DNA from: Acidimicrobiales bacterium
GTDB lineage: Bacteria > Actinomycetota > Acidimicrobiia > Acidimicrobiales > SZUA-35
Direction: 5' to 3'
Length of the DNA: 64,000 bases
Assembly: GCA_033851875.1 (NCBI GenBank)
Contig: JAWSVN010000038.1
Span: forward strand, 2,914 to 66,913
In this document: positions 1 to 64,000 of the stretch, piece after piece
Numbering within the stretch: position 1 is the stretch's first letter
Layout of the letters: each line of letters starts with the position of its first letter
Notes under the pieces: generated by a model
Databases searched by the model: none
Told to the model about the DNA's origin: nothing
The model's input: the letters and a program-made list of their open reading frames with translations, nothing else
Translations under genes and position numbers: made by a program

Positions 1-642
1 CCTATCGCCCATTCGGTCCGTCATGGCCTCATTTGCCGCTGCAATCATCTCACGCCGCTCCGTGCGAGAGGGTCGGGCCTCTGGGGCGAAATCTCTCCCG
101 AACGGACTCGCAGCAAAGTCTGGCCTGCTGTCAACTTCTGCAGGAAAGCTCGCTGGCGGCCTCGCCAAGGCAGTACTTGAACACAACAGGACCGCCGTCA
201 ACGCTGATATTGCAGCGGGTAACACTCTTCTTGGACTCATTGCCTCACCTCTCTCAGCCATATCTTGGCCTCGAACGTTGGTCTAACATGACCTAGCGTC
301 ACGTTCAAGTCCATCAGTGACGTCGGGAGCAACTGTCTGGGACCATCCAAGCAGGGATGGTTGGCAGGAGTCTGACAACTTGCGGTGGTGGGTTGCCGCG
401 CCGCAGGAACTCGCCATCGCCGCCCCGAGTGGCCGACTGCGACCGTCGAATGCGCCGAGACTCACCAGTAGCAACCATGTCGAAGTCGTGCCCCACGAGC
501 CTCGAGCGATCGGCGGCACCGAACCTACGGATATCGCCCCCTTCGGTTCCAGAGTCTCCAGTCGTGACCACAGGGCAGCGTTTTGGTACCGGGTTGGTAC
601 CCGCCGGCCACAGCATTCCCAGCTGTGGTGGCGCGCAACTCA

Positions 643-1332
643 ATGGTCGACAGTGCACTGCGAGCCTCGCTGCGATGGCACTCCGAACTACTGAGAGGGG
701 TTGCAGCTGTTCAGGATGCTCTTGGCCTGGAGGGAAAGGCGAGCTGCCTCGCATCCCACCCCTACGAAGGGGAATTCGATCGCGTTGTTGGCAATTGCCT
801 GCCCCGACGCCTGCTGCTCGAGGTCGCACGACGCGACACTGCAGCTCTTGAGACTCTCCGACGTGAGCGAGCGCAGATTTCGTCGAGTCTGAGTGAGGCT
901 GATTTTCAGCTCGCAAGCGCGTATATCGTCAGCCGGACCTCAGGGGCTTCGCGCGCAAGCAGTTCGTCGTCCGGAACGAGCGGACCAGAAGTCCCCCTCG
1001 AGCTCATTCGCTTCGACCTGCTAGCCCGCTTGCCGTCTAGGTCGAGCCTGACGACGCAGATCGGGGCGCTGGAGAAGGCCCTCGAGGCGGAGGCAGAGCG
1101 GCAGACCCCACTAACAGCAGAGGAGCGTCGCGTTTTGGCTGCCCTAGCCTCGGGGCAGAAAATGGCAGACGTCGCCGAGGCAGAGAGTGTTTCGGAACGA
1201 ACGCTATACCGACGCACCGGCGACATTTGTGCTCGGCTTGGCACCACAAGCCTTCGGGAGGCCATCTCCACCGCCGCAGAGTCTGGGTGGCTCGTAGGGC
1301 AGGGCCGAGGCCGACGAGGCACTCCTCGCTAG
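643..1332 (+). CDS. LuxR/GerE-family transcriptional regulator (C-terminal HTH)
   Basis: ORF 583..1332. C-terminus LTAEERRVLAALASGQKMADVAEAESVSERTLYRRTGDICARLG is a GerE-type HTH. The track start at 583 is TTG; the first in-frame ATG at 643 is preferred. The N-terminal ~150 aa has no domain I recognise. Confidence 0.6.
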   Translation: MVDSALRASLRWHSELLRGVAAVQDALGLEGKASCLASHPYEGEFDRVVGNCLPRRLLLEVARRDTAALETLRRERAQISSSLSEADFQLASAYIVSRTSGASRASSSSSGTSGPEVPLELIRFDLLARLPSRSSLTTQIGALEKALEAEAERQTPLTAEERRVLAALASGQKMADVAEAESVSERTLYRRTGDICARLGTTSLREAISTAAESGWLVGQGRGRRGTPR

Positions 1333-1540
1333 AAGGGCTCGTAGTCTCCGCAGCGTGGCCGGCCGAAAGCCAGCAGACATTCCGATGCCCCAACCAGTCA
1401 TCCGGGAGGGCTCCTTCGAGCCTAGGCCAGATGAGGGTCCGGAGAGGTCGACTCGAACACGCGCCGACCCCGAGTGTGCATTCGCCAAGCGACATAAGCG
1501 TCATTATGCAGCACTAACCGGAGAGGCCAGCCGAGCCCCT

Positions 1541-1954
1541 CTAGAGCTCTCCCACGTGCACATTGGCGTACGGCGCAGCCAGCCTGCCGATGTCTCGTGG
1601 GTCGCCGGTGAGCACGACACCGCCCCCCGCCTCCACCGCACATGCAACGCAGTGGGCGTCGGCAAGGTCCACACTCCCGGCACCTGCGGCATGAAGGATC
1701 CCGCCGACGAGCCTGGCGACCGAGCGGTCGGTGTCTCGCACCACCAATCCGGTCTCACGGCTGAGGCAGGCGTCGACGAGCGCATTCCGGTTCGGCGCCC
1801 GATAGAGCTCTGCCAGCGTCACGGCCGACACGACCACCTCTCGCCTGAGCCGACGTGCCGCCTCGAGCGCCGCTCGGACTTCATCGAAGCGAGCATGCCG
1901 CCTGTCGGCCAGCGCCGCCATTGCCTCGGCATCGAGGACAAGGGCACGACTCAC
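1541..1954 (-). CDS. vapC: PIN-domain toxin, VapC-like
   Basis: 137 aa. N-terminal LVLDAEA plus later acidic positions (TLAELY, LADAHCVA) fit the PIN layout. A 4-nt ATGA stop/start overlap with the upstream small ORF is typical of type II TA pairs. Confidence 0.75.
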   Translation of the reverse strand: MSRALVLDAEAMAALADRRHARFDEVRAALEAARRLRREVVVSAVTLAELYRAPNRNALVDACLSRETGLVVRDTDRSVARLVGGILHAAGAGSVDLADAHCVACAVEAGGGVVLTGDPRDIGRLAAPYANVHVGEL

Positions 1955-2178
1955 GCGAGAAGATCCAGGTACTTCTCGACCAGCGCCTCATCGACGGGCC
2001 CGTTGGTCGACTCGAAGTCCGACAGCATCTCATCGAGCAGTCGAAGACGACGACGACGCTCGAGCTCATTGCGCACTGCGAGGTTCACCTGGCCGGAGAT
2101 GGCCTCTCCCTCGGCCTCCAGCTCCTCGATGAGGTCGGCATCGATCGACACCGACACTTTTCGCTTCGCCACGGTCAT
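1951..2178 (-). CDS. vapB: Ribbon-helix-helix type antitoxin, VapB-like
   Basis: 75 aa. N-terminus KRKVSVSIDADLIEELE looks like an RHH/CopG beta-strand plus helix. It sits immediately upstream of the PIN ORF and overlaps it by 4 nt. Confidence 0.65.
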   Translation of the reverse strand: MTVAKRKVSVSIDADLIEELEAEGEAISGQVNLAVRNELERRRRLRLLDEMLSDFESTNGPVDEALVEKYLDLLA

Positions 2179-2250
2179 ACTCCGAGCCTACCAAAGTAGG
2201 ATCGGAGCGTCGAGGGTCGATCGCAGCGACCACGTACCGACGGGAGACTC

Positions 2251-2892
2251 ATGCGAGTCAACGCAGTCGCACTCACCATCCTCGCTTCCGCGCTGGCGGT
2301 AGCGCCTGCCTGTGGCACCTCTAGCGACGCCGACCTGGTGGCGGCCCTCACCACCACGACGAGTCAGCCCCCAACGACAGCGGCCCTCAGTCCGGCGGAT
2401 GCCCTTGCCGCCTGCGTCGCATCGCGCGACGTCGACCCGACCGCCCTGCGACCGTCCGACCCCGTGGTCGGCGTCGACGCTGAAGGCGTTGAGTATTGCC
2501 TCGGGCCGGTCGAACTGACGGGAGAGGCGATCGAGGATGTGGTCATGGTCTCGGACGACTGGGCTCCAAGCGTCGACGTGACGCTCTCCCCCGTCGGGAT
2601 CGTCGCCTTCAACACTGCTGCCGCACGGTGCTTCGAGGCCGAACCGACGTGCCCGTTCTCGCAGCTGGCCATCGTCGCCGACGGGGACGTCATCAGCGCA
2701 CCGAGGATCGCTACGCCGTCCTTCGAGCGAGATCAGATCCAAATAGGCGGGCCGGACGAGACTCGACTCGCCCAGTTGATCGACGCCGTGGAATCGTCGC
2801 CCGCCAGCATCGAGTTCCGGCCCGTGATCGCCGAGGTCCCCTTCGGCATGTCGCTCGAGTCGATCGCCGACATCCTCGACACGAAGGACTGA
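2251..2892 (+). CDS. Putative secreted lipoprotein, unknown function
   Basis: 213 aa. Signal peptide MRVNAVALTILASALAVAPAC with a Cys at the lipobox position, followed by a Thr/Pro-rich linker. Preferred over the antisense ORF 2188..2985, which is Arg/Gly-rich with no motifs. Confidence 0.5.
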   Translation: MRVNAVALTILASALAVAPACGTSSDADLVAALTTTTSQPPTTAALSPADALAACVASRDVDPTALRPSDPVVGVDAEGVEYCLGPVELTGEAIEDVVMVSDDWAPSVDVTLSPVGIVAFNTAAARCFEAEPTCPFSQLAIVADGDVISAPRIATPSFERDQIQIGGPDETRLAQLIDAVESSPASIEFRPVIAEVPFGMSLESIADILDTKD

Positions 2893-2983
2893 CCTAGGGA
2901 CCAGGTCCGAACGCCGTCTACTCGGGCGAACGTCCTCGCCCAACTCTCGGGTCTCGAAGTTCGCGCCTGGCAGGCTGTGTGTC

Positions 2984-3472
2984 ATGCCCTTGCAGATTCG
3001 GTCAGCCTCCGAAGCCGATCATGCCTTCCTCGAGGACATGACCTTCGAGGCGATCTTCGTGCGGCCCGACACCGAACCGTTCGGACGAGAGGTCCTCGAC
3101 GACCCGTCGATCCGCCACTACTTCGCCGAGTTCGGCCGACGCCCCGGCGACACCGGACTCGTCGCATTCGACGGGGATCGTCCCGTCGGCGCAGCTTGGG
3201 TCCGCCGGTTCTCGGCCGAGCATCCGGGATACGGCTGGGTCGACGAGCACACCCCCGAGCTGACGATCGCTCTTGCACCGTCACACCGGAACCTCGGGCT
3301 CGGCGCACAGCTACTCACAGCCCTGTTCAAGGCCCTCGCCGAGCAAGGCGTGGTGCAGCTCTGCCTGAGCGTCGACGACCTCTCCCCCGCTCGGGCGCTC
3401 TACCGACGTCTCGGCTTCGTCGAGGTCGCCGAAGAGGGCACCGCCGTCACGATGCTGCGCCAGCTGCCCTGA
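2984..3472 (+). CDS. GNAT-family N-acetyltransferase
   Basis: 162 aa. The acetyl-CoA binding core HRNLGLGAQLLTALFKALAEQG ... ARALYRRLGF matches the GNAT motif A/B pattern. Confidence 0.8.
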   Translation: MPLQIRSASEADHAFLEDMTFEAIFVRPDTEPFGREVLDDPSIRHYFAEFGRRPGDTGLVAFDGDRPVGAAWVRRFSAEHPGYGWVDEHTPELTIALAPSHRNLGLGAQLLTALFKALAEQGVVQLCLSVDDLSPARALYRRLGFVEVAEEGTAVTMLRQLP

Positions 3473-3528
3473 GCGCACGCCGCGGCCCTGATTCGGCCCC
3501 TCCGACACACCGACTACAACGGAGCGTC

Positions 3529-3981
3529 ATGAACACCCGCCTCCCACTCACGTCACGGCGACTCTTGGTGATCGCGCTGGCCCCGTTGGTGCTGGCAGCG
3601 GCCAGGTGCGCTCCCGGCGACACTTCCGTGGATCAGGTGGACATCGTGTCGTTCCTCGGTCCGAGGGAGGAGAGCGGCGCTGATCTGGGTTCCGGGTGGT
3701 CGCGCCAACTCGAGCTCGTGTTCTCCGACGCCGACGCTGAGGTGCTGGGGCTCGAAAGCTCGGCCAACCGCTACGAGCCGGCGGGCGCGGATGCGCTCTA
3801 CCTCGAGCTCGAGACCGGGCTGGAGGCGGACTCGTTCGACCAGTTGAACTACATCTGTTATGCGGGCGACGTCATCGTCCGCGACCTTGTCAACGGCACC
3901 GAGGCCGTTATCGCCGAGGCCGGGCGCTGTGAGTTCGAGACGAGGATCAAGCTCGACGCGAAGGCGCTGTTCTCACCCTGA
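3529..3981 (+). CDS. Putative secreted/lipoprotein, unknown function
   Basis: In-frame ATG at 3529 inside track ORF 2977..3981, preceded by GGAG (3521-3524). N-terminus MNTRLPLTSRRLLVIALAPLVLAAARC is signal-peptide-like. The upstream part of the track ORF is Arg/Pro-rich shadow sequence overlapping the GNAT gene. Confidence 0.5.
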   Translation: MNTRLPLTSRRLLVIALAPLVLAAARCAPGDTSVDQVDIVSFLGPREESGADLGSGWSRQLELVFSDADAEVLGLESSANRYEPAGADALYLELETGLEADSFDQLNYICYAGDVIVRDLVNGTEAVIAEAGRCEFETRIKLDAKALFSP

Positions 3982-3990
3982 CGTAGCCGC

Positions 3991-4054
3991 CGACAGCTCC
4001 AGGATCTTTCCTTCGCCGAAGTCAACCAGGTAGAGACGGCCGTCGTCGACCACC
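3991..4054 (-). pseudogene. Orphan 3'-end remnant homologous to the C-terminus of the dehydrogenase gene at 6358..7419
   Basis: 58/64 nt identical to 6370-6433. The minus-strand translation VVDDGRLYLVDFGEGKILELSAATSG* (stop at 3973-3975) parallels VVDDGRLYLIDFGNGEILELSAGA*. There is no homologous gene body upstream of it (4055 onward). Confidence 0.6.
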
Positions 4055-4164
4055 CGAGGCGAGCGCAACGGTCACGTAACCATCCCGAGCGGCGATCGCC
4101 ATCGGGAGCTACAAAGGTCAATGCGAGGCTGTCGTGTCGGCCTCCGAGGCTTGAAAGGGCGGCA

Positions 4165-5082
4165 ATGGACGCGTTGATCGACGAACACCTACGCGCATCG
4201 GAAGCGATCGCTCGCAACGATCCGGGAGCAGGCGCGCTCCACTTCTGCCACGTCTCGCGCGCCACGTACCACCTAGCAGGGGTGGAAGGCTGGCCCAACG
4301 CGATTGCGGCGTTTGAGGAGTCCGAGCTCGCCTCGTTGTTCAGGCGCGATCCCCTGACCAGGTGGTCAGCAGAACGGCCTCGGGGCTACCCCGGAGATGC
4401 CGGCCTGCTCGACCTGATCTATGACCACGTCGACTCGAATCGGTCCGCTGTCGAGTCCGCAGGCGACTCGATCGCGGCGGCCGTCAATGCGGTGACCTGG
4501 AACGCTCCGGAGCCTGCCGCGGTTCGCTGGCGCCGCGCCCACATCGCGGAGGAGATGGCTCGGAGATTCGCTCAACGACCCGACACGTCGGTCCTCTCCG
4601 TGGCGTCCGGGCACTGCCGCGAGCTCGAGCTGATCGACCTCGACGAGCACGAACCGATCTGGCTGGTCGACCAGGACGAAGACTCTCTGGCAGAGGCGAA
4701 GCGTAGCTACGGCGACCTCGTGGAGCCGCATCACCTCAACATCTCATCACTGCTCAGGGATTCCCTGCGAGACGAGCGCTTTGACCTGATCTACTCGCTC
4801 GGTCTCTTCGACTACCTCGACGACCGGGCAGCTCGCTTGCTGCTCTCCTCCCTCCAGAAGTCCGTGGCGACGGGCGGCGAATTGATCGTGGCCAACTTCG
4901 CGCCCTGGCCGGTGTCGATCGGCTACATGGAGTCCGCGATGCGTTGGAAGTTGATCTACCGGACCGAACTCGACCTTCGACGGATCTGGGAAGCGACACC
5001 GCTCGCCGATCACTTCAGTCTTCGCACCTACCGAGATCCTGCTGGCACTGTGGTCTACCTGGCGGCGAACCGCAGGAACTGA
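4165..5082 (+). CDS. Class I SAM-dependent methyltransferase-like protein
   Basis: 305 aa. Rossmann MTase-like motifs: VLSVASGHCRELE, LVDQDEDSL, FDLIYSLGLFDYL, GGELIVANF. ATG start at 4165. Confidence 0.6.
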   Translation: MDALIDEHLRASEAIARNDPGAGALHFCHVSRATYHLAGVEGWPNAIAAFEESELASLFRRDPLTRWSAERPRGYPGDAGLLDLIYDHVDSNRSAVESAGDSIAAAVNAVTWNAPEPAAVRWRRAHIAEEMARRFAQRPDTSVLSVASGHCRELELIDLDEHEPIWLVDQDEDSLAEAKRSYGDLVEPHHLNISSLLRDSLRDERFDLIYSLGLFDYLDDRAARLLLSSLQKSVATGGELIVANFAPWPVSIGYMESAMRWKLIYRTELDLRRIWEATPLADHFSLRTYRDPAGTVVYLAANRRN

Positions 5083-5087
5083 GCCTC

Positions 5088-6314
5088 GTGGTCGACATTC
5101 CTGCTATCGCACGGGCGATCGTCGGCGGCATTGCGACCGTCGGCCCCATCCTCTGCGCTGTTGGAGTGGCCTACGTGAGCGCCGCGTTGCTGGGGCCCCG
5201 GCCGCGCCGAGCGCGCTACGCGCTCGCTCGGCGAGGCTTCGATCCCGAAGGCCATCTGATCCCGCTCGACCGTGGCGTCGTCCTGGCAACAGCGGCGATC
5301 GTCTCCTTGGCCGTATCGTTCGCAATCGAGGAAGAGGTCCGTGTCGGGCCCAACCGGGCGATCGATCAGCTGCTTCCAGAGGGCGCCGAGACGTGGGTAC
5401 TGCAGCACGGCACGGATCACTTCATGAACAACAGCGCGATCGATCCGGCAAGCGCCGAACAAGTCCTTGCTCAACTCTCGGATATGGGCGAAGGCGCCGT
5501 ATTGGTCTCGGGAACTCTGGCTTCCGTGACGGTCGGCGAGGATCGAGTCACGGGCTTCGTCTTCGCGCTGCCAACGAGCCAGAACCCCGTGCCCCGCCGC
5601 GGCCACACCTGCGAGTCCGAGAGCGATCAGCCGTGTCTCCTACCACGCTCCGGCGCCATCGTGGACGCCGGCGAAGGAGTAGGAATCGGTGACTCGATCA
5701 GTGTTCGCGGCGTTCCGCTCGAAGTCGTCGCGCACCCCGAACGGCCACGATCACTTCTGAATCGACTCGTCGTCTACGTGGACCACGAAGCCTTCGCCCG
5801 GATCGAACCCGGGAGTCGCTACTTCGCGATCGCCACAACTGCGCCGGTTGCCGAACTCGGCCCACTTCCGGCCGGCCTGGAGGCATTGTCGACGGACGAA
5901 CTCCGCCAGCGGAACGAGGCGTTCTGGGCGGGCAACGGAACGCCGCTCCTGCTGCTCCTGATCCTGCTCGTGATGACCTTCGCCAGCACCGCCCTGTACG
6001 GCGCTCTACGGACCGACTACGACCGCCATCGACGGCTTCTGTCAACGCTGTGGGCCCTTGGACAGACTCGAACCGAGATGCTCGACACGTTCCTTCTCCG
6101 AAGCCTTCACCTCACCGCCCTTGCCGCACCACCTGCTGCGGCGCTTTCGTGGATTCTGATGGCGGCCAGTTCAGCGACCATCCTCGGCTTCAACGGACGG
6201 ATCACCCTCCTTCACCTGCTGGGAGCAACCGGCTCGGTCATCGCGTGCTCGTTGGCGACGATCAGCGCCCTTGCCGTGGCGACCCGCAACGCCACCCCCG
6301 CCGCGCACCTCTAG
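5088..6314 (+). CDS. FtsX/MacB-like ABC permease-family membrane protein (no cognate ATPase adjacent)
   Basis: Track ORF 4944..6314 trimmed to the in-frame GTG at 5088, 6 nt after the methyltransferase stop. It has an N-terminal TM helix, a large extracytoplasmic region, and a C-terminal FtsX-type module (RRLLSTLWALGQTRTEMLDTFLLRSL plus 3 TM helices). Confidence 0.6.
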   Translation: MVDIPAIARAIVGGIATVGPILCAVGVAYVSAALLGPRPRRARYALARRGFDPEGHLIPLDRGVVLATAAIVSLAVSFAIEEEVRVGPNRAIDQLLPEGAETWVLQHGTDHFMNNSAIDPASAEQVLAQLSDMGEGAVLVSGTLASVTVGEDRVTGFVFALPTSQNPVPRRGHTCESESDQPCLLPRSGAIVDAGEGVGIGDSISVRGVPLEVVAHPERPRSLLNRLVVYVDHEAFARIEPGSRYFAIATTAPVAELGPLPAGLEALSTDELRQRNEAFWAGNGTPLLLLLILLVMTFASTALYGALRTDYDRHRRLLSTLWALGQTRTEMLDTFLLRSLHLTALAAPPAAALSWILMAASSATILGFNGRITLLHLLGATGSVIACSLATISALAVATRNATPAAHL

Positions 6315-6357
6315 TCGGGGCTGGCCGGGCGTGAGCGGTCGGGCATCATCTGGCCCG

Positions 6358-7419
6358 TCAGGCGCCGGCCGACAGCTCCAGGATCTCGCCGTTGCCGAAG
6401 TCGATCAGGTAGAGACGGCCGTCGTCGACCACCAGCTGCTGGGGCCGCTCGACCGAATCGAGCAGCGTGGCGACCGCTCCCCCGTCGGCCGGCACCGACA
6501 CGACCTCGCCGGCATTCCACAACGCCACCAGCAGCTCACCCGGCTGCCACGGCGACTCGACGATCGACGTCGGCGTCGCTCCCCGGTCGAACACGATCAG
6601 GGAGCCAGGCACGTCGGCGCAACGCTCGGCGGTGCCGTCGAACTCAGCCACCGGTCGGTTGTCGTCCACGCAGTGCGGCCAGCCGTGATCCGCTCCCTCG
6701 GCGACGGCCACCACCTCGTCGAGCGCGACCTCACCGTCGTAGACACCGTCCGCGATCTCGACGGTCCACAGCGTCCCGTCGCTCGCCCGCACCTGTGCGT
6801 ACGCGTTCTTGAACCCGGAGCCGACCGGCTCCACCGCACCATCGGGGCCGACGGCCCACAACACGCCGGACGAGAGCGTCGGCGACGCCGGCGGCTCGAT
6901 CCGGCTGCGCAACGAGCCGGTGGTGGCGAACAAGAGCCGCTCGCCCCCATCGACGACGTCGACGCTGAGCGAACCCGACGACCGACCGTTGAACGCCATG
7001 TCATCGACGACGACCTCGACCTCGGAACCGTCGAGCGTCGACACCGTGAGCCGGCGACGTTCCTGCACCCACAGCCGACCATCGAACACGGCGACGCCGG
7101 TCGGCTTGTCGAGCCCGGTCCGCACCGCCTCGCCGACCACGCCCGTCGCCGGATCGACGGGCACCACCGAGCCCGCCTCGTCGTTCTCTCCGCCCGACAG
7201 CTGGGCGACGAACCACGTCCCATCGGGCCCCACGGCGAACTGGGTCGGCCCATCGAGTCCCCCGACGACGGCTCGAACCGCCAGCGAGGTGCCGTCGACC
7301 GCTCCCCCATCGTCGGCCGACGCCGCCGGCTCGGTCTCGTCGGCAACGCAGCCGACCAACACGCAGGCGACGGCGAACACGATCGCGACCGGCCCTCGGC
7401 GGAACACGGCCCGCCTCAC
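6358..7419 (-). CDS. PQQ-dependent sugar dehydrogenase-like (GSDH/SGL type) beta-propeller lipoprotein
   Basis: Repeated propeller blade-like segments (GPDG..., GLDKPTGVAV, HGWPHC). Lipoprotein signal VAIVFAVACVLVGC. The start is set at GTG 7419, which overlaps the upstream NYN stop as GTGA; the track start at 7488 would overlap that gene by 72 nt. Confidence 0.7.
   Translation of the reverse strand: MRRAVFRRGPVAIVFAVACVLVGCVADETEPAASADDGGAVDGTSLAVRAVVGGLDGPTQFAVGPDGTWFVAQLSGGENDEAGSVVPVDPATGVVGEAVRTGLDKPTGVAVFDGRLWVQERRRLTVSTLDGSEVEVVVDDMAFNGRSSGSLSVDVVDGGERLLFATTGSLRSRIEPPASPTLSSGVLWAVGPDGAVEPVGSGFKNAYAQVRASDGTLWTVEIADGVYDGEVALDEVVAVAEGADHGWPHCVDDNRPVAEFDGTAERCADVPGSLIVFDRGATPTSIVESPWQPGELLVALWNAGEVVSVPADGGAVATLLDSVERPQQLVVDDGRLYLIDFGNGEILELSAGA
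6370..6433. repeat. Right copy of 64-bp direct repeat (partner 3991-4054)
   Basis: Direct comparison of the two stretches gives 58/64 identical positions, spaced 2379 bp apart. This copy is the functional 3' end of the 6358..7419 gene. Confidence 0.85.
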
Positions 7420-8087
7420 AGCGACGCCAGGAACGCGTCGACGTCGGCGTCGTCGAGCGGTTCGAAGTAGTCGAATCGATCCCGGCACGCTTCGACCACG
7501 TCTCGATCGATCTCGTGGAAGGCGTCGTAGCCGGCCAGGGTCCGCTCGTCGCCGCGTTCCTCCGACACGAACGCCACCTCCACCTGCCGCCGTCGACCGT
7601 TCAACACGCCGCCTCGCTCGGCCACCTCGTCGGCGATCTCCATCAGGTCGCGGTCACGCGACACGATGATCGCCGTGTCGCACTCGTCGCTCAACAGCGC
7701 ACCCACTGCGTCGAGGGCGAGGGCAACGTCGATCCCCTTCTCCCGTGCGCCGCGATGCCGCTTCACGCGGGCCCGAGCGACGTCGGGCGCCGTGTCGTAC
7801 CAGGGCGGGTCGAGGTCGCGGTCCTGCACCCGCCACTCCCAGTGGTAGCGGAGGGTCCGTTCGGTCACCCGCACCCCGGTCCGCTCGATCAGGTCGTGGC
7901 GACGCCGCACCACCTCGAACATCTGCGCGTTCTCGTCCGGGTCGTGGATCCCGGAGTAGTAGCGGGTGCCGACGAGCCGGCGCCCCTCCCCCGCCAGCGT
8001 CCGGGCGAGCAGCACCGGGTGGAGCCGGGCCCGGTAGCGACGCTGCAGCCCCTTGAACAGGTTCTGCCCGTCGATGAACACCATCAC
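7416..8087 (-). CDS. NYN-domain (LabA/DUF88, PIN-like) putative ribonuclease
   Basis: VMVFIDGQNLF ... EKGIDVALALDAV ... DTAIIVSRDRDL is the NYN signature. The start is trimmed to GTG 8087 (or ATG 8084), with GGAG about 10 nt upstream. The track start at 8258 would leave no promoter space. Confidence 0.7.
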   Translation of the reverse strand: MMVFIDGQNLFKGLQRRYRARLHPVLLARTLAGEGRRLVGTRYYSGIHDPDENAQMFEVVRRRHDLIERTGVRVTERTLRYHWEWRVQDRDLDPPWYDTAPDVARARVKRHRGAREKGIDVALALDAVGALLSDECDTAIIVSRDRDLMEIADEVAERGGVLNGRRRQVEVAFVSEERGDERTLAGYDAFHEIDRDVVEACRDRFDYFEPLDDADVDAFLASL

Positions 8088-8258
8088 CCGCTCTGACTCC
8101 ACCGGCGCTGTGTCCACCCGCTGACCTTCCGACCGTTCCGCATCGCTCACCACCCGATCGTCGCACGCCCACCGACCGAAGTGGCGGCCCCAGGCTCGGC
8201 GAGCGTGGCGAGCCATCGACCCCACCCCTCTGGTTGCGGCGCCGTCCATACTGGCCAA

Positions 8259-8483
8259 GTGCTGAACGTGACGATCGAACTGCCCGACGACGTCCTGCCG
8301 ATCATCGAGGGTCTCGACGTGCCGTTGTCGGAGTGGGTCACCGATCGGCTACGCGACCATGCCTCGGGGACCACGTCATCGTTCGCAGGCGAGATCATCG
8401 CTGATGCCGTGCTCGCTCAAGACGAGACTCCGGCCAGTCCCGAGGCGGTCGACAGCCGCCTGGGACGGTCGGCGCCCTGGTGA
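8259..8483 (+). CDS. Small hypothetical protein, RHH/antitoxin-like N-terminus
   Basis: 74 aa from the in-frame GTG at 8259. VLNVTIELPDDVLPIIEGL resembles small CopG/RHH proteins. It is divergent from the NYN gene. Weak call. Confidence 0.3.
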   Translation: MLNVTIELPDDVLPIIEGLDVPLSEWVTDRLRDHASGTTSSFAGEIIADAVLAQDETPASPEAVDSRLGRSAPW

Positions 8484-8509
8484 GCGTCAGCCGACGTCGC
8501 GGCGCTCGA
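8451..8509. repeat. Left copy of 59-bp direct repeat (partner 9209-9267)
   Basis: 56/59 identical to 9209-9267. It contains the real stop of ORF 8259..8483 and a dead copy of the ABC-2 permease 3' end (LERRDVG* on the minus strand). Confidence 0.85.
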
Positions 8510-8649
8510 GACGAGGCGCTCTGCCGCACACTCGGCCTTTGAGCGTCGCCGGAACGATGGTCGCGCACCTCGCGTACTCGCCCGAGTTCACCCAGCGCTT
8601 TGATCACGGCACTCAGCGAGATCGGCCAGCTTGTTCGCAGTGAGGTGAG

Positions 8650-9045
8650 CTAGGGACTGGATATCTCTACTCTCGAGTCCGTCGAGGTGCGACAAACCCC
8701 GCCCTCGGCGGACTCGGAAGTGACCACGGTGGCCTGGCCTGTCCCCAACACTTCGAGCCCTCTGCTTGTCTCGCGAAACAGCGCGAAGTCTGTCGCTTCG
8801 GTTGCCGGGTTCGGACCGCGAATCGATTGCTCATCAATCAGCTCGACGGCCGTTCCTCGTGCCAGCTCGACGCCACCGGCCGTTACAACTAGGACCTCCT
8901 GGGCGGAGATTTCGAGGTGTTCAGGAATGAGAAGGACAAAGGCGGCGTCCTCGCCTGTGCCCTTTCCGCATGTCTCCGAACACCCAACCAACGACAGAGC
9001 GGCAGTGATCGCAGCAACGACTGCTGCTCTCGACATCCCAGCCAT
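8650..9045 (-). CDS. Small lipoprotein, unknown function
   Basis: Track ORF 8650..9192 trimmed to ATG 9045. MAGMSRAAVVAAITAALSLVGC is a classic lipobox. The region is visibly less GC-rich than its flanks. Confidence 0.5.
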   Translation of the reverse strand: MAGMSRAAVVAAITAALSLVGCSETCGKGTGEDAAFVLLIPEHLEISAQEVLVVTAGGVELARGTAVELIDEQSIRGPNPATEATDFALFRETSRGLEVLGTGQATVVTSESAEGGVCRTSTDSRVEISSP

Positions 9046-9208
9046 CTCACTGTCATCGGCAGATTCTCTCGCTACTTGTGAGCTCTTCGGAGGTGGCGAG
9101 GCTCTGGTATCGGGAAAACTGCGGGCCCGGAGCGGACGTACCTGCGAATCTGAGGGCGTCTGAGCCGCGCGGATTGCACGCTCCTCGAACAAGAGAACGA
9201 GGCGCTCC

Positions 9209-9267
9209 GACAGCCGCCTGAGACGGTCGGCGCCCTGGTGATCCTCAGCCGACGTCGCGGCGCTCGA
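9209..9267. repeat. Right copy of 59-bp direct repeat (partner 8451-8509)
   Basis: It contains the real 3' end and stop (9245-9247) of the ABC-2 permease and a dead copy of the small-ORF end (DSRLRRSAPW*). Confidence 0.85.
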
Positions 9268-10852
9268 ACAGGGCGACGCCGGCGACCGTGCCGGCCAGAC
9301 CGATCGTGGTCAGCACCACGAGCGACAGCCACGGCTGGGCGTCGAAGGGCTGATGGGTCACGTGCGGCAGCGGCGACAGCTGCTGCACGACCATCGGCAA
9401 CCGCAACAGCTCGCCGAACAGGAACAGGATCGCCGACGCCCCGAAGGCGAACCACCCGGCCGACGCGGTGCGCCCCGACCAGCCGGTCAGTAGGACCGCC
9501 ACGCCGGTGACGGCGACGACGGCCGGCACCCGAGCCAGCGCACCCCACACCCCATCCGCGAGGCCGGTGAACTCGCCGGTGACGGCGGCGTCGGCCCCGT
9601 AGGTCCCGATCACGGCCGCCAGCAACAACATCGGCGCGGCGACCTGGGCGACCACGACGAAGGCCCCGAACCAGCGCCGCCGAGATGCGGCGGTGCCGAG
9701 GATCGCCTCCGCTCGCCCCTCGCGTTCCTCGGTGCGGATCCTCACGATCACCTGGAGCGCAGCCGCCATCGCCATCATCGCCAGCAGGGTCAGCGCCATC
9801 GAGGCGAAGCCCTCGCGGATCGAGTCCGACGACATCCCCATCGCGTCGAGCATGTCGGCCATCGTCTCGTTGTCCTCGACGAACTCGTCGAGCGACGACA
9901 GCATCGAGCCCCAGACCGCCCCGAAACCCGCAATCCCGATCGCCCACCACCACAGCGTCTGCCGCTGCAACCGCCACACCAGGCCGAGTGGCGAGACGAG
10001 CGAATCGGCGGCCCGAGGCGGCCCCGGCCGCTGGCCGATCAGTCCGGCGCCGACGTCACGCCGTCGGCTCAACGCTGCGGCCGCCACGACCCCGATCGGC
10101 ACGAGCACCGCCAAGACCGGCAGCGGCCAGATCCGGATGTCGCCATAGGGATTGAGGTGCTGGGCGAGACCGATCGGCGACAGCGTGACGAGCCAGTCAC
10201 CTCGCACATCGCCGGCGGCCCGGATCACATAGGCGAACGCGAGGAACGACATCGCCCCGCCGACCGCTCCCTTGCCGAACTCGAAGACCTGCACGATCAC
10301 GAGGGTCGCCGCGGCGAACACGAGCCCACTCAGAGCGAGACCCGACGAGAACAGCAGGGTGCGGGCCGGGTCGATCCCGTCGGCGACGAAGGTGGCGAAG
10401 ATGACCCCGCCGATCGCGGCGTTGGCGACCGCCGCTTCGGTCATGACCGCGGCGATCCGGGCCCAGGGCCCGACGGGCAGCGACCGGGTGAGTTCGACGC
10501 GGCCGGCTTCTTCCTCGGCTCGGGTGTGACGGATCACGAGCAGCAGGTTCATCAAGCCGACGATGGCGAACGTGAACGCGCTGAGTTCGAACGCGTAGCG
10601 ACCGCCGAAGGTGTCGAGCGCGTCGGCCGGCCCCGACATCGCCACCATGGCCGCGTTGGTCTCGACCAGCACCCCCTGCTCGGCCAGGATCACCTCGGGC
10701 GCCACACCCCGTGCGGCCGCCTCGGTCTCGGTGAGCGACCGCACCGAGGTCGGCGTGATCCCGACGAGGAGCCCGAGACCGAGGAGCCACATCGGCAGCT
10801 TGATCCGGTCGAGGCGGAACAGCAGCCGCAGGATCGTCAGGTAGCCGGTCAC
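9245..10852 (-). CDS. ABC-2 type exporter permease (multi-TM)
   Basis: 535 aa, about 12 hydrophobic segments. It lies 17 nt downstream of an ABC ATPase gene on the same strand. This architecture is typical of ABC-2/polyketide-exporter-like permeases. Confidence 0.8.
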   Translation of the reverse strand: MTGYLTILRLLFRLDRIKLPMWLLGLGLLVGITPTSVRSLTETEAAARGVAPEVILAEQGVLVETNAAMVAMSGPADALDTFGGRYAFELSAFTFAIVGLMNLLLVIRHTRAEEEAGRVELTRSLPVGPWARIAAVMTEAAVANAAIGGVIFATFVADGIDPARTLLFSSGLALSGLVFAAATLVIVQVFEFGKGAVGGAMSFLAFAYVIRAAGDVRGDWLVTLSPIGLAQHLNPYGDIRIWPLPVLAVLVPIGVVAAAALSRRRDVGAGLIGQRPGPPRAADSLVSPLGLVWRLQRQTLWWWAIGIAGFGAVWGSMLSSLDEFVEDNETMADMLDAMGMSSDSIREGFASMALTLLAMMAMAAALQVIVRIRTEEREGRAEAILGTAASRRRWFGAFVVVAQVAAPMLLLAAVIGTYGADAAVTGEFTGLADGVWGALARVPAVVAVTGVAVLLTGWSGRTASAGWFAFGASAILFLFGELLRLPMVVQQLSPLPHVTHQPFDAQPWLSLVVLTTIGLAGTVAGVALFERRDVG

Positions 10853-10868
10853 AACGCGCGCCCCGTCC

Positions 10869-11777
10869 TCACCGCAGGGTGCCGTTGCGGGTGGGCTCCA
10901 CCGAGTAGTGCCGCAGGAACAGTTCCTCGAGCGTCGGAGGCTGGCTGATCAGGGCTTCGATCCCGAGCCCGGCCAGGTCGGCCATCACCTCGGTCAGGTC
11001 GTCGTTGGCGACGGTGAACGACACGTGGCGGTCGTCGTGGCGAGCGACGTCCTCGATGCCGGGCCGCGCCAGGACCCCGTCGAGCGGCTGCACGGTGGTC
11101 ACCTCGACCGCCGTCCGGGTCAGATGCCGCAGCTCGGCGAGCGAGCCGGTCTCGACCGTGCGGCCCTCCCGGATGATGGTCACCCGATCACACAGGGCCT
11201 CGACCTCGGCCAGGATGTGGCTGGAGAGCAGGACGGTCCGGCCCTCGTCCTTCGCAGCACGGACCTCGTCCTGGAACACCGACTCCATCAGCGGGTCGAG
11301 GCCCGACGTCGGCTCGTCGAACACGAACAGCTCGGCCCGACTCGCCAGGGCGGCGACCAGGGCGACCTTCTGCTTGTTGCCCTTGGAGTAGGTGCGGGCC
11401 TTCTTGGTCGGGTCGAGCTCGAAGCGTTCGATCAGCTCGGCTCGACGGGTCTCGTCGAGGCCGGAACCGAGGCGGCCGAACAGGTCGATGACCTCTCCCC
11501 CGGTGAGACTGGGCCACAGGTTGGTGTCGCCCGGCACGTAGGCGAGGCGGCGGTGCAGGTCGACGGCGTCGCGCCACGGGTCGCCGCCGAGCAGGGAGAC
11601 CTCCCCGGCGTCGTGGCGGAGCAGTCCCATCAACACCCGGATCGTGGTCGACTTGCCCGACCCGTTCGGCCCGAGGAACCCCATCACCTCGCCCGACTCG
11701 ACGCTGAGGTCGAGTCCGTCGAGCGCTCGGGTGGCCCCGAACGCCTTGTGGAGTCCGATGGCCGAGATCGCCGTCAT
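10869..11777 (-). CDS. ABC transporter ATP-binding protein
   Basis: Walker [10 protein letters not shown], signature [11 protein letters not shown], Walker [14 protein letters not shown]-loop LLSSH. Confidence 0.92.
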
Positions 11778-11839
11778 GGCTGAAGCGTACCCAGCGGCCC
11801 TCCTCCGGGTCCGGGGATTAGGTCCCGATCAGGGCCCAG

Positions 11840-12310
11840 CTAGCTGCAGTTGGCCAGGTCGTGATCGAACACCGACGCCGAGAGGGTGACCGCAGCGTCG
11901 CCAGCACGGACCTCCACGAGGTCCGCGTCGAGGTCGTCGCCGCGCTCACGCATGTGGGTGTGACGGTCGAGGCGGACGAATCCGCTGGCCTCGAGGTCGG
12001 CCACGATGTCGAGGGCGACCGCCTCTGGCGTCACAGCAGCTCCAGTGCTCGCAGCGACCACCAGGTCGACGGTCGGGCACGGACCGCTCCTCGTCACCTG
12101 CAGGTCGGCGATCGCCGGCAACGAAGCCAGCTCGTCGCCGAGCTCGGACTGCGCCGAGCGAACCTGCCAGGTGGCGAACCCGGCCAGGGTGATGACGGCG
12201 ACGAAGGGCGCAACGATCAGCGCACCGATCACCCAGCGACCACGACCGCCTCCCTCGCCGCGAGGGCTTCCATCTGCCGTGTCGGGGGAATCGTCGAACG
12301 CAACCGCCAT
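11840..12310 (-). CDS. Membrane-anchored hypothetical protein
   Basis: Track ORF starts with TTG at 12346; ATG at 12310 is preferred. It has a single TM helix (WVIGALIVAPFVAVITLAGFATW) and no recognisable domain. Confidence 0.45.
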   Translation of the reverse strand: MAVAFDDSPDTADGSPRGEGGGRGRWVIGALIVAPFVAVITLAGFATWQVRSAQSELGDELASLPAIADLQVTRSGPCPTVDLVVAASTGAAVTPEAVALDIVADLEASGFVRLDRHTHMRERGDDLDADLVEVRAGDAAVTLSASVFDHDLANCS

Positions 12311-12390
12311 GAGCGGCAACGTAAGAGTCTGCCTGCCCTCTGTCAATGGGTGGCTTCGGACGGTCGATCAAGGCCCTTCGGGGCCAGCGA

Positions 12391-13389
12391 TCAGGGCCGT
12401 TCGGGGCGATCACCACCCGGGGCACCACCGCCGCCGGCACCGCCTGCAGCCTCGGTGGCGACCGAGTCCGGATCGATCATGATCACGCCGTAGCCGAGCA
12501 GGGTGCCGTCGCTGTTCTGTTCGAGGTCGAGCATGTAGGTGTCGTAGTCGCCCGACGGGAACACGGTGTCGGTGCCGCCGCTGAGCGGCGTGTCCTGCAC
12601 GCCTCGGTCGGCGTAGAGGTCGTGGGTGGTGCAGATGGCGGCGGTGAACTCGTCGGGGAAACACCACTGCGAGATCACCCGCGTGGTCCCGTCGGGATCC
12701 GACACGGCGAAGTGGATGTGGATGGTGCGGCCGGCGTACCACCCGGGGAAGCAGGTCTTGAAGTCGACCCGGCCGTTGGCGCCGGTGGTGAGCTGGCCCC
12801 GGAAGTAGGTGGCCGCTTCCGCCTCGGCGTCACCGGCAGTGCAGAAGTCGCCGGCGAACGAGCTCGCGTCGCCGCTCTCGCTCGTGTCACCCGAGTAGAC
12901 GCCGCGGGTGTCGCAGTGCCAGGCCTCGATGACGTAGCCCTCGAGGGGGTTGCACGACTGGTCGACGAGTTGGACGCAGAGCTGCATCGGCAGGCCGGTC
13001 TTGCCCTGCGAGATGTCCTCGCCCGTGTCCATCTGGAAGTAGCAGGGGCCCTCGGTCGTCGCCTCGGTGAGCGCCACCTCGCACGTCGTGGCCGACGAGA
13101 AGATCGAGTCGTCCGGGTAGGCCACGCTGATCAGATCGGTACCGCCCGAGGCCCAGGAGCCGGCGGCCGCGCTGGTGGCGTTCGCGCCGCCGGCAGCCGT
13201 GGACGTGGTCGCCCCGCCGGCCGTCGTCGAGGTCGTGGCGGTCGATGCCGACTCGCCGCAGCCGGCCAGGATCGTGGCGGCCGCCGGCGCGGCGACGAGG
13301 CCGCCGAGGACGTAGCGACGGGTGAGCCGGGGCGACGCTCCCAGCTGGGCAGGGCGGAGCGGGCGGGGACGAGCAACGTGACGGGGCAT
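12391..13389 (-). CDS. Intradiol ring-cleavage dioxygenase-like lipoprotein (Tat signal)
   Basis: Track ORF 12391..13680 trimmed to ATG 13389. Twin-arginine/lipobox signal LTRRYVLGGLVAAPAAATILAGC. The core GWYAGRTIHIHFAV matches the intradiol dioxygenase HIHF motif. Confidence 0.7.
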   Translation of the reverse strand: MPRHVARPRPLRPAQLGASPRLTRRYVLGGLVAAPAAATILAGCGESASTATTSTTAGGATTSTAAGGANATSAAAGSWASGGTDLISVAYPDDSIFSSATTCEVALTEATTEGPCYFQMDTGEDISQGKTGLPMQLCVQLVDQSCNPLEGYVIEAWHCDTRGVYSGDTSESGDASSFAGDFCTAGDAEAEAATYFRGQLTTGANGRVDFKTCFPGWYAGRTIHIHFAVSDPDGTTRVISQWCFPDEFTAAICTTHDLYADRGVQDTPLSGGTDTVFPSGDYDTYMLDLEQNSDGTLLGYGVIMIDPDSVATEAAGGAGGGGAPGGDRPERP

Positions 13390-13477
13390 ACCCCCAACCT
13401 GTCGGTCGCGTCTGCGAGCCGACCGAGCCCGAGCTGTGAGTTCGCCCAGAATTGGCCAGCCCGGCACGGTCGCCGCC

Positions 13478-14386
13478 TCAGTCGACGAAGTCGAACGGTG
13501 TCGACTGGTAGACCCGGTTGATCCAGTTCCCGAACAGCAGGAAGGCGTGGCTGCGCCAGCGGTTGAGCGGGGTCTGGGCGGGATCGTCGTCGGGGAAGTA
13601 GTTGTGGGGCACCTCGATCGGCGAGCCCGCATCGAGGTCGCGGAAGTACTCCCCGGCGAGCGACGTCGAGTCGTACTCAACGTGGTTGAACATGTAGAGC
13701 CGGTTGCCGTCGTCCTCGCTGACGAGGCACACCCCCGTCTCGGGCGACTCCATCAGCAGATCGAGGGCCGGCACCTGCTCGACGTCGTCGCGCCGCACCT
13801 CGGTCCAACGGCTGACCGACACGGCGAAGTCGTCGGAGAACCCGGCCAGGTAGGGCGAGGTCGGCTGCAGGTTGCGGTGCTGGAACACGCCGAACGCCTT
13901 GGCGTCGAGGGTGTACTTCGGCACGCCGTGGAAGTGCCAGATCGCTGCCATCGCTCCCCAGCAGATCGAGAACAGCGAGTGCACGTTCGTGCGGCTCCAC
14001 TCGAAGATCTCGGTGAGCTCGTCCCAGTAGGTGACGTCGGTGAACGGCAGCGTCTCGATCGGCGCTCCGGTGACGATGAAGCCGTCGAAGCGGCGGTGCT
14101 TCACCTCCTCCCACGTCTGGTAGAAGCTGATCAGATGGTCCTCGGCGGTGTTCTTCGCCGAGTGACTGCCGACCCGCACGAGGGTCAGCTCGATCTGCAG
14201 CGGCGTCGAACCGAGCAGCCGAGCGATCTGGGTCTCGGTGACGACCTTGTCGGGCATCAGGTTGAGAAGGCCGATCTGCAACGGACGGATGTCCTGGCGG
14301 GACGCAGTCGACGCGTCCATCACCATCACGCCCTCACGCTCGAGCACCTCGCGGGCCGGCAGGGCATCGGGAATCTTGATCGGCAT
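13478..14386 (-). CDS. metA: Homoserine O-acyltransferase (MetA family)
   Basis: Trimmed to ATG 14386. [20 protein letters not shown]..., [32 protein letters not shown] are MetA hallmarks, including the catalytic Cys context. Confidence 0.9.
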
Positions 14387-14406
14387 CCTGCCGAGGCTAG
14401 GCAGCG

Positions 14407-15180
14407 ATGCTGTCGAAGCCCTCCGAATTCGGGCCCTGCTCGGCCCCGGTCTCACCGCCCGACGCCACCGTTCGGCCGGTCGCCGGTACGGTCGCGACCG
14501 TGACCCCACAGACCGCCGCCCACGCCGCCGCCGAGGCGTTGCGGCTTCACCGACCCCTTCTCCGGGGGTGGCTCCACGTGGCGGCGTTCGTCGCATCGAT
14601 CCCGATCGGCATCGTGCTGGTGGCGATGGCCCACGGCGCCAACGACGTGACCGCAGCCGCCGTCTACGCCGGGTCGATGGCTCTCTCGTTCGGCACCTCG
14701 GCGTCGTACCACCGGCTCGCCCGCTCGCCTCGGGCCCACGCCATCATGCGCCGCCTCGACCACAGCGCGATCTACCTGCTGATCGCCGGCACCTACGTGC
14801 CCTTCTGCCTCGTCGCGCTCCCCCGCCGCTGGGGTGTGCCGCTCCTCGCCGCGGTGTGCGCCGCCGCAGTCGTCGGCATGGTCCTCAAGCTGGCGGCCTT
14901 CCACCGCATCCCGTGGCTCGGCTACACCCTCTACCCAGCGATGGGCTGGGCGGCGCTGGCCGCTACCCCCGCCCTGCTCGACCACCTCTCGAGCACAGAA
15001 CTGGCCCTGCTCGTCGCCGGCGGAGTGGCCTACACGGTCGGGTTCCCCGTGTTGCTGCTGAAGCGACCCGACCCGTGGCCCAACGTGTTCGGCTACCACG
15101 AGGTGTGGCACGCCTTCACGGTCGTCGCCGCCGGCCTCCACGTCGCCGCCGTCGCCAGCCTGCTCACCGCCCCGGCCTGA
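14407..15180 (+). CDS. Hemolysin III / PAQR-family membrane protein
   Basis: 7-TM protein with [24 protein letters not shown] and HEVWHAF motifs. The start is uncertain. In-frame GTG at 14500 is plausible and would leave a 113-bp divergent region with metA instead of 20 bp. Confidence 0.8.
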
Positions 15181-15245
15181 GCGCGCCGATTGCAGCCTCG
15201 TGCCTGCGCTGAGGCACGATGTCCGCTCCATCGAGGGGAGCAACC

Positions 15246-16289
15246 ATGAAGGCACTCGTGTTCCACGGACCGCGAGACATCCGCTACGAGGACCACCCGG
15301 ACCCGTCGCTGACGATCGACAACGCCGTGATCGTCGCCGTCGAGGCATGCAGCATCTGCGGGTCCGACCTCCACCTCTACCACGGCGACCGGATCGGCCG
15401 GACCGACTACTCCGCCGGCGTCGACCCGTTCTGCGTCGGCCACGAGTTCATCGGCTCGATCGTCGAGACCGGCCCCGAGGTCCACCGCTTCGCCATCGGC
15501 GATCGGGTGATCGTGGCCGGCGGCACGGGTTGCGGCACCTGCGACATCTGCCGGTCCCGTGTCGGCACCTGCCCCAAGGCCAACGCCTTCGGACTGTCGA
15601 CCGACCTCCACGGCGGCCAGGCCGAGTATGTCCAGGTCCCCAACGCGGATCTGTCGATGACGAAGATCCCCGACGGGCTCGACGACGAACAGGCGCTCCT
15701 GCTGACCGACGCACTCGCCACCGCCCACTTCGGGATCACCCGTTGCGAGATCGGCCTGGGCGACATCGTCGCCGTCGTGGGGCTCGGACCGATCGGCCTG
15801 TGTGGCGTCGAGCTCGCCTTCCTCCAGGGGGCCTCCACCGTGTTCGCGATCGACCCCGTCCCAGGCCGCCGGGCCCATGCCGAGTCGCTCGGCGCGATCG
15901 CCCTCGATCCCGCCGACAGTCCCCTCGATGCGATCCGGGCCCACACCGCCGGGGCCATGACCCACCGGGTGTTCGAGGCCTCGGGCGCCGCCAGCGCTGT
16001 CGAACTCGTTCCCCGCATCCTCCGCCACGGCGGCACCGCTTCGTTCATCGGACTGCCCCAGGGCACCACGTTGCCGATGAACCAGCTGATGTACCGCAAC
16101 CTCACGGTGCGGGCGGGGATCGCGTCGATCACGCCGACCTGGCCCGAGCTCCTCCCCCTGCTCACCTCCGGCCGGTTGAAGGCCGCCGGCCTGTTCAGTC
16201 ACCACCTTCCACTCTCGGAAGGCGCCGAGGGCTACCGCATCTTCGACGCCCGCGAGGACGACGTGGTCAAGATCCTGTTCCGGGCCTGA
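15246..16289 (+). CDS. Zinc-dependent alcohol dehydrogenase (MDR superfamily)
   Basis: Trimmed to ATG 15246 (MKALVFHGP), with GAGGGGA upstream. Catalytic and structural Zn ligands (CGSDLH, GHEF, CGTCDICRS) and NAD-binding GLGPIG. Confidence 0.85.
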   Translation: MKALVFHGPRDIRYEDHPDPSLTIDNAVIVAVEACSICGSDLHLYHGDRIGRTDYSAGVDPFCVGHEFIGSIVETGPEVHRFAIGDRVIVAGGTGCGTCDICRSRVGTCPKANAFGLSTDLHGGQAEYVQVPNADLSMTKIPDGLDDEQALLLTDALATAHFGITRCEIGLGDIVAVVGLGPIGLCGVELAFLQGASTVFAIDPVPGRRAHAESLGAIALDPADSPLDAIRAHTAGAMTHRVFEASGAASAVELVPRILRHGGTASFIGLPQGTTLPMNQLMYRNLTVRAGIASITPTWPELLPLLTSGRLKAAGLFSHHLPLSEGAEGYRIFDAREDDVVKILFRA

Positions 16290-16377
16290 CGGCCAGGCGC
16301 CGATGGGCCTGCGGGCCCACCGGCGGCGGGCAGGTCGTCGGATGACCGGCCCTCGATGCCAGGCGTAGCGTGCGGGC

Positions 16378-17154
16378 GTGGTGGGTGTGAAGCGAGCGAT
16401 TCAGGGGGCTGCGGCGTTGACGGGTCTGGCCTTCGTGCTGGCCTCGAGCCAGGTCGCGCCGGCCGACGCCGACCCTGCGGCCGCATCGGTATCGAGCACC
16501 CTCGAAACGAACACGACCGCCCCGACGACGGCAACATCGATGGCCACTCCGTCCACCACGACACCGAGTTCGGCTGCGACGCCGACGGCGCCCTCGACCA
16601 GTTCGTCGACGGCACCCCGGCGAGTCCTGACCGACGACGAGCGATTCGTCGACGCCCTCGCCGTGGTCTTCCTCGGGCGACCGGCCGGCGACGACGAGCT
16701 CGCGGGCGCTACGGAGGGCCTCGACGACGGCCAGCGTGCCCTTCTCGCACGGGTCGCGGCCGAGGACAGCAGCTGGGCTCTCGAGCGGGCCCTCCGGCAC
16801 TACGGATCAGCTGCGGCGTTCGACGCTGCCGGCAGTCCGGCCGCCTTCGTCGATCAGCTCTACCAGCACGTCTTCGACCGGGCCGGCGACGAGGCCGGGA
16901 TCGAGTTCTGGACCGCTCGCCTGGCCGACGGCGTGCCGGCCGATCAGGTGGCCGCCGCGTTCGCCGCCGGCGAGGAAGCCCGCATCGCTCGAGTCCATGC
17001 CGTCTTCGCCGACGTTCTCGGCCGAGCGCCCGACGCTGCTGGCGAAGCGTTCTGGACCGAGCAACTCGTCGAGATCGACGAGCTGGAGATGGCGATCCAA
17101 CTGGCGGCAGGCGACGAGTTCTACGATCGGGCGGCGAACGGGGGGAACCAATGA
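16378..17154 (+). CDS. Secreted DUF4214-domain protein with Thr/Ser/Pro-rich linker
   Basis: GTG start. Signal peptide AAALTGLAFVLASSQVAPADA. Two repeats of the DUF4214-like pattern (FVDALAVVFLGRPAGDDEL ...; FVDQLYQHVFDRAGDEAGIEFW; VFADVLGRAPDAAGEAFW). Confidence 0.65.
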   Translation: MVGVKRAIQGAAALTGLAFVLASSQVAPADADPAAASVSSTLETNTTAPTTATSMATPSTTTPSSAATPTAPSTSSSTAPRRVLTDDERFVDALAVVFLGRPAGDDELAGATEGLDDGQRALLARVAAEDSSWALERALRHYGSAAAFDAAGSPAAFVDQLYQHVFDRAGDEAGIEFWTARLADGVPADQVAAAFAAGEEARIARVHAVFADVLGRAPDAAGEAFWTEQLVEIDELEMAIQLAAGDEFYDRAANGGNQ

Positions 17155-17173
17155 AGCACACGGGATCCGACCG

Positions 17174-18196
17174 ATGCGGGTGACACAGCTCGACATCGCC
17201 CGCGACGACGGGACGACACTCCACGTGAGGTTCGGGCCGGGCCTGAACGTCGTCGACCGCACCGCCGACGACCTCGCCCTGATCGCCGACGCCCTGCGCA
17301 CGCTGTTCGGCGGGTCGGTCGAGTTCGGCCGAGCGTTCATCAGCGTCGAGGACATCGAGATCGAGGTGACCGACGAGATGGCCCACCTCCTCCCCGAGTC
17401 GATCGCGGCGCCGATCATCGACCTGGCGACGGTGCGCCCCGACCGGGGGCCCAACGTCATCGCCATTCGCGCCGCCCTCGAGCTGCTCGAAGAGGTGAGC
17501 TCGGTGCTCTCCACCGTCGACGTCGACGCCGCCCTGGCCGCCACCCGGGACGAGCACGACATGGCCGAGAACCACGCGGCGCTCACCCTGACCGCCGCCA
17601 CCGACGCCCTCGACAGCGCGCGTGCGCGCCAACAGGCGGTCTACGACGCCACCGCGCCGGTCCTGGCCGCCCGACGCGGGTGGCGGCACCAGAAGCGCCT
17701 GGCCGAGGCGAGCGCAGCTCGCGACCACGTCGACGAGTGCGTGGACCTGGCATCAGCTGCTGTCGCGCAGGCCCGCCGAGAGGCCGACGACGTGCGACTC
17801 CGCACCGGCGGCAACGAACAACTCCGCGCCCTGGTCGCCCGCGAATACTGCCTTGCGCTGCGTCGCGGAGTCGGCGACGGCACGCTGACGCTCACCGACC
17901 CCGACCGTCGAGCGCTCCGCACGGCGCTGACCGTGCTTCGTCCGATCGACGACCGGCGCCTGTTCAACGACCCCGTGCTCGACGCGGCGGCCTGGCTCGA
18001 ACACCATGAGAACCGTCGGCTCGACCAGGCCGTCCTCGCCTCTGCGGCGCGCCACTGTCAGCCCCACCCAGTGCTCGGAGTCGTGCCGCTGGTGGTTGCT
18101 CCGTCCGAGGCCCACCGAGTGGAGGGACTCCGGGAGACAGTCGGCGCGCTCACCTCGGAACTCCAGATCATTCACCTCGGCGAACTCGCAGCCTGA
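17174..18196 (+). CDS. SMC/RecF-like head plus coiled-coil protein lacking Walker A and B (probable pseudo-ATPase)
   Basis: In-frame ATG at 17174 in track ORF 16736..18196. MRVTQLDIARDDGTTLHVRFGPGLNVV mimics the SMC/RecF N-terminus, but GxxGxGKS is replaced by DRTADDL. It has an Ala/Arg-rich helical middle. The C-terminus PLVVAPSE...QIIHLG sits where Walker B and the H-loop would be. Confidence 0.5.
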   Translation: MRVTQLDIARDDGTTLHVRFGPGLNVVDRTADDLALIADALRTLFGGSVEFGRAFISVEDIEIEVTDEMAHLLPESIAAPIIDLATVRPDRGPNVIAIRAALELLEEVSSVLSTVDVDAALAATRDEHDMAENHAALTLTAATDALDSARARQQAVYDATAPVLAARRGWRHQKRLAEASAARDHVDECVDLASAAVAQARREADDVRLRTGGNEQLRALVAREYCLALRRGVGDGTLTLTDPDRRALRTALTVLRPIDDRRLFNDPVLDAAAWLEHHENRRLDQAVLASAARHCQPHPVLGVVPLVVAPSEAHRVEGLRETVGALTSELQIIHLGELAA

Positions 18197-18257
18197 CCCT
18201 CCAACGGTTCGCAGAACCCCGGCGAGCGCGACGATCGAGCGTGGCACACTGGCCCCC

Positions 18258-19586
18258 GTGACCGCCGCCCCCGTCGCTGATCCCACCCGCCCGATCGACG
18301 TCGAGGCGCTGCAGCGGCGTTCGGTCGCCGTCCTGTCGCTGAGTTCGGTGGCCGGCCGGGCCTCGATGTCGGCGGCGTTCACCGTCGCCGCCCTCGCCCT
18401 CACCGACATGTGGGACACCGTCGCGTGGGCGGGCCTGTCGACGGTCGCCATCACGATCGGCACGGCGGCGAGTTCGGCCTGGCTGAGCAAGCTGATGGAC
18501 AAGGCCGGCCGACGCTTCGGCTTCCTCGCCGGGTTCGCGGTCGCCGCCGCCGGCACGATCGGTGCGGCCGCTGCCCTCGTCGCGGGATCGATCCCCGCCT
18601 TCCTGGCCGGCCTCGCCGCGGTCGGGATCGGCCAGGCGGCGACCAACCTGTGTCGCTACGGGGCTACCGATCTGGCGGCACCGGGCACCGCGAGCCGGGC
18701 GATCTCGATCGTCGTGTTCGCCTCGGCCTTCGGCGCGGCGGCCGGGCCGCTGATCGTCGGTCCGACCTCGGGCATCGGCGCCGACCGAGGCTGGTCGGAG
18801 TACGTCGGTCCGTTCCTCGGGGGCGCCGTCTTCTACGGGGTCGCGGCCCTGATCGTGGCGCTCCTGCTCCGGCCCGACCCTCTCCTGACCGCCCGCTCGC
18901 TCGCACTGACGACCGGGCCCTCCACTGCCCCCTCCCCCACCGCCGCGACGGCGTCGACGACCGGGCCGCCGCCGCAACGAGCGCTGGCGGCGCTCGTCGC
19001 GACCTCGCCGGGGGCCCTCGGGCTCGGCGGCCTCGTGATCTCCCAGGCCGTGATGGTGATGGTCATGTCGATGACCCCGCTCCACATGGACGCCCACGGC
19101 CACGGAGGCGGCGTCATCGGCCAGGTCATCAGCCTCCACACGGTCGGTATGTTCGCCTTCGCCCCGCTGGCCGGCTGGGCCGCCGACCGGTTCGGCTGTG
19201 AGCGCATGATCGCCGTCGGCGCTGCGGTGCTGGCCGCCGCCACCGCCATCACCGCCCTCGCCGGCGAGGCACCGGCGATCCTCATGTTCCCCGGTCTGTT
19301 CCTGCTCGGACTCGGGTGGAGCTTCGCCATGGTGGCGTCGAGCTCACTGATCAACTCGTCGGTGTCGGAGCAGCATCGAGTCGGTGCGCAGGGCGCCGCC
19401 GACGTGGCCACCTCGATCACCAGCGGGGCGGCGGCGCTCGCCGCTGGTCACGTGTTCGCCATGGAAGGCTTCCACGTCCTCTCGATGATCGGGATCCTCA
19501 CCTCGGGTGCGCTGCTGACGTGGGCGTTCACCCTCGTCGCCCAGTCCCGTGCGGGGCTCAGGTCCGGCGATCCCAGTAGTCGCTGA
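18258..19586 (+). CDS. MFS transporter
   Basis: About 12 TM segments with MFS-like loop motifs (KLMDKAGRRFG). The start is uncertain; in-frame GTG at 18258 was chosen because the track start at 18006 overlaps the upstream gene. Confidence 0.8.
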   Translation: MTAAPVADPTRPIDVEALQRRSVAVLSLSSVAGRASMSAAFTVAALALTDMWDTVAWAGLSTVAITIGTAASSAWLSKLMDKAGRRFGFLAGFAVAAAGTIGAAAALVAGSIPAFLAGLAAVGIGQAATNLCRYGATDLAAPGTASRAISIVVFASAFGAAAGPLIVGPTSGIGADRGWSEYVGPFLGGAVFYGVAALIVALLLRPDPLLTARSLALTTGPSTAPSPTAATASTTGPPPQRALAALVATSPGALGLGGLVISQAVMVMVMSMTPLHMDAHGHGGGVIGQVISLHTVGMFAFAPLAGWAADRFGCERMIAVGAAVLAAATAITALAGEAPAILMFPGLFLLGLGWSFAMVASSSLINSSVSEQHRVGAQGAADVATSITSGAAALAAGHVFAMEGFHVLSMIGILTSGALLTWAFTLVAQSRAGLRSGDPSSR

Positions 19587-20211
19587 CCACCCAGCGCATC
19601 ACCTTGCTGGGCAGGCCGTAGCGATCGACGAGTTCGGCCAGATCGTCGCCGCGGGCGATCTCGTCGAGCACCTCGGGATGAGCGTCGACCAGGTCGTTGC
19701 GCTGCCCGACATACGAGACGGCTCGGGACACCGTGCCGGTGGCGCAGCGCCACTTGTGGGCCACCGCCGACTTCGTCATCCCGCCCTCGACGTCGGCAGC
19801 GAGCGCCCAGTAGTCGTAGGAGGCTCGCTTCCGTCGATCGTGCTTGCGGTCGGCGGCGCGTCGCCGCTGCGTCGGTTCGCTCGCCACGCCGGCGGCCCGC
19901 TGGGCGCCGGCCAACGCCCGCTCGCCCTGGTCGATGGCGGTCACGACCAGACCGTTGTCACCCGCCCGGCGTGCGGCTTCACGCACGAAGTGCCACAGCC
20001 GATGGGCGGCTTCGAAGTGGTCCCGTTCGGTGGCCGAGAGCGCTGCTCGACGAAGGTCGCCGAGGACCAGTACTCCGTCCGGCCTGGCGAGCTCGATCTC
20101 GAGTTCGATGCCCTCGGTCTCGATCGAATCGTCGAGGGGCTCGAGCACGACGGTGCCCAGGGCTCCGCGATCGCGTTCGACGGTCGGCGGGATGAGGGAG
20201 TCGCTCTCCAT
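19558..20211 (-). CDS. Hypothetical protein with C-terminal HTH-like segment
   Basis: Trimmed to ATG 20211. MTKSAVAHKWRCATGTVSRAV looks like a helix-turn-helix. It is divergent from the AAA+ gene. Its 3' end overlaps the MFS gene convergently by 29 nt. Confidence 0.45.
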   Translation of the reverse strand: MESDSLIPPTVERDRGALGTVVLEPLDDSIETEGIELEIELARPDGVLVLGDLRRAALSATERDHFEAAHRLWHFVREAARRAGDNGLVVTAIDQGERALAGAQRAAGVASEPTQRRRAADRKHDRRKRASYDYWALAADVEGGMTKSAVAHKWRCATGTVSRAVSYVGQRNDLVDAHPEVLDEIARGDDLAELVDRYGLPSKVMRWVVSDYWDRRT

Positions 20212-20330
20212 GCAGTTGTCATCGGACGCTCGCACGTCGACCTGAGCGACAATCCGTGGCCGTCAGCGACCTTGGAGGTCGGGCGACAAGAAATTGCTCG
20301 CGGCCTATCCAGAACACCGACCACGTGCCG

Positions 20331-21743
20331 ATGGAGCCACGTATGCAGCCGGACTTCACCGCCGCCGAAGCCGACTTCCCGCGCGCACCATCGAAAGCCG
20401 AGGACCTGGGGATTCCCATCGCCCTCGTCGAGGATTTGATCCTCCGCCGACTCCTCCTGGAGCGGGTGTCGAGTGTGCACGGGCTGTCGGCCGCGCTCGG
20501 CCTGCAGGCCGGCATCGTGCAGAACCTCTCCGACTCCCTGCGCGACCGTCACCTGCTCGAGTACCAGGGCATGGACGGTCGCGACTATCGGATCGGCCTC
20601 ACCGAGCAGGGCAGCCGTCTCGCCAACGAGCGGATGCAGACCTCGACCTACGCCTCGTTCGCCCCCGTCGGGTTGGCCGAGTACACGCGGGTGGTGTGGT
20701 CGCAGAAGGCCGACGTCCTCATCGATCGCGAGACGATCCGCACCGCGTTCGGCGACCTGGTCGTGGCCGACGAGATGCTCGACCAACTCGGTCCGGCCTT
20801 CATGAACGACGGCGCCATCTTCCTCTACGGCCCGCCGGGCACCGGTAAGACCAGCCTCGCCGAGCGCATGGCCCGGATCTACCACGACAAGATCCTCGTG
20901 CCCCGGGTGGTCGAGGCCGACGGCCAGATCATCAGCGTGATGGACCCGTCGATCCACAAGATCGCCGCCGAGCAGCCGCCGGGCCTCGACCCGCGCTGGG
21001 TGCTCTGCGAGCGGCCGATCGTGATCGTCGGCGGTGAGCTCACGATGACGATGCTCGACCTCGACTTCGACCCGACGTCGAAGATCTACTCGGCCCCGAT
21101 CCAGATGCAGGCCAACAACGGCATCCTGGTGGTCGACGACTTCGGACGTCAGCTGATGACGCCAGCCGAGCTGCTCAACCGCTGGATCGTGCCGCTGTCT
21201 CGCAGCATCGACTTCCTGAAGCTGTCCAACGGCACGAAGTTCACGGTGCCCTTCGAACTCAAGCTCGTCGCCTCGACCAACCTCGACCCCCACGAGTTGG
21301 GCGACGACGCGTTCTTGCGACGCCTGAAGAACAAGGTGTTCGTCGGGCCGATCACCGAGAACGCCTTCAACTGGATCCTCGTGCGCGCCGCCCAGGCCCA
21401 CGGCATCGAGGTCACCGCCGATGCGGCCCAGCACCTGCGCAACGTCGCAGTGAAGAACATCGGCGAGCTCCGTCCGTATGTGGCGATCGACTTCCTCGAG
21501 ATGATGAAGGGCATCGCCGCCTACGAGGGCCTGCCCCGCCAGCTCGACCGGGCCATGATCGATCGGGTGGCCCAGGTCTATTTCTTCAGCGAGGACAGCG
21601 GCGCGGCCACCCCGGCCGTGGCGCCATCCGACACCTCGCCGGCTGCTCAGCCCCCGGCGGCCCAACATGTGCCGACGCCAGCGCCGACCGCTCAGGCGCC
21701 GGCGACGCCGGCTCCCCGGCCGGTGGCACTGCCGACACAGTGA
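20331..21743 (+). CDS. AAA+ ATPase with N-terminal winged-helix-like domain
   Basis: Trimmed to ATG 20331. Walker A YGPPGTGKTS, Walker B ILVVDDFG, sensor-1 VASTN, FLRRL arginine. The N-terminal IVQNLSDSLRDRHLLEYQGMDGRDYRIGLTEQG is MarR/wHTH-like. There is a Pro/Ala-rich C-terminal tail. Confidence 0.8.
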   Translation: MEPRMQPDFTAAEADFPRAPSKAEDLGIPIALVEDLILRRLLLERVSSVHGLSAALGLQAGIVQNLSDSLRDRHLLEYQGMDGRDYRIGLTEQGSRLANERMQTSTYASFAPVGLAEYTRVVWSQKADVLIDRETIRTAFGDLVVADEMLDQLGPAFMNDGAIFLYGPPGTGKTSLAERMARIYHDKILVPRVVEADGQIISVMDPSIHKIAAEQPPGLDPRWVLCERPIVIVGGELTMTMLDLDFDPTSKIYSAPIQMQANNGILVVDDFGRQLMTPAELLNRWIVPLSRSIDFLKLSNGTKFTVPFELKLVASTNLDPHELGDDAFLRRLKNKVFVGPITENAFNWILVRAAQAHGIEVTADAAQHLRNVAVKNIGELRPYVAIDFLEMMKGIAAYEGLPRQLDRAMIDRVAQVYFFSEDSGAATPAVAPSDTSPAAQPPAAQHVPTPAPTAQAPATPAPRPVALPTQ

Positions 21744-21892
21744 CCGAGCTGCTCGTCGGCATCGACGAGGGCCCCACAGTTCCGACATCGTCGAACGTCT
21801 CGGCCTGAGGGGTCGAGCACCGGGGTGAGCAGACGCCGGTCGCGCGCACTGGCGGTCATCGAACAGGTGGGGCAGTGGAGATAGCGGGGCAT
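21692..21892 (-). CDS. Small 4-Cys zinc-ribbon protein (hypothetical)
   Basis: 66 aa from ATG 21892: MPRYLHCPTC...RRCRNCGALV (CxxC...CxxC). It overlaps the AAA+ gene convergently by 52 nt, so the call is weak. Confidence 0.35.
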   Translation of the reverse strand: MPRYLHCPTCSMTASARDRRLLTPVLDPSGRDVRRCRNCGALVDADEQLGHCVGSATGRGAGVAGA

Positions 21893-21960
21893 GACTGGTC
21901 CTCGGCGAACACTCCGGCCCACCACCACTGTACGCGCGCCAGACACTACCGTGGGCCACC

Positions 21961-22947
21961 ATGTCGGATGTCATCGTCACGATCGACGACGCCATCGACG
22001 AGTTCTTCCTGGCTCGCCGACCGAAGAAGCACTCCCAACACACCCTCGCGGCCTACCGTCGCGACCTCGAGACGATCGTCCGCCAACTCGAAGAGGTGGC
22101 CGAGACGAGCCGTTCGGAGCTGCGGGTCGACGCCCTCGACGTTCGGACGATGCGGCGCGGCTTCGCCGGCATCTCCCACCAATCGGCGGCGACGATCTCG
22201 CGCACCTGGTCGACCTGGAACCAGCTCTTCACCTTCCTCGTGGCCGAGGGTGCGCTGCCGGGCAACCCGATGGCGGCCGTCGAGAAACCGCGGGTCCCCA
22301 AGAGCCGGCCGAAGGCGATCACCGGCGACGACAGCGTCCGACGTCTCCTGGCGGCGGCGGCGACCGAAGGCCCGACGGTGCGCAACCCGTGGCCCGAGCG
22401 CGACCTGGCGGTCGTGGTCACCCTGATCACCTGCGGGCTCCGACTGTCCGAGCTGCTCGATCTCACGATCCGCTCGATGGACGGGCCCGCCGGCGAGCGG
22501 GTGCTCGGCGTGCGGGGCAAGGGCCGCAAGGAACGCACGGTGCCTCTCGAGCCGGAGGTCGAGGCGATCATCCAGGGCTACCTGGAGTCGCGCCTGCGTC
22601 GTTTCCCGGGCCGGATCGCGGCGGACGCCGCCCTGTTCGTGGCCAACTCCGGTGAACCGATGCGTCGGGGTGCCCTCCAGTACCTGATCGACCGCCTCTA
22701 CCGGGAGGCCGGGATCCGGACCCGGGTGCCCGAGGGCGCCCTCGTGCACGCCCTGCGCCACACCTTCGCCACCAGCCTGGCCCGCAACGGCGCCACGGGC
22801 ACCGAACTGCAGCGTCTGCTCGGCCACGAGTCGCTCGCCACGACGCAGCGCTACGTCGATGCCACGGCCCGAGAGGTTCGGGCCGCGGCCCGCTCCAACG
22901 ACGCCTATCGAGCCCTCGAGACCCTCGACGCGGGCACCTCCACCTGA
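21961..22947 (+). CDS. Tyrosine site-specific recombinase (XerC/XerD-like integrase family)
   Basis: 328 aa. N-terminal SAM-like core-binding domain (TLAAYRRDLE). Catalytic residues in context: GLRLSEL, HALRHTFAT, LGHESLATTQRYV. Confidence 0.9.
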   Translation: MSDVIVTIDDAIDEFFLARRPKKHSQHTLAAYRRDLETIVRQLEEVAETSRSELRVDALDVRTMRRGFAGISHQSAATISRTWSTWNQLFTFLVAEGALPGNPMAAVEKPRVPKSRPKAITGDDSVRRLLAAAATEGPTVRNPWPERDLAVVVTLITCGLRLSELLDLTIRSMDGPAGERVLGVRGKGRKERTVPLEPEVEAIIQGYLESRLRRFPGRIAADAALFVANSGEPMRRGALQYLIDRLYREAGIRTRVPEGALVHALRHTFATSLARNGATGTELQRLLGHESLATTQRYVDATAREVRAAARSNDAYRALETLDAGTST

Positions 22948-23063
22948 CCGAAGGGGCGCCCACCCAATTAGTGTGGTCGGCCTGGGTTGTGGTCGCTCCC
23001 CTGGCGACGGCAACCTTGCCTGCGGCTTGTGCGCCCCCGCACCCACTCACCGAGGACTCACCC

Positions 23064-24617
23064 ATGTCTCGACGTATCGATATCGAACTCACCAGTGACC
23101 GCGACGACGGCACCTGGACCTGGCGAGCAGCCGGGGCACGAGAGCCCAAGGGGGTGTTGGAGGCGTCGGTGCTCTACGACGGCGCCGCCGTGGGCGACGT
23201 CTGCAAGGCCGAAGCCGAGTTCCTGATCGACGGGATCGAGGTGACCCAGACCTTCGCTCCGAAGAAGAAGAAGGACCGCGGCCAAGACCTCCTCGAGATG
23301 GTGAGTCGTCCGGTGCCCGACAGCGAGCTCGTCACCGAGGTCCGGGCTCCCAAGGGTCGTGGCGGACGTCGCGGCGACCGTGGGGAGCGTCGAGGCCGCC
23401 GAGACGAGCGGGGTGACCGGGGCGATCGTGGCAACCGCGGCGATCGCGGTCCTCGCCGCGAGCGCTCCGAGCGCAGCGAGGCCCCGCAGCGCCCCAAGGC
23501 GAAGCGTCTCCGCCCCAAGCGCGTCCACCGCGACGCCGTCCTGGCGGAGGTACCCGAGGAGCACCGCCCCATCGCCGATCAGCTCCTGCAGGGCGGCCTC
23601 CCCGCCGTGCGGCAGGCGATCGAGAAGCAGAACGCCGAGGCCAAGGCAGCCGAGAAGCCCGAGGTGCCCGTCGACACCGTGATGTCGATCGCCGAGCCTC
23701 TCGCTCCTCGTCTGCGCACCGCCGAGTGGCACGACAAGGCCGACGCGGCCCTCGCAGACCTCGACGAGCTCGACCTCCGCGACCTCCGCTCGGTCGTCGG
23801 TGCCGCCGACGCCAACGCTCGCTCCGACGAGCTGCGGACCCTGGCCGACCAGCTCCGTGAAGGGCTCAACACCCGGGTCGAGGCCGATCACGCCGCCTGG
23901 TCCTCCGACCTCGAGGCCGCCGTCAAGGAAGGCCGCACCGTGCGGGCCCTCCGACTCAGCTCCCGCCCGGTGAAGGCCGGCAGCCCGCTGCCGCCCGAGC
24001 TGGCCCAGCAGCTGGCCGCCGCCACCAGCGCGGCATTGGCCGGCGACATCGCGCAGGACCGCTGGGCGACCGTCGTCGACGCCATGGCCTACTCGCCGAT
24101 CCGCAACGCGGTCGCCCCAGCCGGCTACCCGGCAGAGCCCAGCGAGGAGCTCCTCGAAGCCGTGCGCCGGGTCGCCGATCGCGTCCCCGCGATCGCCGCC
24201 CACTTCAACATCGATCCGAGCGAGGCGGCCAAGGCCAAGCGTCGCCGTCCCAAGCGCAACGCCAAGGGTGCCGCGAAGGGTGGCGCCAAGGGCGAGCGCG
24301 GTGAGCGCGGCGAGCGCTCCGGCGGACGGAACGAGCGCTCCGGCGGACGGAACGAGCGTGCCGGCGGTCGTGGCCGTGGCCGCGACGCCGACGTGCCGAA
24401 GCAGAAGCGTCAGCGCGATCTCCCGCCGGTGCCCGGCGCCGAGCCCAAGCCCGACCCCGAGGCAGAGGCCGCTGCGGCTGCCGCAGAGGCGGAAGCGACC
24501 GAGGCAGCAACGACCGAGACCACCGAGGCGACGACCGACGCCCCGGAGAGCACCGACGCTCCCGACGCCGCCGAGGCGACCGAGAGCGCCGACGCTCCGG
24601 AGCCCGGCGACGACTGA
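23064..24617 (+). CDS. Conserved hypothetical protein with Arg/Gly/Asp/Glu-rich low-complexity blocks
   Basis: Trimmed to ATG 23064 (MSRRIDIELTSDRDDGTWTWRAAG). Two RG/ER-rich tracts and an acidic Ala/Thr/Glu tail. The antisense 722-aa ORF was rejected. Confidence 0.7.
   Translation: MSRRIDIELTSDRDDGTWTWRAAGAREPKGVLEASVLYDGAAVGDVCKAEAEFLIDGIEVTQTFAPKKKKDRGQDLLEMVSRPVPDSELVTEVRAPKGRGGRRGDRGERRGRRDERGDRGDRGNRGDRGPRRERSERSEAPQRPKAKRLRPKRVHRDAVLAEVPEEHRPIADQLLQGGLPAVRQAIEKQNAEAKAAEKPEVPVDTVMSIAEPLAPRLRTAEWHDKADAALADLDELDLRDLRSVVGAADANARSDELRTLADQLREGLNTRVEADHAAWSSDLEAAVKEGRTVRALRLSSRPVKAGSPLPPELAQQLAAATSAALAGDIAQDRWATVVDAMAYSPIRNAVAPAGYPAEPSEELLEAVRRVADRVPAIAAHFNIDPSEAAKAKRRRPKRNAKGAAKGGAKGERGERGERSGGRNERSGGRNERAGGRGRGRDADVPKQKRQRDLPPVPGAEPKPDPEAEAAAAAAEAEATEAATTETTEATTDAPESTDAPDAAEATESADAPEPGDD
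24312..24370. repeat. 21-bp tandem repeat (about 2.8 units) inside CDS 23064..24617
   Basis: gagcgctccggcggacggaac occurs twice perfectly (24312-24332, 24333-24353), followed by a diverged partial unit. It encodes ERSGGRN ERSGGRN ERAGGRG. Confidence 0.9.
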
Positions 24618-24656
24618 CCGCTCGGCCCCGCCGGGGATCAACAGCACTTCGCCCTC

Positions 24657-24685
24657 ATGGCCGCATCCACCTAGGGTGCGGCCAT
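24657..24685 (+). terminator. Stem-loop (9-bp arms ATGGCCGCA / TGCGGCCAT, 11-nt loop): possible terminator of the upstream gene, or structure occluding the echA-like start
   Basis: A perfect inverted repeat read directly from the sequence. It lies 40 nt after the stop at 24617, and the right arm includes the first two nt of the ATG at 24684. There is no U-tract. Confidence 0.3.
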
Positions 24686-25487
24686 GAGTGATTCTGCAAC
24701 CGAGACCTCCGCTGCTTCCCCCGAGGTCGTCCGCTTCGAGGCGCGCGGCCGGGTGGCCGTGATCACCCTCGACCGTCCGGCGCAACGCAACGCCGTCAAC
24801 GGCGCACTCGCGGCCGGCCTCGAAGCCGCCGTCGATCGGCTGGAGGAGGACGACGCGCTGTGGCTCGGCGTGATCGTCGGCAACGGAAGGGTTTTCTGCG
24901 CCGGCGCCGATCTGAAGGCGGTCGCTGCCGGAGAGGGCAACACCCTCGGGACCGAACGTGGCGGGTTCGCTGGCTTCGTGGCCAGGGAGCGCACCAAGCC
25001 GATCATCGCCGCCTGCGACGGGCCGGCCCTCGCCGGAGGCTGCGAGATCGCACTGGCCTGCGACCTGATCGTCGCCTCGACCGAGTCCTACTTCGCGGTG
25101 CCCGAGGTGAAGCGGTCGCTGGCCGCCGCCGCCGGCGGCCTGTTCCGCCTGCCGCAGGTGCTCCCCCGCAACGTCGCCACCGAGATGATCCTCACCGGCG
25201 ATCCCGTGCCCGCCGAGCGAGCCCACGCCCTGGGCATGGTCAACCGGCTCTGCGAGCCGGGTGATGCCCTCGACACCGCCCTGGGTCTCGCCGAACAGAT
25301 CGCCGTCAATGCCCCGCTCGCGGTACGTGAGAGCCTCGCTGTCACGAAGGAAGCCAAGGGCCTCGACGACGCTGCGGCGTTCGACCGGTCGAACGAGGCG
25401 ATGCGGCGCCTGGCCCGCACCGACGACTTCGCCGAGGGGCCTCGTGCCTTCATCGAGAAGCGCGCCCCCGAGTGGAAGGGTCGCTGA
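24684..25487 (+). CDS. Enoyl-CoA hydratase/isomerase (crotonase) family
   Basis: 267 aa. VAVITLDRPAQRNAV, FCAGADLK and GGGCEIALACD are crotonase oxyanion-hole motifs. Confidence 0.9.
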   Translation: MSDSATETSAASPEVVRFEARGRVAVITLDRPAQRNAVNGALAAGLEAAVDRLEEDDALWLGVIVGNGRVFCAGADLKAVAAGEGNTLGTERGGFAGFVARERTKPIIAACDGPALAGGCEIALACDLIVASTESYFAVPEVKRSLAAAAGGLFRLPQVLPRNVATEMILTGDPVPAERAHALGMVNRLCEPGDALDTALGLAEQIAVNAPLAVRESLAVTKEAKGLDDAAAFDRSNEAMRRLARTDDFAEGPRAFIEKRAPEWKGR

Positions 25488-25490
25488 CGC

Positions 25491-25997
25491 TCAGAAGCGG
25501 TGATGCACGACGAGGAGCCGGGCCTTCAGCCCGAAACTCTCGAAGAAGTTCTTGGTGTTGCGATCACCCGGCAGCGCCACGGCGTCGACGCCGAGACACC
25601 CCGCAGCCTTGGCGGAAGCCACCACCTCGTTCATCATCGTTTCGCCGATGCCGAGCTTGCGGGCCTCGGCGTCGACGAGGAGGTCGTCGATGACCGCCAG
25701 CAGGCCGCCGTCGTCGAGGGGTTCGAACCGGGCGGCGGCGTAGCCGAAGGGCACCTCGTCGAACGTCCCGATGACCACGACGGCGTCGTCGGCGGCCACG
25801 AGCCCGGCGAGACGCTCGGCGCTGCGAAGCGAGGGCATGCCGTGGCGGAGGAGCAGCTCGGCGCCGCGGTCCTCCGCGATTGCCTCGGCGTGAGCGCTCG
25901 CCAGCCCGATCATGAAAGGGACATCGTCGGCGGTGGCGGCACGAACGCCTTCGAAGGGGCCGACGACGCCCGACGGTTCGAGGAACGTGTCGGTCAT
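25491..25997 (-). CDS. GNAT-family acetyltransferase
   Basis: 168 aa. ARKLGIGETMMNEVVASAKAAGC and FFESFGL fit GNAT motifs A and B. ATGA overlap with the upstream ORF. Confidence 0.75.
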   Translation of the reverse strand: MTDTFLEPSGVVGPFEGVRAATADDVPFMIGLASAHAEAIAEDRGAELLLRHGMPSLRSAERLAGLVAADDAVVVIGTFDEVPFGYAAARFEPLDDGGLLAVIDDLLVDAEARKLGIGETMMNEVVASAKAAGCLGVDAVALPGDRNTKNFFESFGLKARLLVVHHRF

Positions 25998-26566
25998 TCG
26001 GCGAGAAGGCCGTCGATCTTGGCCAACACGGTCTTGCGGTGCCGGTTGGCCGCCTCGAAGGCCCGGATCGTCTCGAGTTCGTCCGGGTCGAGCTCGGACA
26101 ACAGGCCGACGATCTCGCGGGCCTTGAGTTCGGCGTAGCCCGCGATCGGGAGCGTGTCGGCGTCGGGGACGGCGGCTTCCGAGGCGGCGGCCGGGGTCGC
26201 AGCGGCGGCTGCCTCGGGCTCCGGAGCGGCGCCCTCGCCGGGCGCTGCCTCGGCCGGTGCTGCCTCGCCGGGCGCTGCCTCGGCGACATCATCCGGGGCG
26301 AGCCCGACCCGCTGACCCACCTCGGTGATGCAGCGAGCGAGAGCGGCGGCAAGGTCGGTGACGGCGGCGTCGACGCCCTGCTGTGCCCCGCTCGCGCCCT
26401 GGCGAGCCGCCATCTGAGCCATCACCTTGGCCAGCTGGGTCTGGCTCCGACCCCGTTTGACGATTTTGTCCATCACGTCGGGGTACTCGTAGAGCAGCCC
26501 GATCGGGGCGTAGACGAAGAGGTCTACCAACTGCTCGATCGGCGGCTTCTGCGCTTCGTCGGCCAT
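25994..26566 (-). CDS. Conserved hypothetical protein
   Basis: 190 aa, ATG start. Ala/Pro-rich middle. C-terminal IAGYAELKAREIVGLLSELDPDELETIRAFE is helical. Protein-like composition, and it is translationally coupled to the GNAT gene. Confidence 0.6.
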   Translation of the reverse strand: MADEAQKPPIEQLVDLFVYAPIGLLYEYPDVMDKIVKRGRSQTQLAKVMAQMAARQGASGAQQGVDAAVTDLAAALARCITEVGQRVGLAPDDVAEAAPGEAAPAEAAPGEGAAPEPEAAAAATPAAASEAAVPDADTLPIAGYAELKAREIVGLLSELDPDELETIRAFEAANRHRKTVLAKIDGLLAE

Positions 26567-26624
26567 GGTTCAGCCTCTCGGGATGGTGGATCGCTACCGG
26601 GGCGCCTCGAGGAGCGCCACCGGA

Positions 26625-27089
26625 TCAGAGGGGTTGGTGCGGTTCGATGCCGTCACCCATCGGGCAGGCGACATCGCGCTGCCCCCGACCGATCGGCAGG
26701 AAACACAGCGAACAGACGAACGTGTCGCCGACTTTGGTCGACGCCGCGTTCGACGAGCCCGACTCGTCGTCGTCCTCGTCGTCCTCATCATCGTCGGCCG
26801 TAGCCATACGGACTTTGAGGATCTCCTCCAGATCGGCCTCGACATCGTCGGGGTCGTCGTCCTCGTCCTCGTCCTCGTCTTCAGCGTCGACTCGGCGGGC
26901 CCGGGGGCGGGCCTCTTCCTCGTCGTCGTCGTCGCCTTCTTCGTCGTCGTCCTCGTCGCTGAGTTCGCCGCCGAAGTCGTCGCCAATTTCGTCGTCGAGG
27001 TCGTCGTCCTCGAGGTCGTCGGGATCGACCTCGTCGTCCATCTCCTCTTCGTCTTCGAGGAGTTCGTCGTTGAGTTCTTCGTCGCTCAT
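26625..27089 (-). CDS. DUF4193-family protein (extremely acidic N-terminus, Cys-containing C-terminus)
   Basis: Trimmed to ATG 27089 (MSDEELNDELLEDEEE...). The C-terminal FVCSLCFLPIGRGQ...CPMG matches the DUF4193 pattern as I recall it. Confidence 0.75.
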   Translation of the reverse strand: MSDEELNDELLEDEEEMDDEVDPDDLEDDDLDDEIGDDFGGELSDEDDDEEGDDDDEEEARPRARRVDAEDEDEDEDDDPDDVEADLEEILKVRMATADDDEDDEDDDESGSSNAASTKVGDTFVCSLCFLPIGRGQRDVACPMGDGIEPHQPL

Positions 27090-27233
27090 TGGCTTCTTCG
27101 GTCCCGTACCAGTTCGTCGATTCGGCCGGACTCTACACAGGCCGAGCTGCGCCGCGTGGCACCCCACCAACAATCTCGGCCGGAGAGGTGTGACCTCCCT
27201 CACTCCGAGACCGGTTCTGGTCCGGTCAGCGGG

Positions 27234-28112
27234 TCAGCGGGGCCAGTTCGTCTCCCCGGCGAATCGCTGGGTGAGGACGAGCACGTTGGCGACGTAGCCC
27301 TCGGAGACCTCCAGCACGCCGTCCCGGTCGACCGAGTTCGGCCCCTGGAAGTACCCGGCGAGCGCGATCTCGACGTCGCCTCCCGAACGATCCAGCAGGT
27401 ATCGCAGGTAGCGGGCGCTGATGCGGATGTTGTCCTCGGGCACGGCGGGGTCGAGGTCGGGCCGACCGATGAACCGTTCCGCCACCCAGGCGCTCGTGGC
27501 CGGCATCAGCTGGCCGATCCCGATCGCCCCGGCCGACGACACGGCGTCGTTCTGCCACCCGGACTCCTGCCAGGCCACGCCCATCAGCAGGTGTGGATCG
27601 ATGCCGTTGCGGCCCGCCCACTCGTGGAACAGGGGCACGTAGCTGCGGCGGACCGGGTCGTTGGCGATCGCGGCGGGCAACGACGCGCTCGGCGTCGCTC
27701 CACCGGGCACCACGAGGGTGGCGCCGGCCCGCACCCGGTGGGGGTCGGTGATCCCGTTGGCCTCCATCAGCGCGCTGAGGCTGACGCCGTGGTCACGAGC
27801 GATGATCGACAGGGTGTCGCCGGGCTGGACCACATGGGTCGTCGACGCTGCGGTCGACCCTGCGGTCGGCAGCTCGAGACGCTGACCGATCCGGATCCGG
27901 TTGGCGTCGGCCAGACCGTTGCGCTCCATCAGATCGCGAACGCTCGCGCCGTGATCGCGAGCGATCTCCGAGAGCGTGTCGCCGGGCTGCACCACGTAGG
28001 GCTCGGCTCGGACGACGCTCGGGGCCACGCCCACCAGCGCCCCCGTCAGGGCCACGGTTGTCACGACACGGCGCGCCCAGGGACGTGCCGACTCCGCCAG
28101 AAGTTCCACCAT
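27234..28112 (-). CDS. Secreted 2xLysM plus lytic transglycosylase (SLT domain) cell-wall hydrolase
   Basis: Signal peptide. Two LysM repeats (YVVQPGDTLSEIARDHG..., HVVQPGDTLSIIARDHG...). SLT core MGVAWQESGW...GIGQLMP with the catalytic Glu context. Confidence 0.85.
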   Translation of the reverse strand: MVELLAESARPWARRVVTTVALTGALVGVAPSVVRAEPYVVQPGDTLSEIARDHGASVRDLMERNGLADANRIRIGQRLELPTAGSTAASTTHVVQPGDTLSIIARDHGVSLSALMEANGITDPHRVRAGATLVVPGGATPSASLPAAIANDPVRRSYVPLFHEWAGRNGIDPHLLMGVAWQESGWQNDAVSSAGAIGIGQLMPATSAWVAERFIGRPDLDPAVPEDNIRISARYLRYLLDRSGGDVEIALAGYFQGPNSVDRDGVLEVSEGYVANVLVLTQRFAGETNWPR

Positions 28113-28180
28113 GAAAGGCCTATCGGCCGACCGATGCCCGCCATGAGGGCACCGGTGCTCTCCGGTGGGGCTCGGGACCC

Positions 28181-29809
28181 TCAGCCGGTGCGCTTGGCCT
28201 CGGCCCGTCGCTCGGCCTCGAGGCGTTCGAGGTCGGCCTCCGACGAGTGGTTGACGTACGTCATCATCTCGGCGATCGCGTGGTGACCGGCTTCGTCCGC
28301 GATCTTGCGGTGCATCTCCTGCACGACCGTCCGGTAGGCGGGGTGGCCCTGGGGCGTCGAGCGGAGCTCCAGCATGTGCATGGCGGCGCGAGCGTTGAGG
28401 TTGAAGTTGAACCGCACCCGATAGGCGAGCGCCACCGCATACGACGCCTGATCACCGAACGGCGGCTCGAGCAACTCGTAGAGTGCGGCGGATCGGCCCA
28501 TGGCGTCGTCGAACTGATCGGTCAGGCCGGCCTCGTCGACGAGTTCGGGCCGGGTGTAGCCGTGGCGGGTGTTGAGGGTCTGCCACTCGACGGTGAGGGT
28601 GCGATGCCGCTGCAGGTCTCGAAAGGCGCCGTAGTCGGCCAGGATGTCGAACCGGTAGAAGGGCCGCTCGGTGGCTCGACCCGGGCGATGCCGGCGATTG
28701 CGTCGCTCGCCGACGTAGGCCCGCACGACCCGCAGGCGGTCGTCGATCGACATGGCTCGCACCTGCTCCTCGATCCGTTGCTCCGACAGGTTGGAGAACG
28801 GGTAGAGCATCGAGGCGACCATCTTCACCTCGGCGTCGGGATCGAAGTCGACGAGCGTCACCCCGGCGGTGGTGTCGGGGGCCTCCGAGGGCAGCAGTTC
28901 CTCGGCCAGGTCGGCCATGTGGAGCCGGTTGTCCGCGAGGTACGTGCTCCATGCCTCGCCCCGGTCGGGGAGGTCAACCCGGCGCACGAACGACGGGATC
29001 ACCTTGCGGAGCTCGGTGAGCATCAGGTCGGCGTAGGTACGGGCCTCGGGCAACGGATGCGACCGCATCCGCAGCAGCAGCTGTTCGTAGGCCTGGCCCG
29101 AGCCGTACATGCCGACGTTGGACTGGGCGGCCGCCGGCAGGACCCCTCGCACGGCGTCGAGGGCCTTGGCCTTCACGGCTTGGCGGTAGATGAAGTCGGA
29201 GTCGCCCGGCGACTTGGGGGTGCTGGCCTTGACGTGCTCCTCGACGATGCCGGCCATCCGGGCGTAGGCGTCGAAGAGGCGGTCCATGTCGCCGATGTAG
29301 CGGGTGCCGACCTCGCTGGCGCAGATCTCGGGGTCGCGGTAGTAGCGATAGCGACCATCGACGCGAGAGTCGTAGGCGATGTAGCGGGTCGACTGCTCGA
29401 GATAGCTGGCGAGGCGCCCCCACTCGAGCACCTTGGTCAGCAGGTTCGACGCCTGCTCGCAGGCGAGGTGGACCCCACCGAGCTGGGCGACCGAGTCGTC
29501 GCCGTACTCGAAGAAGACCTTCTCGTAGAGATCCTCGGCCCGCTGCAGCCCGACCGTGGCGTCGATCGTGGCGTCGCCTTCGATGTCGAGCTCACCGACG
29601 AACTCGTCGAGGAAGAGACGGCGCAGACTCTTGGGGCTCCGGGAGTAGCGGGCGAACAGGGCGCCCTTGACCACTTCCGGGAGGTTCACCAGGGCGAAGA
29701 CCGGCTGGTCGAGATTGGTGAAGTAGCGGCGGAGGATGTCGGCCTCGGCGGGCGTGTATTCCTCGACGACGTAGGCTCCCACGGCGACCGAGCGTATTCG
29801 TTCGACCAC
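28181..29809 (-). CDS. Long-form ThyX-like (Thy1 domain) FAD-dependent thymidylate synthase family protein
   Basis: 542 aa, GTG start. It contains FRDLQRHRTLTVEWQT (the ThyX RHR motif with Thr at the usual Ser position) and an upstream ARYSRS segment. It is about twice the length of canonical ThyX. Confidence 0.7.
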   Translation of the reverse strand: MVERIRSVAVGAYVVEEYTPAEADILRRYFTNLDQPVFALVNLPEVVKGALFARYSRSPKSLRRLFLDEFVGELDIEGDATIDATVGLQRAEDLYEKVFFEYGDDSVAQLGGVHLACEQASNLLTKVLEWGRLASYLEQSTRYIAYDSRVDGRYRYYRDPEICASEVGTRYIGDMDRLFDAYARMAGIVEEHVKASTPKSPGDSDFIYRQAVKAKALDAVRGVLPAAAQSNVGMYGSGQAYEQLLLRMRSHPLPEARTYADLMLTELRKVIPSFVRRVDLPDRGEAWSTYLADNRLHMADLAEELLPSEAPDTTAGVTLVDFDPDAEVKMVASMLYPFSNLSEQRIEEQVRAMSIDDRLRVVRAYVGERRNRRHRPGRATERPFYRFDILADYGAFRDLQRHRTLTVEWQTLNTRHGYTRPELVDEAGLTDQFDDAMGRSAALYELLEPPFGDQASYAVALAYRVRFNFNLNARAAMHMLELRSTPQGHPAYRTVVQEMHRKIADEAGHHAIAEMMTYVNHSSEADLERLEAERRAEAKRTG

Positions 29810-29825
29810 GCGTCCGGGTGGATTG

Positions 29826-30410
29826 TCAGACGACGAGCGCGAAACGGTCGGTCTCGAGACGGCACCGGAGCCGGCGAGCGGTGCCGACCCGCACCCCGTC
29901 GACCCACACCGGCGTTGCGCTCGGCGCCTCCCATTCGAGGGTGGCGGCCCGGCGGGACGTGAGCGCCGGGTGCGGGAGATGGGTCCCCGATGGCGCCCGC
30001 CGACGGGCTTCGAGGCGGTCCCGGAGACCGAGTCGGCCGAACGTGGCGTCGAGGCGGTCGTCGTTGGGGTGGGCCCGGGGGCCGAGGTACCAGTCGCCGA
30101 GCCAGGCGGCGTTCATCGCGACGAACGCGTCTCCCCGCCACCAGCGCCGGTGGGCGACCACGTGGGCCACGAAGGGTTGCTCGGCACGGTCGTCGAGCTG
30201 GACCCAGCCGAGGTCGATGGGCAGGAACTGGCTCTCCGGCCGCACCTGATCGCTGCCGCCGACGGTGGTGAGCAGGTCGCCGGACCGCACCCGGAAGGGC
30301 CCCGGCGAGGCGACCGCCCGCCGGGCGAGGTCGGCGTCGTCGGCGGCGACGATCAGGTCGTCGGGCGGGGGCCCGGCGTGGCCCCAGGCCTCACCCTTGC
30401 GGATCGGCAT
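29826..30410 (-). CDS. Hypothetical protein downstream of helY
   Basis: Trimmed to ATG 30410. It overlaps the helY 3' end by 20 nt. Composition is protein-like, with no motif I can name. Confidence 0.45.
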   Translation of the reverse strand: MPIRKGEAWGHAGPPPDDLIVAADDADLARRAVASPGPFRVRSGDLLTTVGGSDQVRPESQFLPIDLGWVQLDDRAEQPFVAHVVAHRRWWRGDAFVAMNAAWLGDWYLGPRAHPNDDRLDATFGRLGLRDRLEARRRAPSGTHLPHPALTSRRAATLEWEAPSATPVWVDGVRVGTARRLRCRLETDRFALVV

Positions 30411-33048
30411 CGTCAGCAGGGCCGGCGCCCGACTCGTCGTCCTCGGCATGCACTTCGGTCGAGGCGGCGACGAGGCCACGGTGGAAGGCGTCGGCGGCCA
30501 CGCCGGCGGCCCGACCGGTGTCGGGGACCGGTGCCAGGATCGCCACCTGGCGCAGCAGGTCGATCAGGAGCCGGGACGTGCGTACGAAGTCGCCGGGGGT
30601 GAGTTCCTCGTCGTCGAGCACGTCGTCGAGGTCGCCGCCCGACGCCCAGGCGTGGGCGATGCCCATGAAGCCGGCATCGGGGCGGCGGGTCTCGGGCAGG
30701 TGGCGGAGCCGTTCGGCCTTGTTGAGGTCTCGGTGTGCCTTGGTGAGGGCGCCGAATCGTCGACGCAGGGTCCCGGTCGGGAACCACGGCTCGGTCCGGG
30801 GCCCGGAGCGACGCTCCTCGAAGACGACCGCCGACACCAGGGCCGCCACCTCGGCCGGGCCGAGGCCGTCGAACAGGCCGTCGATCAGGGCCTCGGCGAG
30901 GAGGAGGTCGCACTCGTGGTAGATGCGAGCCAGGCGCTGTCCGGAGTCGGTCAGCTCCCAGCCGTCGAGATGCCCGCGGTCGTCGAGCAGGTCGATCACA
31001 CGGTCGAACTGCACGCCGAGCGACGCCTGTCGTTCGGCCACCTGGAGGCGTTGGCGCTCCAGGTCGTGCTCCATCTGGTCGAGTCGCCGCAGCAGCCGAC
31101 GGGCCTGGGCCGGGACCTCCTCGACCGACAGCGGTCCGCCGTCGGGTCGGCGCGCCCGCGTGGAGCGTCGGGAGGTGTCGAGGCCCTTGGCCAGTTCGAA
31201 CAAAAACGTCGTCGAGGTCGGCAGATAGGGCTCGGGCACGGCGACCGAACCGACCACCTCGGGAGCCTCGTCGAGCAGGTCGGCCGAGATCTCGTAGGTT
31301 TCAACCTCCGCGTCGACGGTCACGACCTTCACCCGCTTGCCCTTGCGGTAGGCCACCGAGACCACCACCTGAGGGCTCGGCAGCGCCGCTCCCCCGCCGG
31401 GCACGCCACCGTCGAGACGCACGACGTCGCCGGGTGACAGCTGGCTGAGGGCGTACTGGATCTCCTGGGCGTCGCGGTCGGCCACCTGGGGGGTGGCCAG
31501 GGCGGCCCGCAGGTCGTCGACCGGGCCGTACTCCCGCTCGATGCGTCGGGTGAGCTGGCGGTGGCGGTCGCGGAGCTTCTCGTTGCGCTTCTCGCTGCGC
31601 ACCACATCGGCGTCGGACCGGAACTGGGCGAAGCTGAGATCGAGGAGCTGGCGGGCGCGGTCCTGGTCGTAGCGGCGGACCAGGTTGGCGGCCATGTTGT
31701 AGGTCGGCCGGAACGCCGAGCGCAGCACGAACTGCTTCGACGAGGCGAGGTCGGCGACCTGTTCGAAGCGGACCCACGGCGACCACAACACGACGGCGTG
31801 GCCCTTGGGGTCGATGCCACGGCGGCCGGCCCGGCCGGTGAGCTGGGTGTATTGGGCCGGCGTCAGGAACTCGTGGTGCTCGCCGGTGAACTTGGTGAGC
31901 TTGTCGATGACGACGGTGCGAGCCGGCATGTTGATGCCCAGCGCCAGGGTCTCGGTGGCGTAGACCATCTTCACGAGGCCCCGCACGAAGCATGCCTCGA
32001 CCGCTTCCTTGAGGGGCGGGACCATTCCGGCGTGGTGGGGGGCGACGCCGGCCTCGAGGGCGCCGAGGAACTCGTCGTAGCGCAGCACGTCGCGATCGGC
32101 GGCCGAGAGCGACGCCACGTGATCGGCGGCGATCTCGCGGATCTGTTCACGTTCGGCCGACGTCGTCAGCACCAGGCCGCTGTCGTAGACGGCCTTGGCC
32201 GACTCCGAGCAGCCGGCACGGCTGAAGATGAAGTGGATGGCGGGCAAGAGCTCTCGCTGGCGGAGCTCCCGCACGATGTCGAGCCGCCGGGGCGTGGACC
32301 ACTTCGGTCGCGGTGCCCGCTTGCCCTTGACGGCCCCGCCTCGCTGTCGGCCCCGGCGCCGGGGGTCGGCGTCGAACCGGAAGCCCTTGGCGTTGGCCTT
32401 GCCACCGTGGAGGGTCTTCAGCAGATGAAGCCGCTCGCCCGACCGCTCCCCCACCAGGTAGAGGTTCTCGAGCTCGACGGGCCGGCGGTGTTCGGCGACG
32501 AGGTCGGTGGCGCCCCGCACGGTCGTCATCCAGGCGGCGAGTTCGTCGCCGTTCGACACGGTGGCCGACAGCGCCAGGAGCTGGATGCGGTGCGGTAGGT
32601 GGATGATGACCTCCTCCCACACCGGCCCCCGGTAGCTGTCCTGCAGGTAGTGGACCTCGTCGAGCACGACGGTGCCGAGCGCCGGGAGGCTGCGCCCGGC
32701 GTAGAGCATGTTGCGCAGGACCTCGGTGGTCATCACCACGATCGGGGCCTCGCCGTTGATCGAGTTGTCGCCGGTGAGCAGGCCGACCTGGTCGGCGCCG
32801 TGGTCGGCGACGAAGTCGTGGAACTTCTGGTTCGACAGCGCCTTGATCGGGGTCGTGTAGAAGAGCCGTTGACCGGCCTCGAGCACCCGCTCGACGGCGT
32901 AGTCGGCCACGAGGGTCTTGCCCGACCCCGTCGGCGCCGCCACGATCACGTTGCGACCGTCGTCGAGGGCGTCGAACGCCTCGAACTGGAAGCGGTCCGG
33001 CTCGAAGTCGAGGCGACGGAGGAACCGCTCGCGAGCAGCCGAACTCAC
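30391..33048 (-). CDS. helY: Ski2-like DEAD/DEAH-box RNA helicase HelY
   Basis: Track ORF 30391..33786 trimmed to GTG 33048, which overlaps the tatC stop as GTGA. Motifs AAPTGSGKT, DEVH, SAT, HHAGM and TETLALGINMPA. C-terminal DSHCT-like region. Confidence 0.9.
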   Translation of the reverse strand: MSSAARERFLRRLDFEPDRFQFEAFDALDDGRNVIVAAPTGSGKTLVADYAVERVLEAGQRLFYTTPIKALSNQKFHDFVADHGADQVGLLTGDNSINGEAPIVVMTTEVLRNMLYAGRSLPALGTVVLDEVHYLQDSYRGPVWEEVIIHLPHRIQLLALSATVSNGDELAAWMTTVRGATDLVAEHRRPVELENLYLVGERSGERLHLLKTLHGGKANAKGFRFDADPRRRGRQRGGAVKGKRAPRPKWSTPRRLDIVRELRQRELLPAIHFIFSRAGCSESAKAVYDSGLVLTTSAEREQIREIAADHVASLSAADRDVLRYDEFLGALEAGVAPHHAGMVPPLKEAVEACFVRGLVKMVYATETLALGINMPARTVVIDKLTKFTGEHHEFLTPAQYTQLTGRAGRRGIDPKGHAVVLWSPWVRFEQVADLASSKQFVLRSAFRPTYNMAANLVRRYDQDRARQLLDLSFAQFRSDADVVRSEKRNEKLRDRHRQLTRRIEREYGPVDDLRAALATPQVADRDAQEIQYALSQLSPGDVVRLDGGVPGGGAALPSPQVVVSVAYRKGKRVKVVTVDAEVETYEISADLLDEAPEVVGSVAVPEPYLPTSTTFLFELAKGLDTSRRSTRARRPDGGPLSVEEVPAQARRLLRRLDQMEHDLERQRLQVAERQASLGVQFDRVIDLLDDRGHLDGWELTDSGQRLARIYHECDLLLAEALIDGLFDGLGPAEVAALVSAVVFEERRSGPRTEPWFPTGTLRRRFGALTKAHRDLNKAERLRHLPETRRPDAGFMGIAHAWASGGDLDDVLDDEELTPGDFVRTSRLLIDLLRQVAILAPVPDTGRAAGVAADAFHRGLVAASTEVHAEDDESGAGPADDADPQG

Positions 33049-33890
33049 GCCTGGGCCAGCTGACGCTTCTTCGTCATCCGTCCGCCGATGATCAGCGACA
33101 GTTCGTAGAACACGTACATCGGGATGCCGAGCGCCCCCAGCGTGAAGGGGTCGCCGGTCGGGGTGATGATGGCGGCCGCGATCACGACGAGCACGATCGC
33201 CACCCGACGATTGCGGCGCAGGGTGGCCGTCTGCACCAGGCCGGTGAGCTGGAGGAAGACCAGGATGAGCGGCAGCTCGAAGGCGAGCCCGAACGCAAGC
33301 ACCATCTTGACGAAGAAATCGAGGTACTCCTGGGGCGAGAAGAACGCCTGGAACCGGTCGGAGCCGAACTCGGTGGTGAGGACCTCGAGGGCTCGGGGCA
33401 GGAACAGGTAGCCGAGCGTCATGCCGGCGAACAGCAGGATCACCGACATCGCGAAGAAGGGCAGGACCGCCTTCTTCTCGTGGGGGTAGAGGCCCGGCAG
33501 CACGAAGCGGCCGATCTGATAGAGGATCACCGGCAGCGCCAGGATCAGACCGCCGTAGCCCGACATCGTCAGCTGGACGCTGAACCCCTCGAGGGGGCGG
33601 GTCATCAGGAAGTTGCAGTCGGCGTCCTCGAGAGCGGCCGCCTCGGCGTCGCCGAGTTCCAGCTCCGCGATCAGGACCGACACGTCGTCGCTGCGGAGAC
33701 TGCAATAGGGCTCGGACAGGAAGTCGAAGATCGGGTCGAAGAACACCCACACGGCGATGGCGCCGAGGACGACCGCGATCACGCACCGGATCAGGCGCGT
33801 ACGGAGCTCGGTCAGGTGTTCGATCAGGCTCATGTCACCGGCAGCCCCCGAGGGCGACGGCGAGTCGGATCGCTTCAACGGATTCCTCAC
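33045..33890 (-). CDS. tatC: Twin-arginine translocase subunit TatC
   Basis: MSLIEHLTELRTRLI..., 6 TM segments, classic TatC N-terminus. GTG at 33890 overlaps the tatA stop (GTGA). Confidence 0.9.
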   Translation of the reverse strand: MRNPLKRSDSPSPSGAAGDMSLIEHLTELRTRLIRCVIAVVLGAIAVWVFFDPIFDFLSEPYCSLRSDDVSVLIAELELGDAEAAALEDADCNFLMTRPLEGFSVQLTMSGYGGLILALPVILYQIGRFVLPGLYPHEKKAVLPFFAMSVILLFAGMTLGYLFLPRALEVLTTEFGSDRFQAFFSPQEYLDFFVKMVLAFGLAFELPLILVFLQLTGLVQTATLRRNRRVAIVLVVIAAAIITPTGDPFTLGALGIPMYVFYELSLIIGGRMTKKRQLAQA

Positions 33891-34351
33891 GCCGCCTCAC
33901 CGCCGGTCGGGCGTTCATCGGCGACGGGGTCGGGATCCGCCGACCCACCGGCGTGGTCCGGCTCGCCCGCATCGACGGGCGCCGACTCGTCGGTCGCCGG
34001 CTCGTCGTACTTCGTCACCCCAGGGGTGTCGCCCGGCAGCTCCACCGGAGCCGACACCGGCTTCCGGGGCAGGATCGGGTCATCGGCTGTGCCGGCGCCG
34101 CGACGAGGCGTCTCCGACGACCAGTTGCGTGGATCCATCTCCTCGGCGCCGGCCATGAACTCGTTGCGCACGCTGTCGCCCATCGACTTGATCTGGGCGG
34201 CATAGCGGCCGGCCTTGCGCAGGAGCCCCGGCAGTTGTTCGGGGCCGACGACGACGAGGGCGACGATGGCGATCACGAGGATCTCCCCACCGCCGACGTT
34301 GCCGACGAAGGCGACCAGGGGCTGCCCGCCTTCTCCGAAGATGCTCAGCAC
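33887..34351 (-). CDS. tatA: Twin-arginine translocase TatA/TatB-family protein
   Basis: GGGEILVIAIVALVVVGPEQLPGLLRKAGRYAAQIK is the TatA/B TM plus amphipathic helix signature. Long acidic/Pro-rich tail. The exact start is uncertain (the track start is GTG 34351). Confidence 0.8.
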   Translation of the reverse strand: MLSIFGEGGQPLVAFVGNVGGGEILVIAIVALVVVGPEQLPGLLRKAGRYAAQIKSMGDSVRNEFMAGAEEMDPRNWSSETPRRGAGTADDPILPRKPVSAPVELPGDTPGVTKYDEPATDESAPVDAGEPDHAGGSADPDPVADERPTGGEAA

Positions 34352-34376
34352 GTCACCAGCCTACCGAACGCGTTCC

Positions 34377-34400
34377 GACCGCCGGGTAACCCCGGCGGTC
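34377..34400 (-). terminator. Perfect GC-rich hairpin GACCGCCGGG-TAAC-CCCGGCGGTC between the zinc-ribbon gene and tatA
   Basis: 10-bp perfect stem with a 4-nt loop, read directly. A second 6-bp hairpin lies at 34425-34441. There is no U-tract, so it may be an intrinsic terminator or an RNA processing/stability element. Confidence 0.4.
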
Positions 34401-34453
34401 GGATCAGGGAGATCATCGGTCACCGGACGGCGAGGCCGTCCGGATCGAGTCGC

Positions 34454-34783
34454 TCAGCGAGTGAACTCGGCGAGCGCCTGCTCGAGAGCGTTGTCGTCGT
34501 GGAGCAGGTCGTGGAAGTCGAGCAGATCGTCGTGATCGATCGGTTCGCCCGTCTTCGATTCCTTCAGCTCGGCGGGAAGCCGCCAGGTGGTGAAAGCAAC
34601 ACCGCTCGCCACCAGCAGGTCGATCGTCCGGTTCTCGGCCGGCTTCACCACGATCATCTGGCAGTGGGGGCACCGGAAGGAGTAGGTACCCGTGTTGTTG
34701 TCGTCACAAATGCGAACCTTCACGTCCGCGGTCGTGAGTTCCACGTCTCCGCAGTCTGTGCAGCTCGCTCGAATAGTCGCCAC
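34454..34783 (-). CDS. Small zinc-ribbon protein (CxxC...CPHC), conserved hypothetical
   Basis: 109 aa from GTG 34783, preceded by GGAGGAG at about -7 to -13. SCTDCGDVE...FRCPHCQ. The rest of the 551-aa track ORF is antisense shadow of the GDPD and RNase genes. Confidence 0.7.
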   Translation of the reverse strand: MATIRASCTDCGDVELTTADVKVRICDDNNTGTYSFRCPHCQMIVVKPAENRTIDLLVASGVAFTTWRLPAELKESKTGEPIDHDDLLDFHDLLHDDNALEQALAEFTR

Positions 34784-34942
34784 GAAGGCTCCTCCTACCC
34801 ACTCGTCGTTCTGATGAGAGATTCGGCAGGAGGGGCGGCCCTCTTGAGGGAATGGGACAAGAGAACCGACTCTCCTGCCCCGGCCCGAAGATTCTGGCCG
34901 GTCCGTTGATGCGGGAGGTGGATCCCCGCCAGGATTGTCGCC

Positions 34943-35653
34943 GTGCCTCCCCGCCTCCCCCCACTCCTCGACCCTCCGATCGGGTTCGCCCACCGCGGCG
35001 CCAGGGCCCACACCAGGGAAAACACCCTCGAGGCGTTCGAGTTGGCACTCCGCCTGGGGGCCACCGGACTCGAGTCCGACGTGTGGGTCACCGCCGATGG
35101 CGTGGCCGTTCTCGACCACGACGGCGTGGTCGGGTCGTGGCCGCGCCGTCGACCGATGGCATCGGTCACTGCAGCCGATCGCCCGGACCACATCCCGACG
35201 CTGGCCGACTTCTACGACCTGGTCGGCGACGAGATCCCGGTCTCCCTCGACGTGAAGGACGACGCAGCCTTCGCCGCCACGGTGGCGACGGCACGGCAGT
35301 TCGGGGCCGAAGAACAGCTCTGGTTGTGCCACCACGAGCTCGAGGTGTTGCGGGGATGGCGTCACGAGACGACGGCCCGACTGGTCGACTCGACGCGACT
35401 GCACCGGATCAAGGAGGGCCCCGAGCGCCGAGCGGCCCGGCTCCAGGAGCTCGGGATCGACGCCGTCAATCTCCGTCAGACCGACTGGACCGGCGGCCTG
35501 GTGACCCTGTTCCACCGCTTCGAACGCGTGGCCTTCGGGTGGGACGCCCAGCAGCCTCGCGAGATCGCCGAGCTGGTCGATATCGGAATCGACGGCGTGT
35601 TCAGCGACCACGTCGACCGACTCCACGCCGTGTTCAGCCAGTTCTTCGACTGA
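34943..35653 (+). CDS. Glycerophosphodiester phosphodiesterase (GDPD family)
   Basis: IGFAHRGARAHTRENTLEAFELALRLGATGLESDVWVTADGVAVLDHD is the GDPD catalytic N-terminal signature (HR...EN...E.D). Confidence 0.85.
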   Translation: MPPRLPPLLDPPIGFAHRGARAHTRENTLEAFELALRLGATGLESDVWVTADGVAVLDHDGVVGSWPRRRPMASVTAADRPDHIPTLADFYDLVGDEIPVSLDVKDDAAFAATVATARQFGAEEQLWLCHHELEVLRGWRHETTARLVDSTRLHRIKEGPERRAARLQELGIDAVNLRQTDWTGGLVTLFHRFERVAFGWDAQQPREIAELVDIGIDGVFSDHVDRLHAVFSQFFD

Positions 35654-35671
35654 CCGGCCCACACTGGGCCC

Positions 35672-36250
35672 ATGAAGTCTCTTGACCGGCGCACCCTCCT
35701 TCTCGTCGCCGCCGTCCTCATCGTCGGCCTGCTCTCGTCGCGCTTCGGCGGTGACGACGTAGCCGACACGGCCGATCCGGCAGTCACCGAGTCGGCGCCC
35801 ACCACCGAGGGGTCGGTGCTCGTCATCTCGACCACCGACGACGCCTCCGGCGGCGACACCACCGACACCGCGGGGGACGACACCGGTTCCACCACGTCGG
35901 TGGCCGTGGCGCACCCGCCGACCATCCTCGAGCCGCAGCTGCTGGTGTCGCCGATCTCGAACCTGCCGACCGTCACGATCGACGCCCTCCCGCCCGAGGC
36001 GATCGACACCCTCTGGCTGATCGACGGCGGCGGCCCATACCCGTTCGACCGCGACGACCTCACGTTCCAGAACCGGGAGGCCATCCTGCCCGACCGTCAA
36101 CGGGGCCACTATGCCGAGTACACGGTGATCACCCCCGGCTCACCCGACCGCGGGGCTCGACGGATCGTCGCCGGCGATGACGGCGAGCGGTACTACACCT
36201 CCGACCACTACGCGTCGTTCGTCGAGGTGATCGCGAGCGAGGGCTCATGA
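35672..36250 (+). CDS. Secreted guanyl-specific ribonuclease, RNase Sa/barnase (microbial N1/T1) family
   Basis: Signal/TM anchor and Thr/Asp-rich linker. The C-terminal domain LPPEAIDTLWLIDGGGPYPFDRDDLTFQNREAILP...YAEYTVITPGSPDRGARRIV...YYTSDHYASF aligns by eye with RNase Sa, including the catalytic Glu, Arg and His positions. Confidence 0.88.
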   Translation: MKSLDRRTLLLVAAVLIVGLLSSRFGGDDVADTADPAVTESAPTTEGSVLVISTTDDASGGDTTDTAGDDTGSTTSVAVAHPPTILEPQLLVSPISNLPTVTIDALPPEAIDTLWLIDGGGPYPFDRDDLTFQNREAILPDRQRGHYAEYTVITPGSPDRGARRIVAGDDGERYYTSDHYASFVEVIASEGS

Positions 36251-36711
36251 GCCTCCATACCGCCATCGGCGGGCAGGGCGTGGACCCGGCCCTGCTCATC
36301 GCCACCCAACGTCTCGCCACCGGCTCGTGGGCGTGCAGCAGCGTGAAGGGCTCGGCCTTCGCCGCGACCCTCGCCGGCTTCGGCTTCGACGTGGTGCGGC
36401 TCGATCTCGGGGGCGTGGCCGACAAGGCAACAGCCATCGAACGATGCCTCGCCGCCGTCGATGCGCCCGGTTGGGCCGGCCACAACTGGGACGCCCTCTA
36501 CGACGTGCTCGTCGATCGATTCGGCCGCGACGACACCGCGGCCCTGGTGATCACGGACGCTCGGACGATCGCCTCGACCCCGGTCGGCTCGACGCTCGAG
36601 TCGCTCGTCGTCGACGCCGCCGCGGAACTCGGTGGGCGAGGTCGAGCGTTCTACGCCATCTGGACGCCGGCGGGCCCGACGACCACGCCCGTCATCGACG
36701 ACGTGGTCTGA
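36247..36711 (+). CDS. Barstar-like ribonuclease inhibitor (immunity) protein, long form
   Basis: ATGA overlap with the RNase stop. VRLDLGGVADKATAIERCLAAVDAPGWAGHNWDALYDVLVD fits the barstar-family core (G.NxDAL.D.L). At 154 aa it is longer than classical barstar (~90 aa). Confidence 0.65.
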   Translation: MSLHTAIGGQGVDPALLIATQRLATGSWACSSVKGSAFAATLAGFGFDVVRLDLGGVADKATAIERCLAAVDAPGWAGHNWDALYDVLVDRFGRDDTAALVITDARTIASTPVGSTLESLVVDAAAELGGRGRAFYAIWTPAGPTTTPVIDDVV

Positions 36712-36714
36712 CCA

Positions 36715-37572
36715 TCAGAGCTGGCCGAGCCGGTTGAGTGGCCAGTAGATCACGAAGGCTCGCCCGGTGATCTCGTCTTCCGGGATCGGCCCGAAGAATC
36801 GGCTGTCGAGTGAGCCATCGCGGTTGTCGCCCAGCACGAACACCTGCCCCTCGGGCACGACGACCGCATCGAAGGGCTCGGTCTCCACGTCGACGCCCAG
36901 GTAGGAGGATTCGTCGACCCGCATCCCGTCGACGTAGATCTCGCCGTCGACTCCCTCGATCTCTTCGCCGCCGAGCGCAAGCACTCGCTTGATCAGATGT
37001 CGGGTGTCGGTGTTCTCGAGGTCGTGTTCGAACACGACGACGTCCCCTCGCTCCACGCCGTGGAGGCGGTAGCTGAGCCGGTTGACGAGGACCCGATCCG
37101 ATGACTCGAGCGTCGCCTCCATCGAGCCGGAGTCGATCCGGTGGGCGTGCACGACGAAGGTCCGGAGGACCATCGCCAACAACACGGCGACCGCGACGAC
37201 ACCGAGCCACTCGACGAGCACGCGACGACGGCGAACGCCCGGGGATGCCTCCTCGGCCGATGCCTCGATCGGTTCGGGCTCGGTCTCGGGGACAGGCTCC
37301 GGCTCTGGCTCCGGGACAGGCTCTGGCTCTGGCTCTGGCTCTGGCTCCGGCTCAGGCTCGGCGACTGGTTCGGGCAGGAAGATACGCGGACGTTCCGGCG
37401 CCGGGGCAGGCGCCTCGAGCTGTGGTTTTGCCGTGACGCTGGTCGTCTCGTCGGCAGACTCGTCGATCCTCGGGTCGGTCGACGGCTCGACCGGAGCCGA
37501 CAACGACGGGTCGGCGTCGAAAAAGGCCTGAGCCAGGGCTTCCGCCACCCAATCGTCGTCGTCGGCTGTCAC
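36715..37572 (-). CDS. lepB: Signal peptidase I with long acidic Glu-Pro repeat N-terminal extension
   Basis: Catalytic Ser box IDSGSMEATL and Lys box IKRVLALGGE, plus VLGDNRDGSLDSRFFGPI. GTG start 10 nt after the pafC stop. Confidence 0.85.
   Translation of the reverse strand: MTADDDDWVAEALAQAFFDADPSLSAPVEPSTDPRIDESADETTSVTAKPQLEAPAPAPERPRIFLPEPVAEPEPEPEPEPEPEPVPEPEPEPVPETEPEPIEASAEEASPGVRRRRVLVEWLGVVAVAVLLAMVLRTFVVHAHRIDSGSMEATLESSDRVLVNRLSYRLHGVERGDVVVFEHDLENTDTRHLIKRVLALGGEEIEGVDGEIYVDGMRVDESSYLGVDVETEPFDAVVVPEGQVFVLGDNRDGSLDSRFFGPIPEDEITGRAFVIYWPLNRLGQL
37275..37361. repeat. Hexanucleotide (ggctcy) microsatellite-like tract encoding (E/V)P repeats in lepB
   Basis: ggctccggctctggctcc...ggctctggctctggctctggctctggctccggctc read directly. 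It translates on the minus strand to EPEPEPEPEPEPEPVPEPEPEPVPETEPEP. Confidence 0.9.
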
Positions 37573-37582
37573 GCGGCGCAGG

Positions 37583-38536
37583 CTAGCTGGCGTACCGATC
37601 CCGAATACGTGAGGCGGCAGCTTGACCTATGTCGGTTGCACCATCCAGCCCTTGCGCACCGATCACCGCGCCGTCGGGCCCCAATCGGAGCAGCAACCGC
37701 TCCAGCCACGCCTCCGCCGTCACCACCAACCGCACGGTGAGACCGTCGTCGTCGTCCGCGATCACCTCACACGGGTAGGCCTCCGCCACCCACCGAGCCG
37801 CGGGCCGCAACCGTACGTCGACCGTCGGGTCATCGCTGCCGGGGTGGAACACCCGGGCCTCGTCGCCGTGTGGTGGACGTTGGGTTGCCGCCTCGCCGGT
37901 CTCGGCCAGCGCGTCGATCCGGTCGACCCGGAAGAGCCGCTCGCCCTCGGCGAGATGGCACCAGCCCTGCACGTACCAGGCGCCGGCGTCGGCAGAGACT
38001 CGCCACGGGGCGATCCGGCGTGACGTGTGCTCATCGCGGCCATAGGAGTAGTAGCCGATCTCGACCTCGGTGCCCTCGGAGGCAGCCCGTCGAAGGGCAT
38101 CGAGGTGGCCGGCCTCGGCGTCGCCGAGATCGACCTCGATCGTCTGGTCGGCGTCGACGCCCATCGAGTCGGCCAACTTGGCCAGGGCTCGGGCGAGGGG
38201 CCCGTCGTCGTCGGTACCGGGGACCGACAGGAGAGCATCACTCGCCGCCAGCAGTGCCAGGCCCTGGGCCGGGGTGAGGCGCAGCGGCCGTTCGAAGAAA
38301 TCGGCGTAGTGGATCCACACCCGACCGTCGTCGAGCTGCACCTCGACCAGGGCGTCGGGGGTGTAGGGCGGCAGGCCGACCATCCAGACGACGTCGAGGT
38401 CCTTGATCAGTTCCTTCTCGCTGAGACCGAATCGCTTCGCCACGGTCGCCACCTCGACCCCGGGGTTGGCGACGATCCACGGCACGATCGCCAGAAGGCG
38501 ACGAAGGCGGTCGGCGGCGGTGGCCTTGATCGCCAT
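37583..38536 (-). CDS. pafC: PafC (HTH-WYL transcriptional regulator, PafBC complex)
   Basis: Track ORF trimmed to ATG 38536 (1-nt overlap with the pafB stop, TGATG). N-terminal HTH (RLRRLLAIVPWIV..VATVAKRFGLSEKELIKDL) and WYL-type middle domain. It occupies the position after pafA-pafB. Confidence 0.85.
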   Translation of the reverse strand: MAIKATAADRLRRLLAIVPWIVANPGVEVATVAKRFGLSEKELIKDLDVVWMVGLPPYTPDALVEVQLDDGRVWIHYADFFERPLRLTPAQGLALLAASDALLSVPGTDDDGPLARALAKLADSMGVDADQTIEVDLGDAEAGHLDALRRAASEGTEVEIGYYSYGRDEHTSRRIAPWRVSADAGAWYVQGWCHLAEGERLFRVDRIDALAETGEAATQRPPHGDEARVFHPGSDDPTVDVRLRPAARWVAEAYPCEVIADDDDGLTVRLVVTAEAWLERLLLRLGPDGAVIGAQGLDGATDIGQAAASRIRDRYAS

Positions 38537-39477
38537 CAGCGCCCACCTCCCCCGGCGCGGTCGACGATCGCATCCAGCCACTCCACCATGCGACCGCGAA
38601 CGTCCGCCGGAGCGAGGATCTCGGCGTGTTCGAGGAAGCCGAGCACGAAGCCTCGGAACGCGTCCTCGTTCACCACCGGGACGACGAAGACCGTGCCGCC
38701 CGACGGATGAGGGCGCGTCGCCACCGTCTCGTCGAAGTGTCGGCGGGCGAACTCCGCCCGCTCGGCATCGACGAGCAGGTCGACCATGACGGGGGCGTCG
38801 TCGCCGAGCTCCCACCCCTGCCGGGTACGGCCGGGGCGTTCGGTGGCAGGCCGCTCGAAGGCGTGGCCGTCGTGCTCGATCGTCACCTCGCCCTCGATGC
38901 GGTCGAGACGGAAGTTGCGCTCGCCGTCACGCCCGAGGTCGAAGCCGCTCAGGTACCAACGGCCGCGTTGGAAATCGAGACGCCACGGCTCGACGTGACG
39001 GTGTTCCCCCCGATAGCCGAAGCGCACCGGGACCCGCTGGGCGATCGCGCCGAACATCGGCACGAGATTGGGGTCGCCGGGCAAGCTGGCCACGGCCTCG
39101 GGCGGCACCGGCACGTCCTCCTGGCCCCCGAGCTTCCAGAGCCCCTCGGCTTCGCCGAGACCCTCCAGCCGCACGGCCATCGACGCCAGGTGGAGGGCCG
39201 CCAACTCCTCGGTGTCGAGGCCCGGGTCGGCGAGGTAGTACTCATCGGCCGGGATGCGATAGCCGTCGATCGGCGGGTCGGTGCCGGGAACGCGCTCCAC
39301 CCGCACAGGGATGCCGAGAACGCGCAGGTCGTCCTTGTCGCGCTCGAAGGCGCGTCGGAACGACGCACCGGGCGGCGGATAGCCGGGCACGCGATCCTGG
39401 ATCACATCGGCGGTCAACGGACGTCGGGCGTCGAGCAACACCGCCGTGAGGTTGAGGAGCCGTTCGAGCTTGCTCAC
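38536..39477 (-). CDS. pafB: PafB (HTH-WYL transcriptional regulator, PafBC complex)
   Basis: [26 protein letters not shown] (HTH) plus a WYL-type domain ([16 protein letters not shown]). Its GTG start overlaps the pafA stop (GTGA). Confidence 0.85.
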
Positions 39478-40844
39478 AGGCTCTCGATGAGCTTCGCCAC
39501 CCGATCGTCCTCGTAGCGGAACGGGTCCTTGCAGAGGACGGTGCGCTGGGCCTGATCGTTGAGCTTCAGGTGCACCCAGTCGACGGTGTAGTCACGCTTG
39601 CGTTCCTTCGCCTTCGCGATGAACTCGCCCCGGAGCTTCGCCCGCGTCGTCTGGGGCGGCAGCTCGACGGCCTCGAACATCTCGTCGTCGTGCAGGGTCC
39701 GCTCGACCATGTCACGGTTCTGGAGCTTGTAGAACAGTCCACGGTCGCGGCGGATGTCGTGGTACTGCAGGTCGATCAACTGCACCCGAGCGTCGGACAG
39801 GGGCAGATCGTGCTTGGCCCGATACGACTCGACCAGATTGTGCTTGATCACCCAGTCGAGCTCGCGGTCGAGCTTGAACGGGTCCTGTTCGAGATGGGTC
39901 ATCACGTGCTCCCACATGTGGAGCGCCTGCATCTCGTCGTCGGGAAGACCCTTCACCTCGGCGTAGCGAAGCGCCCGATTCAGGTACTCGCTCTGGATCT
40001 CGAGAGCCGACGCCTCACGGCCGTTGGCCAGACGAACCTTGCGGGTCATCGTCAGGTCGTGACTGATCTCGCGGATCGCGCGGATCGGGTTCTCGAGCGT
40101 CATGTCGCGCAGGACGCACGACGGGTCCTCGACCATGCGCAACAACACCGCCATCGCGCCGACCTTGAGGAAGGTCGTGTACTCGCTCATGTTCGAGTCG
40201 CCGACGATCACGTGCAGGCGCCGGAAGTGCTCGGCGTCGGCGTGGGGCTCGTCGCGGGTGTTGATGATCGGCCGACTCCGGGTGGTCGCCGACGAGACTC
40301 CTTCCCAGATGTGTTCGGCCCGCTGCGAAACAGCGAACATCGCGCCACGAGCGGTCTGGAGCACCTTGCCGGCGCCGGCGTAGATCTGGCGAGACACCAG
40401 GAAGGGGATCAGCACCTCGGAGTAATGGCTGGTGTCGTCGCTGCGGTGCGTCAGGTAGTTCTCGTGGCAGCCATAGGAGTTGCCGGCCGAGTCGGTGTTG
40501 TTCTTGAACAGGTGGATGACGCCGCGGATGCCCTCGTCGCGCAGGCGCTCCTCCGCCGAGTCGAGGAGCTGTTCGAGGATGCGCTCGCCGGCCTTGTCGT
40601 GGACGACGACCTGCCCGATCGAGTCGCACTCGGCCGTGGCGTACTCGGGGTGGGACCCGACATCGAGGTAGAGCCGGGCGCCGTTGACGAGGAAGACGTT
40701 CGACGAACGCCCCCACGACACCACCCGGCGGAACAGGTATCGAGCCACCTCGTCCGGGCTCAGCCGACGCTGACCGCGCAGGGTGCAAGTGACCCCGTAC
40801 TCGGTCTCGATGCCGTAGATGCGCCGTTGCTCCACGTCGCTCAA
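39474..40844 (-). CDS. pafA: Pup--protein ligase PafA
   Basis: [11 protein letters not shown]..., [19 protein letters not shown] and [16 protein letters not shown] are Pup-ligase/Dop family signatures. The PafA-type N-terminus and its position next to prcA and pafBC support the call. Confidence 0.95.
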
Positions 40845-40889
40845 CCTAGCTCAGCTCCGCTGGTCACACGGGTTCGAGATGAGGCCACC

Positions 40890-41570
40890 TCAGGCTCCGA
40901 GCGCAGCGGTGATCTCGCCGTTCTCGAGGCGGCGAAAACAGCGGCCGGTGTCGCGTCGGTCGAGCACCGCGATCTCGAGAGCATCTGCCTCGAGGGTCCG
41001 CTCGGGGCCGGCGAGGGCGGCGACGGCCGCCTGCACGGCGCCGCCGAGGTCGAGGTCGGACCGGTCGACGGCGGCCAGCCGTTCCCGGATCGCCTCGGCA
41101 TCACCGCCGAGGGCGGCGAACCCGTACTCGTCGGTGACCGAGCCGTCGTAGCGGATGTGGAACTGGCGGTTGCCATCGGCCTCGTGCCCGACGGCGACCA
41201 CGAGGATCTCGACCTCGAGCGGCTTCATCTCGTGGGTGAAGATCTGGCCCAGGATCTGGGCGTACTGGTTGGCGAGCGCCTGGGCATCGACGTCGTCGCG
41301 CGAGTAGGTATAGCCCTTGGTGTCGGCATGGCGGATCCCGGCGATCCGCAGCTGGTCGTACTCGTTGTACTTGCCGACCCCGGCGAAGGCGATCCGGTCG
41401 TAGATCTCGGAGATCTTGCGCAGGTTCCGCGACGGGTTCTCCGCGCACATCACGATCCCGCCGTCGAACTCGAGGGTGAGCAGGCTGCGACCTCGGGCGA
41501 TGCCCTTCTGGGCGTAGTCGGCCCGGTCCTTCATCACCTGCTCGGGTGCGACATAGAACGGCATGCTCAT
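40890..41570 (-). CDS. prcA: 20S proteasome alpha subunit
   Basis: MSMPFYVAPEQVMKDRADYAQKGIARGRS... is the actinobacterial PrcA N-terminus. ATGA overlap with prcB. Confidence 0.95.
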   Translation of the reverse strand: MSMPFYVAPEQVMKDRADYAQKGIARGRSLLTLEFDGGIVMCAENPSRNLRKISEIYDRIAFAGVGKYNEYDQLRIAGIRHADTKGYTYSRDDVDAQALANQYAQILGQIFTHEMKPLEVEILVVAVGHEADGNRQFHIRYDGSVTDEYGFAALGGDAEAIRERLAAVDRSDLDLGGAVQAAVAALAGPERTLEADALEIAVLDRRDTGRCFRRLENGEITAALGA

Positions 41571-42427
41571 ACCGAACCTCCTCCGGTGGTGACGTCCGGC
41601 GTGTCGCCGTCGGTGTATTCGTTGACGATCGCCGCGAAGCGCTCGGCGACCTCCGGTTCGGGGACCTCGGCGTAGCCGTCGGCCGTGATGGTGGCGACGA
41701 TCGGGTAGATCCCACGCATCGAGTCCGGGCCGCCGGTGGCGGAGTCGTCGTCGGCGGCGACGAACAGCGACCGGATCAGCAGGTCGACGGTGACGTCGCG
41801 GCTGAGGTCGCCCGCCCGACCGAGCTTGATCACGGTGCGAGCGTGGAGACTGCCGGATCCGGAGGCGACGTAGTCCTCCTCCTCGTAGCGGCCACCGGTG
41901 ACGTCATAGGCGAACAGGCGGCCGCGTTCACGCAGCCGGTCGAACCCGGCGAAGATCGGCACGACGACCATGCCCTGCATCGCCGCCGGCAGGTGGGACC
42001 GCACCATCTGCGACAGCTGGTTGGCCTTGCCCTCGAGCGAGAGCGAATGGCCCTCGACCTTCTCGTAGTGCTCGAGCTGGAGCTGGAACAGCTTGACCAT
42101 CTCGATGGCGGGGCCGGCGGCGCCGGCGATCGCCACCCCGGACCAGCGGTCGGCCGGGAACACCTTCTGCATGGTGCGGTGCGAGATCAGGTTGCCGGCG
42201 GTGGCGCGGCGGTCGCCGGCGATCACCACGCCGTCGGCGAAACGGCAGGCCACGACGGTGGTGCCGTGGGTGATCTCGAGCGAGGACGATCCCGCCTCGA
42301 CGAGCGACCGTCGCAGCTCGGCGTCGACCCGATACGACGGGTCGAGTGCCAGCTTCGACAGCAGCCCGGTGAACGAGGGGCCGGGATCCTCCGAGGGGTT
42401 GAACATCGGAAGGGTCACGGGCGCCAA
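41567..42427 (-). CDS. prcB: 20S proteasome beta subunit (with propeptide)
   Basis: The propeptide is followed by HGTTVVACRFADGVVIAGDRRAT (Thr1 active-site context). The exact start is uncertain (TTG 42427, GTG 42418 or ATG 42406). Confidence 0.95.
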   Translation of the reverse strand: MAPVTLPMFNPSEDPGPSFTGLLSKLALDPSYRVDAELRRSLVEAGSSSLEITHGTTVVACRFADGVVIAGDRRATAGNLISHRTMQKVFPADRWSGVAIAGAAGPAIEMVKLFQLQLEHYEKVEGHSLSLEGKANQLSQMVRSHLPAAMQGMVVVPIFAGFDRLRERGRLFAYDVTGGRYEEEDYVASGSGSLHARTVIKLGRAGDLSRDVTVDLLIRSLFVAADDDSATGGPDSMRGIYPIVATITADGYAEVPEPEVAERFAAIVNEYTDGDTPDVTTGGGSV

Positions 42428-42541
42428 CCTAGCGCGACCACACGGCCCAGCCCGGTTCGGCCGCAGGTCCGAATTCGGCGGTTCCCCCCGGTCGATCCGT
42501 TAGCGTCTCGGGCGACCCGCATCGCAGACCAGGAGCACCCC

Positions 42542-43675
42542 ATGCCCGAGACCCTCGCCACCGTCGACGACCTCCACGCCCTCCGGGCCGAGATGGAAGC
42601 GGCCCTCGACGGCTACGAGGCTCCCGCCTACTACGGCGTCGGCGTGGCGACGGTCGGGCCGTCGGGCGCGGTCCTCGACGTCTTCTACCCGGTGGTCAAC
42701 GACGACTCCCACGCGCTCGTCGCCGTCGCCCTCGCCACGGCGATCGGCCACACCGTCGGCTCAGCGACCTACCAGCTCGATCCGGCCCAGCTCGACGCTG
42801 CGATCGACCTGCTGGCGCCGGCGGAGTCGGTGCCGGTTCCCCACCCGAACCTCGGGGCCTGGCGGGCCCTTCGCGACGTCGTCGAGGCGCCGGCGGCGGG
42901 CGGCACCCGTCAGCTCGTCGCGGCCTTCATCGCAGATCCGGGTGACGCCCCCACCGACCCGATCGACGGCTACCTCCGACTCCACCTGCTCAGCCACCGG
43001 GTGGTGCAGCCCCACGGCATCGTGATGGACGGCATCTTCGGCGTCCTCACCAACTGCGTCTGGACCAACCTCGGCCCCTTCGAGGTCGAGGGGTTCGCCA
43101 CCGCCAAGCTCGCCCAGGAGGCCAAGGGCCACCACGTCGAGGTCCGCCTGATCGACAAGTTCCCCGCGATGGTCGACTACGTGATCCCGTCCGGCGTACG
43201 CATCGCCGACGGCAACCGGGTGCGCCTCGGCGCCCACCTGGCCGAGGGCACCACCGTCATGCACGAGGGCTTCTGCAACTTCAACGCCGGCACCCTCGGG
43301 TCGTCGATGGTGGAGGGTCGCATCTCCGCCGGCGTGGTCGTCGGCGACGGTTCCGACGTCGGCGGCGGCGCCTCGATCATGGGCACCCTGTCGGGTGGCG
43401 GCACCGAGACGATCTCGCTCGGCGAGAACTGCCTCCTCGGCGCGAATTCCGGCGTCGGCATCAGCCTCGGCGACAACTGCATCGTCGAGGCCGGGCTCTA
43501 TGTCACCGGCGGGACCCGGGTGACGATGCCCGACGGTTCGGTCGTGCGTGGACGCGACGTGTCCGGTGCCAGCGGTCTGCTGTTCCTCCGCGACTCCCAG
43601 ACCGGCGCGGTCGTCGCCAAGGAGCGCGAGGGCGCCTCGTGGCAGGGCCTCAACGAGGCCCTTCACGCCAACTGA
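42542..43675 (+). CDS. dapD: 2,3,4,5-tetrahydropyridine-2,6-dicarboxylate N-succinyltransferase (actinobacterial DapD type)
   Basis: Track ORF 41546..43675 trimmed to ATG 42542, with AGGAG at 42531-42535. The left-handed beta-helix hexapeptide region VMHEGFCNFNAGTLGSSMVEGRISAGVVVGDGSDVGGGASIMGTLSGGG matches actinobacterial DapD as I recall it. Confidence 0.85.
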   Translation: MPETLATVDDLHALRAEMEAALDGYEAPAYYGVGVATVGPSGAVLDVFYPVVNDDSHALVAVALATAIGHTVGSATYQLDPAQLDAAIDLLAPAESVPVPHPNLGAWRALRDVVEAPAAGGTRQLVAAFIADPGDAPTDPIDGYLRLHLLSHRVVQPHGIVMDGIFGVLTNCVWTNLGPFEVEGFATAKLAQEAKGHHVEVRLIDKFPAMVDYVIPSGVRIADGNRVRLGAHLAEGTTVMHEGFCNFNAGTLGSSMVEGRISAGVVVGDGSDVGGGASIMGTLSGGGTETISLGENCLLGANSGVGISLGDNCIVEAGLYVTGGTRVTMPDGSVVRGRDVSGASGLLFLRDSQTGAVVAKEREGASWQGLNEALHAN

Positions 43676-43721
43676 ATCCCGCCCGCCCCGCCCCCATCCC
43701 CGCCTCACGTTCCGCGGGATT

Positions 43722-43838
43722 GGGTCAACCTCAGGGCCCCTCAGGCCCGCACACCGACCCAACGCCGCAAGACCCCGGACCTCGTTCGCATCGGGTCAAC
43801 CTCAGGGCCCCTCAGGCCCGCACACCGACCCAACGCCG
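43722..43838. repeat. Two perfect 46-bp direct repeats (43722-43767, 43793-43838; period 71 bp) in the convergent intergenic region
   Basis: gggtcaacctcagggcccctcaggcccgcacaccgacccaacgccg occurs twice exactly. It is flanked by a C-rich tract (43678-43704) and a G-rich tract (43846-43879). Confidence 0.9.
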
Positions 43839-43898
43839 ACGAAGCGGGGCAGGGGTGGGCGGGGTGGCGGGGGTCGGGGCGCGGTGCGGAAGTGGCGG

Positions 43899-44600
43899 TC
43901 AGAGGCCGTAGGAGCGGAAGATGTCGCCGAGCTTGCCGCCGGCGCCCTTGGGCTCGACCATCGCCTCGAACAGGGCGACGAACGCCCGGCCGCTGAGGCC
44001 GTCTGGCGCCGACTCGGGGTAGACCGAGTGGCGGATCGCCAACCCCTCGGCCACCGCCGTGCACACGACGACCAGCTCCTCCAGGGTCAGGCCCTCCTTG
44101 AGCTGGTAGCCCTTGGCCTCGACGTTGGCGAGGATGAAGCGCGACAGCTCCAGATGGACCTCGTCGTAGAACTCGTAGAGACCTCGGATCTTCCCCCGGA
44201 TCGTCGGGTCGTCGGCCCCCATGCCCCAGATCGCCATCTGGACGTAGATTCGCCGCTCGGTGCGAACCAACTCCTCGTCGATCAGCCCGACCTCGTAGAG
44301 GTACTCGGCGATCTCGAGCCCAGCGGCGCTGAACAATCCCTTGGCGCGATTCGCCAGGAGGCCGTCCTCACCGCCGGACAGCCACGCCGTGGGACTCAGG
44401 CAGTGGTCGAGGATCTCGTCGATCAGGCCGGCCTTGCCGCCGAAGTCGTTGCTGATCTGACTGCGGTCGACCCCCGCCTCGAGTTCGAGCGCGTCATAGG
44501 TCAGGGCCGCGTGCCACGACACGTCGGCCGACGACAGGATCCGGGCCGCCGCCTCGAGGACGACCGCTCGCCGTTGATCCTTCGTTCTGCTCGACCGCAC
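43899..44600 (-). CDS. TetR-family transcriptional regulator
   Basis: N-terminal HTH region AVVLEAAARILSS...LTYDALELEAGVDRSQISNDFGGKAGL is TetR_N-like. It has an all-helical C-terminal ligand domain. Confidence 0.8.
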   Translation of the reverse strand: MRSSRTKDQRRAVVLEAAARILSSADVSWHAALTYDALELEAGVDRSQISNDFGGKAGLIDEILDHCLSPTAWLSGGEDGLLANRAKGLFSAAGLEIAEYLYEVGLIDEELVRTERRIYVQMAIWGMGADDPTIRGKIRGLYEFYDEVHLELSRFILANVEAKGYQLKEGLTLEELVVVCTAVAEGLAIRHSVYPESAPDGLSGRAFVALFEAMVEPKGAGGKLGDIFRSYGL

Positions 44601-44923
44601 GGTGACAGAATGTCAGGACACGTCGCCTTTGACGACCTTCGGCCCCGTTTCTGCGACTAGTTCGCGCTCGCGAAAGGCGTCGACCAGGGAAAACACCACG
44701 GCTGACGGGAAGCCGTTCAGCGCGTGGACGCACGAACGGAATCGGATGGAGGCCGCCGCGGCTCCACCCGACTCCGTTCGCGATCACCATCGACATGGCC
44801 GACACCACCCGAGGTGAACTCCGTCCAGTCAAGCCTAGGGTGCCACAACAATCATTGAGAACATTCCTGTCTCGCAGGTGTGCCACGGCCGAGAGTGCGG
44901 CGAGAGCGGTCTACGATCCGGCA

Positions 44924-45385
44924 ATGCCGCTCGACGACGCCGACCGCCACTATCTCGACCTGGCCATCGCCGAAGCCACCGCCGGACTCGGCGCGGGCGG
45001 CATCCCGATCGGCGCGGTCCTGGTGGCCGATGGCGACGTGCTCGGCGCCGGCCACAACCAGCGGGTGCAGCTGGGCTCGGCCATTCGCCACGGCGAGACC
45101 GATGCCCTCGAGAAGGCGGGCCGACAGGCCGCCGCCGTCTACGCCCGGTCGACGATGTACACGACGCTCTCGCCGTGTCACATGTGCACCGGCGCCATCC
45201 TCCTCTACGGGATCCCCCGGGTGGTGATCGGCGAGAACACCACCTTCCTCGGCGCCGAGGATCTCCTCCGCTCCCACGGGGTCGAGGTCGTCGTCGCCGA
45301 CGATCCGAGGTGCACCGAGCTGATGACGTCGTTCATCGCCGACCGCCCGGACCTGTGGTTCGAGGACATCGGCGAGGTCAGCTGA
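44924..45385 (+). CDS. Cytosine/nucleoside deaminase (CDA fold, Fcy1/TadA-like)
   Basis: Trimmed to ATG 44924. Zinc motifs HGETDAL (H-A/G-E) and SPCHMCTGA (PC..C). Confidence 0.8.
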   Translation: MPLDDADRHYLDLAIAEATAGLGAGGIPIGAVLVADGDVLGAGHNQRVQLGSAIRHGETDALEKAGRQAAAVYARSTMYTTLSPCHMCTGAILLYGIPRVVIGENTTFLGAEDLLRSHGVEVVVADDPRCTELMTSFIADRPDLWFEDIGEVS

Positions 45386-46409
45386 TGCCTTCGGTCTCCG
45401 CCGATTCGGCTGCGAGGTCGATCGCCGCCTCGCGCACCGCGAAACGGTGGGCGTAGCGGTCGGTGAAGAGCGCCGGGAGGCCGCCGGTGTGGACGAACAC
45501 GATCCGCTCCCCCGTATCCACCCTCCCGTTGGCCAGCGCGGCTCGGAGGCCGGTCATGGCCCGGCCCGAGTAGACGGGGTCGAGGACGAGCCCCTCGGTG
45601 TCGGCGACGAGACGGATCGTGTCGAAGAGTTCGTCGTAGGGCTCGCCGTAGGCGGGCGTGGCTTGGCTGGTGTCGAGCCGGACCTCGCCGGTCGGGGCGG
45701 GGCGACCCAGGTGCCGGGCCGCTGCGTCGGCAAGGGGCCCGATCGCCGACGCGACGCCGGCCACGGCGGCCACATCGACGCCCAACACCCGGTCGTGGGC
45801 GCCCAGGCCGACAGCGAGGCCGGCGTGGGTGCCGCCCGTCCCCACCGCCGTCACCACCAACGGGATGTGGCCATCGAGGGCACCGACGATCTCGTCGGCA
45901 GCGTCGGCGTAGGCCGCAGCTCCGACCGGCGACGACCCGCCCAGCGGGATCGAATAGGGCGAGCAGCCGTCGACCCGCAGCGCCTCGACCGTTCGACGCT
46001 GCACGTCGCGGCGTTCGGCCGGCCGGCACCAGACGACCTCGATGCCGAACAGGTCGTCGAGCACCAGGTTGCCCTCGACGGTGCGGGGCGCCTCACGCTC
46101 GGCCAGCACGGCCACGCAGCGCAGCCCGGCGGCACGAGCGGCGGCACCGGTGGCCCGAACGTGGTTGGACTGGGCCGCCCCTCCGGTGACGAGCACGTCG
46201 CAACGCTGAGCCACCGCATCGGCGACGAGCCGCTCGAGCTTGCGGGCCTTGTTGCCGCCGGCCGGAAGGCCAGTCAGGTCGTCGCGCTTGATCCAGAGCG
46301 CGCCGGCGTCCAGGCCGAGCGCCGCGCCCAGCCGGTCGGCGGGCTGGAGCGGGGTGTTCCGGGCGGCGAAGTCGATGCGGGGCACTCGGCCAGTCAACCA
46401 CGGGGACAA
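45378..46409 (-). CDS. PLP-dependent ACC deaminase / D-cysteine desulfhydrase family protein
   Basis: LWIKRDDLTGLPAGGNKARKLE (PLP-lysine context), GGAQSNHVRATA-like and GTGGTHAGL motifs. Confidence 0.85.
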   Translation of the reverse strand: MSPWLTGRVPRIDFAARNTPLQPADRLGAALGLDAGALWIKRDDLTGLPAGGNKARKLERLVADAVAQRCDVLVTGGAAQSNHVRATGAAARAAGLRCVAVLAEREAPRTVEGNLVLDDLFGIEVVWCRPAERRDVQRRTVEALRVDGCSPYSIPLGGSSPVGAAAYADAADEIVGALDGHIPLVVTAVGTGGTHAGLAVGLGAHDRVLGVDVAAVAGVASAIGPLADAAARHLGRPAPTGEVRLDTSQATPAYGEPYDELFDTIRLVADTEGLVLDPVYSGRAMTGLRAALANGRVDTGERIVFVHTGGLPALFTDRYAHRFAVREAAIDLAAESAETEGIS

Positions 46410-46450
46410 CCACGCCGTGAGGGCATCGAAACGCGCCTACCGTTGCGGGC

Positions 46451-47977
46451 GTGAACGATGTCGATCTCGAGCAGTGCCTGCGCCGCACTCTCACCAGCCG
46501 GGTCTACGACGTCGTCGACGAGACGCCCCTCGACCGGGCGCCGCAACTGAGCGAACGGCTCGGCCGGCCGGTGCTGCTCAAGCGAGAGGACCTCCAGCCG
46601 GTCTACTCGTTCAAGATTCGGGGCGCCTACAACAAGATGGCCCAGCTGCCGCCCGAAGAACTCGAGCGGGGCGTCGTCACGTCGTCGGCCGGCAACCACG
46701 CCCAGGGGGTCGCCCTCGCAGCCCAACATCTCGGCACCACGGCGGTGATCGTGATGCCCACGACCACCCCGGAGGTGAAGGTCGAGGCGGTCCGTGCCCG
46801 CGGCGCCGAGATCGTGTTGGCCGGCGTCAGCTACTCGGACTGCGCCACCACTGCGGCCGAGATCAGCAGGGAGCGTGGCCTCGCCTACATCCCACCCTTC
46901 GACGACGTCGAGGTGATGGCCGGGCAGGGCACGATCGGCATGGAGATCCTGCGCCAACACACCCGCCCGCTCGACGCCATCGTGGTACCGATCGGTGGCG
47001 GCGGACTGATCGCCGGGATCGCCGCCTACGTGAAGGCCGTCCGCCCCGGGGTCCGAATCGTGGGCGCCCAGACCGTCGATTCCGACGCGATGGCCCGGTC
47101 GGTGGCGGCGGGTGAGCGCGTCGAGCTCGACGAGGTCGGGCTGTTCGCCGACGGCACCGCGGTGAAGCTCGTTGGCGCACATACCTTCGAGGCCGCCCGC
47201 CGATGGGTCGACGACTTCGTCGTTGTCGACACCGACGCGATCTGCGCGGCGATCAAGGACGTGTTCGCCGACACCCGTGCGATTCTCGAACCGTCCGGGG
47301 CCCTCGCCGTCGCCGGGCTGAAGGCCTGGTCGGCCGACCACCCTGGCACCGGGCCGGTGGTGGCGGTGGCCAGCGGCGCCAACATGAACTTCGACCGCCT
47401 CCGGTTCGTGTCGGAGCGTGCCGAGATCGGCGAACAGCGGGAAGCGGTGTTCGCCGTGACGATCCCGGAGCGTCGTGGCAGCTTCCGACGTTTCTGCGAG
47501 ATCATCGGGCCGAGCCGATCGGTGACCGAGTTCAACTACCGCATCGCGGACGCGGAGGAGGCCTACGTGTTCGTCGGCATCCAGGTGGCCGATCGGGCCG
47601 AGGCGAGCGAGATCGCCGAGGCGTTCACCGCCGCGGGTCTCGACACCCTCGACCTGACCGACGACGAACTGGCCAAGGTCCATCTCCGACATCTCGTCGG
47701 CGGACGATCGCACCTCGCTCGCGACGAGCGGATCCATCGCTTCGAATTCCCGGAACGGCCCGGCGCCCTGATCCGGTTCCTGACGTCGATGGCCCCCGAC
47801 TGGAACATCTCGCTGTTCCACTACCGCAACCACGGCGCCGACGTCGGGCGTGTCCTCGTGGGGATGCAGGTGCCGAGCGGTGACGACGAGGCATTCGGGG
47901 AGTTCCTACGAGGCCTCGGCTATCGCTCGTGGGATGAGAGCGACCATCCGGCGTACCGGAAGTTCCTCGGGGCCTGA
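46451..47977 (+). CDS. ilvA: Biosynthetic threonine ammonia-lyase (threonine dehydratase) with two ACT-like regulatory repeats
   Basis: 508 aa. LKREDLQPVYSFKIRGAYNKM (PLP Lys), SAGNHAQGVA, GGGGLIAG, and a duplicated C-terminal regulatory domain. Confidence 0.95.
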   Translation: MNDVDLEQCLRRTLTSRVYDVVDETPLDRAPQLSERLGRPVLLKREDLQPVYSFKIRGAYNKMAQLPPEELERGVVTSSAGNHAQGVALAAQHLGTTAVIVMPTTTPEVKVEAVRARGAEIVLAGVSYSDCATTAAEISRERGLAYIPPFDDVEVMAGQGTIGMEILRQHTRPLDAIVVPIGGGGLIAGIAAYVKAVRPGVRIVGAQTVDSDAMARSVAAGERVELDEVGLFADGTAVKLVGAHTFEAARRWVDDFVVVDTDAICAAIKDVFADTRAILEPSGALAVAGLKAWSADHPGTGPVVAVASGANMNFDRLRFVSERAEIGEQREAVFAVTIPERRGSFRRFCEIIGPSRSVTEFNYRIADAEEAYVFVGIQVADRAEASEIAEAFTAAGLDTLDLTDDELAKVHLRHLVGGRSHLARDERIHRFEFPERPGALIRFLTSMAPDWNISLFHYRNHGADVGRVLVGMQVPSGDDEAFGEFLRGLGYRSWDESDHPAYRKFLGA

Positions 47978-48228
47978 TCGAGCCCGACTCCCGGCGGGAG
48001 GACCTTGAACCCGCCCGGGCGGCGGGCGGCGGCATACCGCCCGGGCGAGATCGAGGTGCACATCGGCGTGGCGATCCGAGATCGAACCAGGCCGGGTGCA
48101 GCGGCTCCTTGCGGGAACATGCACCAATCTAGTTGACATCTTCCTCACAAGCGACCCCTCGGGCTGAAAATTTCGCTCCAGGAGTGGGATCGCGGCGACT
48201 TCGGGTCGGTCCGGGACGTGCTCGGAGG

Positions 48229-48795
48229 TCAGCGAAGCGAGGTCAGGGCGTGTCCCCCGTTGATCGAAGACGCCCCCGCTGCGGCTGCCGGGGCCGCCGG
48301 GCGGTTGCCGCTCGAACGGCCGAGCGCCCATCCCGCAACGGCTTGGGTGAGCCATTGCGAGGTGACGACGAGGGCCTCGCCGTCGATCACGAAGAGGACC
48401 GAACGCCCGCGGGGCATGCGCCGGACCAAGCCTGCGTCCTCGAGCGTCACGAGATGCTTGAGGACGGCCTGGCGGGAGATGTCGAAGTGCTTCGCGAGCA
48501 TCGAGGCGCTCTGCGGCCCGAGCTCGCTGATCAGGTCGAGGATTCGACGACGAACGGGGTCGGCGAGCGCCGAGAGACCGTTGGCGTGATCGTCGACGGT
48601 ACGAGCCTCGGGGGCGGCCGACTGGTCCTCGACCCGACGGCTGTGATCGGCCGGCCGACCGGCGTCGAGATGCGCTCCTCCCGTGACGAGGCGGGGGGCG
48701 CCGAAGCCGCTCGGTCGGGGGGCACGGAGATCATCCGTACGCCGGGCGGGACGCCCCGCAGTGGTCAGGTCCAAACGTGTGCTGCGGTCATCCAT
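48229..48795 (-). CDS. ArsR/SmtB-family HTH regulator (no cysteines)
   Basis: ALADPVRRRILDLISELGPQSASMLAKHFDISRQAVLKHLVTLEDAGLV is the ArsR wHTH. ATG at 48795. The 188-aa sequence contains no Cys, so the canonical metal/arsenite CxC site is absent. Confidence 0.8.
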   Translation of the reverse strand: MDDRSTRLDLTTAGRPARRTDDLRAPRPSGFGAPRLVTGGAHLDAGRPADHSRRVEDQSAAPEARTVDDHANGLSALADPVRRRILDLISELGPQSASMLAKHFDISRQAVLKHLVTLEDAGLVRRMPRGRSVLFVIDGEALVVTSQWLTQAVAGWALGRSSGNRPAAPAAAAGASSINGGHALTSLR

Positions 48796-48846
48796 GAACG
48801 CAGTGTCGGACAGCCGAACTCACTGGGCAACGACCCTGTTTCAGAA

Positions 48847-48876
48847 TGACCAAATGTGGTCACCGTCACATGGTGA
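48847..48876 (-). promoter_or_regulatory. Overlapping palindromes TGACCAAATGTGGTCA and TCACCGTCACATGGTGA: candidate ArsR-type operator
   Basis: A perfect 6-4-6 palindrome (48847-48862) and a 5-7-5 palindrome (48860-48876) read directly. They lie 52-81 nt upstream of the ArsR ATG, in a locally AT-richer stretch. Confidence 0.5.
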
Positions 48877-48936
48877 AGGTGCGCCAAGGGTGCTGACGCC
48901 GCCCGATCAGGCCGCCTCGAATCGGCGGAATCCCAG

Positions 48937-49131
48937 CTACTGGCCGCCCTTTTGGATGTACGACTTCACGAAGTCCTCGGCGTTGGTCTCGAGGACGTCA
49001 TCGATCTCGTCGAGCAGATCGTCGAGCTCTGCCTTGAGCTTCTCGCCCGACTCGGTCGACGCCGGCGTCTCCTCGACCGACTCGTCGTCGCGCCGGGTGG
49101 TCGACTTCTTCTTCTGCTCCCGCTCGGCCAT
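48937..49131 (-). CDS. pup: Prokaryotic ubiquitin-like protein Pup
   Basis: 64 aa, MAEREQKKK...LDDLLDEIDDVLETNAEDFVKSYIQKGGQ*, with the diagnostic C-terminal GGQ. GGAGG RBS upstream. The remainder of track ORF 48937..49689 is over-extension. Confidence 0.95.
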   Translation of the reverse strand: MAEREQKKKSTTRRDDESVEETPASTESGEKLKAELDDLLDEIDDVLETNAEDFVKSYIQKGGQ

Positions 49132-49157
49132 CGCTGAACCTCCGTCGATCGAGTGGA

Positions 49158-50669
49158 TCAGGCCCCGAGCTTGTCGAGCAGCTCGGCGGCGGTCGTGCTC
49201 TCGTCGAGCAACTGACCCACGTGGGCGAGCGTACCCCGGACCGGTTCGAGCATGGGAACGCGGCGCAACGGTTCGTCGCCGGTATCGAACACGATCGAGT
49301 CCCAGTTGGCGGCCACGACGTTGTCGGCGAACTTCTGAAGGCAGCGCCCGCGGAAGTAGGCCCGAGTGTCCTCGGGCGGGTTGCGGACCGCGTCGGCGGC
49401 CTCGGCGTCGTCGACGATCGCTTCGAGGCCGGCGCGCGCCGCCAGCGACTTGGTCGGCCGCAGGTCGTGGTACTGCACGTCGAGCGCCCTCAGCCGCGGG
49501 TCGTCCCAGCCGCAGTCGTGCCGCTCGCGGAATCCGTCGAGGATGCGCTTCTTGGCCACCCAGTCGACCTGGCCGGCGACGGAGTCGGGGTCGCGTTCGA
49601 GGCCGGTCAACACCTGCTCCCATCGACGAAGCACGTCGCGGGTCACCTCCTCGCCACCGACGACGTCGAGATCGGCCTGGTCGGCCCACGCCGTGGCCTG
49701 CTCGAGCAGGTCGAGCTGCACCTCGAGGGCGGTGATCGACGTCCCGCCGGCGAGCGCCAGGGGTTCGGCGAGGCTCAGGTCATGGCTCACCTGGTGCATC
49801 GCCGGCACCGGTTCACGGAACATCGGCACCTCGAGCACGCCGTCCTCGGCCATGGCGAACACCAGGGCCGAGGTGCCGACCTTCAGGAAGGTGGCAACCT
49901 GGGCGAGGTTGGCGTCGCCGACGATCACGTGAAGGCGCCGGTAGCGCTGGGAGTCGGCGTGGGGCTCGTCGCGGGTGTTGATGATCGGCCGCTTGAGCGT
50001 CGTCTCGAGGCCGACCTCCTCCTCGAAGTGCTCGGCCCGCTGGGTGAGCTGGAACGGCACGTCGCCGATGCCCATCCCAGGGAGTTCGCTGCCGACCTTG
50101 CCCGAGCCGGTGAAGATCTGACGGGTGATGAAGTGGGCGGTGCCCGCGGCGATGATCTGCCCGAACGGCAACGATCGGTCGAGGAGGTAGTTCTCGTGGG
50201 TGCCGTAGGCGTTGCCCTTGCGGTCGGTGTTGTCCTTGTAGAGGACGATCTCCTGCCCGGGCGGCAGGGCGTCGATCGCCCGCTCCATCGAGGCGACGGC
50301 GATCAACTCGGCGGCCCGGTCCCACACGACGATCGAGCGGGCGTCGCGGCACTCCGGGGTCGAGATCTCGGGGTGGGCGTGGTCGACGTAGTAGCGGGCG
50401 CCGTTGGTCAGCACCGCGTTGACGAGATGGGTCTCGATCTCCGGCGGCATGGCGAACTCGGGCGGCACGAGCTCACGGGCGTCGGCGCCCGGGGTCTCGT
50501 CGATGAAGTCCCAGGCGATCGGCACCGACCGTTCATCGAGGCCGCCGGTCTCGCCGCCGACGTACGCGTTGATCACCAACGACGAGGCCGACACCGGGTT
50601 CCAGTCGGGGGTGCCACGCACCATGACCCCGAGTTCGGTCTCGATGCCGACGATCTTGGGCAGCGCCAT
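49158..50669 (-). CDS. dop: Pup deamidase/depupylase Dop
   Basis: MALPKIVGIETELGV..., GARYYVDHAHPEISTPEC, and a Dop-specific insert relative to PafA. It lies immediately upstream of pup. Confidence 0.95.
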   Translation of the reverse strand: MALPKIVGIETELGVMVRGTPDWNPVSASSLVINAYVGGETGGLDERSVPIAWDFIDETPGADARELVPPEFAMPPEIETHLVNAVLTNGARYYVDHAHPEISTPECRDARSIVVWDRAAELIAVASMERAIDALPPGQEIVLYKDNTDRKGNAYGTHENYLLDRSLPFGQIIAAGTAHFITRQIFTGSGKVGSELPGMGIGDVPFQLTQRAEHFEEEVGLETTLKRPIINTRDEPHADSQRYRRLHVIVGDANLAQVATFLKVGTSALVFAMAEDGVLEVPMFREPVPAMHQVSHDLSLAEPLALAGGTSITALEVQLDLLEQATAWADQADLDVVGGEEVTRDVLRRWEQVLTGLERDPDSVAGQVDWVAKKRILDGFRERHDCGWDDPRLRALDVQYHDLRPTKSLAARAGLEAIVDDAEAADAVRNPPEDTRAYFRGRCLQKFADNVVAANWDSIVFDTGDEPLRRVPMLEPVRGTLAHVGQLLDESTTAAELLDKLGA

Positions 50670-50763
50670 GGGTCAGACCCTAGAGCCCGCGCCCGCGATC
50701 CCGGCAGCCGAGCCCAACGCTCGCCCGCAACAGAGGCGATGGGCGATCAGAGGAAACGTCCGG

Positions 50764-52587
50764 TCAGAGGTACTGCCCGGTGGTGACCTGTTCGATCGAG
50801 CGGCCGCCGGTAGCGCTGCCGTCGGTGTCGTTGTTGATCAGGGTCCGCACGTACACGATGCGCTCGCCCTTCTTGCCGGAGATCTTGGCCCAGTCGTCCG
50901 GGTTGGTCGTGTTGGGCAGGTCCTCGTGTTCCTTGAACTCCTGGGTGACCGAGGCCAAGAGGTCCTCGCCCTTGATGCCGCGCTCACCGATGTCGAGGAA
51001 GCGCTTGATCGCCAGCTTCTTGGATCGCCGCACGACGTTCTCGATCATGGCGCCGGAGGAGAAGTCCTTGAAGTAGAGGATCTCCTTGTCGCCGTTCTGG
51101 TAGGTCACCTCGAGGAAGCGCGTGTCGTCGTCGGCCCGGTACATGTGCTCGGCAGCCTTGGCCACCATCGACTCGATCGCACGGTCGATCGAACCGGCGG
51201 CCGACACCTCCGAGGCGTGGATCGGCAGCTGCGAGGTGAGGTAGCTGGCGAAGATCTTCTTCGCCGACTCCTCGTCGGGCCGCTCGATCTTGATCTTCAC
51301 ATCGAGGCGGCCCGGGCGCAGGATGGCCGGGTCGATCAGGTCCTCGCGGTTGGAGGCGCCGATCACGATCGTGTTCTTGAGCGTCTCTACCCCGTCGATC
51401 TCGGCGAGGAGCTGGGGGACGATCGTCGACTCGATATCGGAGCTGATACCCGACCCGCGGGTGCGGAACAAGCTCTCCATCTCGTCGAAGAAGATGATGA
51501 CCGGCATGCCCTCTTCGGATTTCTCGCGGGCCCGCTGGAAGATCAGACGGATCTGGCGCTCGGTCTCACCGACGTACTTGTTGAGCAGCTCCGGGCCCTT
51601 GATGTTGAGGAAGAAGCTGCGCGACTCCGAATCGCCAGACACCTCGGCCACCTTGCGGGCGAGCGACGCCGCCACCGCCTTGGCGATCATCGTCTTGCCA
51701 CAGCCGGGAGGCCCGTAGAGCAGGATGCCCTTCGGCGCCGGCAGCTCGTGCTCGGCGTAGAGGTCGGCGTGGAGGAAGGGCAGCTCGACGGCGTCGACGA
51801 TCTCGGAGATCTGGGCGTCGAGGCCACCGATGTCCTCGTAGCGGACGTCGGGCACCTCTTCGAGCACGAGGTCCTCGACCTCGGCCTTCGGGAGCTTCTC
51901 GATCAGCAGCGAGGATCGGGTCTCGAGCAGCATCGAGTCGCCGGCGCGGATGTGAACGTCGCGCAGCATCGCGGCCAGCTCGACGACCCGTTCCTCGTCG
52001 CCCCGACCGATGACGATGGCCCGCAGGCCGTCCTCGATGGTCTCCTTGACCGTGACGATCTCGCCGGACCGTTCCGGGCCCCGCACCTTCACGACGTTGT
52101 AGGACTCGTTGAGCACGACCTCGGCACCGCGCACGAGCTCCTCGGCCCCGATCGCAGGATGGACCTCCACCCGCATCTTGCGCCCGTTGGTGTAGACGTC
52201 GGCCGAGTGATCGTCGTTGAGGTCGAGCAGGGTGCCGTACGCAGAGGGCGGCTGGGCCAGCTTGTCGACTTCCTCGCGCAGCGCGGTGATGTGTTCGCGC
52301 GCTTCGCGCAGGGTGTAGGTGAGCTTCTCGTTCTGGGTGACGGCCTGGGCCAGCTGCCCCTTGGTGTCGAGCAGCCGTTCCTCGAGGGTTCGGACTCGAC
52401 GCGGCGCGTCCTGGAGCCGGCGTCGGAGGGTGACGATCTCCTCCTCCATCGCCTTGAGCTGTTCCTGGAGTTCGGCCATCTCGATCTCGTAAGCCGACAG
52501 CCGACGTTCGTACTCGGACTTGTTGACGGGACTGCCTCCCTGTGCGACGGGTGGATCTGCGAGCGACCCTACACCTGTTGTCGGCAC
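50764..52587 (-). CDS. arc: Proteasome-associated AAA ATPase ARC/Mpa
   Basis: N-terminal coiled coil, OB domains, Walker A GPPGCGKT, Walker B IIFFDE, and a C-terminal ...TGQYL* proteasome-docking tail. GTG start at 52587 is uncertain. Confidence 0.95.
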
Positions 52588-52676
52588 GACGAAGAACGGT
52601 TCCAGGGTCGGTTCGATGAAAGCTCTGTGACGCGATCGGCCACGCCACCGACCGGAGGCGACGCGGGTCTACCCGC

Positions 52677-54809
52677 TCAAGCGGGCTCGACCGTGTCCCA
52701 GCCGAGGGCCCAGAGCACGAAGGCGAGGGTCCGGGCCTCGTCACGCCAGCCGGCGTAGCGACCGCTCGGCCCGAAGTGGCCGGCGCCGAGCTCGGTCCGC
52801 AGGAGGACCGGCCGGTCGCTCGTCGAGTGGTCTCGCAACGCCAGCACCCACTTGGCCGGCTCCCAGAAGCCGACCCGGGGGTCGCTCAGGCCGCCGGTGG
52901 CGTAGACCGCCGGGTAGGGGCGCTCGTCGACGTTCTCCAACGGGGCGTACGTGCGCATGACCCGGTAGATCGACTCGTCGTCGACCGGGTTGCCCCACTC
53001 CTCCCACTCGGTGACGGTGAGGGGCAGGGTGGCGTCGCTCATCGTCGAGATCACGTCGACGAAGGGCACCTCGGCGACGGCGGCACCGAACAGCTCGGGC
53101 GCCCGGTTGAGCACCGCGCCGACGAGCAGTCCGCCGGCCGAGCCGCCTCGCAGCGCGAGCCGCGACGGCTGGGTGAGCCCAGCGTCGATCAGGTGGCGGG
53201 CCGCGGCCTCGGTGTCGCCGAACGTGTTGACCTTGCGAGCGAACTTGCCGTCCTCGTACCAGCGCCGCCCCATCTCGCCGCCGCCACGGGGATGGGCGAG
53301 GGCGAACACGAAGCCGCGGTCGAGCAGGAGCAGCCGGATCGTCGAGAACGTCGGGTCCATCGACGCCTCGTAAGCGCCGTACGCGTAGAGCAGGGCCGGG
53401 CCGGGACCATCGATCCCGGCGGCGGCGAGAAGGTCGTCGCGGTCGACCCGGGCGACACAGCTGACCGGCACCCGGGTGCCGTCGGCGGCGGTGGCCCACT
53501 CCCGCCAGGTGCGGTAGCGGCTCGGGTCGAAGTCGCCGAGCACAGGCTGCTGCTTGAGCAGGGTGTCGTCGCCGGTGCGGAGATCGTGGAGCCGCACGCT
53601 CGACGGGGTCACCATCGAGCTGTAGCCGTAGCGGAACTCGGGGTCGTCGAGATTGGCGTTGGCACCGGCCCACACGGTCGCCACCGGTTCGGGGGTGGGC
53701 AGGGGCGTGAACGCGTCGAGGCCCTCGACTGCGAACCGGTCCCACGGGGCGAGGCCGACGCGGGTGACGCCGTCAGCCCGCTCGAACACCGCGAGGTGGC
53801 TGCGGAACACGTCGAACCCGGTGAGCATCACGTCGGGGCGTTCCGCGATCAGCTCGGTCCAGTCGTCCGGATGCGTGGCGTCGAGGGCGGTCTCGCACAG
53901 CCGGAAGTTGGTGGCGCCCCGGTCGTTGGTCAGCACCAGGAACCGACCGTCGAAGTGGCCGATCGAGTACTCGACGCCCTGGCGCCGTTCGGCGAACCGT
54001 CGGGGCTCGGCGGTGGGGTCGTCGGCCGGGATCAGCCACGTCTCGTCGGTGACCGCGGAGGACACTCCGATGTGGATGAAGGTGTCGTCCTTGTCGCGCC
54101 CGACCGCGCAGAAGAACCGCTCGTCGGGCTCGTGGAAGACACGCACGTCGTCAGCGGGGTCGGCGCCCAGGGTGTGCCGCCACACCTCGTGGGGTCGGTT
54201 GGCGTCGTCGGCCCGCAGGTAGAAGAAGGTCTTGTTGTCGACCGACCACGCGGAGCCGTAGGTGACGCCGGCGATCGTCTCTCCCGGACCGTCCTGGCCA
54301 TCGAGGGGGCGGATCGTGAGGTCGAATCGCTCGTCACCGTCGCGGTCGGCGCCCCACAGCAGCCAACGATGGTCGGGCGAGATCTCGAAGACGCCGATCT
54401 CGAAGTACTCGTCGTCGCCGGCCTCGACGTTCTCGTCGAAGACGCACTGTTCGAACTCGTCGGCCGGCGGAGCGAGGAGCAACGGCTCGTCCGGGGCGAG
54501 AGCACGACGGAAGTGGGCGGCGTAGTCCTTGCCCTCCTCGGTGCGGGCGTAGTAGATCCAGCCGTCCTTGCGCACCGGCACCGACATGTCGGTCTCCTGG
54601 ACGCGGACCTTGATCTCGTCGAACAGGCGGGCCTGGAGGTCCTCGGTCGGCCGCAGCATCTCGTCGACGTAGGCGTTCTCGGCCTCGAGGTGGGCCAGCA
54701 CCTCGGGCGACTCGGCGTCGCGCAACCAGGCGTGGGGGTCGGTGACCGTCTCGCCCCACAGGGTGCGGTCGACGGGGCGGGGCTCGGGACGAGGAGGCTG
54801 GGGCGTCAT
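52677..54809 (-). CDS. ptrB: Oligopeptidase B / prolyl oligopeptidase family S9A serine protease
   Basis: 710 aa. N-terminal beta-propeller. Catalytic GGSAGGLLVGAV (Ser) plus downstream Asp/His contexts (DPRV, GAGHFG). Confidence 0.9.
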   Translation of the reverse strand: MTPQPPRPEPRPVDRTLWGETVTDPHAWLRDAESPEVLAHLEAENAYVDEMLRPTEDLQARLFDEIKVRVQETDMSVPVRKDGWIYYARTEEGKDYAAHFRRALAPDEPLLLAPPADEFEQCVFDENVEAGDDEYFEIGVFEISPDHRWLLWGADRDGDERFDLTIRPLDGQDGPGETIAGVTYGSAWSVDNKTFFYLRADDANRPHEVWRHTLGADPADDVRVFHEPDERFFCAVGRDKDDTFIHIGVSSAVTDETWLIPADDPTAEPRRFAERRQGVEYSIGHFDGRFLVLTNDRGATNFRLCETALDATHPDDWTELIAERPDVMLTGFDVFRSHLAVFERADGVTRVGLAPWDRFAVEGLDAFTPLPTPEPVATVWAGANANLDDPEFRYGYSSMVTPSSVRLHDLRTGDDTLLKQQPVLGDFDPSRYRTWREWATAADGTRVPVSCVARVDRDDLLAAAGIDGPGPALLYAYGAYEASMDPTFSTIRLLLLDRGFVFALAHPRGGGEMGRRWYEDGKFARKVNTFGDTEAAARHLIDAGLTQPSRLALRGGSAGGLLVGAVLNRAPELFGAAVAEVPFVDVISTMSDATLPLTVTEWEEWGNPVDDESIYRVMRTYAPLENVDERPYPAVYATGGLSDPRVGFWEPAKWVLALRDHSTSDRPVLLRTELGAGHFGPSGRYAGWRDEARTLAFVLWALGWDTVEPA

Positions 54810-54835
54810 CGCCGGTCAGACTAGGTTCGCCGTCG

Positions 54836-55549
54836 ATGTCCGAGACACCGCAGCCCCGCTCCTACCCCCAGACGATGTTCGCTCCGCCCCCTGGAGCGTG
54901 CCAGGTCCTCCTGGTCCGCCACGGCCAGTCGGCCCCCTTCGTCGAGGGCCAGCCGTTCCCCCTCGTCGACGGTCAGGGCGACCCGCCGCTGTCGGACCGT
55001 GGCCAGTGGCAGGCCCGCCGGGTGGCAGACCGGTTGCGGGACGAACCCCTGGCGGCGCTCTACTGCTCGACCCTCCAGCGCACCCAACAGACCGCGGCAC
55101 CTCTGGCCGCCCACCTCGGCCTCACCCCATCGATCGACGCCGATCTGCGCGAGGTCCACCTCGGCGAGGGCGAGGGCGGCCGGTTCCGCCAGATGGCGGC
55201 CGAGGGCCACCCGGCCGTGATGCGGATGCGGGACCGTGGCGAATGGGGCGAGATCCCCGGTGCGGAGACCTCGGCGCAACTCCAGTCACGGACCGTGGCC
55301 GCCCTGCGTCGGATCGCCGCCGCCCACGCCGATCAATTCGTGGCCGTGTTCTGCCACGGCGGCGTGATCGGGGCCCTCACCGGACACGCGATCGGGCGGG
55401 CCGATTTCACCTTCAACGGCGCCCGCAACGGCTCGTTCACCCACCTGGTGGTGACGGGCAGCGCCGACGATTCCCCGTGGATCGTGCGCTCGTTCAACGA
55501 CGCCGCCCACACCGGCAGCATCACGGCCGACGCCGACCCGCCCACCTGA
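54836..55549 (+). CDS. Histidine phosphatase family protein (phosphoglycerate mutase-like)
   Basis: VLLVRHGQS (RHG catalytic motif) and CHGGVI near the C-terminus. Confidence 0.8.
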   Translation: MSETPQPRSYPQTMFAPPPGACQVLLVRHGQSAPFVEGQPFPLVDGQGDPPLSDRGQWQARRVADRLRDEPLAALYCSTLQRTQQTAAPLAAHLGLTPSIDADLREVHLGEGEGGRFRQMAAEGHPAVMRMRDRGEWGEIPGAETSAQLQSRTVAALRRIAAAHADQFVAVFCHGGVIGALTGHAIGRADFTFNGARNGSFTHLVVTGSADDSPWIVRSFNDAAHTGSITADADPPT

Positions 55550-55669
55550 TCGGGCCCGACGACTCACGCGTCGGTCTCCCCGGCGGGCAAAAACCTGAGA
55601 TCCGCCTGTTTCCCACGGCGGCTCACCTACGGTACGGTTCCAAACACGGATCGTGGTCGTGGGGACCAC

Positions 55670-57160
55670 TTGGTGGAGATGGCGGATTACGTCTGGCGTG
55701 AGCGAGTGAAGATGGCCGTGGCCGTGCTGTTCTTCGGCGCGTCCGCTCTCGGCCTGCTCGACGTGCTCGCCCGGCCGGCGGGCGACGACGGCCGCGGAGT
55801 GATGGTCGGCCTGGCCGCCACCACGGCGGTCCTCGGCGCGCTCGCCGCCATGCTCCCCTGGCAACGCTGGTCGGCTCCGGTCCGCCTCGTCCCGGCAGCG
55901 ACGGTCCTCGGCGTGATCGCCGTCGCCATCGGGTTCGGCGAGGTCGCTGCGGCCCCGCACGGTCCGGTCGGTCTCACCATCGTGGCGGCCCTCCTGCTGA
56001 TCTACGTCGGGTTCGCCACCGACCCGGGCATGGCGCTGTCGGTCTCGCCGGCCGTGCTCGGGGTCCTCTACCTCGCGCATCGGCGCGAACCGGACCGCGT
56101 CAGTCTGGCCTTGCCCTTGATCGCGGTGCCGGTCACCGCCCTGGTCGGCGAGCTCGTCGCAGCGCTCGCCGACCGGGTGCGGACCGACTCCGAACGCAGC
56201 CGGCAACGGCTGTCACGACTCAGCCAGCTCGAGGAGGTGCTGCGGGGATTCCACCGCCCGGGGTCGCTTCGCGACGCTGCCCACCAGGTGGCCAACGCCG
56301 CGGTCGAGATCTTCGGGGTGGAACGCTCGACGGTCGTGTTGCGTGACTCGACCGGCGGCCTGATCCCGGTGTCGGTCGGGCCGCAGTCGGCATCGGAACC
56401 CGACGGCGCGACCGCCGCCCTCGTGGCCGAGACGATCCTTGGCGACGAACCCCGCCTGGTCCCGACCACCGGCACCAACGGCACGATGCTCGTCCTGCCC
56501 CTGCCGGCCGCTGACGCCCCCGCCGGCGCCGTCCTCGTCTACCCGGTCCCCGACGACGATCCAGAGTTCACGCTCGACCTCGCCCGCCTGTTCGGGGTGC
56601 AGGTCGGCATCGCCATCGAGCACCTCTACGTGATCGACGAGCTGTCACGGGAGTCGACCCGTGACGCCCTCACCGGTATCGGCAACCGCCGCCACGCCGA
56701 CATGCTGCTCAACTCGCTCGAGCCCGGCGACGCCCTCGTCCTGCTCGACCTCGACTTCCTCAAGACCGTCAACGACACGATGGGCCACGCCGCCGGCGAC
56801 CAGGTCCTCCAAGAACTCAGCGGCCACCTCCGCGAGTGCCTGCGCGACAGCGACACCTCGGCCCGACTCGGCGGTGACGAGTTCCTGATCGTCGCCCGTC
56901 GGGCCCACGCCAACCCGATGGCGGTCGCCGGCCGCGTGTTGAGCGGCTGGGTCGGCAAGGGCGGCATCACCACACTGTCGGCCGGGGTGGCCCTCCACGA
57001 CGCCGAGGTGACGTCGTCGGTCACGTTCGAACGAGCCGACGAAGCCCTCTACGCCGCCAAGGCGGCGGGCAAGGACCAGGCCAAGCTGTGGCGCCCCCCG
57101 GCCGCCTCGTCGGCCCGCGGCACGGCGAGCGGACCTGACGAGAGCGCCGACGGATCGTAA
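55670..57160 (+). CDS. Membrane-anchored GAF plus GGDEF diguanylate cyclase
   Basis: About 5 N-terminal TM segments, a GAF-like middle, and a GGDEF domain (LTGIGNRRH ... RLGGDEFLIV). The track start is TTG 55670; ATG 55679 is an alternative. Confidence 0.85.
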   Translation: MVEMADYVWRERVKMAVAVLFFGASALGLLDVLARPAGDDGRGVMVGLAATTAVLGALAAMLPWQRWSAPVRLVPAATVLGVIAVAIGFGEVAAAPHGPVGLTIVAALLLIYVGFATDPGMALSVSPAVLGVLYLAHRREPDRVSLALPLIAVPVTALVGELVAALADRVRTDSERSRQRLSRLSQLEEVLRGFHRPGSLRDAAHQVANAAVEIFGVERSTVVLRDSTGGLIPVSVGPQSASEPDGATAALVAETILGDEPRLVPTTGTNGTMLVLPLPAADAPAGAVLVYPVPDDDPEFTLDLARLFGVQVGIAIEHLYVIDELSRESTRDALTGIGNRRHADMLLNSLEPGDALVLLDLDFLKTVNDTMGHAAGDQVLQELSGHLRECLRDSDTSARLGGDEFLIVARRAHANPMAVAGRVLSGWVGKGGITTLSAGVALHDAEVTSSVTFERADEALYAAKAAGKDQAKLWRPPAASSARGTASGPDESADGS

Positions 57161-57170
57161 GATCCGTCAC

Positions 57171-57950
57171 ATGACCAAGCTCGCCCCAGTCCCCGACGAC
57201 CTCGGACTCGGAGAGGATCGTTCCGTCGAGGACGAGCGTCTCCACCGCAAGCAGCGCCTCGCCGCCGCGTTCCGCCTCTTCGGCCGGTTCGGCTTCGACG
57301 AGGGCGTGGCCGGCCACATCACCGCCCGCGACCCCGAGCATCCCGAGTGCTTCTGGGTGAACCCGTTCGGGATGAACTTCAAGCACATCAAGGTCAGCGA
57401 CCTGCTGCTGGTCGACCACGACGGCAAGGTCGTCGAGGGCGACCGCCCGGTCAACGGCGCGGCCTTCGCCATCCACTCCCGGGTCCACAAGGCTCGCCCA
57501 GACGTGATCGCGGCCGCCCACGCCCACTCGATCCATGGCAAGACGTGGAGCGCATTCCGTCGGCCTCTCGACCCGCTGACCCAGGACGCGTGCGCGTTCT
57601 ACGACGACCATTCGGTGTTCGACGACTACACCGGCGTGGTCCTCGATCTCGACGAGGGCGACCGGATCGGTGCAGCCCTCGGCGACGGCAAGGCTGTGAT
57701 CCTGTCGAATCACGGCAACCTCACGGTCGGCCACAGCGTCGACGAGGCCGCCTGGTGGTTCATCACGATGGAGCGGACCTGCCAAGCCCAGCTCTCCGTC
57801 GAGCAGGTCAGCCGCCACGAGCCGGTGCTGATCGAACCGGAGATGGCCAAGTTCACCTCCACCCAGGTCGGCAGCCACACCGCGGGGTGGTTCAGCTTCC
57901 AGCCCCTGTGGGACTGGATCACCCAGTCCGAGCCCGACCTGTTCGACTGA
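57171..57950 (+). CDS. Class II aldolase/adducin-domain protein
   Basis: GHITARDP..., AFAIHSRVH, AAAHAHS and LSNHGNLTVG match the class II aldolase His ligands and layout. Confidence 0.85.
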   Translation: MTKLAPVPDDLGLGEDRSVEDERLHRKQRLAAAFRLFGRFGFDEGVAGHITARDPEHPECFWVNPFGMNFKHIKVSDLLLVDHDGKVVEGDRPVNGAAFAIHSRVHKARPDVIAAAHAHSIHGKTWSAFRRPLDPLTQDACAFYDDHSVFDDYTGVVLDLDEGDRIGAALGDGKAVILSNHGNLTVGHSVDEAAWWFITMERTCQAQLSVEQVSRHEPVLIEPEMAKFTSTQVGSHTAGWFSFQPLWDWITQSEPDLFD

Positions 57951-57994
57951 CGACTGCGGGTCCCGACGCCGGTCGGGACCCGAGCCGTTGCCGG

Positions 57995-58459
57995 TCAGTT
58001 GGCGGCGGCGGCCGGACCCTGCTGCTCGGGGTGGAGTTCGACGATGGCGGCGTCGAGATCGTTCTTCACACCGGCCAGCGGCAGGATGTTGAGCACGCCC
58101 TGACCGTTCTGCAGGATGTCGACGAGCTCCTCGCCGCTGTTGGTGACGACCGAGTGCTTGCCGTTGATGACGAGGTTGGCCGAGACGATGTCCTCGCCGA
58201 GTTGGTCCCGCAGGTAGCTGAAGACGTCTCGCACCGACTCGAGCCGTAGTCCGGCGTCGAGCAACGTCTTGATCACCTTGAGCTCCAGGAGGTCCTGGTA
58301 GCTGTAGCGGCGGCGTGACCCCGAACCGGCAGCGTCGGCCAGGCTGGGGCGGATCAGGTCGGTCCGCGCCCAGTAGTCGAGCTGCCGATAGGTGATTCCG
58401 ACGATCTCCGCAGCACGCTTGCCGCTGTAGGAGGTCACGGGGGTGGGATCGGGCGACAT
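57995..58459 (-). CDS. MerR-family transcriptional regulator
   Basis: YSGKRAAEIVGITYRQLDYWARTDLIRPS...RRRYSYQDLLELKVIKTLLDAG is the MerR HTH plus wing. Confidence 0.85.
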   Translation of the reverse strand: MSPDPTPVTSYSGKRAAEIVGITYRQLDYWARTDLIRPSLADAAGSGSRRRYSYQDLLELKVIKTLLDAGLRLESVRDVFSYLRDQLGEDIVSANLVINGKHSVVTNSGEELVDILQNGQGVLNILPLAGVKNDLDAAIVELHPEQQGPAAAAN

Positions 58460-58660
58460 CGTTGGCTCCGAACGACGAGGGCGAAATTACGGGGGTGTAG
58501 TACCGGTTCGTGATCGTATGACGGCTCGCGCGAGGAGTCAACGACCCGACACTTTCTGTGGCGAATGGGCTGCGGTGCGTCCACCGCCACGGCCGCCCTG
58601 TGTGCCCGGTCGACCGCTTCCCGTGTCGTCGGCGTCGGCCCCGCGTGCGATGATCGTCGG

Positions 58661-59626
58661 GTGGAGTCCGAAGAAGAGCTGATCCGCCGCCTCGTGGCCG
58701 GGGTGCCCGGGCTCGGACCGGTCGCGGCGGTCGACGACGCGGGGGCCGGCCGAGGGGTGTTCAGCACCGTGGCTCGCCTCCACTTCGCCGACGGGTCGAC
58801 GCTGGTCGCCAAACTGCCCGGCCCCAACCGAGGGGCAGCGATCACCAGCGGCGCCTTCGAGCGAGAGCGGTGGACCTACCAACTCCTCGCGCCCGACCTG
58901 CCGATCCGGGCGCCGCGGTGCCATGCGTTGGTCGATCTCGACGATGGGGCAGCGGCCTTCCTGCTCGACGATCTCGGCTCGCTGCGCTGGGTCGATCAGG
59001 CCGACGGTCTCGCCACCGACGACATCGCCCGAATCGCCGCAGCCCTGGCGCCGATGCACCAGTGGGGCCGATCGCGCCTCGACGCCCATCCCCTCGATCG
59101 GGTGCGACGCCATGCCCCGACGACCTTTCCAGCCGAGGCGCTGGCGGCCGGTCTCGCTGCGGCCGAACGATCGTGGGGCGGCGAGGTCGACCTCGCTCCG
59201 CTGGCCCATCGGCTCGAACGCCGGGCCGATGATCTCGCCGCCTTCAGCGCTGCGCCGGCGACGATCTGCCACGGAGACGCCCGGGCCGACAACCTCGCAT
59301 TCGACGGCGACGATGTCGTGCTGTTCGACTTCCAGCAGATCGCCGTGCAGACGCCCGGCGCCGACCTGGCATGGTTGGTGGCGACCTCGTGTGTCGTCGA
59401 CGATCAGCCAGCGGCGATCGATGCGGCGGTCACGGCCCACGCCGAGCGCACCGGCGACTCGGTCGATGCCACGCTCGCAGCGCTGCGGCTCGGGACCCTC
59501 CATCCGGCGAGCGCCGTCCTCCTCCTTGCCGGGCGCGACACGGACGATCCGGCAGCCCGGGCGTTCGTCGGCCGGAGCTTGCGGCGGATCGCAGCGTTCG
59601 CCGCACAGGTCGACGCCGGGCAGTGA
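58661..59626 (+). CDS. Phosphotransferase (APH / choline-kinase-like kinase fold)
   Basis: Brenner-type motif ICHGDARADNLAF and DFQ downstream. The start is uncertain; in-frame GTG at 58661 was chosen over the track start at 58565. Confidence 0.7.
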   Translation: MESEEELIRRLVAGVPGLGPVAAVDDAGAGRGVFSTVARLHFADGSTLVAKLPGPNRGAAITSGAFERERWTYQLLAPDLPIRAPRCHALVDLDDGAAAFLLDDLGSLRWVDQADGLATDDIARIAAALAPMHQWGRSRLDAHPLDRVRRHAPTTFPAEALAAGLAAAERSWGGEVDLAPLAHRLERRADDLAAFSAAPATICHGDARADNLAFDGDDVVLFDFQQIAVQTPGADLAWLVATSCVVDDQPAAIDAAVTAHAERTGDSVDATLAALRLGTLHPASAVLLLAGRDTDDPAARAFVGRSLRRIAAFAAQVDAGQ

Positions 59627-59646
59627 GCCCGGGCCGATCCGCTCGA

Positions 59647-60144
59647 TCAGCTGCCGAAGTCCTCGGGGCTGACCTCGTCGAGGAAGCGGCGGAGTTCCTC
59701 CACCATCTCCTCTTCCTCCTCGCCGGCTTCCTCGTCCTGGTCGGTGATGCCGGCGTCGTCGACGAGGGCATCCTCGGCGAAGATCGGCGTCTCGTTCCGA
59801 ACCGCCAAGGCGATCGCGTCGCTCGGGCGAGCCGAGAACGTCACGATGTCGCCGGCCTGGGTTCGCACGGCCAACTCGGCGTAGAAAGTGCCCTGCCGCA
59901 GCTCGGTGATCACCACGCGGTCGAGCGACGCTCCGAGGCCGTCGATGATCGTGGTGAACAGGTCGTGGGTCATCGGCCTGGCCGTCGGGGTACCCGACAG
60001 AGCGAGGTCGATGGCATGGGCTTCGGGGCCGCCGATGTAGATCGGCACGGTGCGCCGCTCCCCGGAGGTCTCACGCAGCAGCAGGATCGGGGCACTGGTC
60101 GGCATCTGCACCCGCACGCCCACCAACTCCATCTCGATCGTCAT
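59647..60144 (-). CDS. Bifunctional nuclease family protein (DUF151)
   Basis: VGVRVQMPTSAPILLLRE...RTVPIYIGGPEAHAI...TARPMTHDL...ARPSDAIALAVR is the DUF151 pattern. ATG 60144 is preferred over TTG 60150. Confidence 0.85.
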   Translation of the reverse strand: MTIEMELVGVRVQMPTSAPILLLRETSGERRTVPIYIGGPEAHAIDLALSGTPTARPMTHDLFTTIIDGLGASLDRVVITELRQGTFYAELAVRTQAGDIVTFSARPSDAIALAVRNETPIFAEDALVDDAGITDQDEEAGEEEEEMVEELRRFLDEVSPEDFGS

Positions 60145-60153
60145 TCCCAAAGG

Positions 60154-61089
60154 CTAGCCGCGCTGGCTCGGCAGCTGCGCCCGCACCATCTGGCGGACGA
60201 GGATGGCGCGGAAGCTGGCGGCGAGGTCGACGAGGTCATCGAAGGTGTCGACGGCGCGGGCCCTGGTCTCGGGATCGCGACGATGGAGCATCGGTTCGAT
60301 GACCTGTGCGAGCAGGGTCACCTCACGCTCGGCGCCGATCTTCAGCGTCCGCAGGTGGCGGGCGTCGAGGCCGTAGGCGCCGAACTGTCCGGCGAACCGA
60401 GCCAGTAGCAGGGCCTCACCGTCGAAGAGGGTCGTCGGACCGACCTTGCGACCGGCGATGAGCCCGAATCGCTGGAGATCCGCGAGGGTGTCGGCGGCAC
60501 AGCCAGAGGCTTCGGCGAGTTCGTCGAGGGTGAGGGCGAGATTGGCATCGGCGTCGGCCTGGGTGCCGGTGCGGCCACGCCGCTCGGTCACCGGCTGGGT
60601 GTTGGCGATGATCGCCGCCACCTTCGGGTCATCTGGCTCCACGGGCGCCTCCGACTCGGCGGCGGCACGGTCGGCGGCGTCGTCGACGACCTCCGGAGCG
60701 ACGGCGTCGACGGACGCTTCATCGGTGCCGTCGGTGCGCTCCGCCACACCGGCGTCGCCCGCCTCGGAGGCGTCGACGGCTGCGACTGCGGCAGGAACGG
60801 CAGCAGCGGGCGATGGTTCGTCGGGGGCGGCGAGGTCGACCTCGCCACTCTCGAGGCGATCCCGGATCACCTTCAGCGGGAGGTAGTGGTCGCGCTGCTG
60901 GGCGAGGATCCACTGGAGTCGGTCGAAGTCGGCCTGGAAGAACCGCCGATACCCGCTCGGCGTGCGCTCCGGCGCGATCAACCCCTGGCTCTCGAGGAAA
61001 CGGATCTTCGAGATCGTCACCTCGGGGAATTCGTCCTGGAGGAGCGAGAGCACCTCGCCGATCGACCAGTGGTGATCGGAGGCGCTCAT
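60154..61089 (-). CDS. MerR-family regulator (FtsR-like position)
   Basis: WSIGEVLSLLQDEFPEVTISKIRFLESQGLIAPERTPSGYRRF is the MerR N-terminal HTH. Ala/Asp-rich linker. ATGA overlap with the FHA gene. Confidence 0.8.
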   Translation of the reverse strand: MSASDHHWSIGEVLSLLQDEFPEVTISKIRFLESQGLIAPERTPSGYRRFFQADFDRLQWILAQQRDHYLPLKVIRDRLESGEVDLAAPDEPSPAAAVPAAVAAVDASEAGDAGVAERTDGTDEASVDAVAPEVVDDAADRAAAESEAPVEPDDPKVAAIIANTQPVTERRGRTGTQADADANLALTLDELAEASGCAADTLADLQRFGLIAGRKVGPTTLFDGEALLLARFAGQFGAYGLDARHLRTLKIGAEREVTLLAQVIEPMLHRRDPETRARAVDTFDDLVDLAASFRAILVRQMVRAQLPSQRG

Positions 61090-61547
61090 CCGTCGTCCTC
61101 GAGGGCGACGTAGACGAGCTTGAATTTGCCGACCTGGAGCTGATCGCCGTCGGACAGCGACGCCCGGTCGACGCGTTCACGGTTGACGTAGGTCCCGTTG
61201 AGGCTGCCGGCGTCGATCACCTCGTAGCCGGTCGCACCTCGCAGGATCTCGGCGTGGCGCCGAGACACCGTCACGTCGTCGAGGAAGATGTCGCTCTCGG
61301 GATGGCGACCGATCTGGATGCGTTCGGCATCGAGGGCGATCCGGCTGCCACGCTTCGACCCCTGCCGCACGACGAGCATGCCGTAGCCCGGCGCCGCGCC
61401 GGCGGCGTCGACGACCGGGGCATCGATCGTGGGGTCGAGGGCCTCGGTGGCGTCGGCCCGACGATCGCTGAGCTGGGCGCCGCACGAGCTGCAGAAGTTG
61501 GCGCCGAGAGGGTTCTCGTAGCCGCACTCGGCGCAGGTCCGCTCCAC
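61086..61547 (-). CDS. FHA-domain protein with N-terminal zinc ribbon
   Basis: CAECGYENPLGANFCSSCG zinc ribbon, then an FHA core (IGRHPESDIFLDDVTVSRRHAEI...GSLNGTYVN). GTG start. Confidence 0.85.
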   Translation of the reverse strand: MERTCAECGYENPLGANFCSSCGAQLSDRRADATEALDPTIDAPVVDAAGAAPGYGMLVVRQGSKRGSRIALDAERIQIGRHPESDIFLDDVTVSRRHAEILRGATGYEVIDAGSLNGTYVNRERVDRASLSDGDQLQVGKFKLVYVALEDDG

Positions 61548-61552
61548 GGCCC

Positions 61553-61936
61553 TCAGCCTTCGGTGAGTTCGCCGTAGGCGGTGGCGTCCATCAGCTCGTC
61601 GAGGGATGCCCCCTCCGACAGCTCGATCACGCAGATCCAGCCGTCGCCGTAGGGATCGTCGTTGAGGCGTTCGGGGGCGTCGGCCAGGTCAGCGTTCACC
61701 TCGACGACGGTGCCGGCGACCGGGGCGTAGACATCCGACACCGACTTGGTCGACTCCACCTCGCTCATCGCGCCTCCGGTGCTGACGGTGGCACCGACCT
61801 CGGGGAGGTCGACGAACACCACGTCGCCCAGTGCGTCCTGGGCGTAGTCGGTGATGCCGATCCGCACGCGATTGGCATCCTCGAGCTTCACCCACTCGTG
61901 ATCGCTCGAGTACCGGAGGTCGTCAGGCACGTTCAT
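61553..61936 (-). CDS. gcvH: Glycine cleavage system H protein
   Basis: Trimmed to ATG 61936. YSSDHEWV..., ITDYAQDALGDVVFVDLPEVG, and the lipoyl-lysine motif EVESTKSVSDVYAP. Confidence 0.92.
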   Translation of the reverse strand: MNVPDDLRYSSDHEWVKLEDANRVRIGITDYAQDALGDVVFVDLPEVGATVSTGGAMSEVESTKSVSDVYAPVAGTVVEVNADLADAPERLNDDPYGDGWICVIELSEGASLDELMDATAYGELTEG

Positions 61937-62577
61937 GCCCCAGAACCTACCCGAGACTCGACCGCGAGGCGGCGCCGAGCCTCCGGGATGTACTGCCCGA
62001 CCAGCGAGTACCAGGCGGCGGTCACCCCCGGCACGAAGAACAGCCACTTCAACACGTCGAGCAGCCCCGCGTAGGACAGGGTCGACGCCGCACCGAGGAA
62101 CATCGGCACGCTGAACATCAGGAGGAACGCCCCGGTCTTCCCCGCGAACGTCACGTCCATCGCCTCGATGCCTCGGGCCTGGAGGAACACGGCGATCACC
62201 GAGACCGCCACCTCCCGACCGAGGATGGCGACCGCCACCCACAGCGGCATCGAGCCGTCGATCACGATCGACGGGATCGAGACGAGGAACATCAGGCGAT
62301 CGACGGTGGGGTCGAACAGCTTGCCGAAGCGGCTGACCTGGTCGAAGCGGCGGGCGAACCAGCCGTCGACCCAGTCGGTGGATCCAAGGGCGGCCAGCAG
62401 CCATGCGGCACCGCCCCGATCGCCGCGTGAGAACAGCAGCCACACGAAGACCGGGATGCAGAGGAACCGCACGAGGGTGATGGCGTTGGGAACCGTGGCC
62501 GCGTCAGCCCAGAAGCTCTCGGCCGGGTCTCCGTCCTGACGGGGCGAGCCGGCTGGGGTCGGGGTCGGCGGGGTCAT
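61933..62577 (-). CDS. CDP-alcohol phosphatidyltransferase (PgsA-like)
   Basis: DWVDGWFARRFDQVSRFGKLFDPTVD matches D(x)2DG(x)2AR(x)8G(x)3D(x)3D. Multi-TM. ATGA overlap with gcvH. Confidence 0.85.
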   Translation of the reverse strand: MTPPTPTPAGSPRQDGDPAESFWADAATVPNAITLVRFLCIPVFVWLLFSRGDRGGAAWLLAALGSTDWVDGWFARRFDQVSRFGKLFDPTVDRLMFLVSIPSIVIDGSMPLWVAVAILGREVAVSVIAVFLQARGIEAMDVTFAGKTGAFLLMFSVPMFLGAASTLSYAGLLDVLKWLFFVPGVTAAWYSLVGQYIPEARRRLAVESRVGSGA

Positions 62578-62587
62578 GGTCGGTGGG

Positions 62588-64000
62588 TCATGGCCGGAAG
62601 TAGAGCGTGACGCCGGTCGTGCGATCGTCGTGGGTCACCTCGAACCCGGAGTTCTCGGCCAACGAGGTGAAGGCGGCCCGCTCGGCGTCGGTCATCTCGG
62701 GGATGTCGCGGTCGACGATCAGCAGGGCCCGGGTGTTGGCCAGGTCGATCAGGGCGACCGGGGCCCGAGAGCCGTCGAGGGCGGTCAGCCAGTACCGCTC
62801 GGCCAAGGGCGTGAGCGCCGACTCCGACGCCCGGATCACGATGTCGTCGGGGAGCGACTCGGCGATCTCGAGGATCGCTTCGTCGGTCGCGTCACGCTCG
62901 GCCCAGTTCCATGGCCGGTCGTAGGGCGCGAGGGGTGACGAGGACACGGAGAGGAGCAGCGACGCGACCACCACGGTCGACAGCAGCCGAACATCGACGA
63001 AGACCCGGTCGACGCCCATGTCGCCGAGGCGGTTGAGGGCGTAGGTGGCGGCGATGAAGACGAAGGCCAGCAGCAGCGCGCTCCTCTCGGCGAACGACCC
63101 CTCGGCGTCGGTCACCAGATAGAGCGCCCCGAGCGGCACCGACGGCAGGAGATGGCGCAGCGACAGGAACGGCAGGAAGATGACCGGGGCCAACAGGGCC
63201 ACGATCAGCGACATGTTGTCGCGTGCTGTGAGGTCGGCGAGGAGCTGGAGCGGGCTCGTGATCGAGGTGATCGCAGCCTCGCCCAGGGAGTCGCCGTAGG
63301 CGCCGTACTGGCCGCCGGCCACGGTCGCCTCGCCGAAGATGGGCTGGACGACGAGCAACAGGCCGAGCGCCCAGAACGAGGCGACGCCCATCGTCCACAG
63401 TCCGGCCCGTCGTTCCCCGTCGCCGAGGAGCACGAACCCCCACGGCGCCACCGCCAGGCCGAGATCGGCTCGGCACGACAGCACGACGACAACGCACACC
63501 CAATAGAGGATCCATCGCTTGGTCGCGCCGAAGTAGACGAGGGCCAGCAGGGCGGGGACGGCGAGCGATTCGGGGTGGAAGTCGACGACGCCGAGCCGGT
63601 GCGTCGTCGGATGGAGGGCGTAGGCACCGACCAGGGCGGAGGCGGCGCCGATGCGGAGGTGGGCGACGTTGCGCGCCAGCTTCCACAGCGGGAACACCCC
63701 GACCCCGAGGGCGATCGCCTGGGTGACGACGAGCACCGAGGCCGGATCCCAGACCCGAGCCAGCAGCGAGAGCGGGTAGAGGATGAAGGACCAGTGGAGC
63801 TCCAGGACGTGGACGTCCTGGCCGAACATCGACGCCTCGGGCTTGAACCCCTCGGCCAGCAGCCAGACCGCCTGGGTGTATCCGGCGAGGTCGCGGCCGG
63901 CGTCGAGACCGGCGATTCGGGCCGAGGCCGTCGTCGACAGGAAGATCGCGAGGAGGAGGGCGACGATCGGCGGAATCCAGCGGTCCCCGACGCTGGCCTC
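62588..64000 (-). CDS. DUF2079-family integral membrane protein (5' end beyond the window)
   Basis: Track ORF 62588..63829. The same frame stays open with plausible TM sequence (EASVGDRWIPPIVALLLAIFL...) to position 64000, so the gene is truncated by the window edge. Confidence 0.75.
   Translation of the reverse strand, partial: EASVGDRWIPPIVALLLAIFLSTTASARIAGLDAGRDLAGYTQAVWLLAEGFKPEASMFGQDVHVLELHWSFILYPLSLLARVWDPASVLVVTQAIALGVGVFPLWKLARNVAHLRIGAASALVGAYALHPTTHRLGVVDFHPESLAVPALLALVYFGATKRWILYWVCVVVVLSCRADLGLAVAPWGFVLLGDGERRAGLWTMGVASFWALGLLLVVQPIFGEATVAGGQYGAYGDSLGEAAITSITSPLQLLADLTARDNMSLIVALLAPVIFLPFLSLRHLLPSVPLGALYLVTDAEGSFAERSALLLAFVFIAATYALNRLGDMGVDRVFVDVRLLSTVVVASLLLSVSSSPLAPYDRPWNWAERDATDEAILEIAESLPDDIVIRASESALTPLAERYWLTALDGSRAPVALIDLANTRALLIVDRDIPEMTDAERAAFTSLAENSGFEVTHDDRTTGVTLYFRP

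Follow-up and report, generated by a model that had tools for sequence, protein, structure and literature searches.

In the genome of an uncultured Acidimicrobiales bacterium, an insert of 2.4 kb sits in the last ~25 codons of a gene for a PQQ-dependent sugar dehydrogenase-like beta-propeller protein, and the end of this gene is found on both sides of the insert. The locus raises the question of how DNA came to be added within a gene end that is still intact. The window analysed here, to which all positions refer, is a stretch of 64,000 nucleotides containing the locus. We read the two gene ends as scars of recombination that added a segment of ~2.38 kb at the 3' end of the dehydrogenase gene, and put the probability of this reading at about one half; the most likely route is recombination within the gene-end homology.

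The duplicated gene end

The intact dehydrogenase gene (6358..7419, minus strand) encodes a protein of 349-353 residues (349 in the NCBI model), whose 179 homologues are named PQQ-dependent sugar dehydrogenase or glucose/sorbosone dehydrogenase in their sources. A repeat search located a direct repeat of 66 nt at 3989-4054 and 6368-6433, with 60 of 66 positions identical (91%), a start-to-start distance of 2379 nt and a BLAST E value of ~3e-19. The slightly shorter pair described in an earlier sequence-only reading (3991-4054 and 6370-6433, 58/64 identical) is real and nested within it. Self-comparison of all 64 kb by BLAST returned only two dispersed high-identity short direct repeats, this one and a second at 8441-8509 and 9198-9267. 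The right copy (6368..6433, minus strand) is continuous with the gene body and reads VVDDGRLYLIDFGNGEILELSAGA followed by the stop codon. The left copy belongs to an orphan dehydrogenase 3' end (3973..4054, minus strand; 26 codons and a stop codon, without a gene body), which reads VVDDGRLYLVDFGEGKILELSAATSG followed by the stop codon. The translations confirm that the right copy is the working gene end and that the left copy lacks a gene body. The homology ends sharply at 4054 and 6433, as had been reported, and the alignment scores of the flanks equal the null median; no similarity was found in the flank alignment of 4055-4164 with 6434-6580, and the left junction (4054/4055) showed neither microhomology nor a short flanking repeat.

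The two copies differ at six nucleotides (4008, 4009, 4012, 4014, 4024 and 4026). Four of these lie at non-synonymous positions, as the earlier reading had counted, and three residues are altered (I>V, N>E and E>K). The six differences, which are specific to the orphan, cluster within 19 nt (P = 0.005), a pattern that is not fully accounted for by uniform decay or by a simple donor allele. Six further assemblies or contigs, L007 to L012, show the same arrangement at 99.7-100% identity, so that it is not a one-off misassembly.

Empty sites in relatives

Two relatives were available for comparison, L017 (~95% nucleotide identity) and L001 (~90%), and both have an empty site in which the 66 nt occur once. 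L017 3952-4491 corresponds to window 3515-4054 and L017 4426-5675 to window 6368-7617; its dehydrogenase gene is intact (351 aa) and terminates in SAARSG-stop, the orphan type. In the window, an ORFan lipoprotein gene (3529..3981, plus strand; 150 aa, lipobox AAARC) overlaps the orphan end with its stop by 9 nt, and in L017 the lipoprotein gene abuts the full-length dehydrogenase gene with the same 9-nt overlap, exactly the arrangement that had been proposed as a comparative check. Among 5.8 billion proteins, the lipoprotein has a single homologue, to which it is 97% identical. L001 has neither lipoprotein gene nor cassette: it lacks window 3473 to ~6350, a GNAT gene stops 9 nt from the dehydrogenase stop, and the dehydrogenase ends in SAGA-stop like the working copy. 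Measured against L001, the lipoprotein gene is an insertion as well, which makes the events at the locus nested. The methyltransferase-permease pair carried by the insert is present in neither L017 nor L001, which excludes an ancestral syntenic cassette.

In-situ decay of a tandem paralog, or an artefact of metagenome assembly, has nothing in its favour beyond the presence of a gene fragment and is scarcely credible. Both relatives have a single gene with a single gene end, and no full-length paralog corresponding to 3973-4054 was seen in them; the orphan boundary is sharp, with no further decayed homology; and both junctions recur in L007 to L012, which come from at least three other assemblies and two raw-read runs. 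The relatives and the independent assemblies already contradict this explanation.

The two gene ends are of different allelic type. The distal part of the working end (6350..6367, minus strand; spacer ggcccg, stop 6358-6360, last codons AGA-stop) is L001-type at 12 of 14 variable sites, including the SAGA-stop terminus and the ggccc spacer, and is unlike the L017/orphan type, whereas L017-like states are found from 6370 onward. The orphan terminus (3973-3988, minus strand; SAATSG-stop) matches the L017 type, SAA[T/R]SG-stop. The difference in allelic type is confined to the sequence distal to the repeat; within the 66 nt both copies belong to the window's own lineage. At all three sites of the repeat where the working copy departs from L017, the orphan agrees with the working copy, so the imported and the resident ends came from very close relatives, and the different termini imply that a related strain was the source of one of the two gene ends. 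The single-copy relatives support the earlier proposal of two diverged homologous gene ends that result from DNA added at the dehydrogenase 3' end.

A transposition-like or staggered-break insertion that duplicated 66-84 nt of the resident end, followed by decay of the orphan, would fit the lineage-specific states common to both copies, the restriction of all six differences to the orphan, and the confinement of the differences at the second repeat pair to its non-functional halves. It is nevertheless very improbable. The termini just distal to the repeat differ in stop codon and spacer (L017 against L001 type), and one resident sequence cannot yield both, which already contradicts target-site duplication for the dehydrogenase-end event; terminal inverted repeats and a transposase are lacking as well. 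To our knowledge, a duplication of 66-84 nt far exceeds what any known transposase makes.

Content of the cassette

The abrupt left junction opens into a non-coding leader (4055..4164, plus strand), followed by a gene for a class I SAM-dependent methyltransferase-like protein (4165..5082, plus strand; 305 aa, GC3 0.79) and a gene for an FtsX-like membrane protein (5088..6314, plus strand; 408 aa, GC3 0.75). The methyltransferase-like protein gives weak matches, under the gathering score, to Pfam Methyltransf_25/12/11 (E 6e-5 to 6e-4), and its 319 homologues are named class I SAM methyltransferase or PhcB-like in their sources; the FtsX C-terminal match of the second protein is also weak and under the gathering score (E 7e-5). 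These matches agree with the earlier assignment of the cargo to a methyltransferase-like gene and an FtsX-type permease with no ATPase. The permease gene directly follows its neighbour, as had been noted, but its GTG start (5088) lies 5 nt after the methyltransferase stop, not six. A spacer (6315..6349) runs from the permease stop to the sequence downstream of the dehydrogenase gene and forms the right-hand limit of the DNA missing from L001.

The two genes are adjacent in three unrelated genomes with differing neighbourhoods (L013, L014 and L015), where the gene after the methyltransferase homologue encodes a protein 38-40% identical to the FtsX-like protein; the L015 homologue matches PF02687. 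The pair thus forms a conserved adjacent module in unrelated neighbourhoods and is therefore a relocated functional unit; no repeats flank it in the three genomes. No ABC ATPase gene was found beside the pair, either here or in these genomes, and assignment of 5088-6314 to a MacB/FtsX-type ABC transporter was rejected on the missing cognate ATPase and the weak FtsX C-terminal match. The cassette has a GC content of 0.654, and the GC3 of its genes (0.75-0.79) compares with 0.88-0.93 in the flanking genes. The cargo is compositionally foreign.

A second insertion and the surrounding islet

The sequence-only reading had pointed to a second event of the same type nearby and to a recurrent process, and this holds. 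The left copy of the second repeat (8441..8509) comprises the functional 3' end of a plus-strand gene of 74-100 aa and a 23-nt orphan end of an ABC-2 permease gene; the right copy (9198..9267) pairs an orphan end of the plus-strand gene with the functional 3' end of the ABC-2 permease gene, which spans 9245-10852. The two convergent ends are thus duplicated together, as one unit of 69-70 nt, and all differences between the copies fall in the non-functional halves. The insert between them (8510..9197, minus strand; GC 0.62) contains one ORFan lipoprotein-like gene (8650-9045, GC3 0.65) and is absent from L001, which has an empty site with the convergent stops 3 nt apart. The topology of the second event is the same as that of the first. 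It can be produced in one step by a circle (Campbell-type) or staggered-cut event; linear capture would need a donor with a pre-existing orphan end.

The locus is a strain-variable islet containing toxin-antitoxin modules, IS110 and ORFan lipoproteins. In the strain variant L008, the last 49 nt of the GNAT gene, a RES/Xre module, the lipoprotein gene and the orphan follow one another, and the module is flanked by a 9-nt GACCCTCGG repeat; a 3-nt overlap is found at the L017 deletion.

Search for a recombinase

Domain scans of all ORFs in 3473-6433 found no integrase, transposase or ABC ATPase, in agreement with the earlier statement that the segment carries no integrase, and Pfam and NCBIfam scans of the second insert (8510-9197) found no recombinase or transposase domain. 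The only recombinase in the 64 kb (21961-22947) is Xer-like, with its best matches to XerC/XerD models (187 bits against XerC), and scores 56 bits against an integron-integrase model with a cutoff of 265. It sits 13-15 kb from the inserts in conserved sequence. Nothing ties it to the insertion events, as the earlier reading, which called any link speculative, had anticipated.

Several classes of element were considered and rejected. An integrase-encoding genomic island, IME or ICE would account for the att-like 3'-end repeats and the intact gene, but no recombinase gene lies within. The repeats are gene ends and not attC-like imperfect palindromes, and the recombinase is below the integron-integrase cutoff, which argues against an integron gene cassette. 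A transposon, IS or mobile insertion cassette was rejected because there is no transposase, inspection revealed no convincing terminal inverted repeats and the copies carry different termini.

Site-specific integration of a non-autonomous, CIME-like element would make the 66-nt repeats attL and attR and place a tyrosine or serine integrase elsewhere in the genome. Direct repeats of 60-70 nt at a target 3' end, with the gene restored by the element, are the classical signature of integrase islands, and integrase-less elements that keep their att sites are a described class (PMC5704250). We consider this origin quite doubtful. Neither insert has an integrase within or beside it, and the sole recombinase of the 64 kb is Xer-like and lies at a distance, in conserved sequence. 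No ICE or IME remnants of integration or transfer modules were found in the cargo, nor a cognate integrase-bearing element at the site in L001 or L017. The three targets (the end of the dehydrogenase gene, the convergent pair at 8441-9267 and, in L008, the GNAT end) have no significant shared core, a post-hoc motif CGMCAGCYSC giving 8 matches against 5 expected, and the module is without flanking repeats in other genomes.

Proposed mechanism

The repeat, the empty sites, the two allelic termini, the foreign composition and the lack of an integrase are observed; from them we infer the direction of the event, a circular intermediate and the enzyme as follows. The lineage before the event would have resembled L017, with the lipoprotein gene converging on a full-length dehydrogenase gene ending in SAA(T/R)SG-stop and overlapping it by 9 nt. 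The donor would have been a closely related strain with the methyltransferase/FtsX-like pair directly downstream of a dehydrogenase gene ending in SAGA-stop, and the incoming DNA would have comprised the cassette and a copy of this gene's final ~84 nt. Recombination with the resident gene would have taken place inside the shared 66 nt, most economically by one reciprocal (Campbell-type) crossover of a circular molecule of 2379 nt (4055-6433). As a result, the gene body would run into the imported stop-proximal end (6350-6367), and the old gene end, pushed 2.38 kb to the left, would become the orphan. The topology expected of such a crossover is present: L017 and L001 are single-copy, the orphan runs on into resident DNA on the lipoprotein side, and the working copy joins the gene body. 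The junction at 4054/4055, which lacks microhomology, gives no hint of the first closure of the putative circle. The cassette carries no integrase, so the crossover would be due to host homologous recombination over ~66 nt of homology, which is slightly favoured, or to a recombinase acting in trans. Recombination between the repeats could lead to loss or renewed gain of the cassette, and L017 could represent a post-excision state.

The polarity could also be the reverse. The cassette would then already have lain downstream of a SAGA-stop dehydrogenase gene, and a linear L017-like fragment, comprising the lipoprotein gene (possibly with a toxin-antitoxin module) and the last 82 nt of a donor dehydrogenase gene, would have been captured to its left, with the orphan as a passenger. 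The working gene would simply retain an ancestral L001-type terminus; the L008 arrangement resembles a contiguous L017-like piece with both ends cut within flanking genes, and microhomology-type illegitimate joins exist in the islet (the L017 overlap and the L008 9-nt repeat). We regard this order of events as unlikely, as it requires an equal or greater number of events, leaves unexplained the window-specific G of the orphan at 4039 and its lack of two L017-specific states, and cannot give rise to the second insert, with its two convergent gene ends duplicated as a unit.

Gene gain by gene-end recombination, as preferred here, can be extended to a recombinase-free cassette system, which we think improbable: small integrase-less cassettes (0.7-2.4 kb, one or two genes) would move between strains of this Acidimicrobiales population, addressed by 60-70-nt copies of the ends of tightly abutting convergent genes and excised and re-inserted by host homologous recombination, and only inserts with spare gene ends would be tolerated where stops lie 3-9 nt apart. 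Should host recombination suffice to move such cassettes, a share of the strain-level flexible genome in uncultured Actinomycetota would require no mobile-element enzymes.

Comparison with known systems

The locus follows a familiar pattern, in which direct repeats of a gene end surround acquired DNA, and does not reveal a new principle; it represents ordinary strain-level gene gain, notable only for the absence of an integrase. It provides a natural example of gene gain in a compact genome without intergenic room (convergent stops 3-9 nt apart or overlapping), in which every gene stays whole because a spare gene end comes in with the added DNA or is left behind by it, and is of use in annotation and population genomics studies.

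Homologies of 66-70 nt are within reach of RecA-dependent recombination. Campbell-type insertion-duplication, as in insertion-duplication mutagenesis, has the same topology, with a single-copy empty site, copies flanking the insert and each copy a chimera of resident and incoming DNA; here the event is natural rather than engineered, and the circle of cassette and gene end is putative. Homology-facilitated illegitimate recombination during natural transformation is alike in its homologous anchor from a related strain, its single non-homologous junction (here 4054/4055) and its independence of mobile-element machinery. It usually deletes recipient DNA and does not leave a duplicated gene end, whereas here a duplicated end is left and the junction lacks microhomology.

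CIMEs are defined as retaining attL and attR and having lost integration and transfer genes (PMC5704250), and the cassette has direct repeats and no such genes. Like CIMEs and integrase-less islands (e.g. those related to ICESt1 at the fda gene of Streptococcus thermophilus), it shows 3'-end direct repeats, an intact gene and adjoining cassettes accumulated at one locus. It differs in that the repeats are only putative recombinase sites, no decayed ICE or IME backbone is present, relatives have no cognate integrase-bearing element at the site, both inserts, at 0.7 and 2.4 kb, are very small and three different targets lie within 6 kb. The orphan 3' ends of rhs and cdiA genes belong to polymorphic toxins, which the dehydrogenase is not, and the present case also differs from them in having two near-identical ends in place of alternative domains and a cargo that is not an immunity gene; the likeness lies in a new 3' end that arrives with cargo and displaces the old end, which persists downstream as an orphan.

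Structure of the repeat

The methyltransferase-permease insert lies between two copies of a 66-nt direct repeat (3989–4054 and 6368–6433), which a repeat search places 2379 nt apart with 60/66 identical positions. A BLAST of the 64-kb window against itself gives the pair an E value of ~3e-19, and the only other dispersed short direct repeat of high identity is the pair 8441–8509/9198–9267. The right copy (the working copy) is the 3' end of an intact minus-strand gene (6358–7419), the 179 homologues of which are named PQQ-dependent sugar or glucose/sorbosone dehydrogenase by their sources; a metagenome scan with the dehydrogenase as query returned nothing closer than 24%-identical proteins. The left copy (the orphan) translates to VVDDGRLYLVDFGEGKILELSAATSG followed by a stop and has no gene body. 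Similarity breaks off sharply at 4054/6433, and homology extending past the repeats was rejected, with flank alignments scoring at the null median and no better than shuffled sequence. Short flanking repeats or microhomology at the insert ends did not exceed 6-mers, as expected by chance. A third, degenerate target copy beside the stop of the GNAT acetyltransferase gene (3479–3502) is not significant (score 14 versus a null median of 14.5), and searches of the region of the cassette found no tRNA, tmRNA or Rfam family.

The arrangement is a physical structure and not an assembly accident, because it recurs at 99.7–100% identity in six further assemblies or contigs, drawn from the same study and from assemblies of raw reads. 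Some short-read contigs of the same population end at or near the 66-nt copies (L009 at 6433, L010 at 6417, L011 and L012 at 6571), and L012 starts at 3979. Such breaks are expected if the assembly graph is tangled by the repeat or by a presence/absence polymorphism, and they hint weakly at heterogeneity of the locus in the population. Exact-protein look-ups found no contig with an empty site in the same samples.

Empty sites in relatives

Two relatives carry the locus without the insert. L001, an Acidimicrobiales MAG with 87–91% nucleotide identity to the window, is colinear with window 16344–2925 but lacks 8510–9207 and the stretch from 3473 to ~6350; only 9 nt separate its GNAT stop from its dehydrogenase stop, and at the second site the convergent genes are separated by 3 nt. 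L017, a raw-read assembly contig of ~95% identity, was reached via the sole homologue of the ORFan lipoprotein (3529–3981, plus strand). Its gene order is GNAT, IS110 transposase, RES/Xre toxin-antitoxin, lipoprotein and a full-length dehydrogenase of 351 aa, the stop of which overlaps the lipoprotein stop by 9 nt. Window 3515–4054 corresponds to L017 3952–4491 and window 6368–7617 to L017 4426–5675; these two matches share 66 nt, and L017 therefore carries the 66 nt once.

The sequence-only reading had proposed an insertion with a displaced gene end and had pointed to relatives in which the dehydrogenase directly abuts the 3529–3981 gene; L017 has precisely this configuration. It rules out both the decayed tandem paralogue considered in that reading and an ancestral syntenic cassette. 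The insertion and the displacement of the gene end are real, and the earlier proposal is correct in essence. L017 could itself be a post-excision state.

Two allelic gene ends

Terminus types were defined by a four-way alignment and site-by-site comparison, from which the L001 states within the 66 nt were also taken. Distal to the repeat, the orphan terminus (3973–3988) overlaps the lipoprotein stop and is of the L017 type, ending in ..SAATSG (..SAARSG in L017) before the stop. The working copy is of the L001 type distal to the repeat (6350–6367; ..SAGA and stop, then a ggccc spacer) and has L017-like states from 6370 on. A plain target-site duplication is excluded, because duplicating one resident sequence cannot yield two different stop-proximal sequences. 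Derivation of the orphan ..AATSG by a 1-nt frameshift of ..AGA was dropped, since the full-length L017 gene has the same terminus type. The comparison of termini indicates that one of the two gene ends derives from a related strain with a different downstream neighbourhood of the dehydrogenase gene. The L017-type terminus is itself the product of an earlier event, in which the lipoprotein gene (with the toxin-antitoxin module) was placed against the dehydrogenase and the last three codons were replaced.

Inside the repeat, three positions (6415, 6418 and 6419) distinguish the working copy from L017; the orphan has the window state at all three, including the G at 6418/4039 that is specific to the window lineage. 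The orphan also equals the working copy at the seven sites where L001 departs from the latter. The resident and imported ends therefore come from very close relatives, closer than L017. All six orphan-specific differences fall within 19 nt (4008–4026), with 19 identical nt on one side and 28 on the other (P = 0.005 for uniform placement), a clustering that fits neither even decay nor a simple donor allele; either a patch derived from a divergent allele or one complex mutation could account for it. The orphan residues at these differences (V, E and K) resemble those of distant dehydrogenase family members.

Mechanism of insertion

The best-supported account, to which we assign a probability of about one half, is that a resident L017-like locus recombined, within the homology of the gene ends, with DNA arriving from a close relative. 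The incoming DNA would have comprised the cassette and the end of its own dehydrogenase gene (about 84 nt), and one crossover of a 2379-nt circle (4055–6433) would produce every junction in a single step; the same route would also explain the topology of the second insert. Reverse polarity, in which the lipoprotein gene and a passenger fragment of a donor dehydrogenase end were captured beside a pre-existing cassette, would need about an equal number of events and is rather unlikely.

In the crossover account, the exchange could have been carried out either by host homologous recombination on the ~66 homologous nt or by a trans-acting integrase. We regard the integrase as improbable: the only recombinase of the window matches XerC/XerD models best, though under the curated cut-offs, and lies 13–15 kb off in conserved DNA; the three targets have no significant common core; and the module occurs without flanking repeats in other genomes. 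The candidate shared core CGMCAGCYSC, a motif defined post hoc, gave eight matches versus five expected, and CGACAGC and CGAGGC are merely common words in this genome.

The cargo genes

The insert contains a class I methyltransferase-like gene (4165–5082) and, starting 5 nt after it, an FtsX-like membrane protein gene (5088–6314); domain searches found no ATPase, integrase or transposase between the repeat copies. It is compositionally foreign, with a GC content of 0.654 versus about 0.70–0.72 for flanking genes and GC3 values of 0.79 (methyltransferase-like) and 0.75 (FtsX-like) versus 0.88–0.93. The nearest methyltransferase homologues (45–48% identity) occur in three unrelated neighbourhoods (L013, L014 and L015), in each of which the next gene encodes a 416–420-aa protein 38–40% identical to the window FtsX-like protein. 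The two genes thus form a conserved two-gene module, which there has neither an ATPase gene nor flanking direct repeats. A plasmid collection held only distant methyltransferases (34–36% identical) and no match to the permease.

Some methyltransferase homologues are named in their sources after PhcB (3-hydroxy fatty-acid methyl ester synthase). Among PADLOC models, the cassette methyltransferase matches mad2 weakly (E 4e-6), and the NYN-domain protein beside the dehydrogenase (7416–8258) matches the candidate defence model HEC-09 (E 7e-11); these matches establish no defence system. In one distant genome the methyltransferase homologue lying ahead of the FtsX-like gene has its start overlapped by a 44-aa ORF (L015 4829–4963; L016 1236–1370), and no counterpart is apparent in window 4055–4164.

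The architecture resembles that of attL/attR-flanked islands that integrate into a gene 3' end and restore the gene, the closest of which are the integrase-less cis-mobilizable elements (defined in PMC5704250). Unlike these, the locus contains no ICE/IME remnant, and no cognate integrase-bearing element occupies the site in the relatives L001 and L017, so that it falls outside that class; its repeats are at most putative recombinase sites. The topology also matches Campbell-type insertion-duplication. The locus does not belong to the integron cassettes, the transposons or the rhs/cdi-type orphan arrays; it is a new case of an already familiar type of event.

The second event and the variable islet

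At the second event (8441–8509/9198–9267) the repeat is 69–70 nt long with one indel, and the ends of both convergent genes are duplicated as one unit, with differences confined to the non-functional halves or the 3-nt spacer. The 0.69-kb insert has a GC content of 0.62 and a single ORFan lipoprotein-like gene, the GC3 of which is 0.65. This topology is the expectation for one-crossover circle integration or a staggered cut; linear-fragment capture yields it only if the donor already had an orphan gene end. A degenerate third copy at 8511–8572 was tried and set aside as marginal (about the 95th–99th percentile). The exact 11-mer ACGAGGCGCTC has only two copies in the 64-kb window, one (8511–8521) 1 nt past the left copy of the second repeat and the other (9197–9207) as the opening 11 nt of the right copy; the native sequence at 8440–8450 is CCGAGGCGGTC. 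The 11-mer may be an 11-nt target duplication or microhomology of an earlier step, e.g. an insertion into the small plus-strand gene in a donor.

The DNA around both inserts is strain-variable and constitutes a small islet of hypervariable sequence in an uncultured population of Acidimicrobiales. L008 (JBFPEF010000982, 99.7% identical; 1–1240, corresponding to window 3424–3514) has a 1020-nt RES-toxin/Xre-antitoxin module, flanked by the 9-nt repeat GACCCTCGG, between the GNAT stop and the lipoprotein gene. Within the contig, its GNAT gene is reduced to the last 49 nt; the 162 nt between these and the contig start are unrelated sequence, and the GNAT remnant adds another orphan gene end to this hotspot. 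In L017 (Logan ERR4801151_36047, 1–3900) an IS110-family transposase gene (DEDD_Tnp_IS110 and Transposase_20) directly follows the GNAT stop, upstream of RES/Xre, and a 1074-nt deletion, joined with a 3-nt overlap, removes window 1834–2907, i.e. the 5' part of a PIN gene, a CcdA-like antitoxin and a SecDF-like lipoprotein. L007, otherwise 99.7% identical, has an entirely different sequence (1–1027) to the left of window position 1493, a point 48 nt past the stop of the PIN toxin gene, and lacks the LuxR-type gene at 583–1332; position 1493 is another breakpoint of the islet.

Other repeats in the window

A 49-nt near-tandem repeat (43719–43767/43790–43838; 98% identical, 71 nt apart) sits in the 223-nt spacer of two convergent genes (ends at 43675 and 43899). 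Inverted stretches, C-rich and G-rich, bracket this repeat, which could represent a REP/MITE-like element or else a structured RNA. Two direct repeats of lower identity (76%; 40125–40325 versus 49842–50042 and 27729–27833 versus 27891–27995) probably represent paralogous coding segments and a repeat internal to a gene or region, and around 26820–27080 there is an acidic coding stretch of low complexity.

Follow-up and report, generated by a model that had tools for sequence, protein, structure and literature searches.

How can a single foreign gene come to stand between two convergent genes when no gene for its mobilization accompanies it? The question is posed by a locus of an uncultured Acidimicrobiales bacterium (GCA_033851875.1, contig JAWSVN010000038.1) within a stretch of 64,000 nucleotides, hereafter the window. 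Here, the abutting 3' ends of a small open reading frame and a transporter gene are present twice, as direct repeats on either side of a predicted lipoprotein gene. We conclude that a foreign 698-bp segment was inserted with a 60-bp duplication, most likely (probability about 0.55) by illegitimate, microhomology-guided joining through host repair or replication enzymes.

One duplication spans both convergent gene ends

The direct repeats are 60 nt long (8450–8509 and 9208–9267), identical at 57 positions, and follow each other with a period of 758 bp. A sequence-only reading of this DNA had found the pair and its period, both of which stand; the length it gave, 59 bp with 56 identical positions, is one nucleotide short. 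Gapped BLAST stretches the similarity to 8441–8509 versus 9198–9267 (70 columns, 92.9%); the edges of the 60-mer are sharp, the homology past them not being significant. With up to three mismatches allowed, the 60-mer occurs at two sites in the 64-kb window and in none of 100 shuffled sequences. Its conserved 23-mer has three matches in JGI metagenomes, all at unrelated loci and due to chance. The same reading had considered a dispersed REP-like element, which would be present in many copies at unrelated loci; with two copies in the window and three unrelated metagenome loci for the 23-mer, no such element is seen.

The gene on the left is a small ORF of 74 aa (8259–8483, plus strand), which matches no known family and is conserved in the relative L001 (dN 0.051, dS 0.168). 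On the right lies the gene of a 535-aa permease (9245–10852, minus strand), downstream of an ABC ATPase gene (10869–11777) and named after its homologues, which their sources label ABC-2 type transport system permease. As read from the sequence and as noted before, each repeat copy combines one live and one dead gene end. In the left copy, the live 3' end of the small ORF with its stop (8481–8483) is followed by a 3-nt spacer and then, as a dead copy, by the last seven permease codons plus stop. In the right copy, it is the small-ORF end that is dead, and beyond the spacer the permease 3' end is live, with its stop at 9245–9247. Because the duplicated 60 bp include both stop codons, neither gene lost its end.

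A hairpin or terminator in the target was rejected as a cause: shuffled sequence folds as well as the repeat region does (z −0.36 to −0.57), and no Rfam family was hit. Promoter-like sites were not found, and the two terminator-like sites are weak and both within the lipoprotein gene.

The insert is polymorphic among close strains

The ancestral empty site that had been predicted, with one repeat and the two stops 3 nt apart, exists in two relatives. L001 (Acidimicrobiales MAG14; permease 88% identical at the amino acid level) is distant, with a dS of 0.43, and L008 (GCA_041156685.1; flanks 98.5–98.9% identical) is nearly the same strain, with a dS of 0.037. In the alignments of both, each flank, left or right, continues from the repeat copy on its own side. 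Two further candidates, L002 and L003, were discarded as outgroups, their permeases being only 52% and 35% identical and their downstream context different.

The filled site recurs in at least six other assemblies. Besides the window's own contig, GCA_041156625.1, GCA_041156705.1, and Logan SRR26541466 contain the complete structure, GCA_041156645.1 the left junction with the insert, and GCA_041156865.1 and ENA ERZ23487426 the right junction. Two filled assemblies are 99.5% strain variants, and in one filled strain (L005) the insert is ~8% diverged with its junction unchanged. At 758 bp, the ENA contig of L005 has the length of the repeat period and was therefore considered as an excised circle. 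It proved to be linear and corresponds to window positions 8568–9325, which makes the equal length a coincidence. The insert lineages have a dS of 0.13, compared with 0.037 for the split between the window and L008. L006 is filled, yet it shares derived alleles at 10223–10313 with the empty L008, and because of this mosaic population, dating of the insertion relative to L008 is not decisive. The locus is a genuine insertion that is polymorphic within a recombining population.

Comparison with the empty sites also separates the two repeat copies. The left copy is identical to the single 60-mer of L008. The right copy differs from it at positions 14, 35, and 37, all within its own non-functional part, and at position 35 shows the base of the outgroup L001, which is ancestral and was lost from both the left copy and the empty allele. 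All substitutions since the duplication (5/5) fall into the non-functional half of their own copy. Judged by these bases, the two 60-mers have separate histories.

The inserted segment is foreign and carries a single gene

The insert (8510–9207, 698 bp), missing from L001 and L008, is foreign in composition. As previously noticed, it is less GC-rich than its surroundings: its GC content is 0.62 against a window mean of 0.692, a value equally low in only 0.6% of 698-bp windows, and the GC3 of the lipoprotein ORF is 0.65 against 0.80–0.93 in neighboring genes. Similarity between the insert and its flanks was not found. In agreement with the sequence-only reading, one ORF is called in the 698 bp, and its translation shows the L-V-G-C lipobox behind a predicted signal peptide. 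This gene (8650–9045, minus strand; 131 aa, starting MAGMSRAAVVAAITAALSLVGC) shares the orientation of the ABC operon and is located 199 nt downstream of the stop of the permease gene.

The lipoprotein is a near-orphan. It belongs to one 90% cluster among 5.8 billion proteins, and an exhaustive HMMER search of 1.84 billion representatives retrieved one real relative, the 53% identical P0140. This distant homologue sits on L020, which comes from the ENA sample of L005, has no DNA similarity to the window, and provides no junction information. Two other matches, P0141 and P0142, were rejected because they look like low-complexity repeat matches. Searches of Pfam, NCBIfam, and PADLOC families were without a match, revealing neither a nuclease nor a methyltransferase, and the AlphaFold model (pLDDT 44) is unusable. 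With a dN/dS of 0.38 relative to L005, the lipoprotein is under moderate purifying selection.

Genes and signals for mobility are absent, as the sequence-only reading had stated. The insert and the called genes from ~1 to 12.5 kb of the window include no recombinase, integrase, or transposase, no terminal inverted repeats pair the insert ends, and the window contains no tRNA or tmRNA gene. A second copy of the insert was found neither in the window nor in plasmids and phages (blastn) or JGI metagenomes (protein patterns), and these three collections likewise yielded no donor sequence.

The ends of the insert are direct rather than inverted repeats. The 11-mer ACGAGGCGCTC occurs twice in the window, at exactly the two insert ends: the left copy (8511–8521, plus strand) is preceded by an orphan G at 8510, while the right copy (9197–9207, plus strand) directly abuts the right 60-mer and is also present in the diverged strain L005. 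Moreover, the chromosomal 10-mer CGAGGCGGTC (8441–8450, plus strand) overlaps the start of the left 60-mer by its last base. Nine of its 10 positions agree with the insert-terminal CGAGGCGCTC, and gapped BLAST connects it to the repeat; it is the candidate microhomology for the right junction.

A second, older event at the next convergent junction

Another repeat-bracketed event, older than the first, is located 2 kb away at the next convergent junction. Its left, dead repeat copy (3989–4054, 66 bp) reproduces the 3' end of an NHL/GSDH-like gene (6358–7488, minus strand), is identical at 60 of 66 positions to the live right copy inside that gene (6368–6433), and is missing from L001. The duplication probably began originally at 6352, giving ~82 bp with the stop codon included. 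Between the copies, the inserted segment (4055–6351) contains a methyltransferase-like gene (4165–5082), with a generic SAM-methyltransferase-like domain below Pfam cut-offs, and the gene of an FtsX-like membrane protein (5088–6314). This insert is missing from L001 and present in all close strains. By our reconstruction, the left copy of this older duplication appears to be interrupted by a further segment, “gene A” (3503–3990), which contains the gene of a 150-aa secreted protein (3529–3981) and has a 5-bp CGACA repeat on either side.

The different length of the second duplication (66 to ~82 bp versus 60 bp) argues against an enzyme with a fixed stagger. Motifs common to both events are probably due to chance. 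CGACAGC at the repeat edges and CGAGGCG at the insert starts were both rejected as signals, since these 7-mers are frequent (0.4–0.8 per kb per strand), and after reconstruction of the second duplication CGACAG no longer lies at its edge. The end sequences of the two inserts have only one 7-mer in common, which is frequent in the genome (0.78 per kb per strand). Weak homology outside the edges of either repeat (60 bp, 66 bp) would have been a sign of a homologous but diverged donor locus; it is not significant (p 0.22–0.69). Two other repeat pairs of the window do not bracket insertions: 40197/49914 lies within paralogous genes, and 43722/43793 is an intergenic tandem feature.

Microhomology-guided joining as the probable origin

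An insertion with target duplication, already proposed as the simplest reading, agrees with the empty sites, the non-dispersed 60-mer, the foreign insert, and the lack of a mobility gene. The match of 10 bases of the 11-mer to the target flank (9/10) further points to microhomology-guided illegitimate joining; how the ends were joined, what form the donor had, and in which direction later exchanges ran are our inferences. Both ends of the incoming DNA would join recipient positions 60–70 bp apart in crossed order. This could occur when the ends attach to two sister chromatids, when a staggered break is filled in, or when replication switches its template away from the chromosome and then returns to it; by each of these routes, the interval between the attachment points would be copied. 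Experimentally, inter-chromatid integration of a single donor fragment creates duplications (PMC3784515), and heterologous DNA is captured by NHEJ where the chromosome is broken (PMC6379672). A circular or tandem donor copied for slightly more than one unit is suggested by the 11-bp terminal redundancy, which may alternatively be the target duplication of an earlier insertion. Selection would have retained only an event whose duplication spared both genes, and the 60-bp repeats may later have served as recombination substrates, contributing to the presence/absence polymorphism.

Some features do not fit this joining smoothly. Between the 11-mer and the chromosome that follows the 60-mer on the right, only 6 of 8 positions agree (manual count, p of about 0.05), the left junction is without clean microhomology, and the orphan G at 8510 is left over. 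Further, a simple duplication of an L008-type site would not yield A14 and T35 in the right copy, where the left copy and L008 have G14 and G35. To arrive at the right-copy bases, one would need an excision at a later time, a recombination tract that ends within the 60-mer, or a 60-mer copy that came in from outside.

An incoming copy is the essence of a Campbell-type integration, which we consider possible, if doubtful. A small circle consisting of the insert and its own 60-mer, perhaps released from another strain by repeat recombination, would have entered the empty site either by homologous recombination over 60 bp or through a recombinase encoded elsewhere, in the manner of a cis-mobilizable attL/attR element. 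Such an element-borne 60-mer, with a crossover to the right of position 37, gives the right-copy bases in the fewest steps: at positions 14 and 35, the right copy is unlike the recipient-type 60-mer (L008, left copy), and it shares T35 with the outgroup L001 and A14/T35 with the 8%-diverged insert of L005. In addition, the insert lineages look older than the window–L008 split, as horizontal spread predicts, and a release step has been hypothesized for insertions of this kind (PMC2853133). Nevertheless, the integration leaves unexplained how the duplication first arose and why the 11-mer lies on both sides of the 60-mer in the putative circle. It also finds no recombinase in or near the insert, no further copies or att-like sites, and no circle junction, the L005 contig being linear. 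Moreover, in a recombining population, a filled allele moves far more easily via its long flanks than by a crossover within 60 bp.

The precise loss of the insert is central to another reading, in which the lipoprotein gene is ancestral, the repeats stem from an old local duplication, and L001 and L008 became empty by independent precise deletions. Repeat-mediated deletion is plausible and may well be the explanation for L008, which has the left-copy 60-mer with its derived G35. L001 speaks against it, as this genome has the ancestral T35 instead of the left-copy type, together with an intact 3-nt spacer. Given also that the GC and GC3 of the insert are far from those of native genes, that the insert has no similarity to the flanks, and that duplicating both gene ends would still need an insertion-type event at some time, we consider an ancestral gene very unlikely. 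A chimeric join or a mis-resolved repeat could be suspected in a metagenome-assembled source with a ~60-bp repeat near common k-mer sizes, but such an artefact is refuted for practical purposes: the same structure in independent assemblies (at least six, including the two 99.5% variants and the strain with ~8% insert divergence) speaks against it, the substitutions follow functional constraint, and copies differing at three positions would not collapse at usual k values. Close to refuted, too, is a MITE-like non-autonomous transposon dependent on a transposase that cuts with a very long stagger, for which the IS1634/IS1549 group (IS4 family) of Mycoplasma and Mycobacterium is the reported precedent. 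Long and variable target duplications are indeed known for insertion sequences, those of IS1549 of M. smegmatis measuring 71–246 bp, and the present locus has two events with duplications of 60–82 bp inside 5 kb. For the Mycoplasma transposon IS1630, 19–26 bp are cited in PMC2853133. Several observations speak against such an element: the insert ends in a direct 11-mer and not in terminal inverted repeats, the window has one copy of it and the plasmids, phages, and JGI metagenomes searched have none, and no end sequence is common to both inserts except the frequent 7-mer.

Finally, a dedicated trans-acting system of this Acidimicrobiales lineage might underlie both events, and perhaps also the gene-A and RES-Xre segments, by placing promoter-plus-gene cassettes at convergent ends through cuts staggered by 60–80 bp, with CGACAG, which recurs at edges of duplications or insertions, and CGAGGCG, at cassette starts, as recognition sequences. 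In a milder version, the 11-bp redundancy would mean that insertions with long target duplication arise by template switching onto small circular DNAs. We regard this proposal as improbable; its milder version, if true, would give the class of insertions discussed below, as a whole, the mechanism it lacks.

Relation to known insertions and recombination systems

Insertion with long target duplication was described by Nobusato, Uchiyama, Ohashi & Kobayashi (Gene 2000) and by Furuta, Abe & Kobayashi (NAR 2010; PMC2853133). According to the latter account, its duplications exceed 30 bp and vary in length, mobility genes are absent, the repeats do not recur elsewhere in the genome and in many cases cover stop or start codons, and examples come from many phyla, including the actinobacterium Clavibacter. 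The same pattern has been recognized for “other DNAs” as well (PMC3457768). By the published criteria, the locus is a new example of the class, here without restriction-modification cargo. Related genomes (L001 and L008) have an empty site; the duplication, 60 bp here and 66 bp or, reconstructed, ~82 bp in the second event, is longer than 30 bp; and the insert, 698 bp with one ORF next to genes without integrase or transposase, stays below 20 kb and free of other mobile-element genes. The repeat has two copies within the 64-kb window, to which this count of uniqueness refers, and only chance matches of its 23-mer in JGI metagenomes. Restriction and modification genes are absent from the first insert; in the Furuta study, they were a screening criterion and not a mechanistic requirement. 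Likewise, the class and the locus share the insertion of few genes, an empty site in a relative, a deviant insert GC content, spanned stop codons, and intact target genes.

The differences lie in cargo and junctions. The published cases come from restriction-modification screening and mostly carry such cargo, and their authors suspected DNA breakage induced by the cargo. In contrast, the first event of the present locus carries an orphan lipoprotein and the second a methyltransferase-like and FtsX-like pair, with no recognizable restriction enzyme. Further, one duplication covers both convergent gene ends, and the 11-bp terminal redundancy with target-flank microhomology is a feature not encountered in the consulted passages of the Nobusato and Furuta accounts.

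For the proposed joining, experimental systems offer partial likenesses. In the transformation-triggered tandem duplication of Johnston et al (PLoS Genet 2013; PMC3784515), an incoming fragment pairs at two non-allelic sites of sister chromatids and the interval is duplicated, a geometry that would give repeat-insert-repeat. That system uses long homologous repeats (IS861 copies), RecA-type pairing, and duplications of 100–900 kb, whereas the locus would have ~10 bp of microhomology for pairing and has 60 bp duplicated. Dupuy, Sauviac & Bruand (NAR 2019; PMC6379672) describe homology-independent insertion of foreign linear fragments by host Ku/LigD, which would duplicate the target if long 5' overhangs were filled in; the reported junctions have small deletions and not 60-bp duplications, and for a stagger of 60 nt we know of no source. 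Elements flanked by attL/attR and cis-mobilizable elements resemble the locus in that direct repeats of tens of bp flank the insert and the 3' end of the target gene is restored. The locus differs from them by its single copy, its size of only 698 bp, the two gene ends covered, and the lack of a tRNA or other conserved att target, the 60-mer being unique in the window; a site-specific integrative element would also have a recombinase in or next to it, and the called genes from ~1 to 12.5 kb include none. Neither the inverted termini and several copies of an insertion sequence or MITE nor the attC and intI/attI of an integron cassette were found, the latter judged by the folding (z −0.36 to −0.57), Rfam, and the search for nearby integrases.

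Insertions showing long target duplication have been catalogued for 25 years, almost only with restriction-modification genes, and their mechanism is not established in the literature. The present locus separates the phenomenon from its cargo, as it is polymorphic in a population and its cargo has no DNA-cleaving function, which argues against a nuclease of the cargo making the break. It also retains details of the junctions, namely the 11-bp redundancy and the 9/10 microhomology, with which template-switch, inter-chromatid, and end-joining models can be compared. The locus overturns nothing and is useful as a worked example: tight convergent gene ends can gain single accessory genes while their neighbors stay intact, and the flanking repeats provide a built-in route to precise loss.

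Target duplication and the two convergent gene ends

The 698-bp insert (8510–9207) separates the small ORF (8259–8483, plus strand, 74 aa) from the convergent gene of an ABC-2-type permease (9245–10852, minus strand, 535 aa). The direct repeats that the sequence-only reading placed around it are real and have the period of 758 bp given there, but they measure 60 rather than 59 nt and are identical at 57/60 positions (8450–8509 versus 9208–9267). Allowing up to three mismatches, the 60-mer occurs at these two places only in the 64-kb window, with 0/100 shuffled sequences yielding a match, and each of its halves is likewise unique in the window. The repeat edges are sharp, as the 40 nt beyond either edge show no significant similarity. 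The small ORF stops at 8481–8483 and the permease gene at 9245–9247, as initially read; from the positions of both stops, each repeat copy reads as one live gene end joined to a dead copy of the other. The small ORF is divergently paired with an NYN-domain (LabA-like) nuclease gene (7416–8483 for the pair), which matches the PADLOC candidate defence model HEC-09 (E 6e-11). The two may constitute a toxin–antitoxin-like or defence module.

Empty and filled alleles

A permease scan of representative genomes retrieved L001 (Acidimicrobiales MAG14), whose permease is 88% identical to that of the window (dS 0.43). It is the empty site that had been predicted, with a single 60-mer and the permease and small-ORF stops exactly 3 nt apart. 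Exact-protein look-ups recovered sister assemblies of the window's population, and a second empty allele is present in L008 (GCA_041156685.1; identical small-ORF protein, flanks 98.5–98.9% identical, permease dS 0.037). In L004 (GCA_041156625.1), L006 (GCA_041156705.1), and L009 (Logan SRR26541466), the insert and both repeats equal the window over 8440–9290. L010 (GCA_041156645.1) shows complete identity from 8415 up to 9267, where its contig stops, L021 (GCA_041156865.1) contains only the right junction at 100% identity, and L005 (ENA ERZ23487426) has the same right junction with an insert diverged by ~8%. Taken together, these assemblies show that the repeat–insert–repeat structure is real. 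The insertion had a single origin and is present in some close strains but not in others. L005 was also considered as an excised circle, its length of 758 bp being that of the repeat period; the contig is a linear fragment, so this match is coincidental. Between the window and L008, 7409–8509 is nearly SNP-free, while the adjacent 6586–7408 contains 32 differences.

Junction anatomy

The insert ends in a terminal direct repeat, the 11-mer ACGAGGCGCTC (8511–8521 and 9197–9207), which occurs nowhere else in the window. Its left copy starts one base past the left 60-mer and its right copy, unchanged in the diverged L005, abuts the right 60-mer. Ten bases of the 11-mer (CGAGGCGCTC) are 9/10 identical to the chromosomal CGAGGCGGTC, whose last base is also the first of the left 60-mer; for this reason, the gapped BLAST repeat reaches 70 columns. 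At the right junction, we read this match as probable microhomology between incoming DNA and target. Its left counterpart is less clear-cut: compared with the chromosomal sequence rightward of the 60-mer, the 11-mer agrees at 6/8 positions by our count, and a single G is left over.

History of the two 60-mer copies

Three positions distinguish the copies. At position 14, L001, L008, and the left copies of all filled strains having a left junction carry G, and the right copies of the window and L005 carry A. At position 35, L001 and both right copies have T, while L008 and the left copies have G. At position 37, only the right copy of the window has C; all others, including that of L005, have G. 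The right copy of L005 shows two further changes, at positions 10 and 17 (window 9217 and 9224). All post-duplication substitutions fall in whichever half of a copy no longer encodes a live gene end. The right copy kept the ancestral T35, whereas the derived G35 is common to the left copy and the empty allele L008, which implies at least one later exchange with an end-point within the 60-mer. Candidates are precise loss of the insert from the L008 lineage by repeat–repeat recombination, homologous recombination of filled with empty strains along a tract ending in the 60-mer, and arrival of the insert with its own 60-mer copy. The insert lineages look older (dS 0.13) than the window–L008 split (0.037), which favors either horizontal spread or later loss of the insert. 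Yet the population is a mosaic: filled L006 shares derived alleles with empty L008 at 10223–10313. This mosaicism keeps the dating from being decisive, and any of the three candidates may apply.

Insert composition and the cargo lipoprotein

With a GC content of 0.62 against a window mean of 0.692, a value as low in just 0.6% of equal-sized windows, the insert is indeed less GC-rich, and its sole convincing ORF is the single cargo gene previously noted (8650–9045, minus strand, 131 aa, signal peptide and LVGC lipobox). GC3 of this ORF is 0.65, compared with 0.80–0.93 in neighboring genes. Window positions 1–900 are similarly GC-poor (0.60–0.64 per 698-bp window) and could be a further foreign segment; a PIN/CcdA-like toxin–antitoxin pair lies just downstream in the gene calls of the locus L012.

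The lipoprotein matched none of the Pfam, NCBIfam, and PADLOC families searched. It forms one 90%-identity cluster in 5.8 billion proteins. A single credible distant relative was recovered from 1.84 billion cluster representatives: P0140 (53% identity across residues 49–124), on an unrelated contig from the ENA sample of L005. P0140 lacks a signal peptide and lies at 1276–1578 of L020 (ENA ERZ23487426 scaffold_74941; contig 65% GC). Between the window and L005, dN/dS of the ORF is 0.38, and divergence is 6.7% within the ORF compared with 14.8% in the 162 bp upstream, so that it evolves like a real, moderately constrained gene. The AlphaFold model is unusable (pLDDT 44). The gene has the orientation of the ABC ATPase–permease operon and begins 199 nt past the permease stop; the interval yielded no terminator-like site, so expression by read-through from the operon would be possible.

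A second event at a neighboring hot spot

BLAST of related loci against the window revealed a second direct repeat of 66 nt (3989–4054 versus 6368–6433, 60/66 identical), located at the next convergent gene junction. The right copy contains the live 3′ end of an NHL/GSDH-like gene (minus strand) and the left copy its dead counterpart, and they bracket a methyltransferase-like and an FtsX-like membrane-protein gene (4055–6351). L001 lacks all of 3473–6351, and its GNAT acetyltransferase and NHL/GSDH-like stops are 9 nt apart, while the block is present in all close strains, even in L008, where the first site is empty. A 488-bp segment (3503–3990), flanked by a 5-bp CGACA repeat and encoding a 150-aa secreted protein (gene A, 3529–3981), seems to have inserted into the dead left copy. 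Once it is removed, the left copy runs on into L001-junction-like sequence, which suggests that the second duplication originally spanned probably ~82 bp, stop codon included. Right after the GNAT stop, preceded by an 11-nt filler, 3473–3502 holds a near-copy of the GNAT end and spacer (GGCCCTGA TTC GGCCCC TC), 16/19 identical to the L001 junction (TGCCCTGA CCA GGCCCC TC); it is a further small duplication within this hot spot.

L004 additionally has a RES–Xre toxin–antitoxin module at this junction. Its positions 9686–10931 correspond to window ~3424–3528 and contain ~1 kb with RES-domain toxin and Xre-like antitoxin genes in place of the window's 37-bp spacer; L004 is otherwise 99.5% identical. 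The first codons of gene A are diverged, and the upstream sequence includes a detached copy of the final 45–53 bp of the GNAT gene; the DNA before it, as far as the contig end, is unrelated. This stretch was probably imported from a more distant strain. The two events and the L004 module thus show that convergent gene ends here repeatedly took up small cargo, with differing duplication lengths.

Other repeats in the window

A perfect 46-bp direct repeat, GGGTCAACCTCAGGGCCCCTCAGGCCCGCACACCGACCCAACGCCG, occurs at 43722–43767 and 43793–43838 (25-bp spacer) in a region that looks intergenic, with C-rich and G-rich runs at its flanks. The repeat-finder output is dominated by a long GTC/CTC-rich triplet run (26700–27100), which presumably encodes, on the minus strand, a low-complexity protein segment rich in Asp/Glu. 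A stretch of ~200 nt at 76% identity (40125–40325 and 49842–50042; 78-nt core, 94%) is shared by two long minus-strand ORFs separated by 9.7 kb. The two ORFs are probably paralogous, possibly with a gene-conversion patch.

Mechanism and rival explanations

We favor illegitimate joining that is guided by microhomology and carried out by host enzymes. The incoming DNA would attach by its two ends 60–70 bp apart in crossed order, so that the interval with both stop codons would be copied, and selection would retain the event because both genes stay intact. The 11-bp terminal redundancy would fit a circular or tandem donor copied slightly beyond one unit, for example through a replication template switch leaving the chromosome after the 60-mer and returning at the CGAGGCGGTC microhomology. 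Alternatively, it could remain from target duplication at a previous site.

The main rival, integration of a small circle carrying its own 60-mer, accounts economically for the A14/T35 pattern, yet it leaves the origin of the duplication and the 11-mer on both sides unexplained, and neither a recombinase nor a circle was found in its support. Explanations by a transposon, an ancestral gene, or an assembly artefact are weak or refuted. In agreement with the sequence-only reading, no recombinase or transposase is encoded in the insert or among the called genes of ~1–12.5 kb of the window, the insert termini are not inverted, and the whole window contains no tRNA gene. There was no Rfam match, and a further insert copy was absent from the window and from plasmids, phages, and JGI metagenomes. 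Shuffled sequence folds as well as the target region does. The differing duplication length of the second event argues against a fixed-stagger enzyme, and we consider it very unlikely that a dedicated insertion system or a class-wide template-switch mechanism lies behind the event.

Relation to insertion with long target duplication

Both the original observation and its interpretation as an insertion are supported overall, and the locus matches, in its sequence pattern, insertion with long target duplication. This class, initially recognized by comparing Helicobacter pylori genomes, has since been reported from many phyla, including the actinobacterium Clavibacter (PMC2853133). Its duplications exceed 30 bp and vary (46 to >400 bp in the published tables), repeats are genome-unique, inserts carry no mobility genes and depart in GC from the genome, and target genes survive because the repeats often cover start or stop codons (PMC2853133). 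These surveys screened restriction–modification genes, and the authors suspected cargo-induced breakage (PMC2853133); a later paper noted the pattern for "other DNAs" as well (PMC3457768). In contrast to cases from that screen, the cargo here has no DNA-cleaving function. By analogy with experimental systems, the geometry could stem from inter-chromatid integration, in which one donor fragment pairing at two places makes duplications (PMC3784515), or from NHEJ capture of heterologous DNA at chromosomal breaks (PMC6379672).

Rather than a novel type of element, the finding is a new, well-documented example of a known, mechanistically undemonstrated class. It is valuable for a cargo free of DNA-cleaving function, for polymorphism and a second event resolved at the population level, and for junction detail that is preserved and testable.
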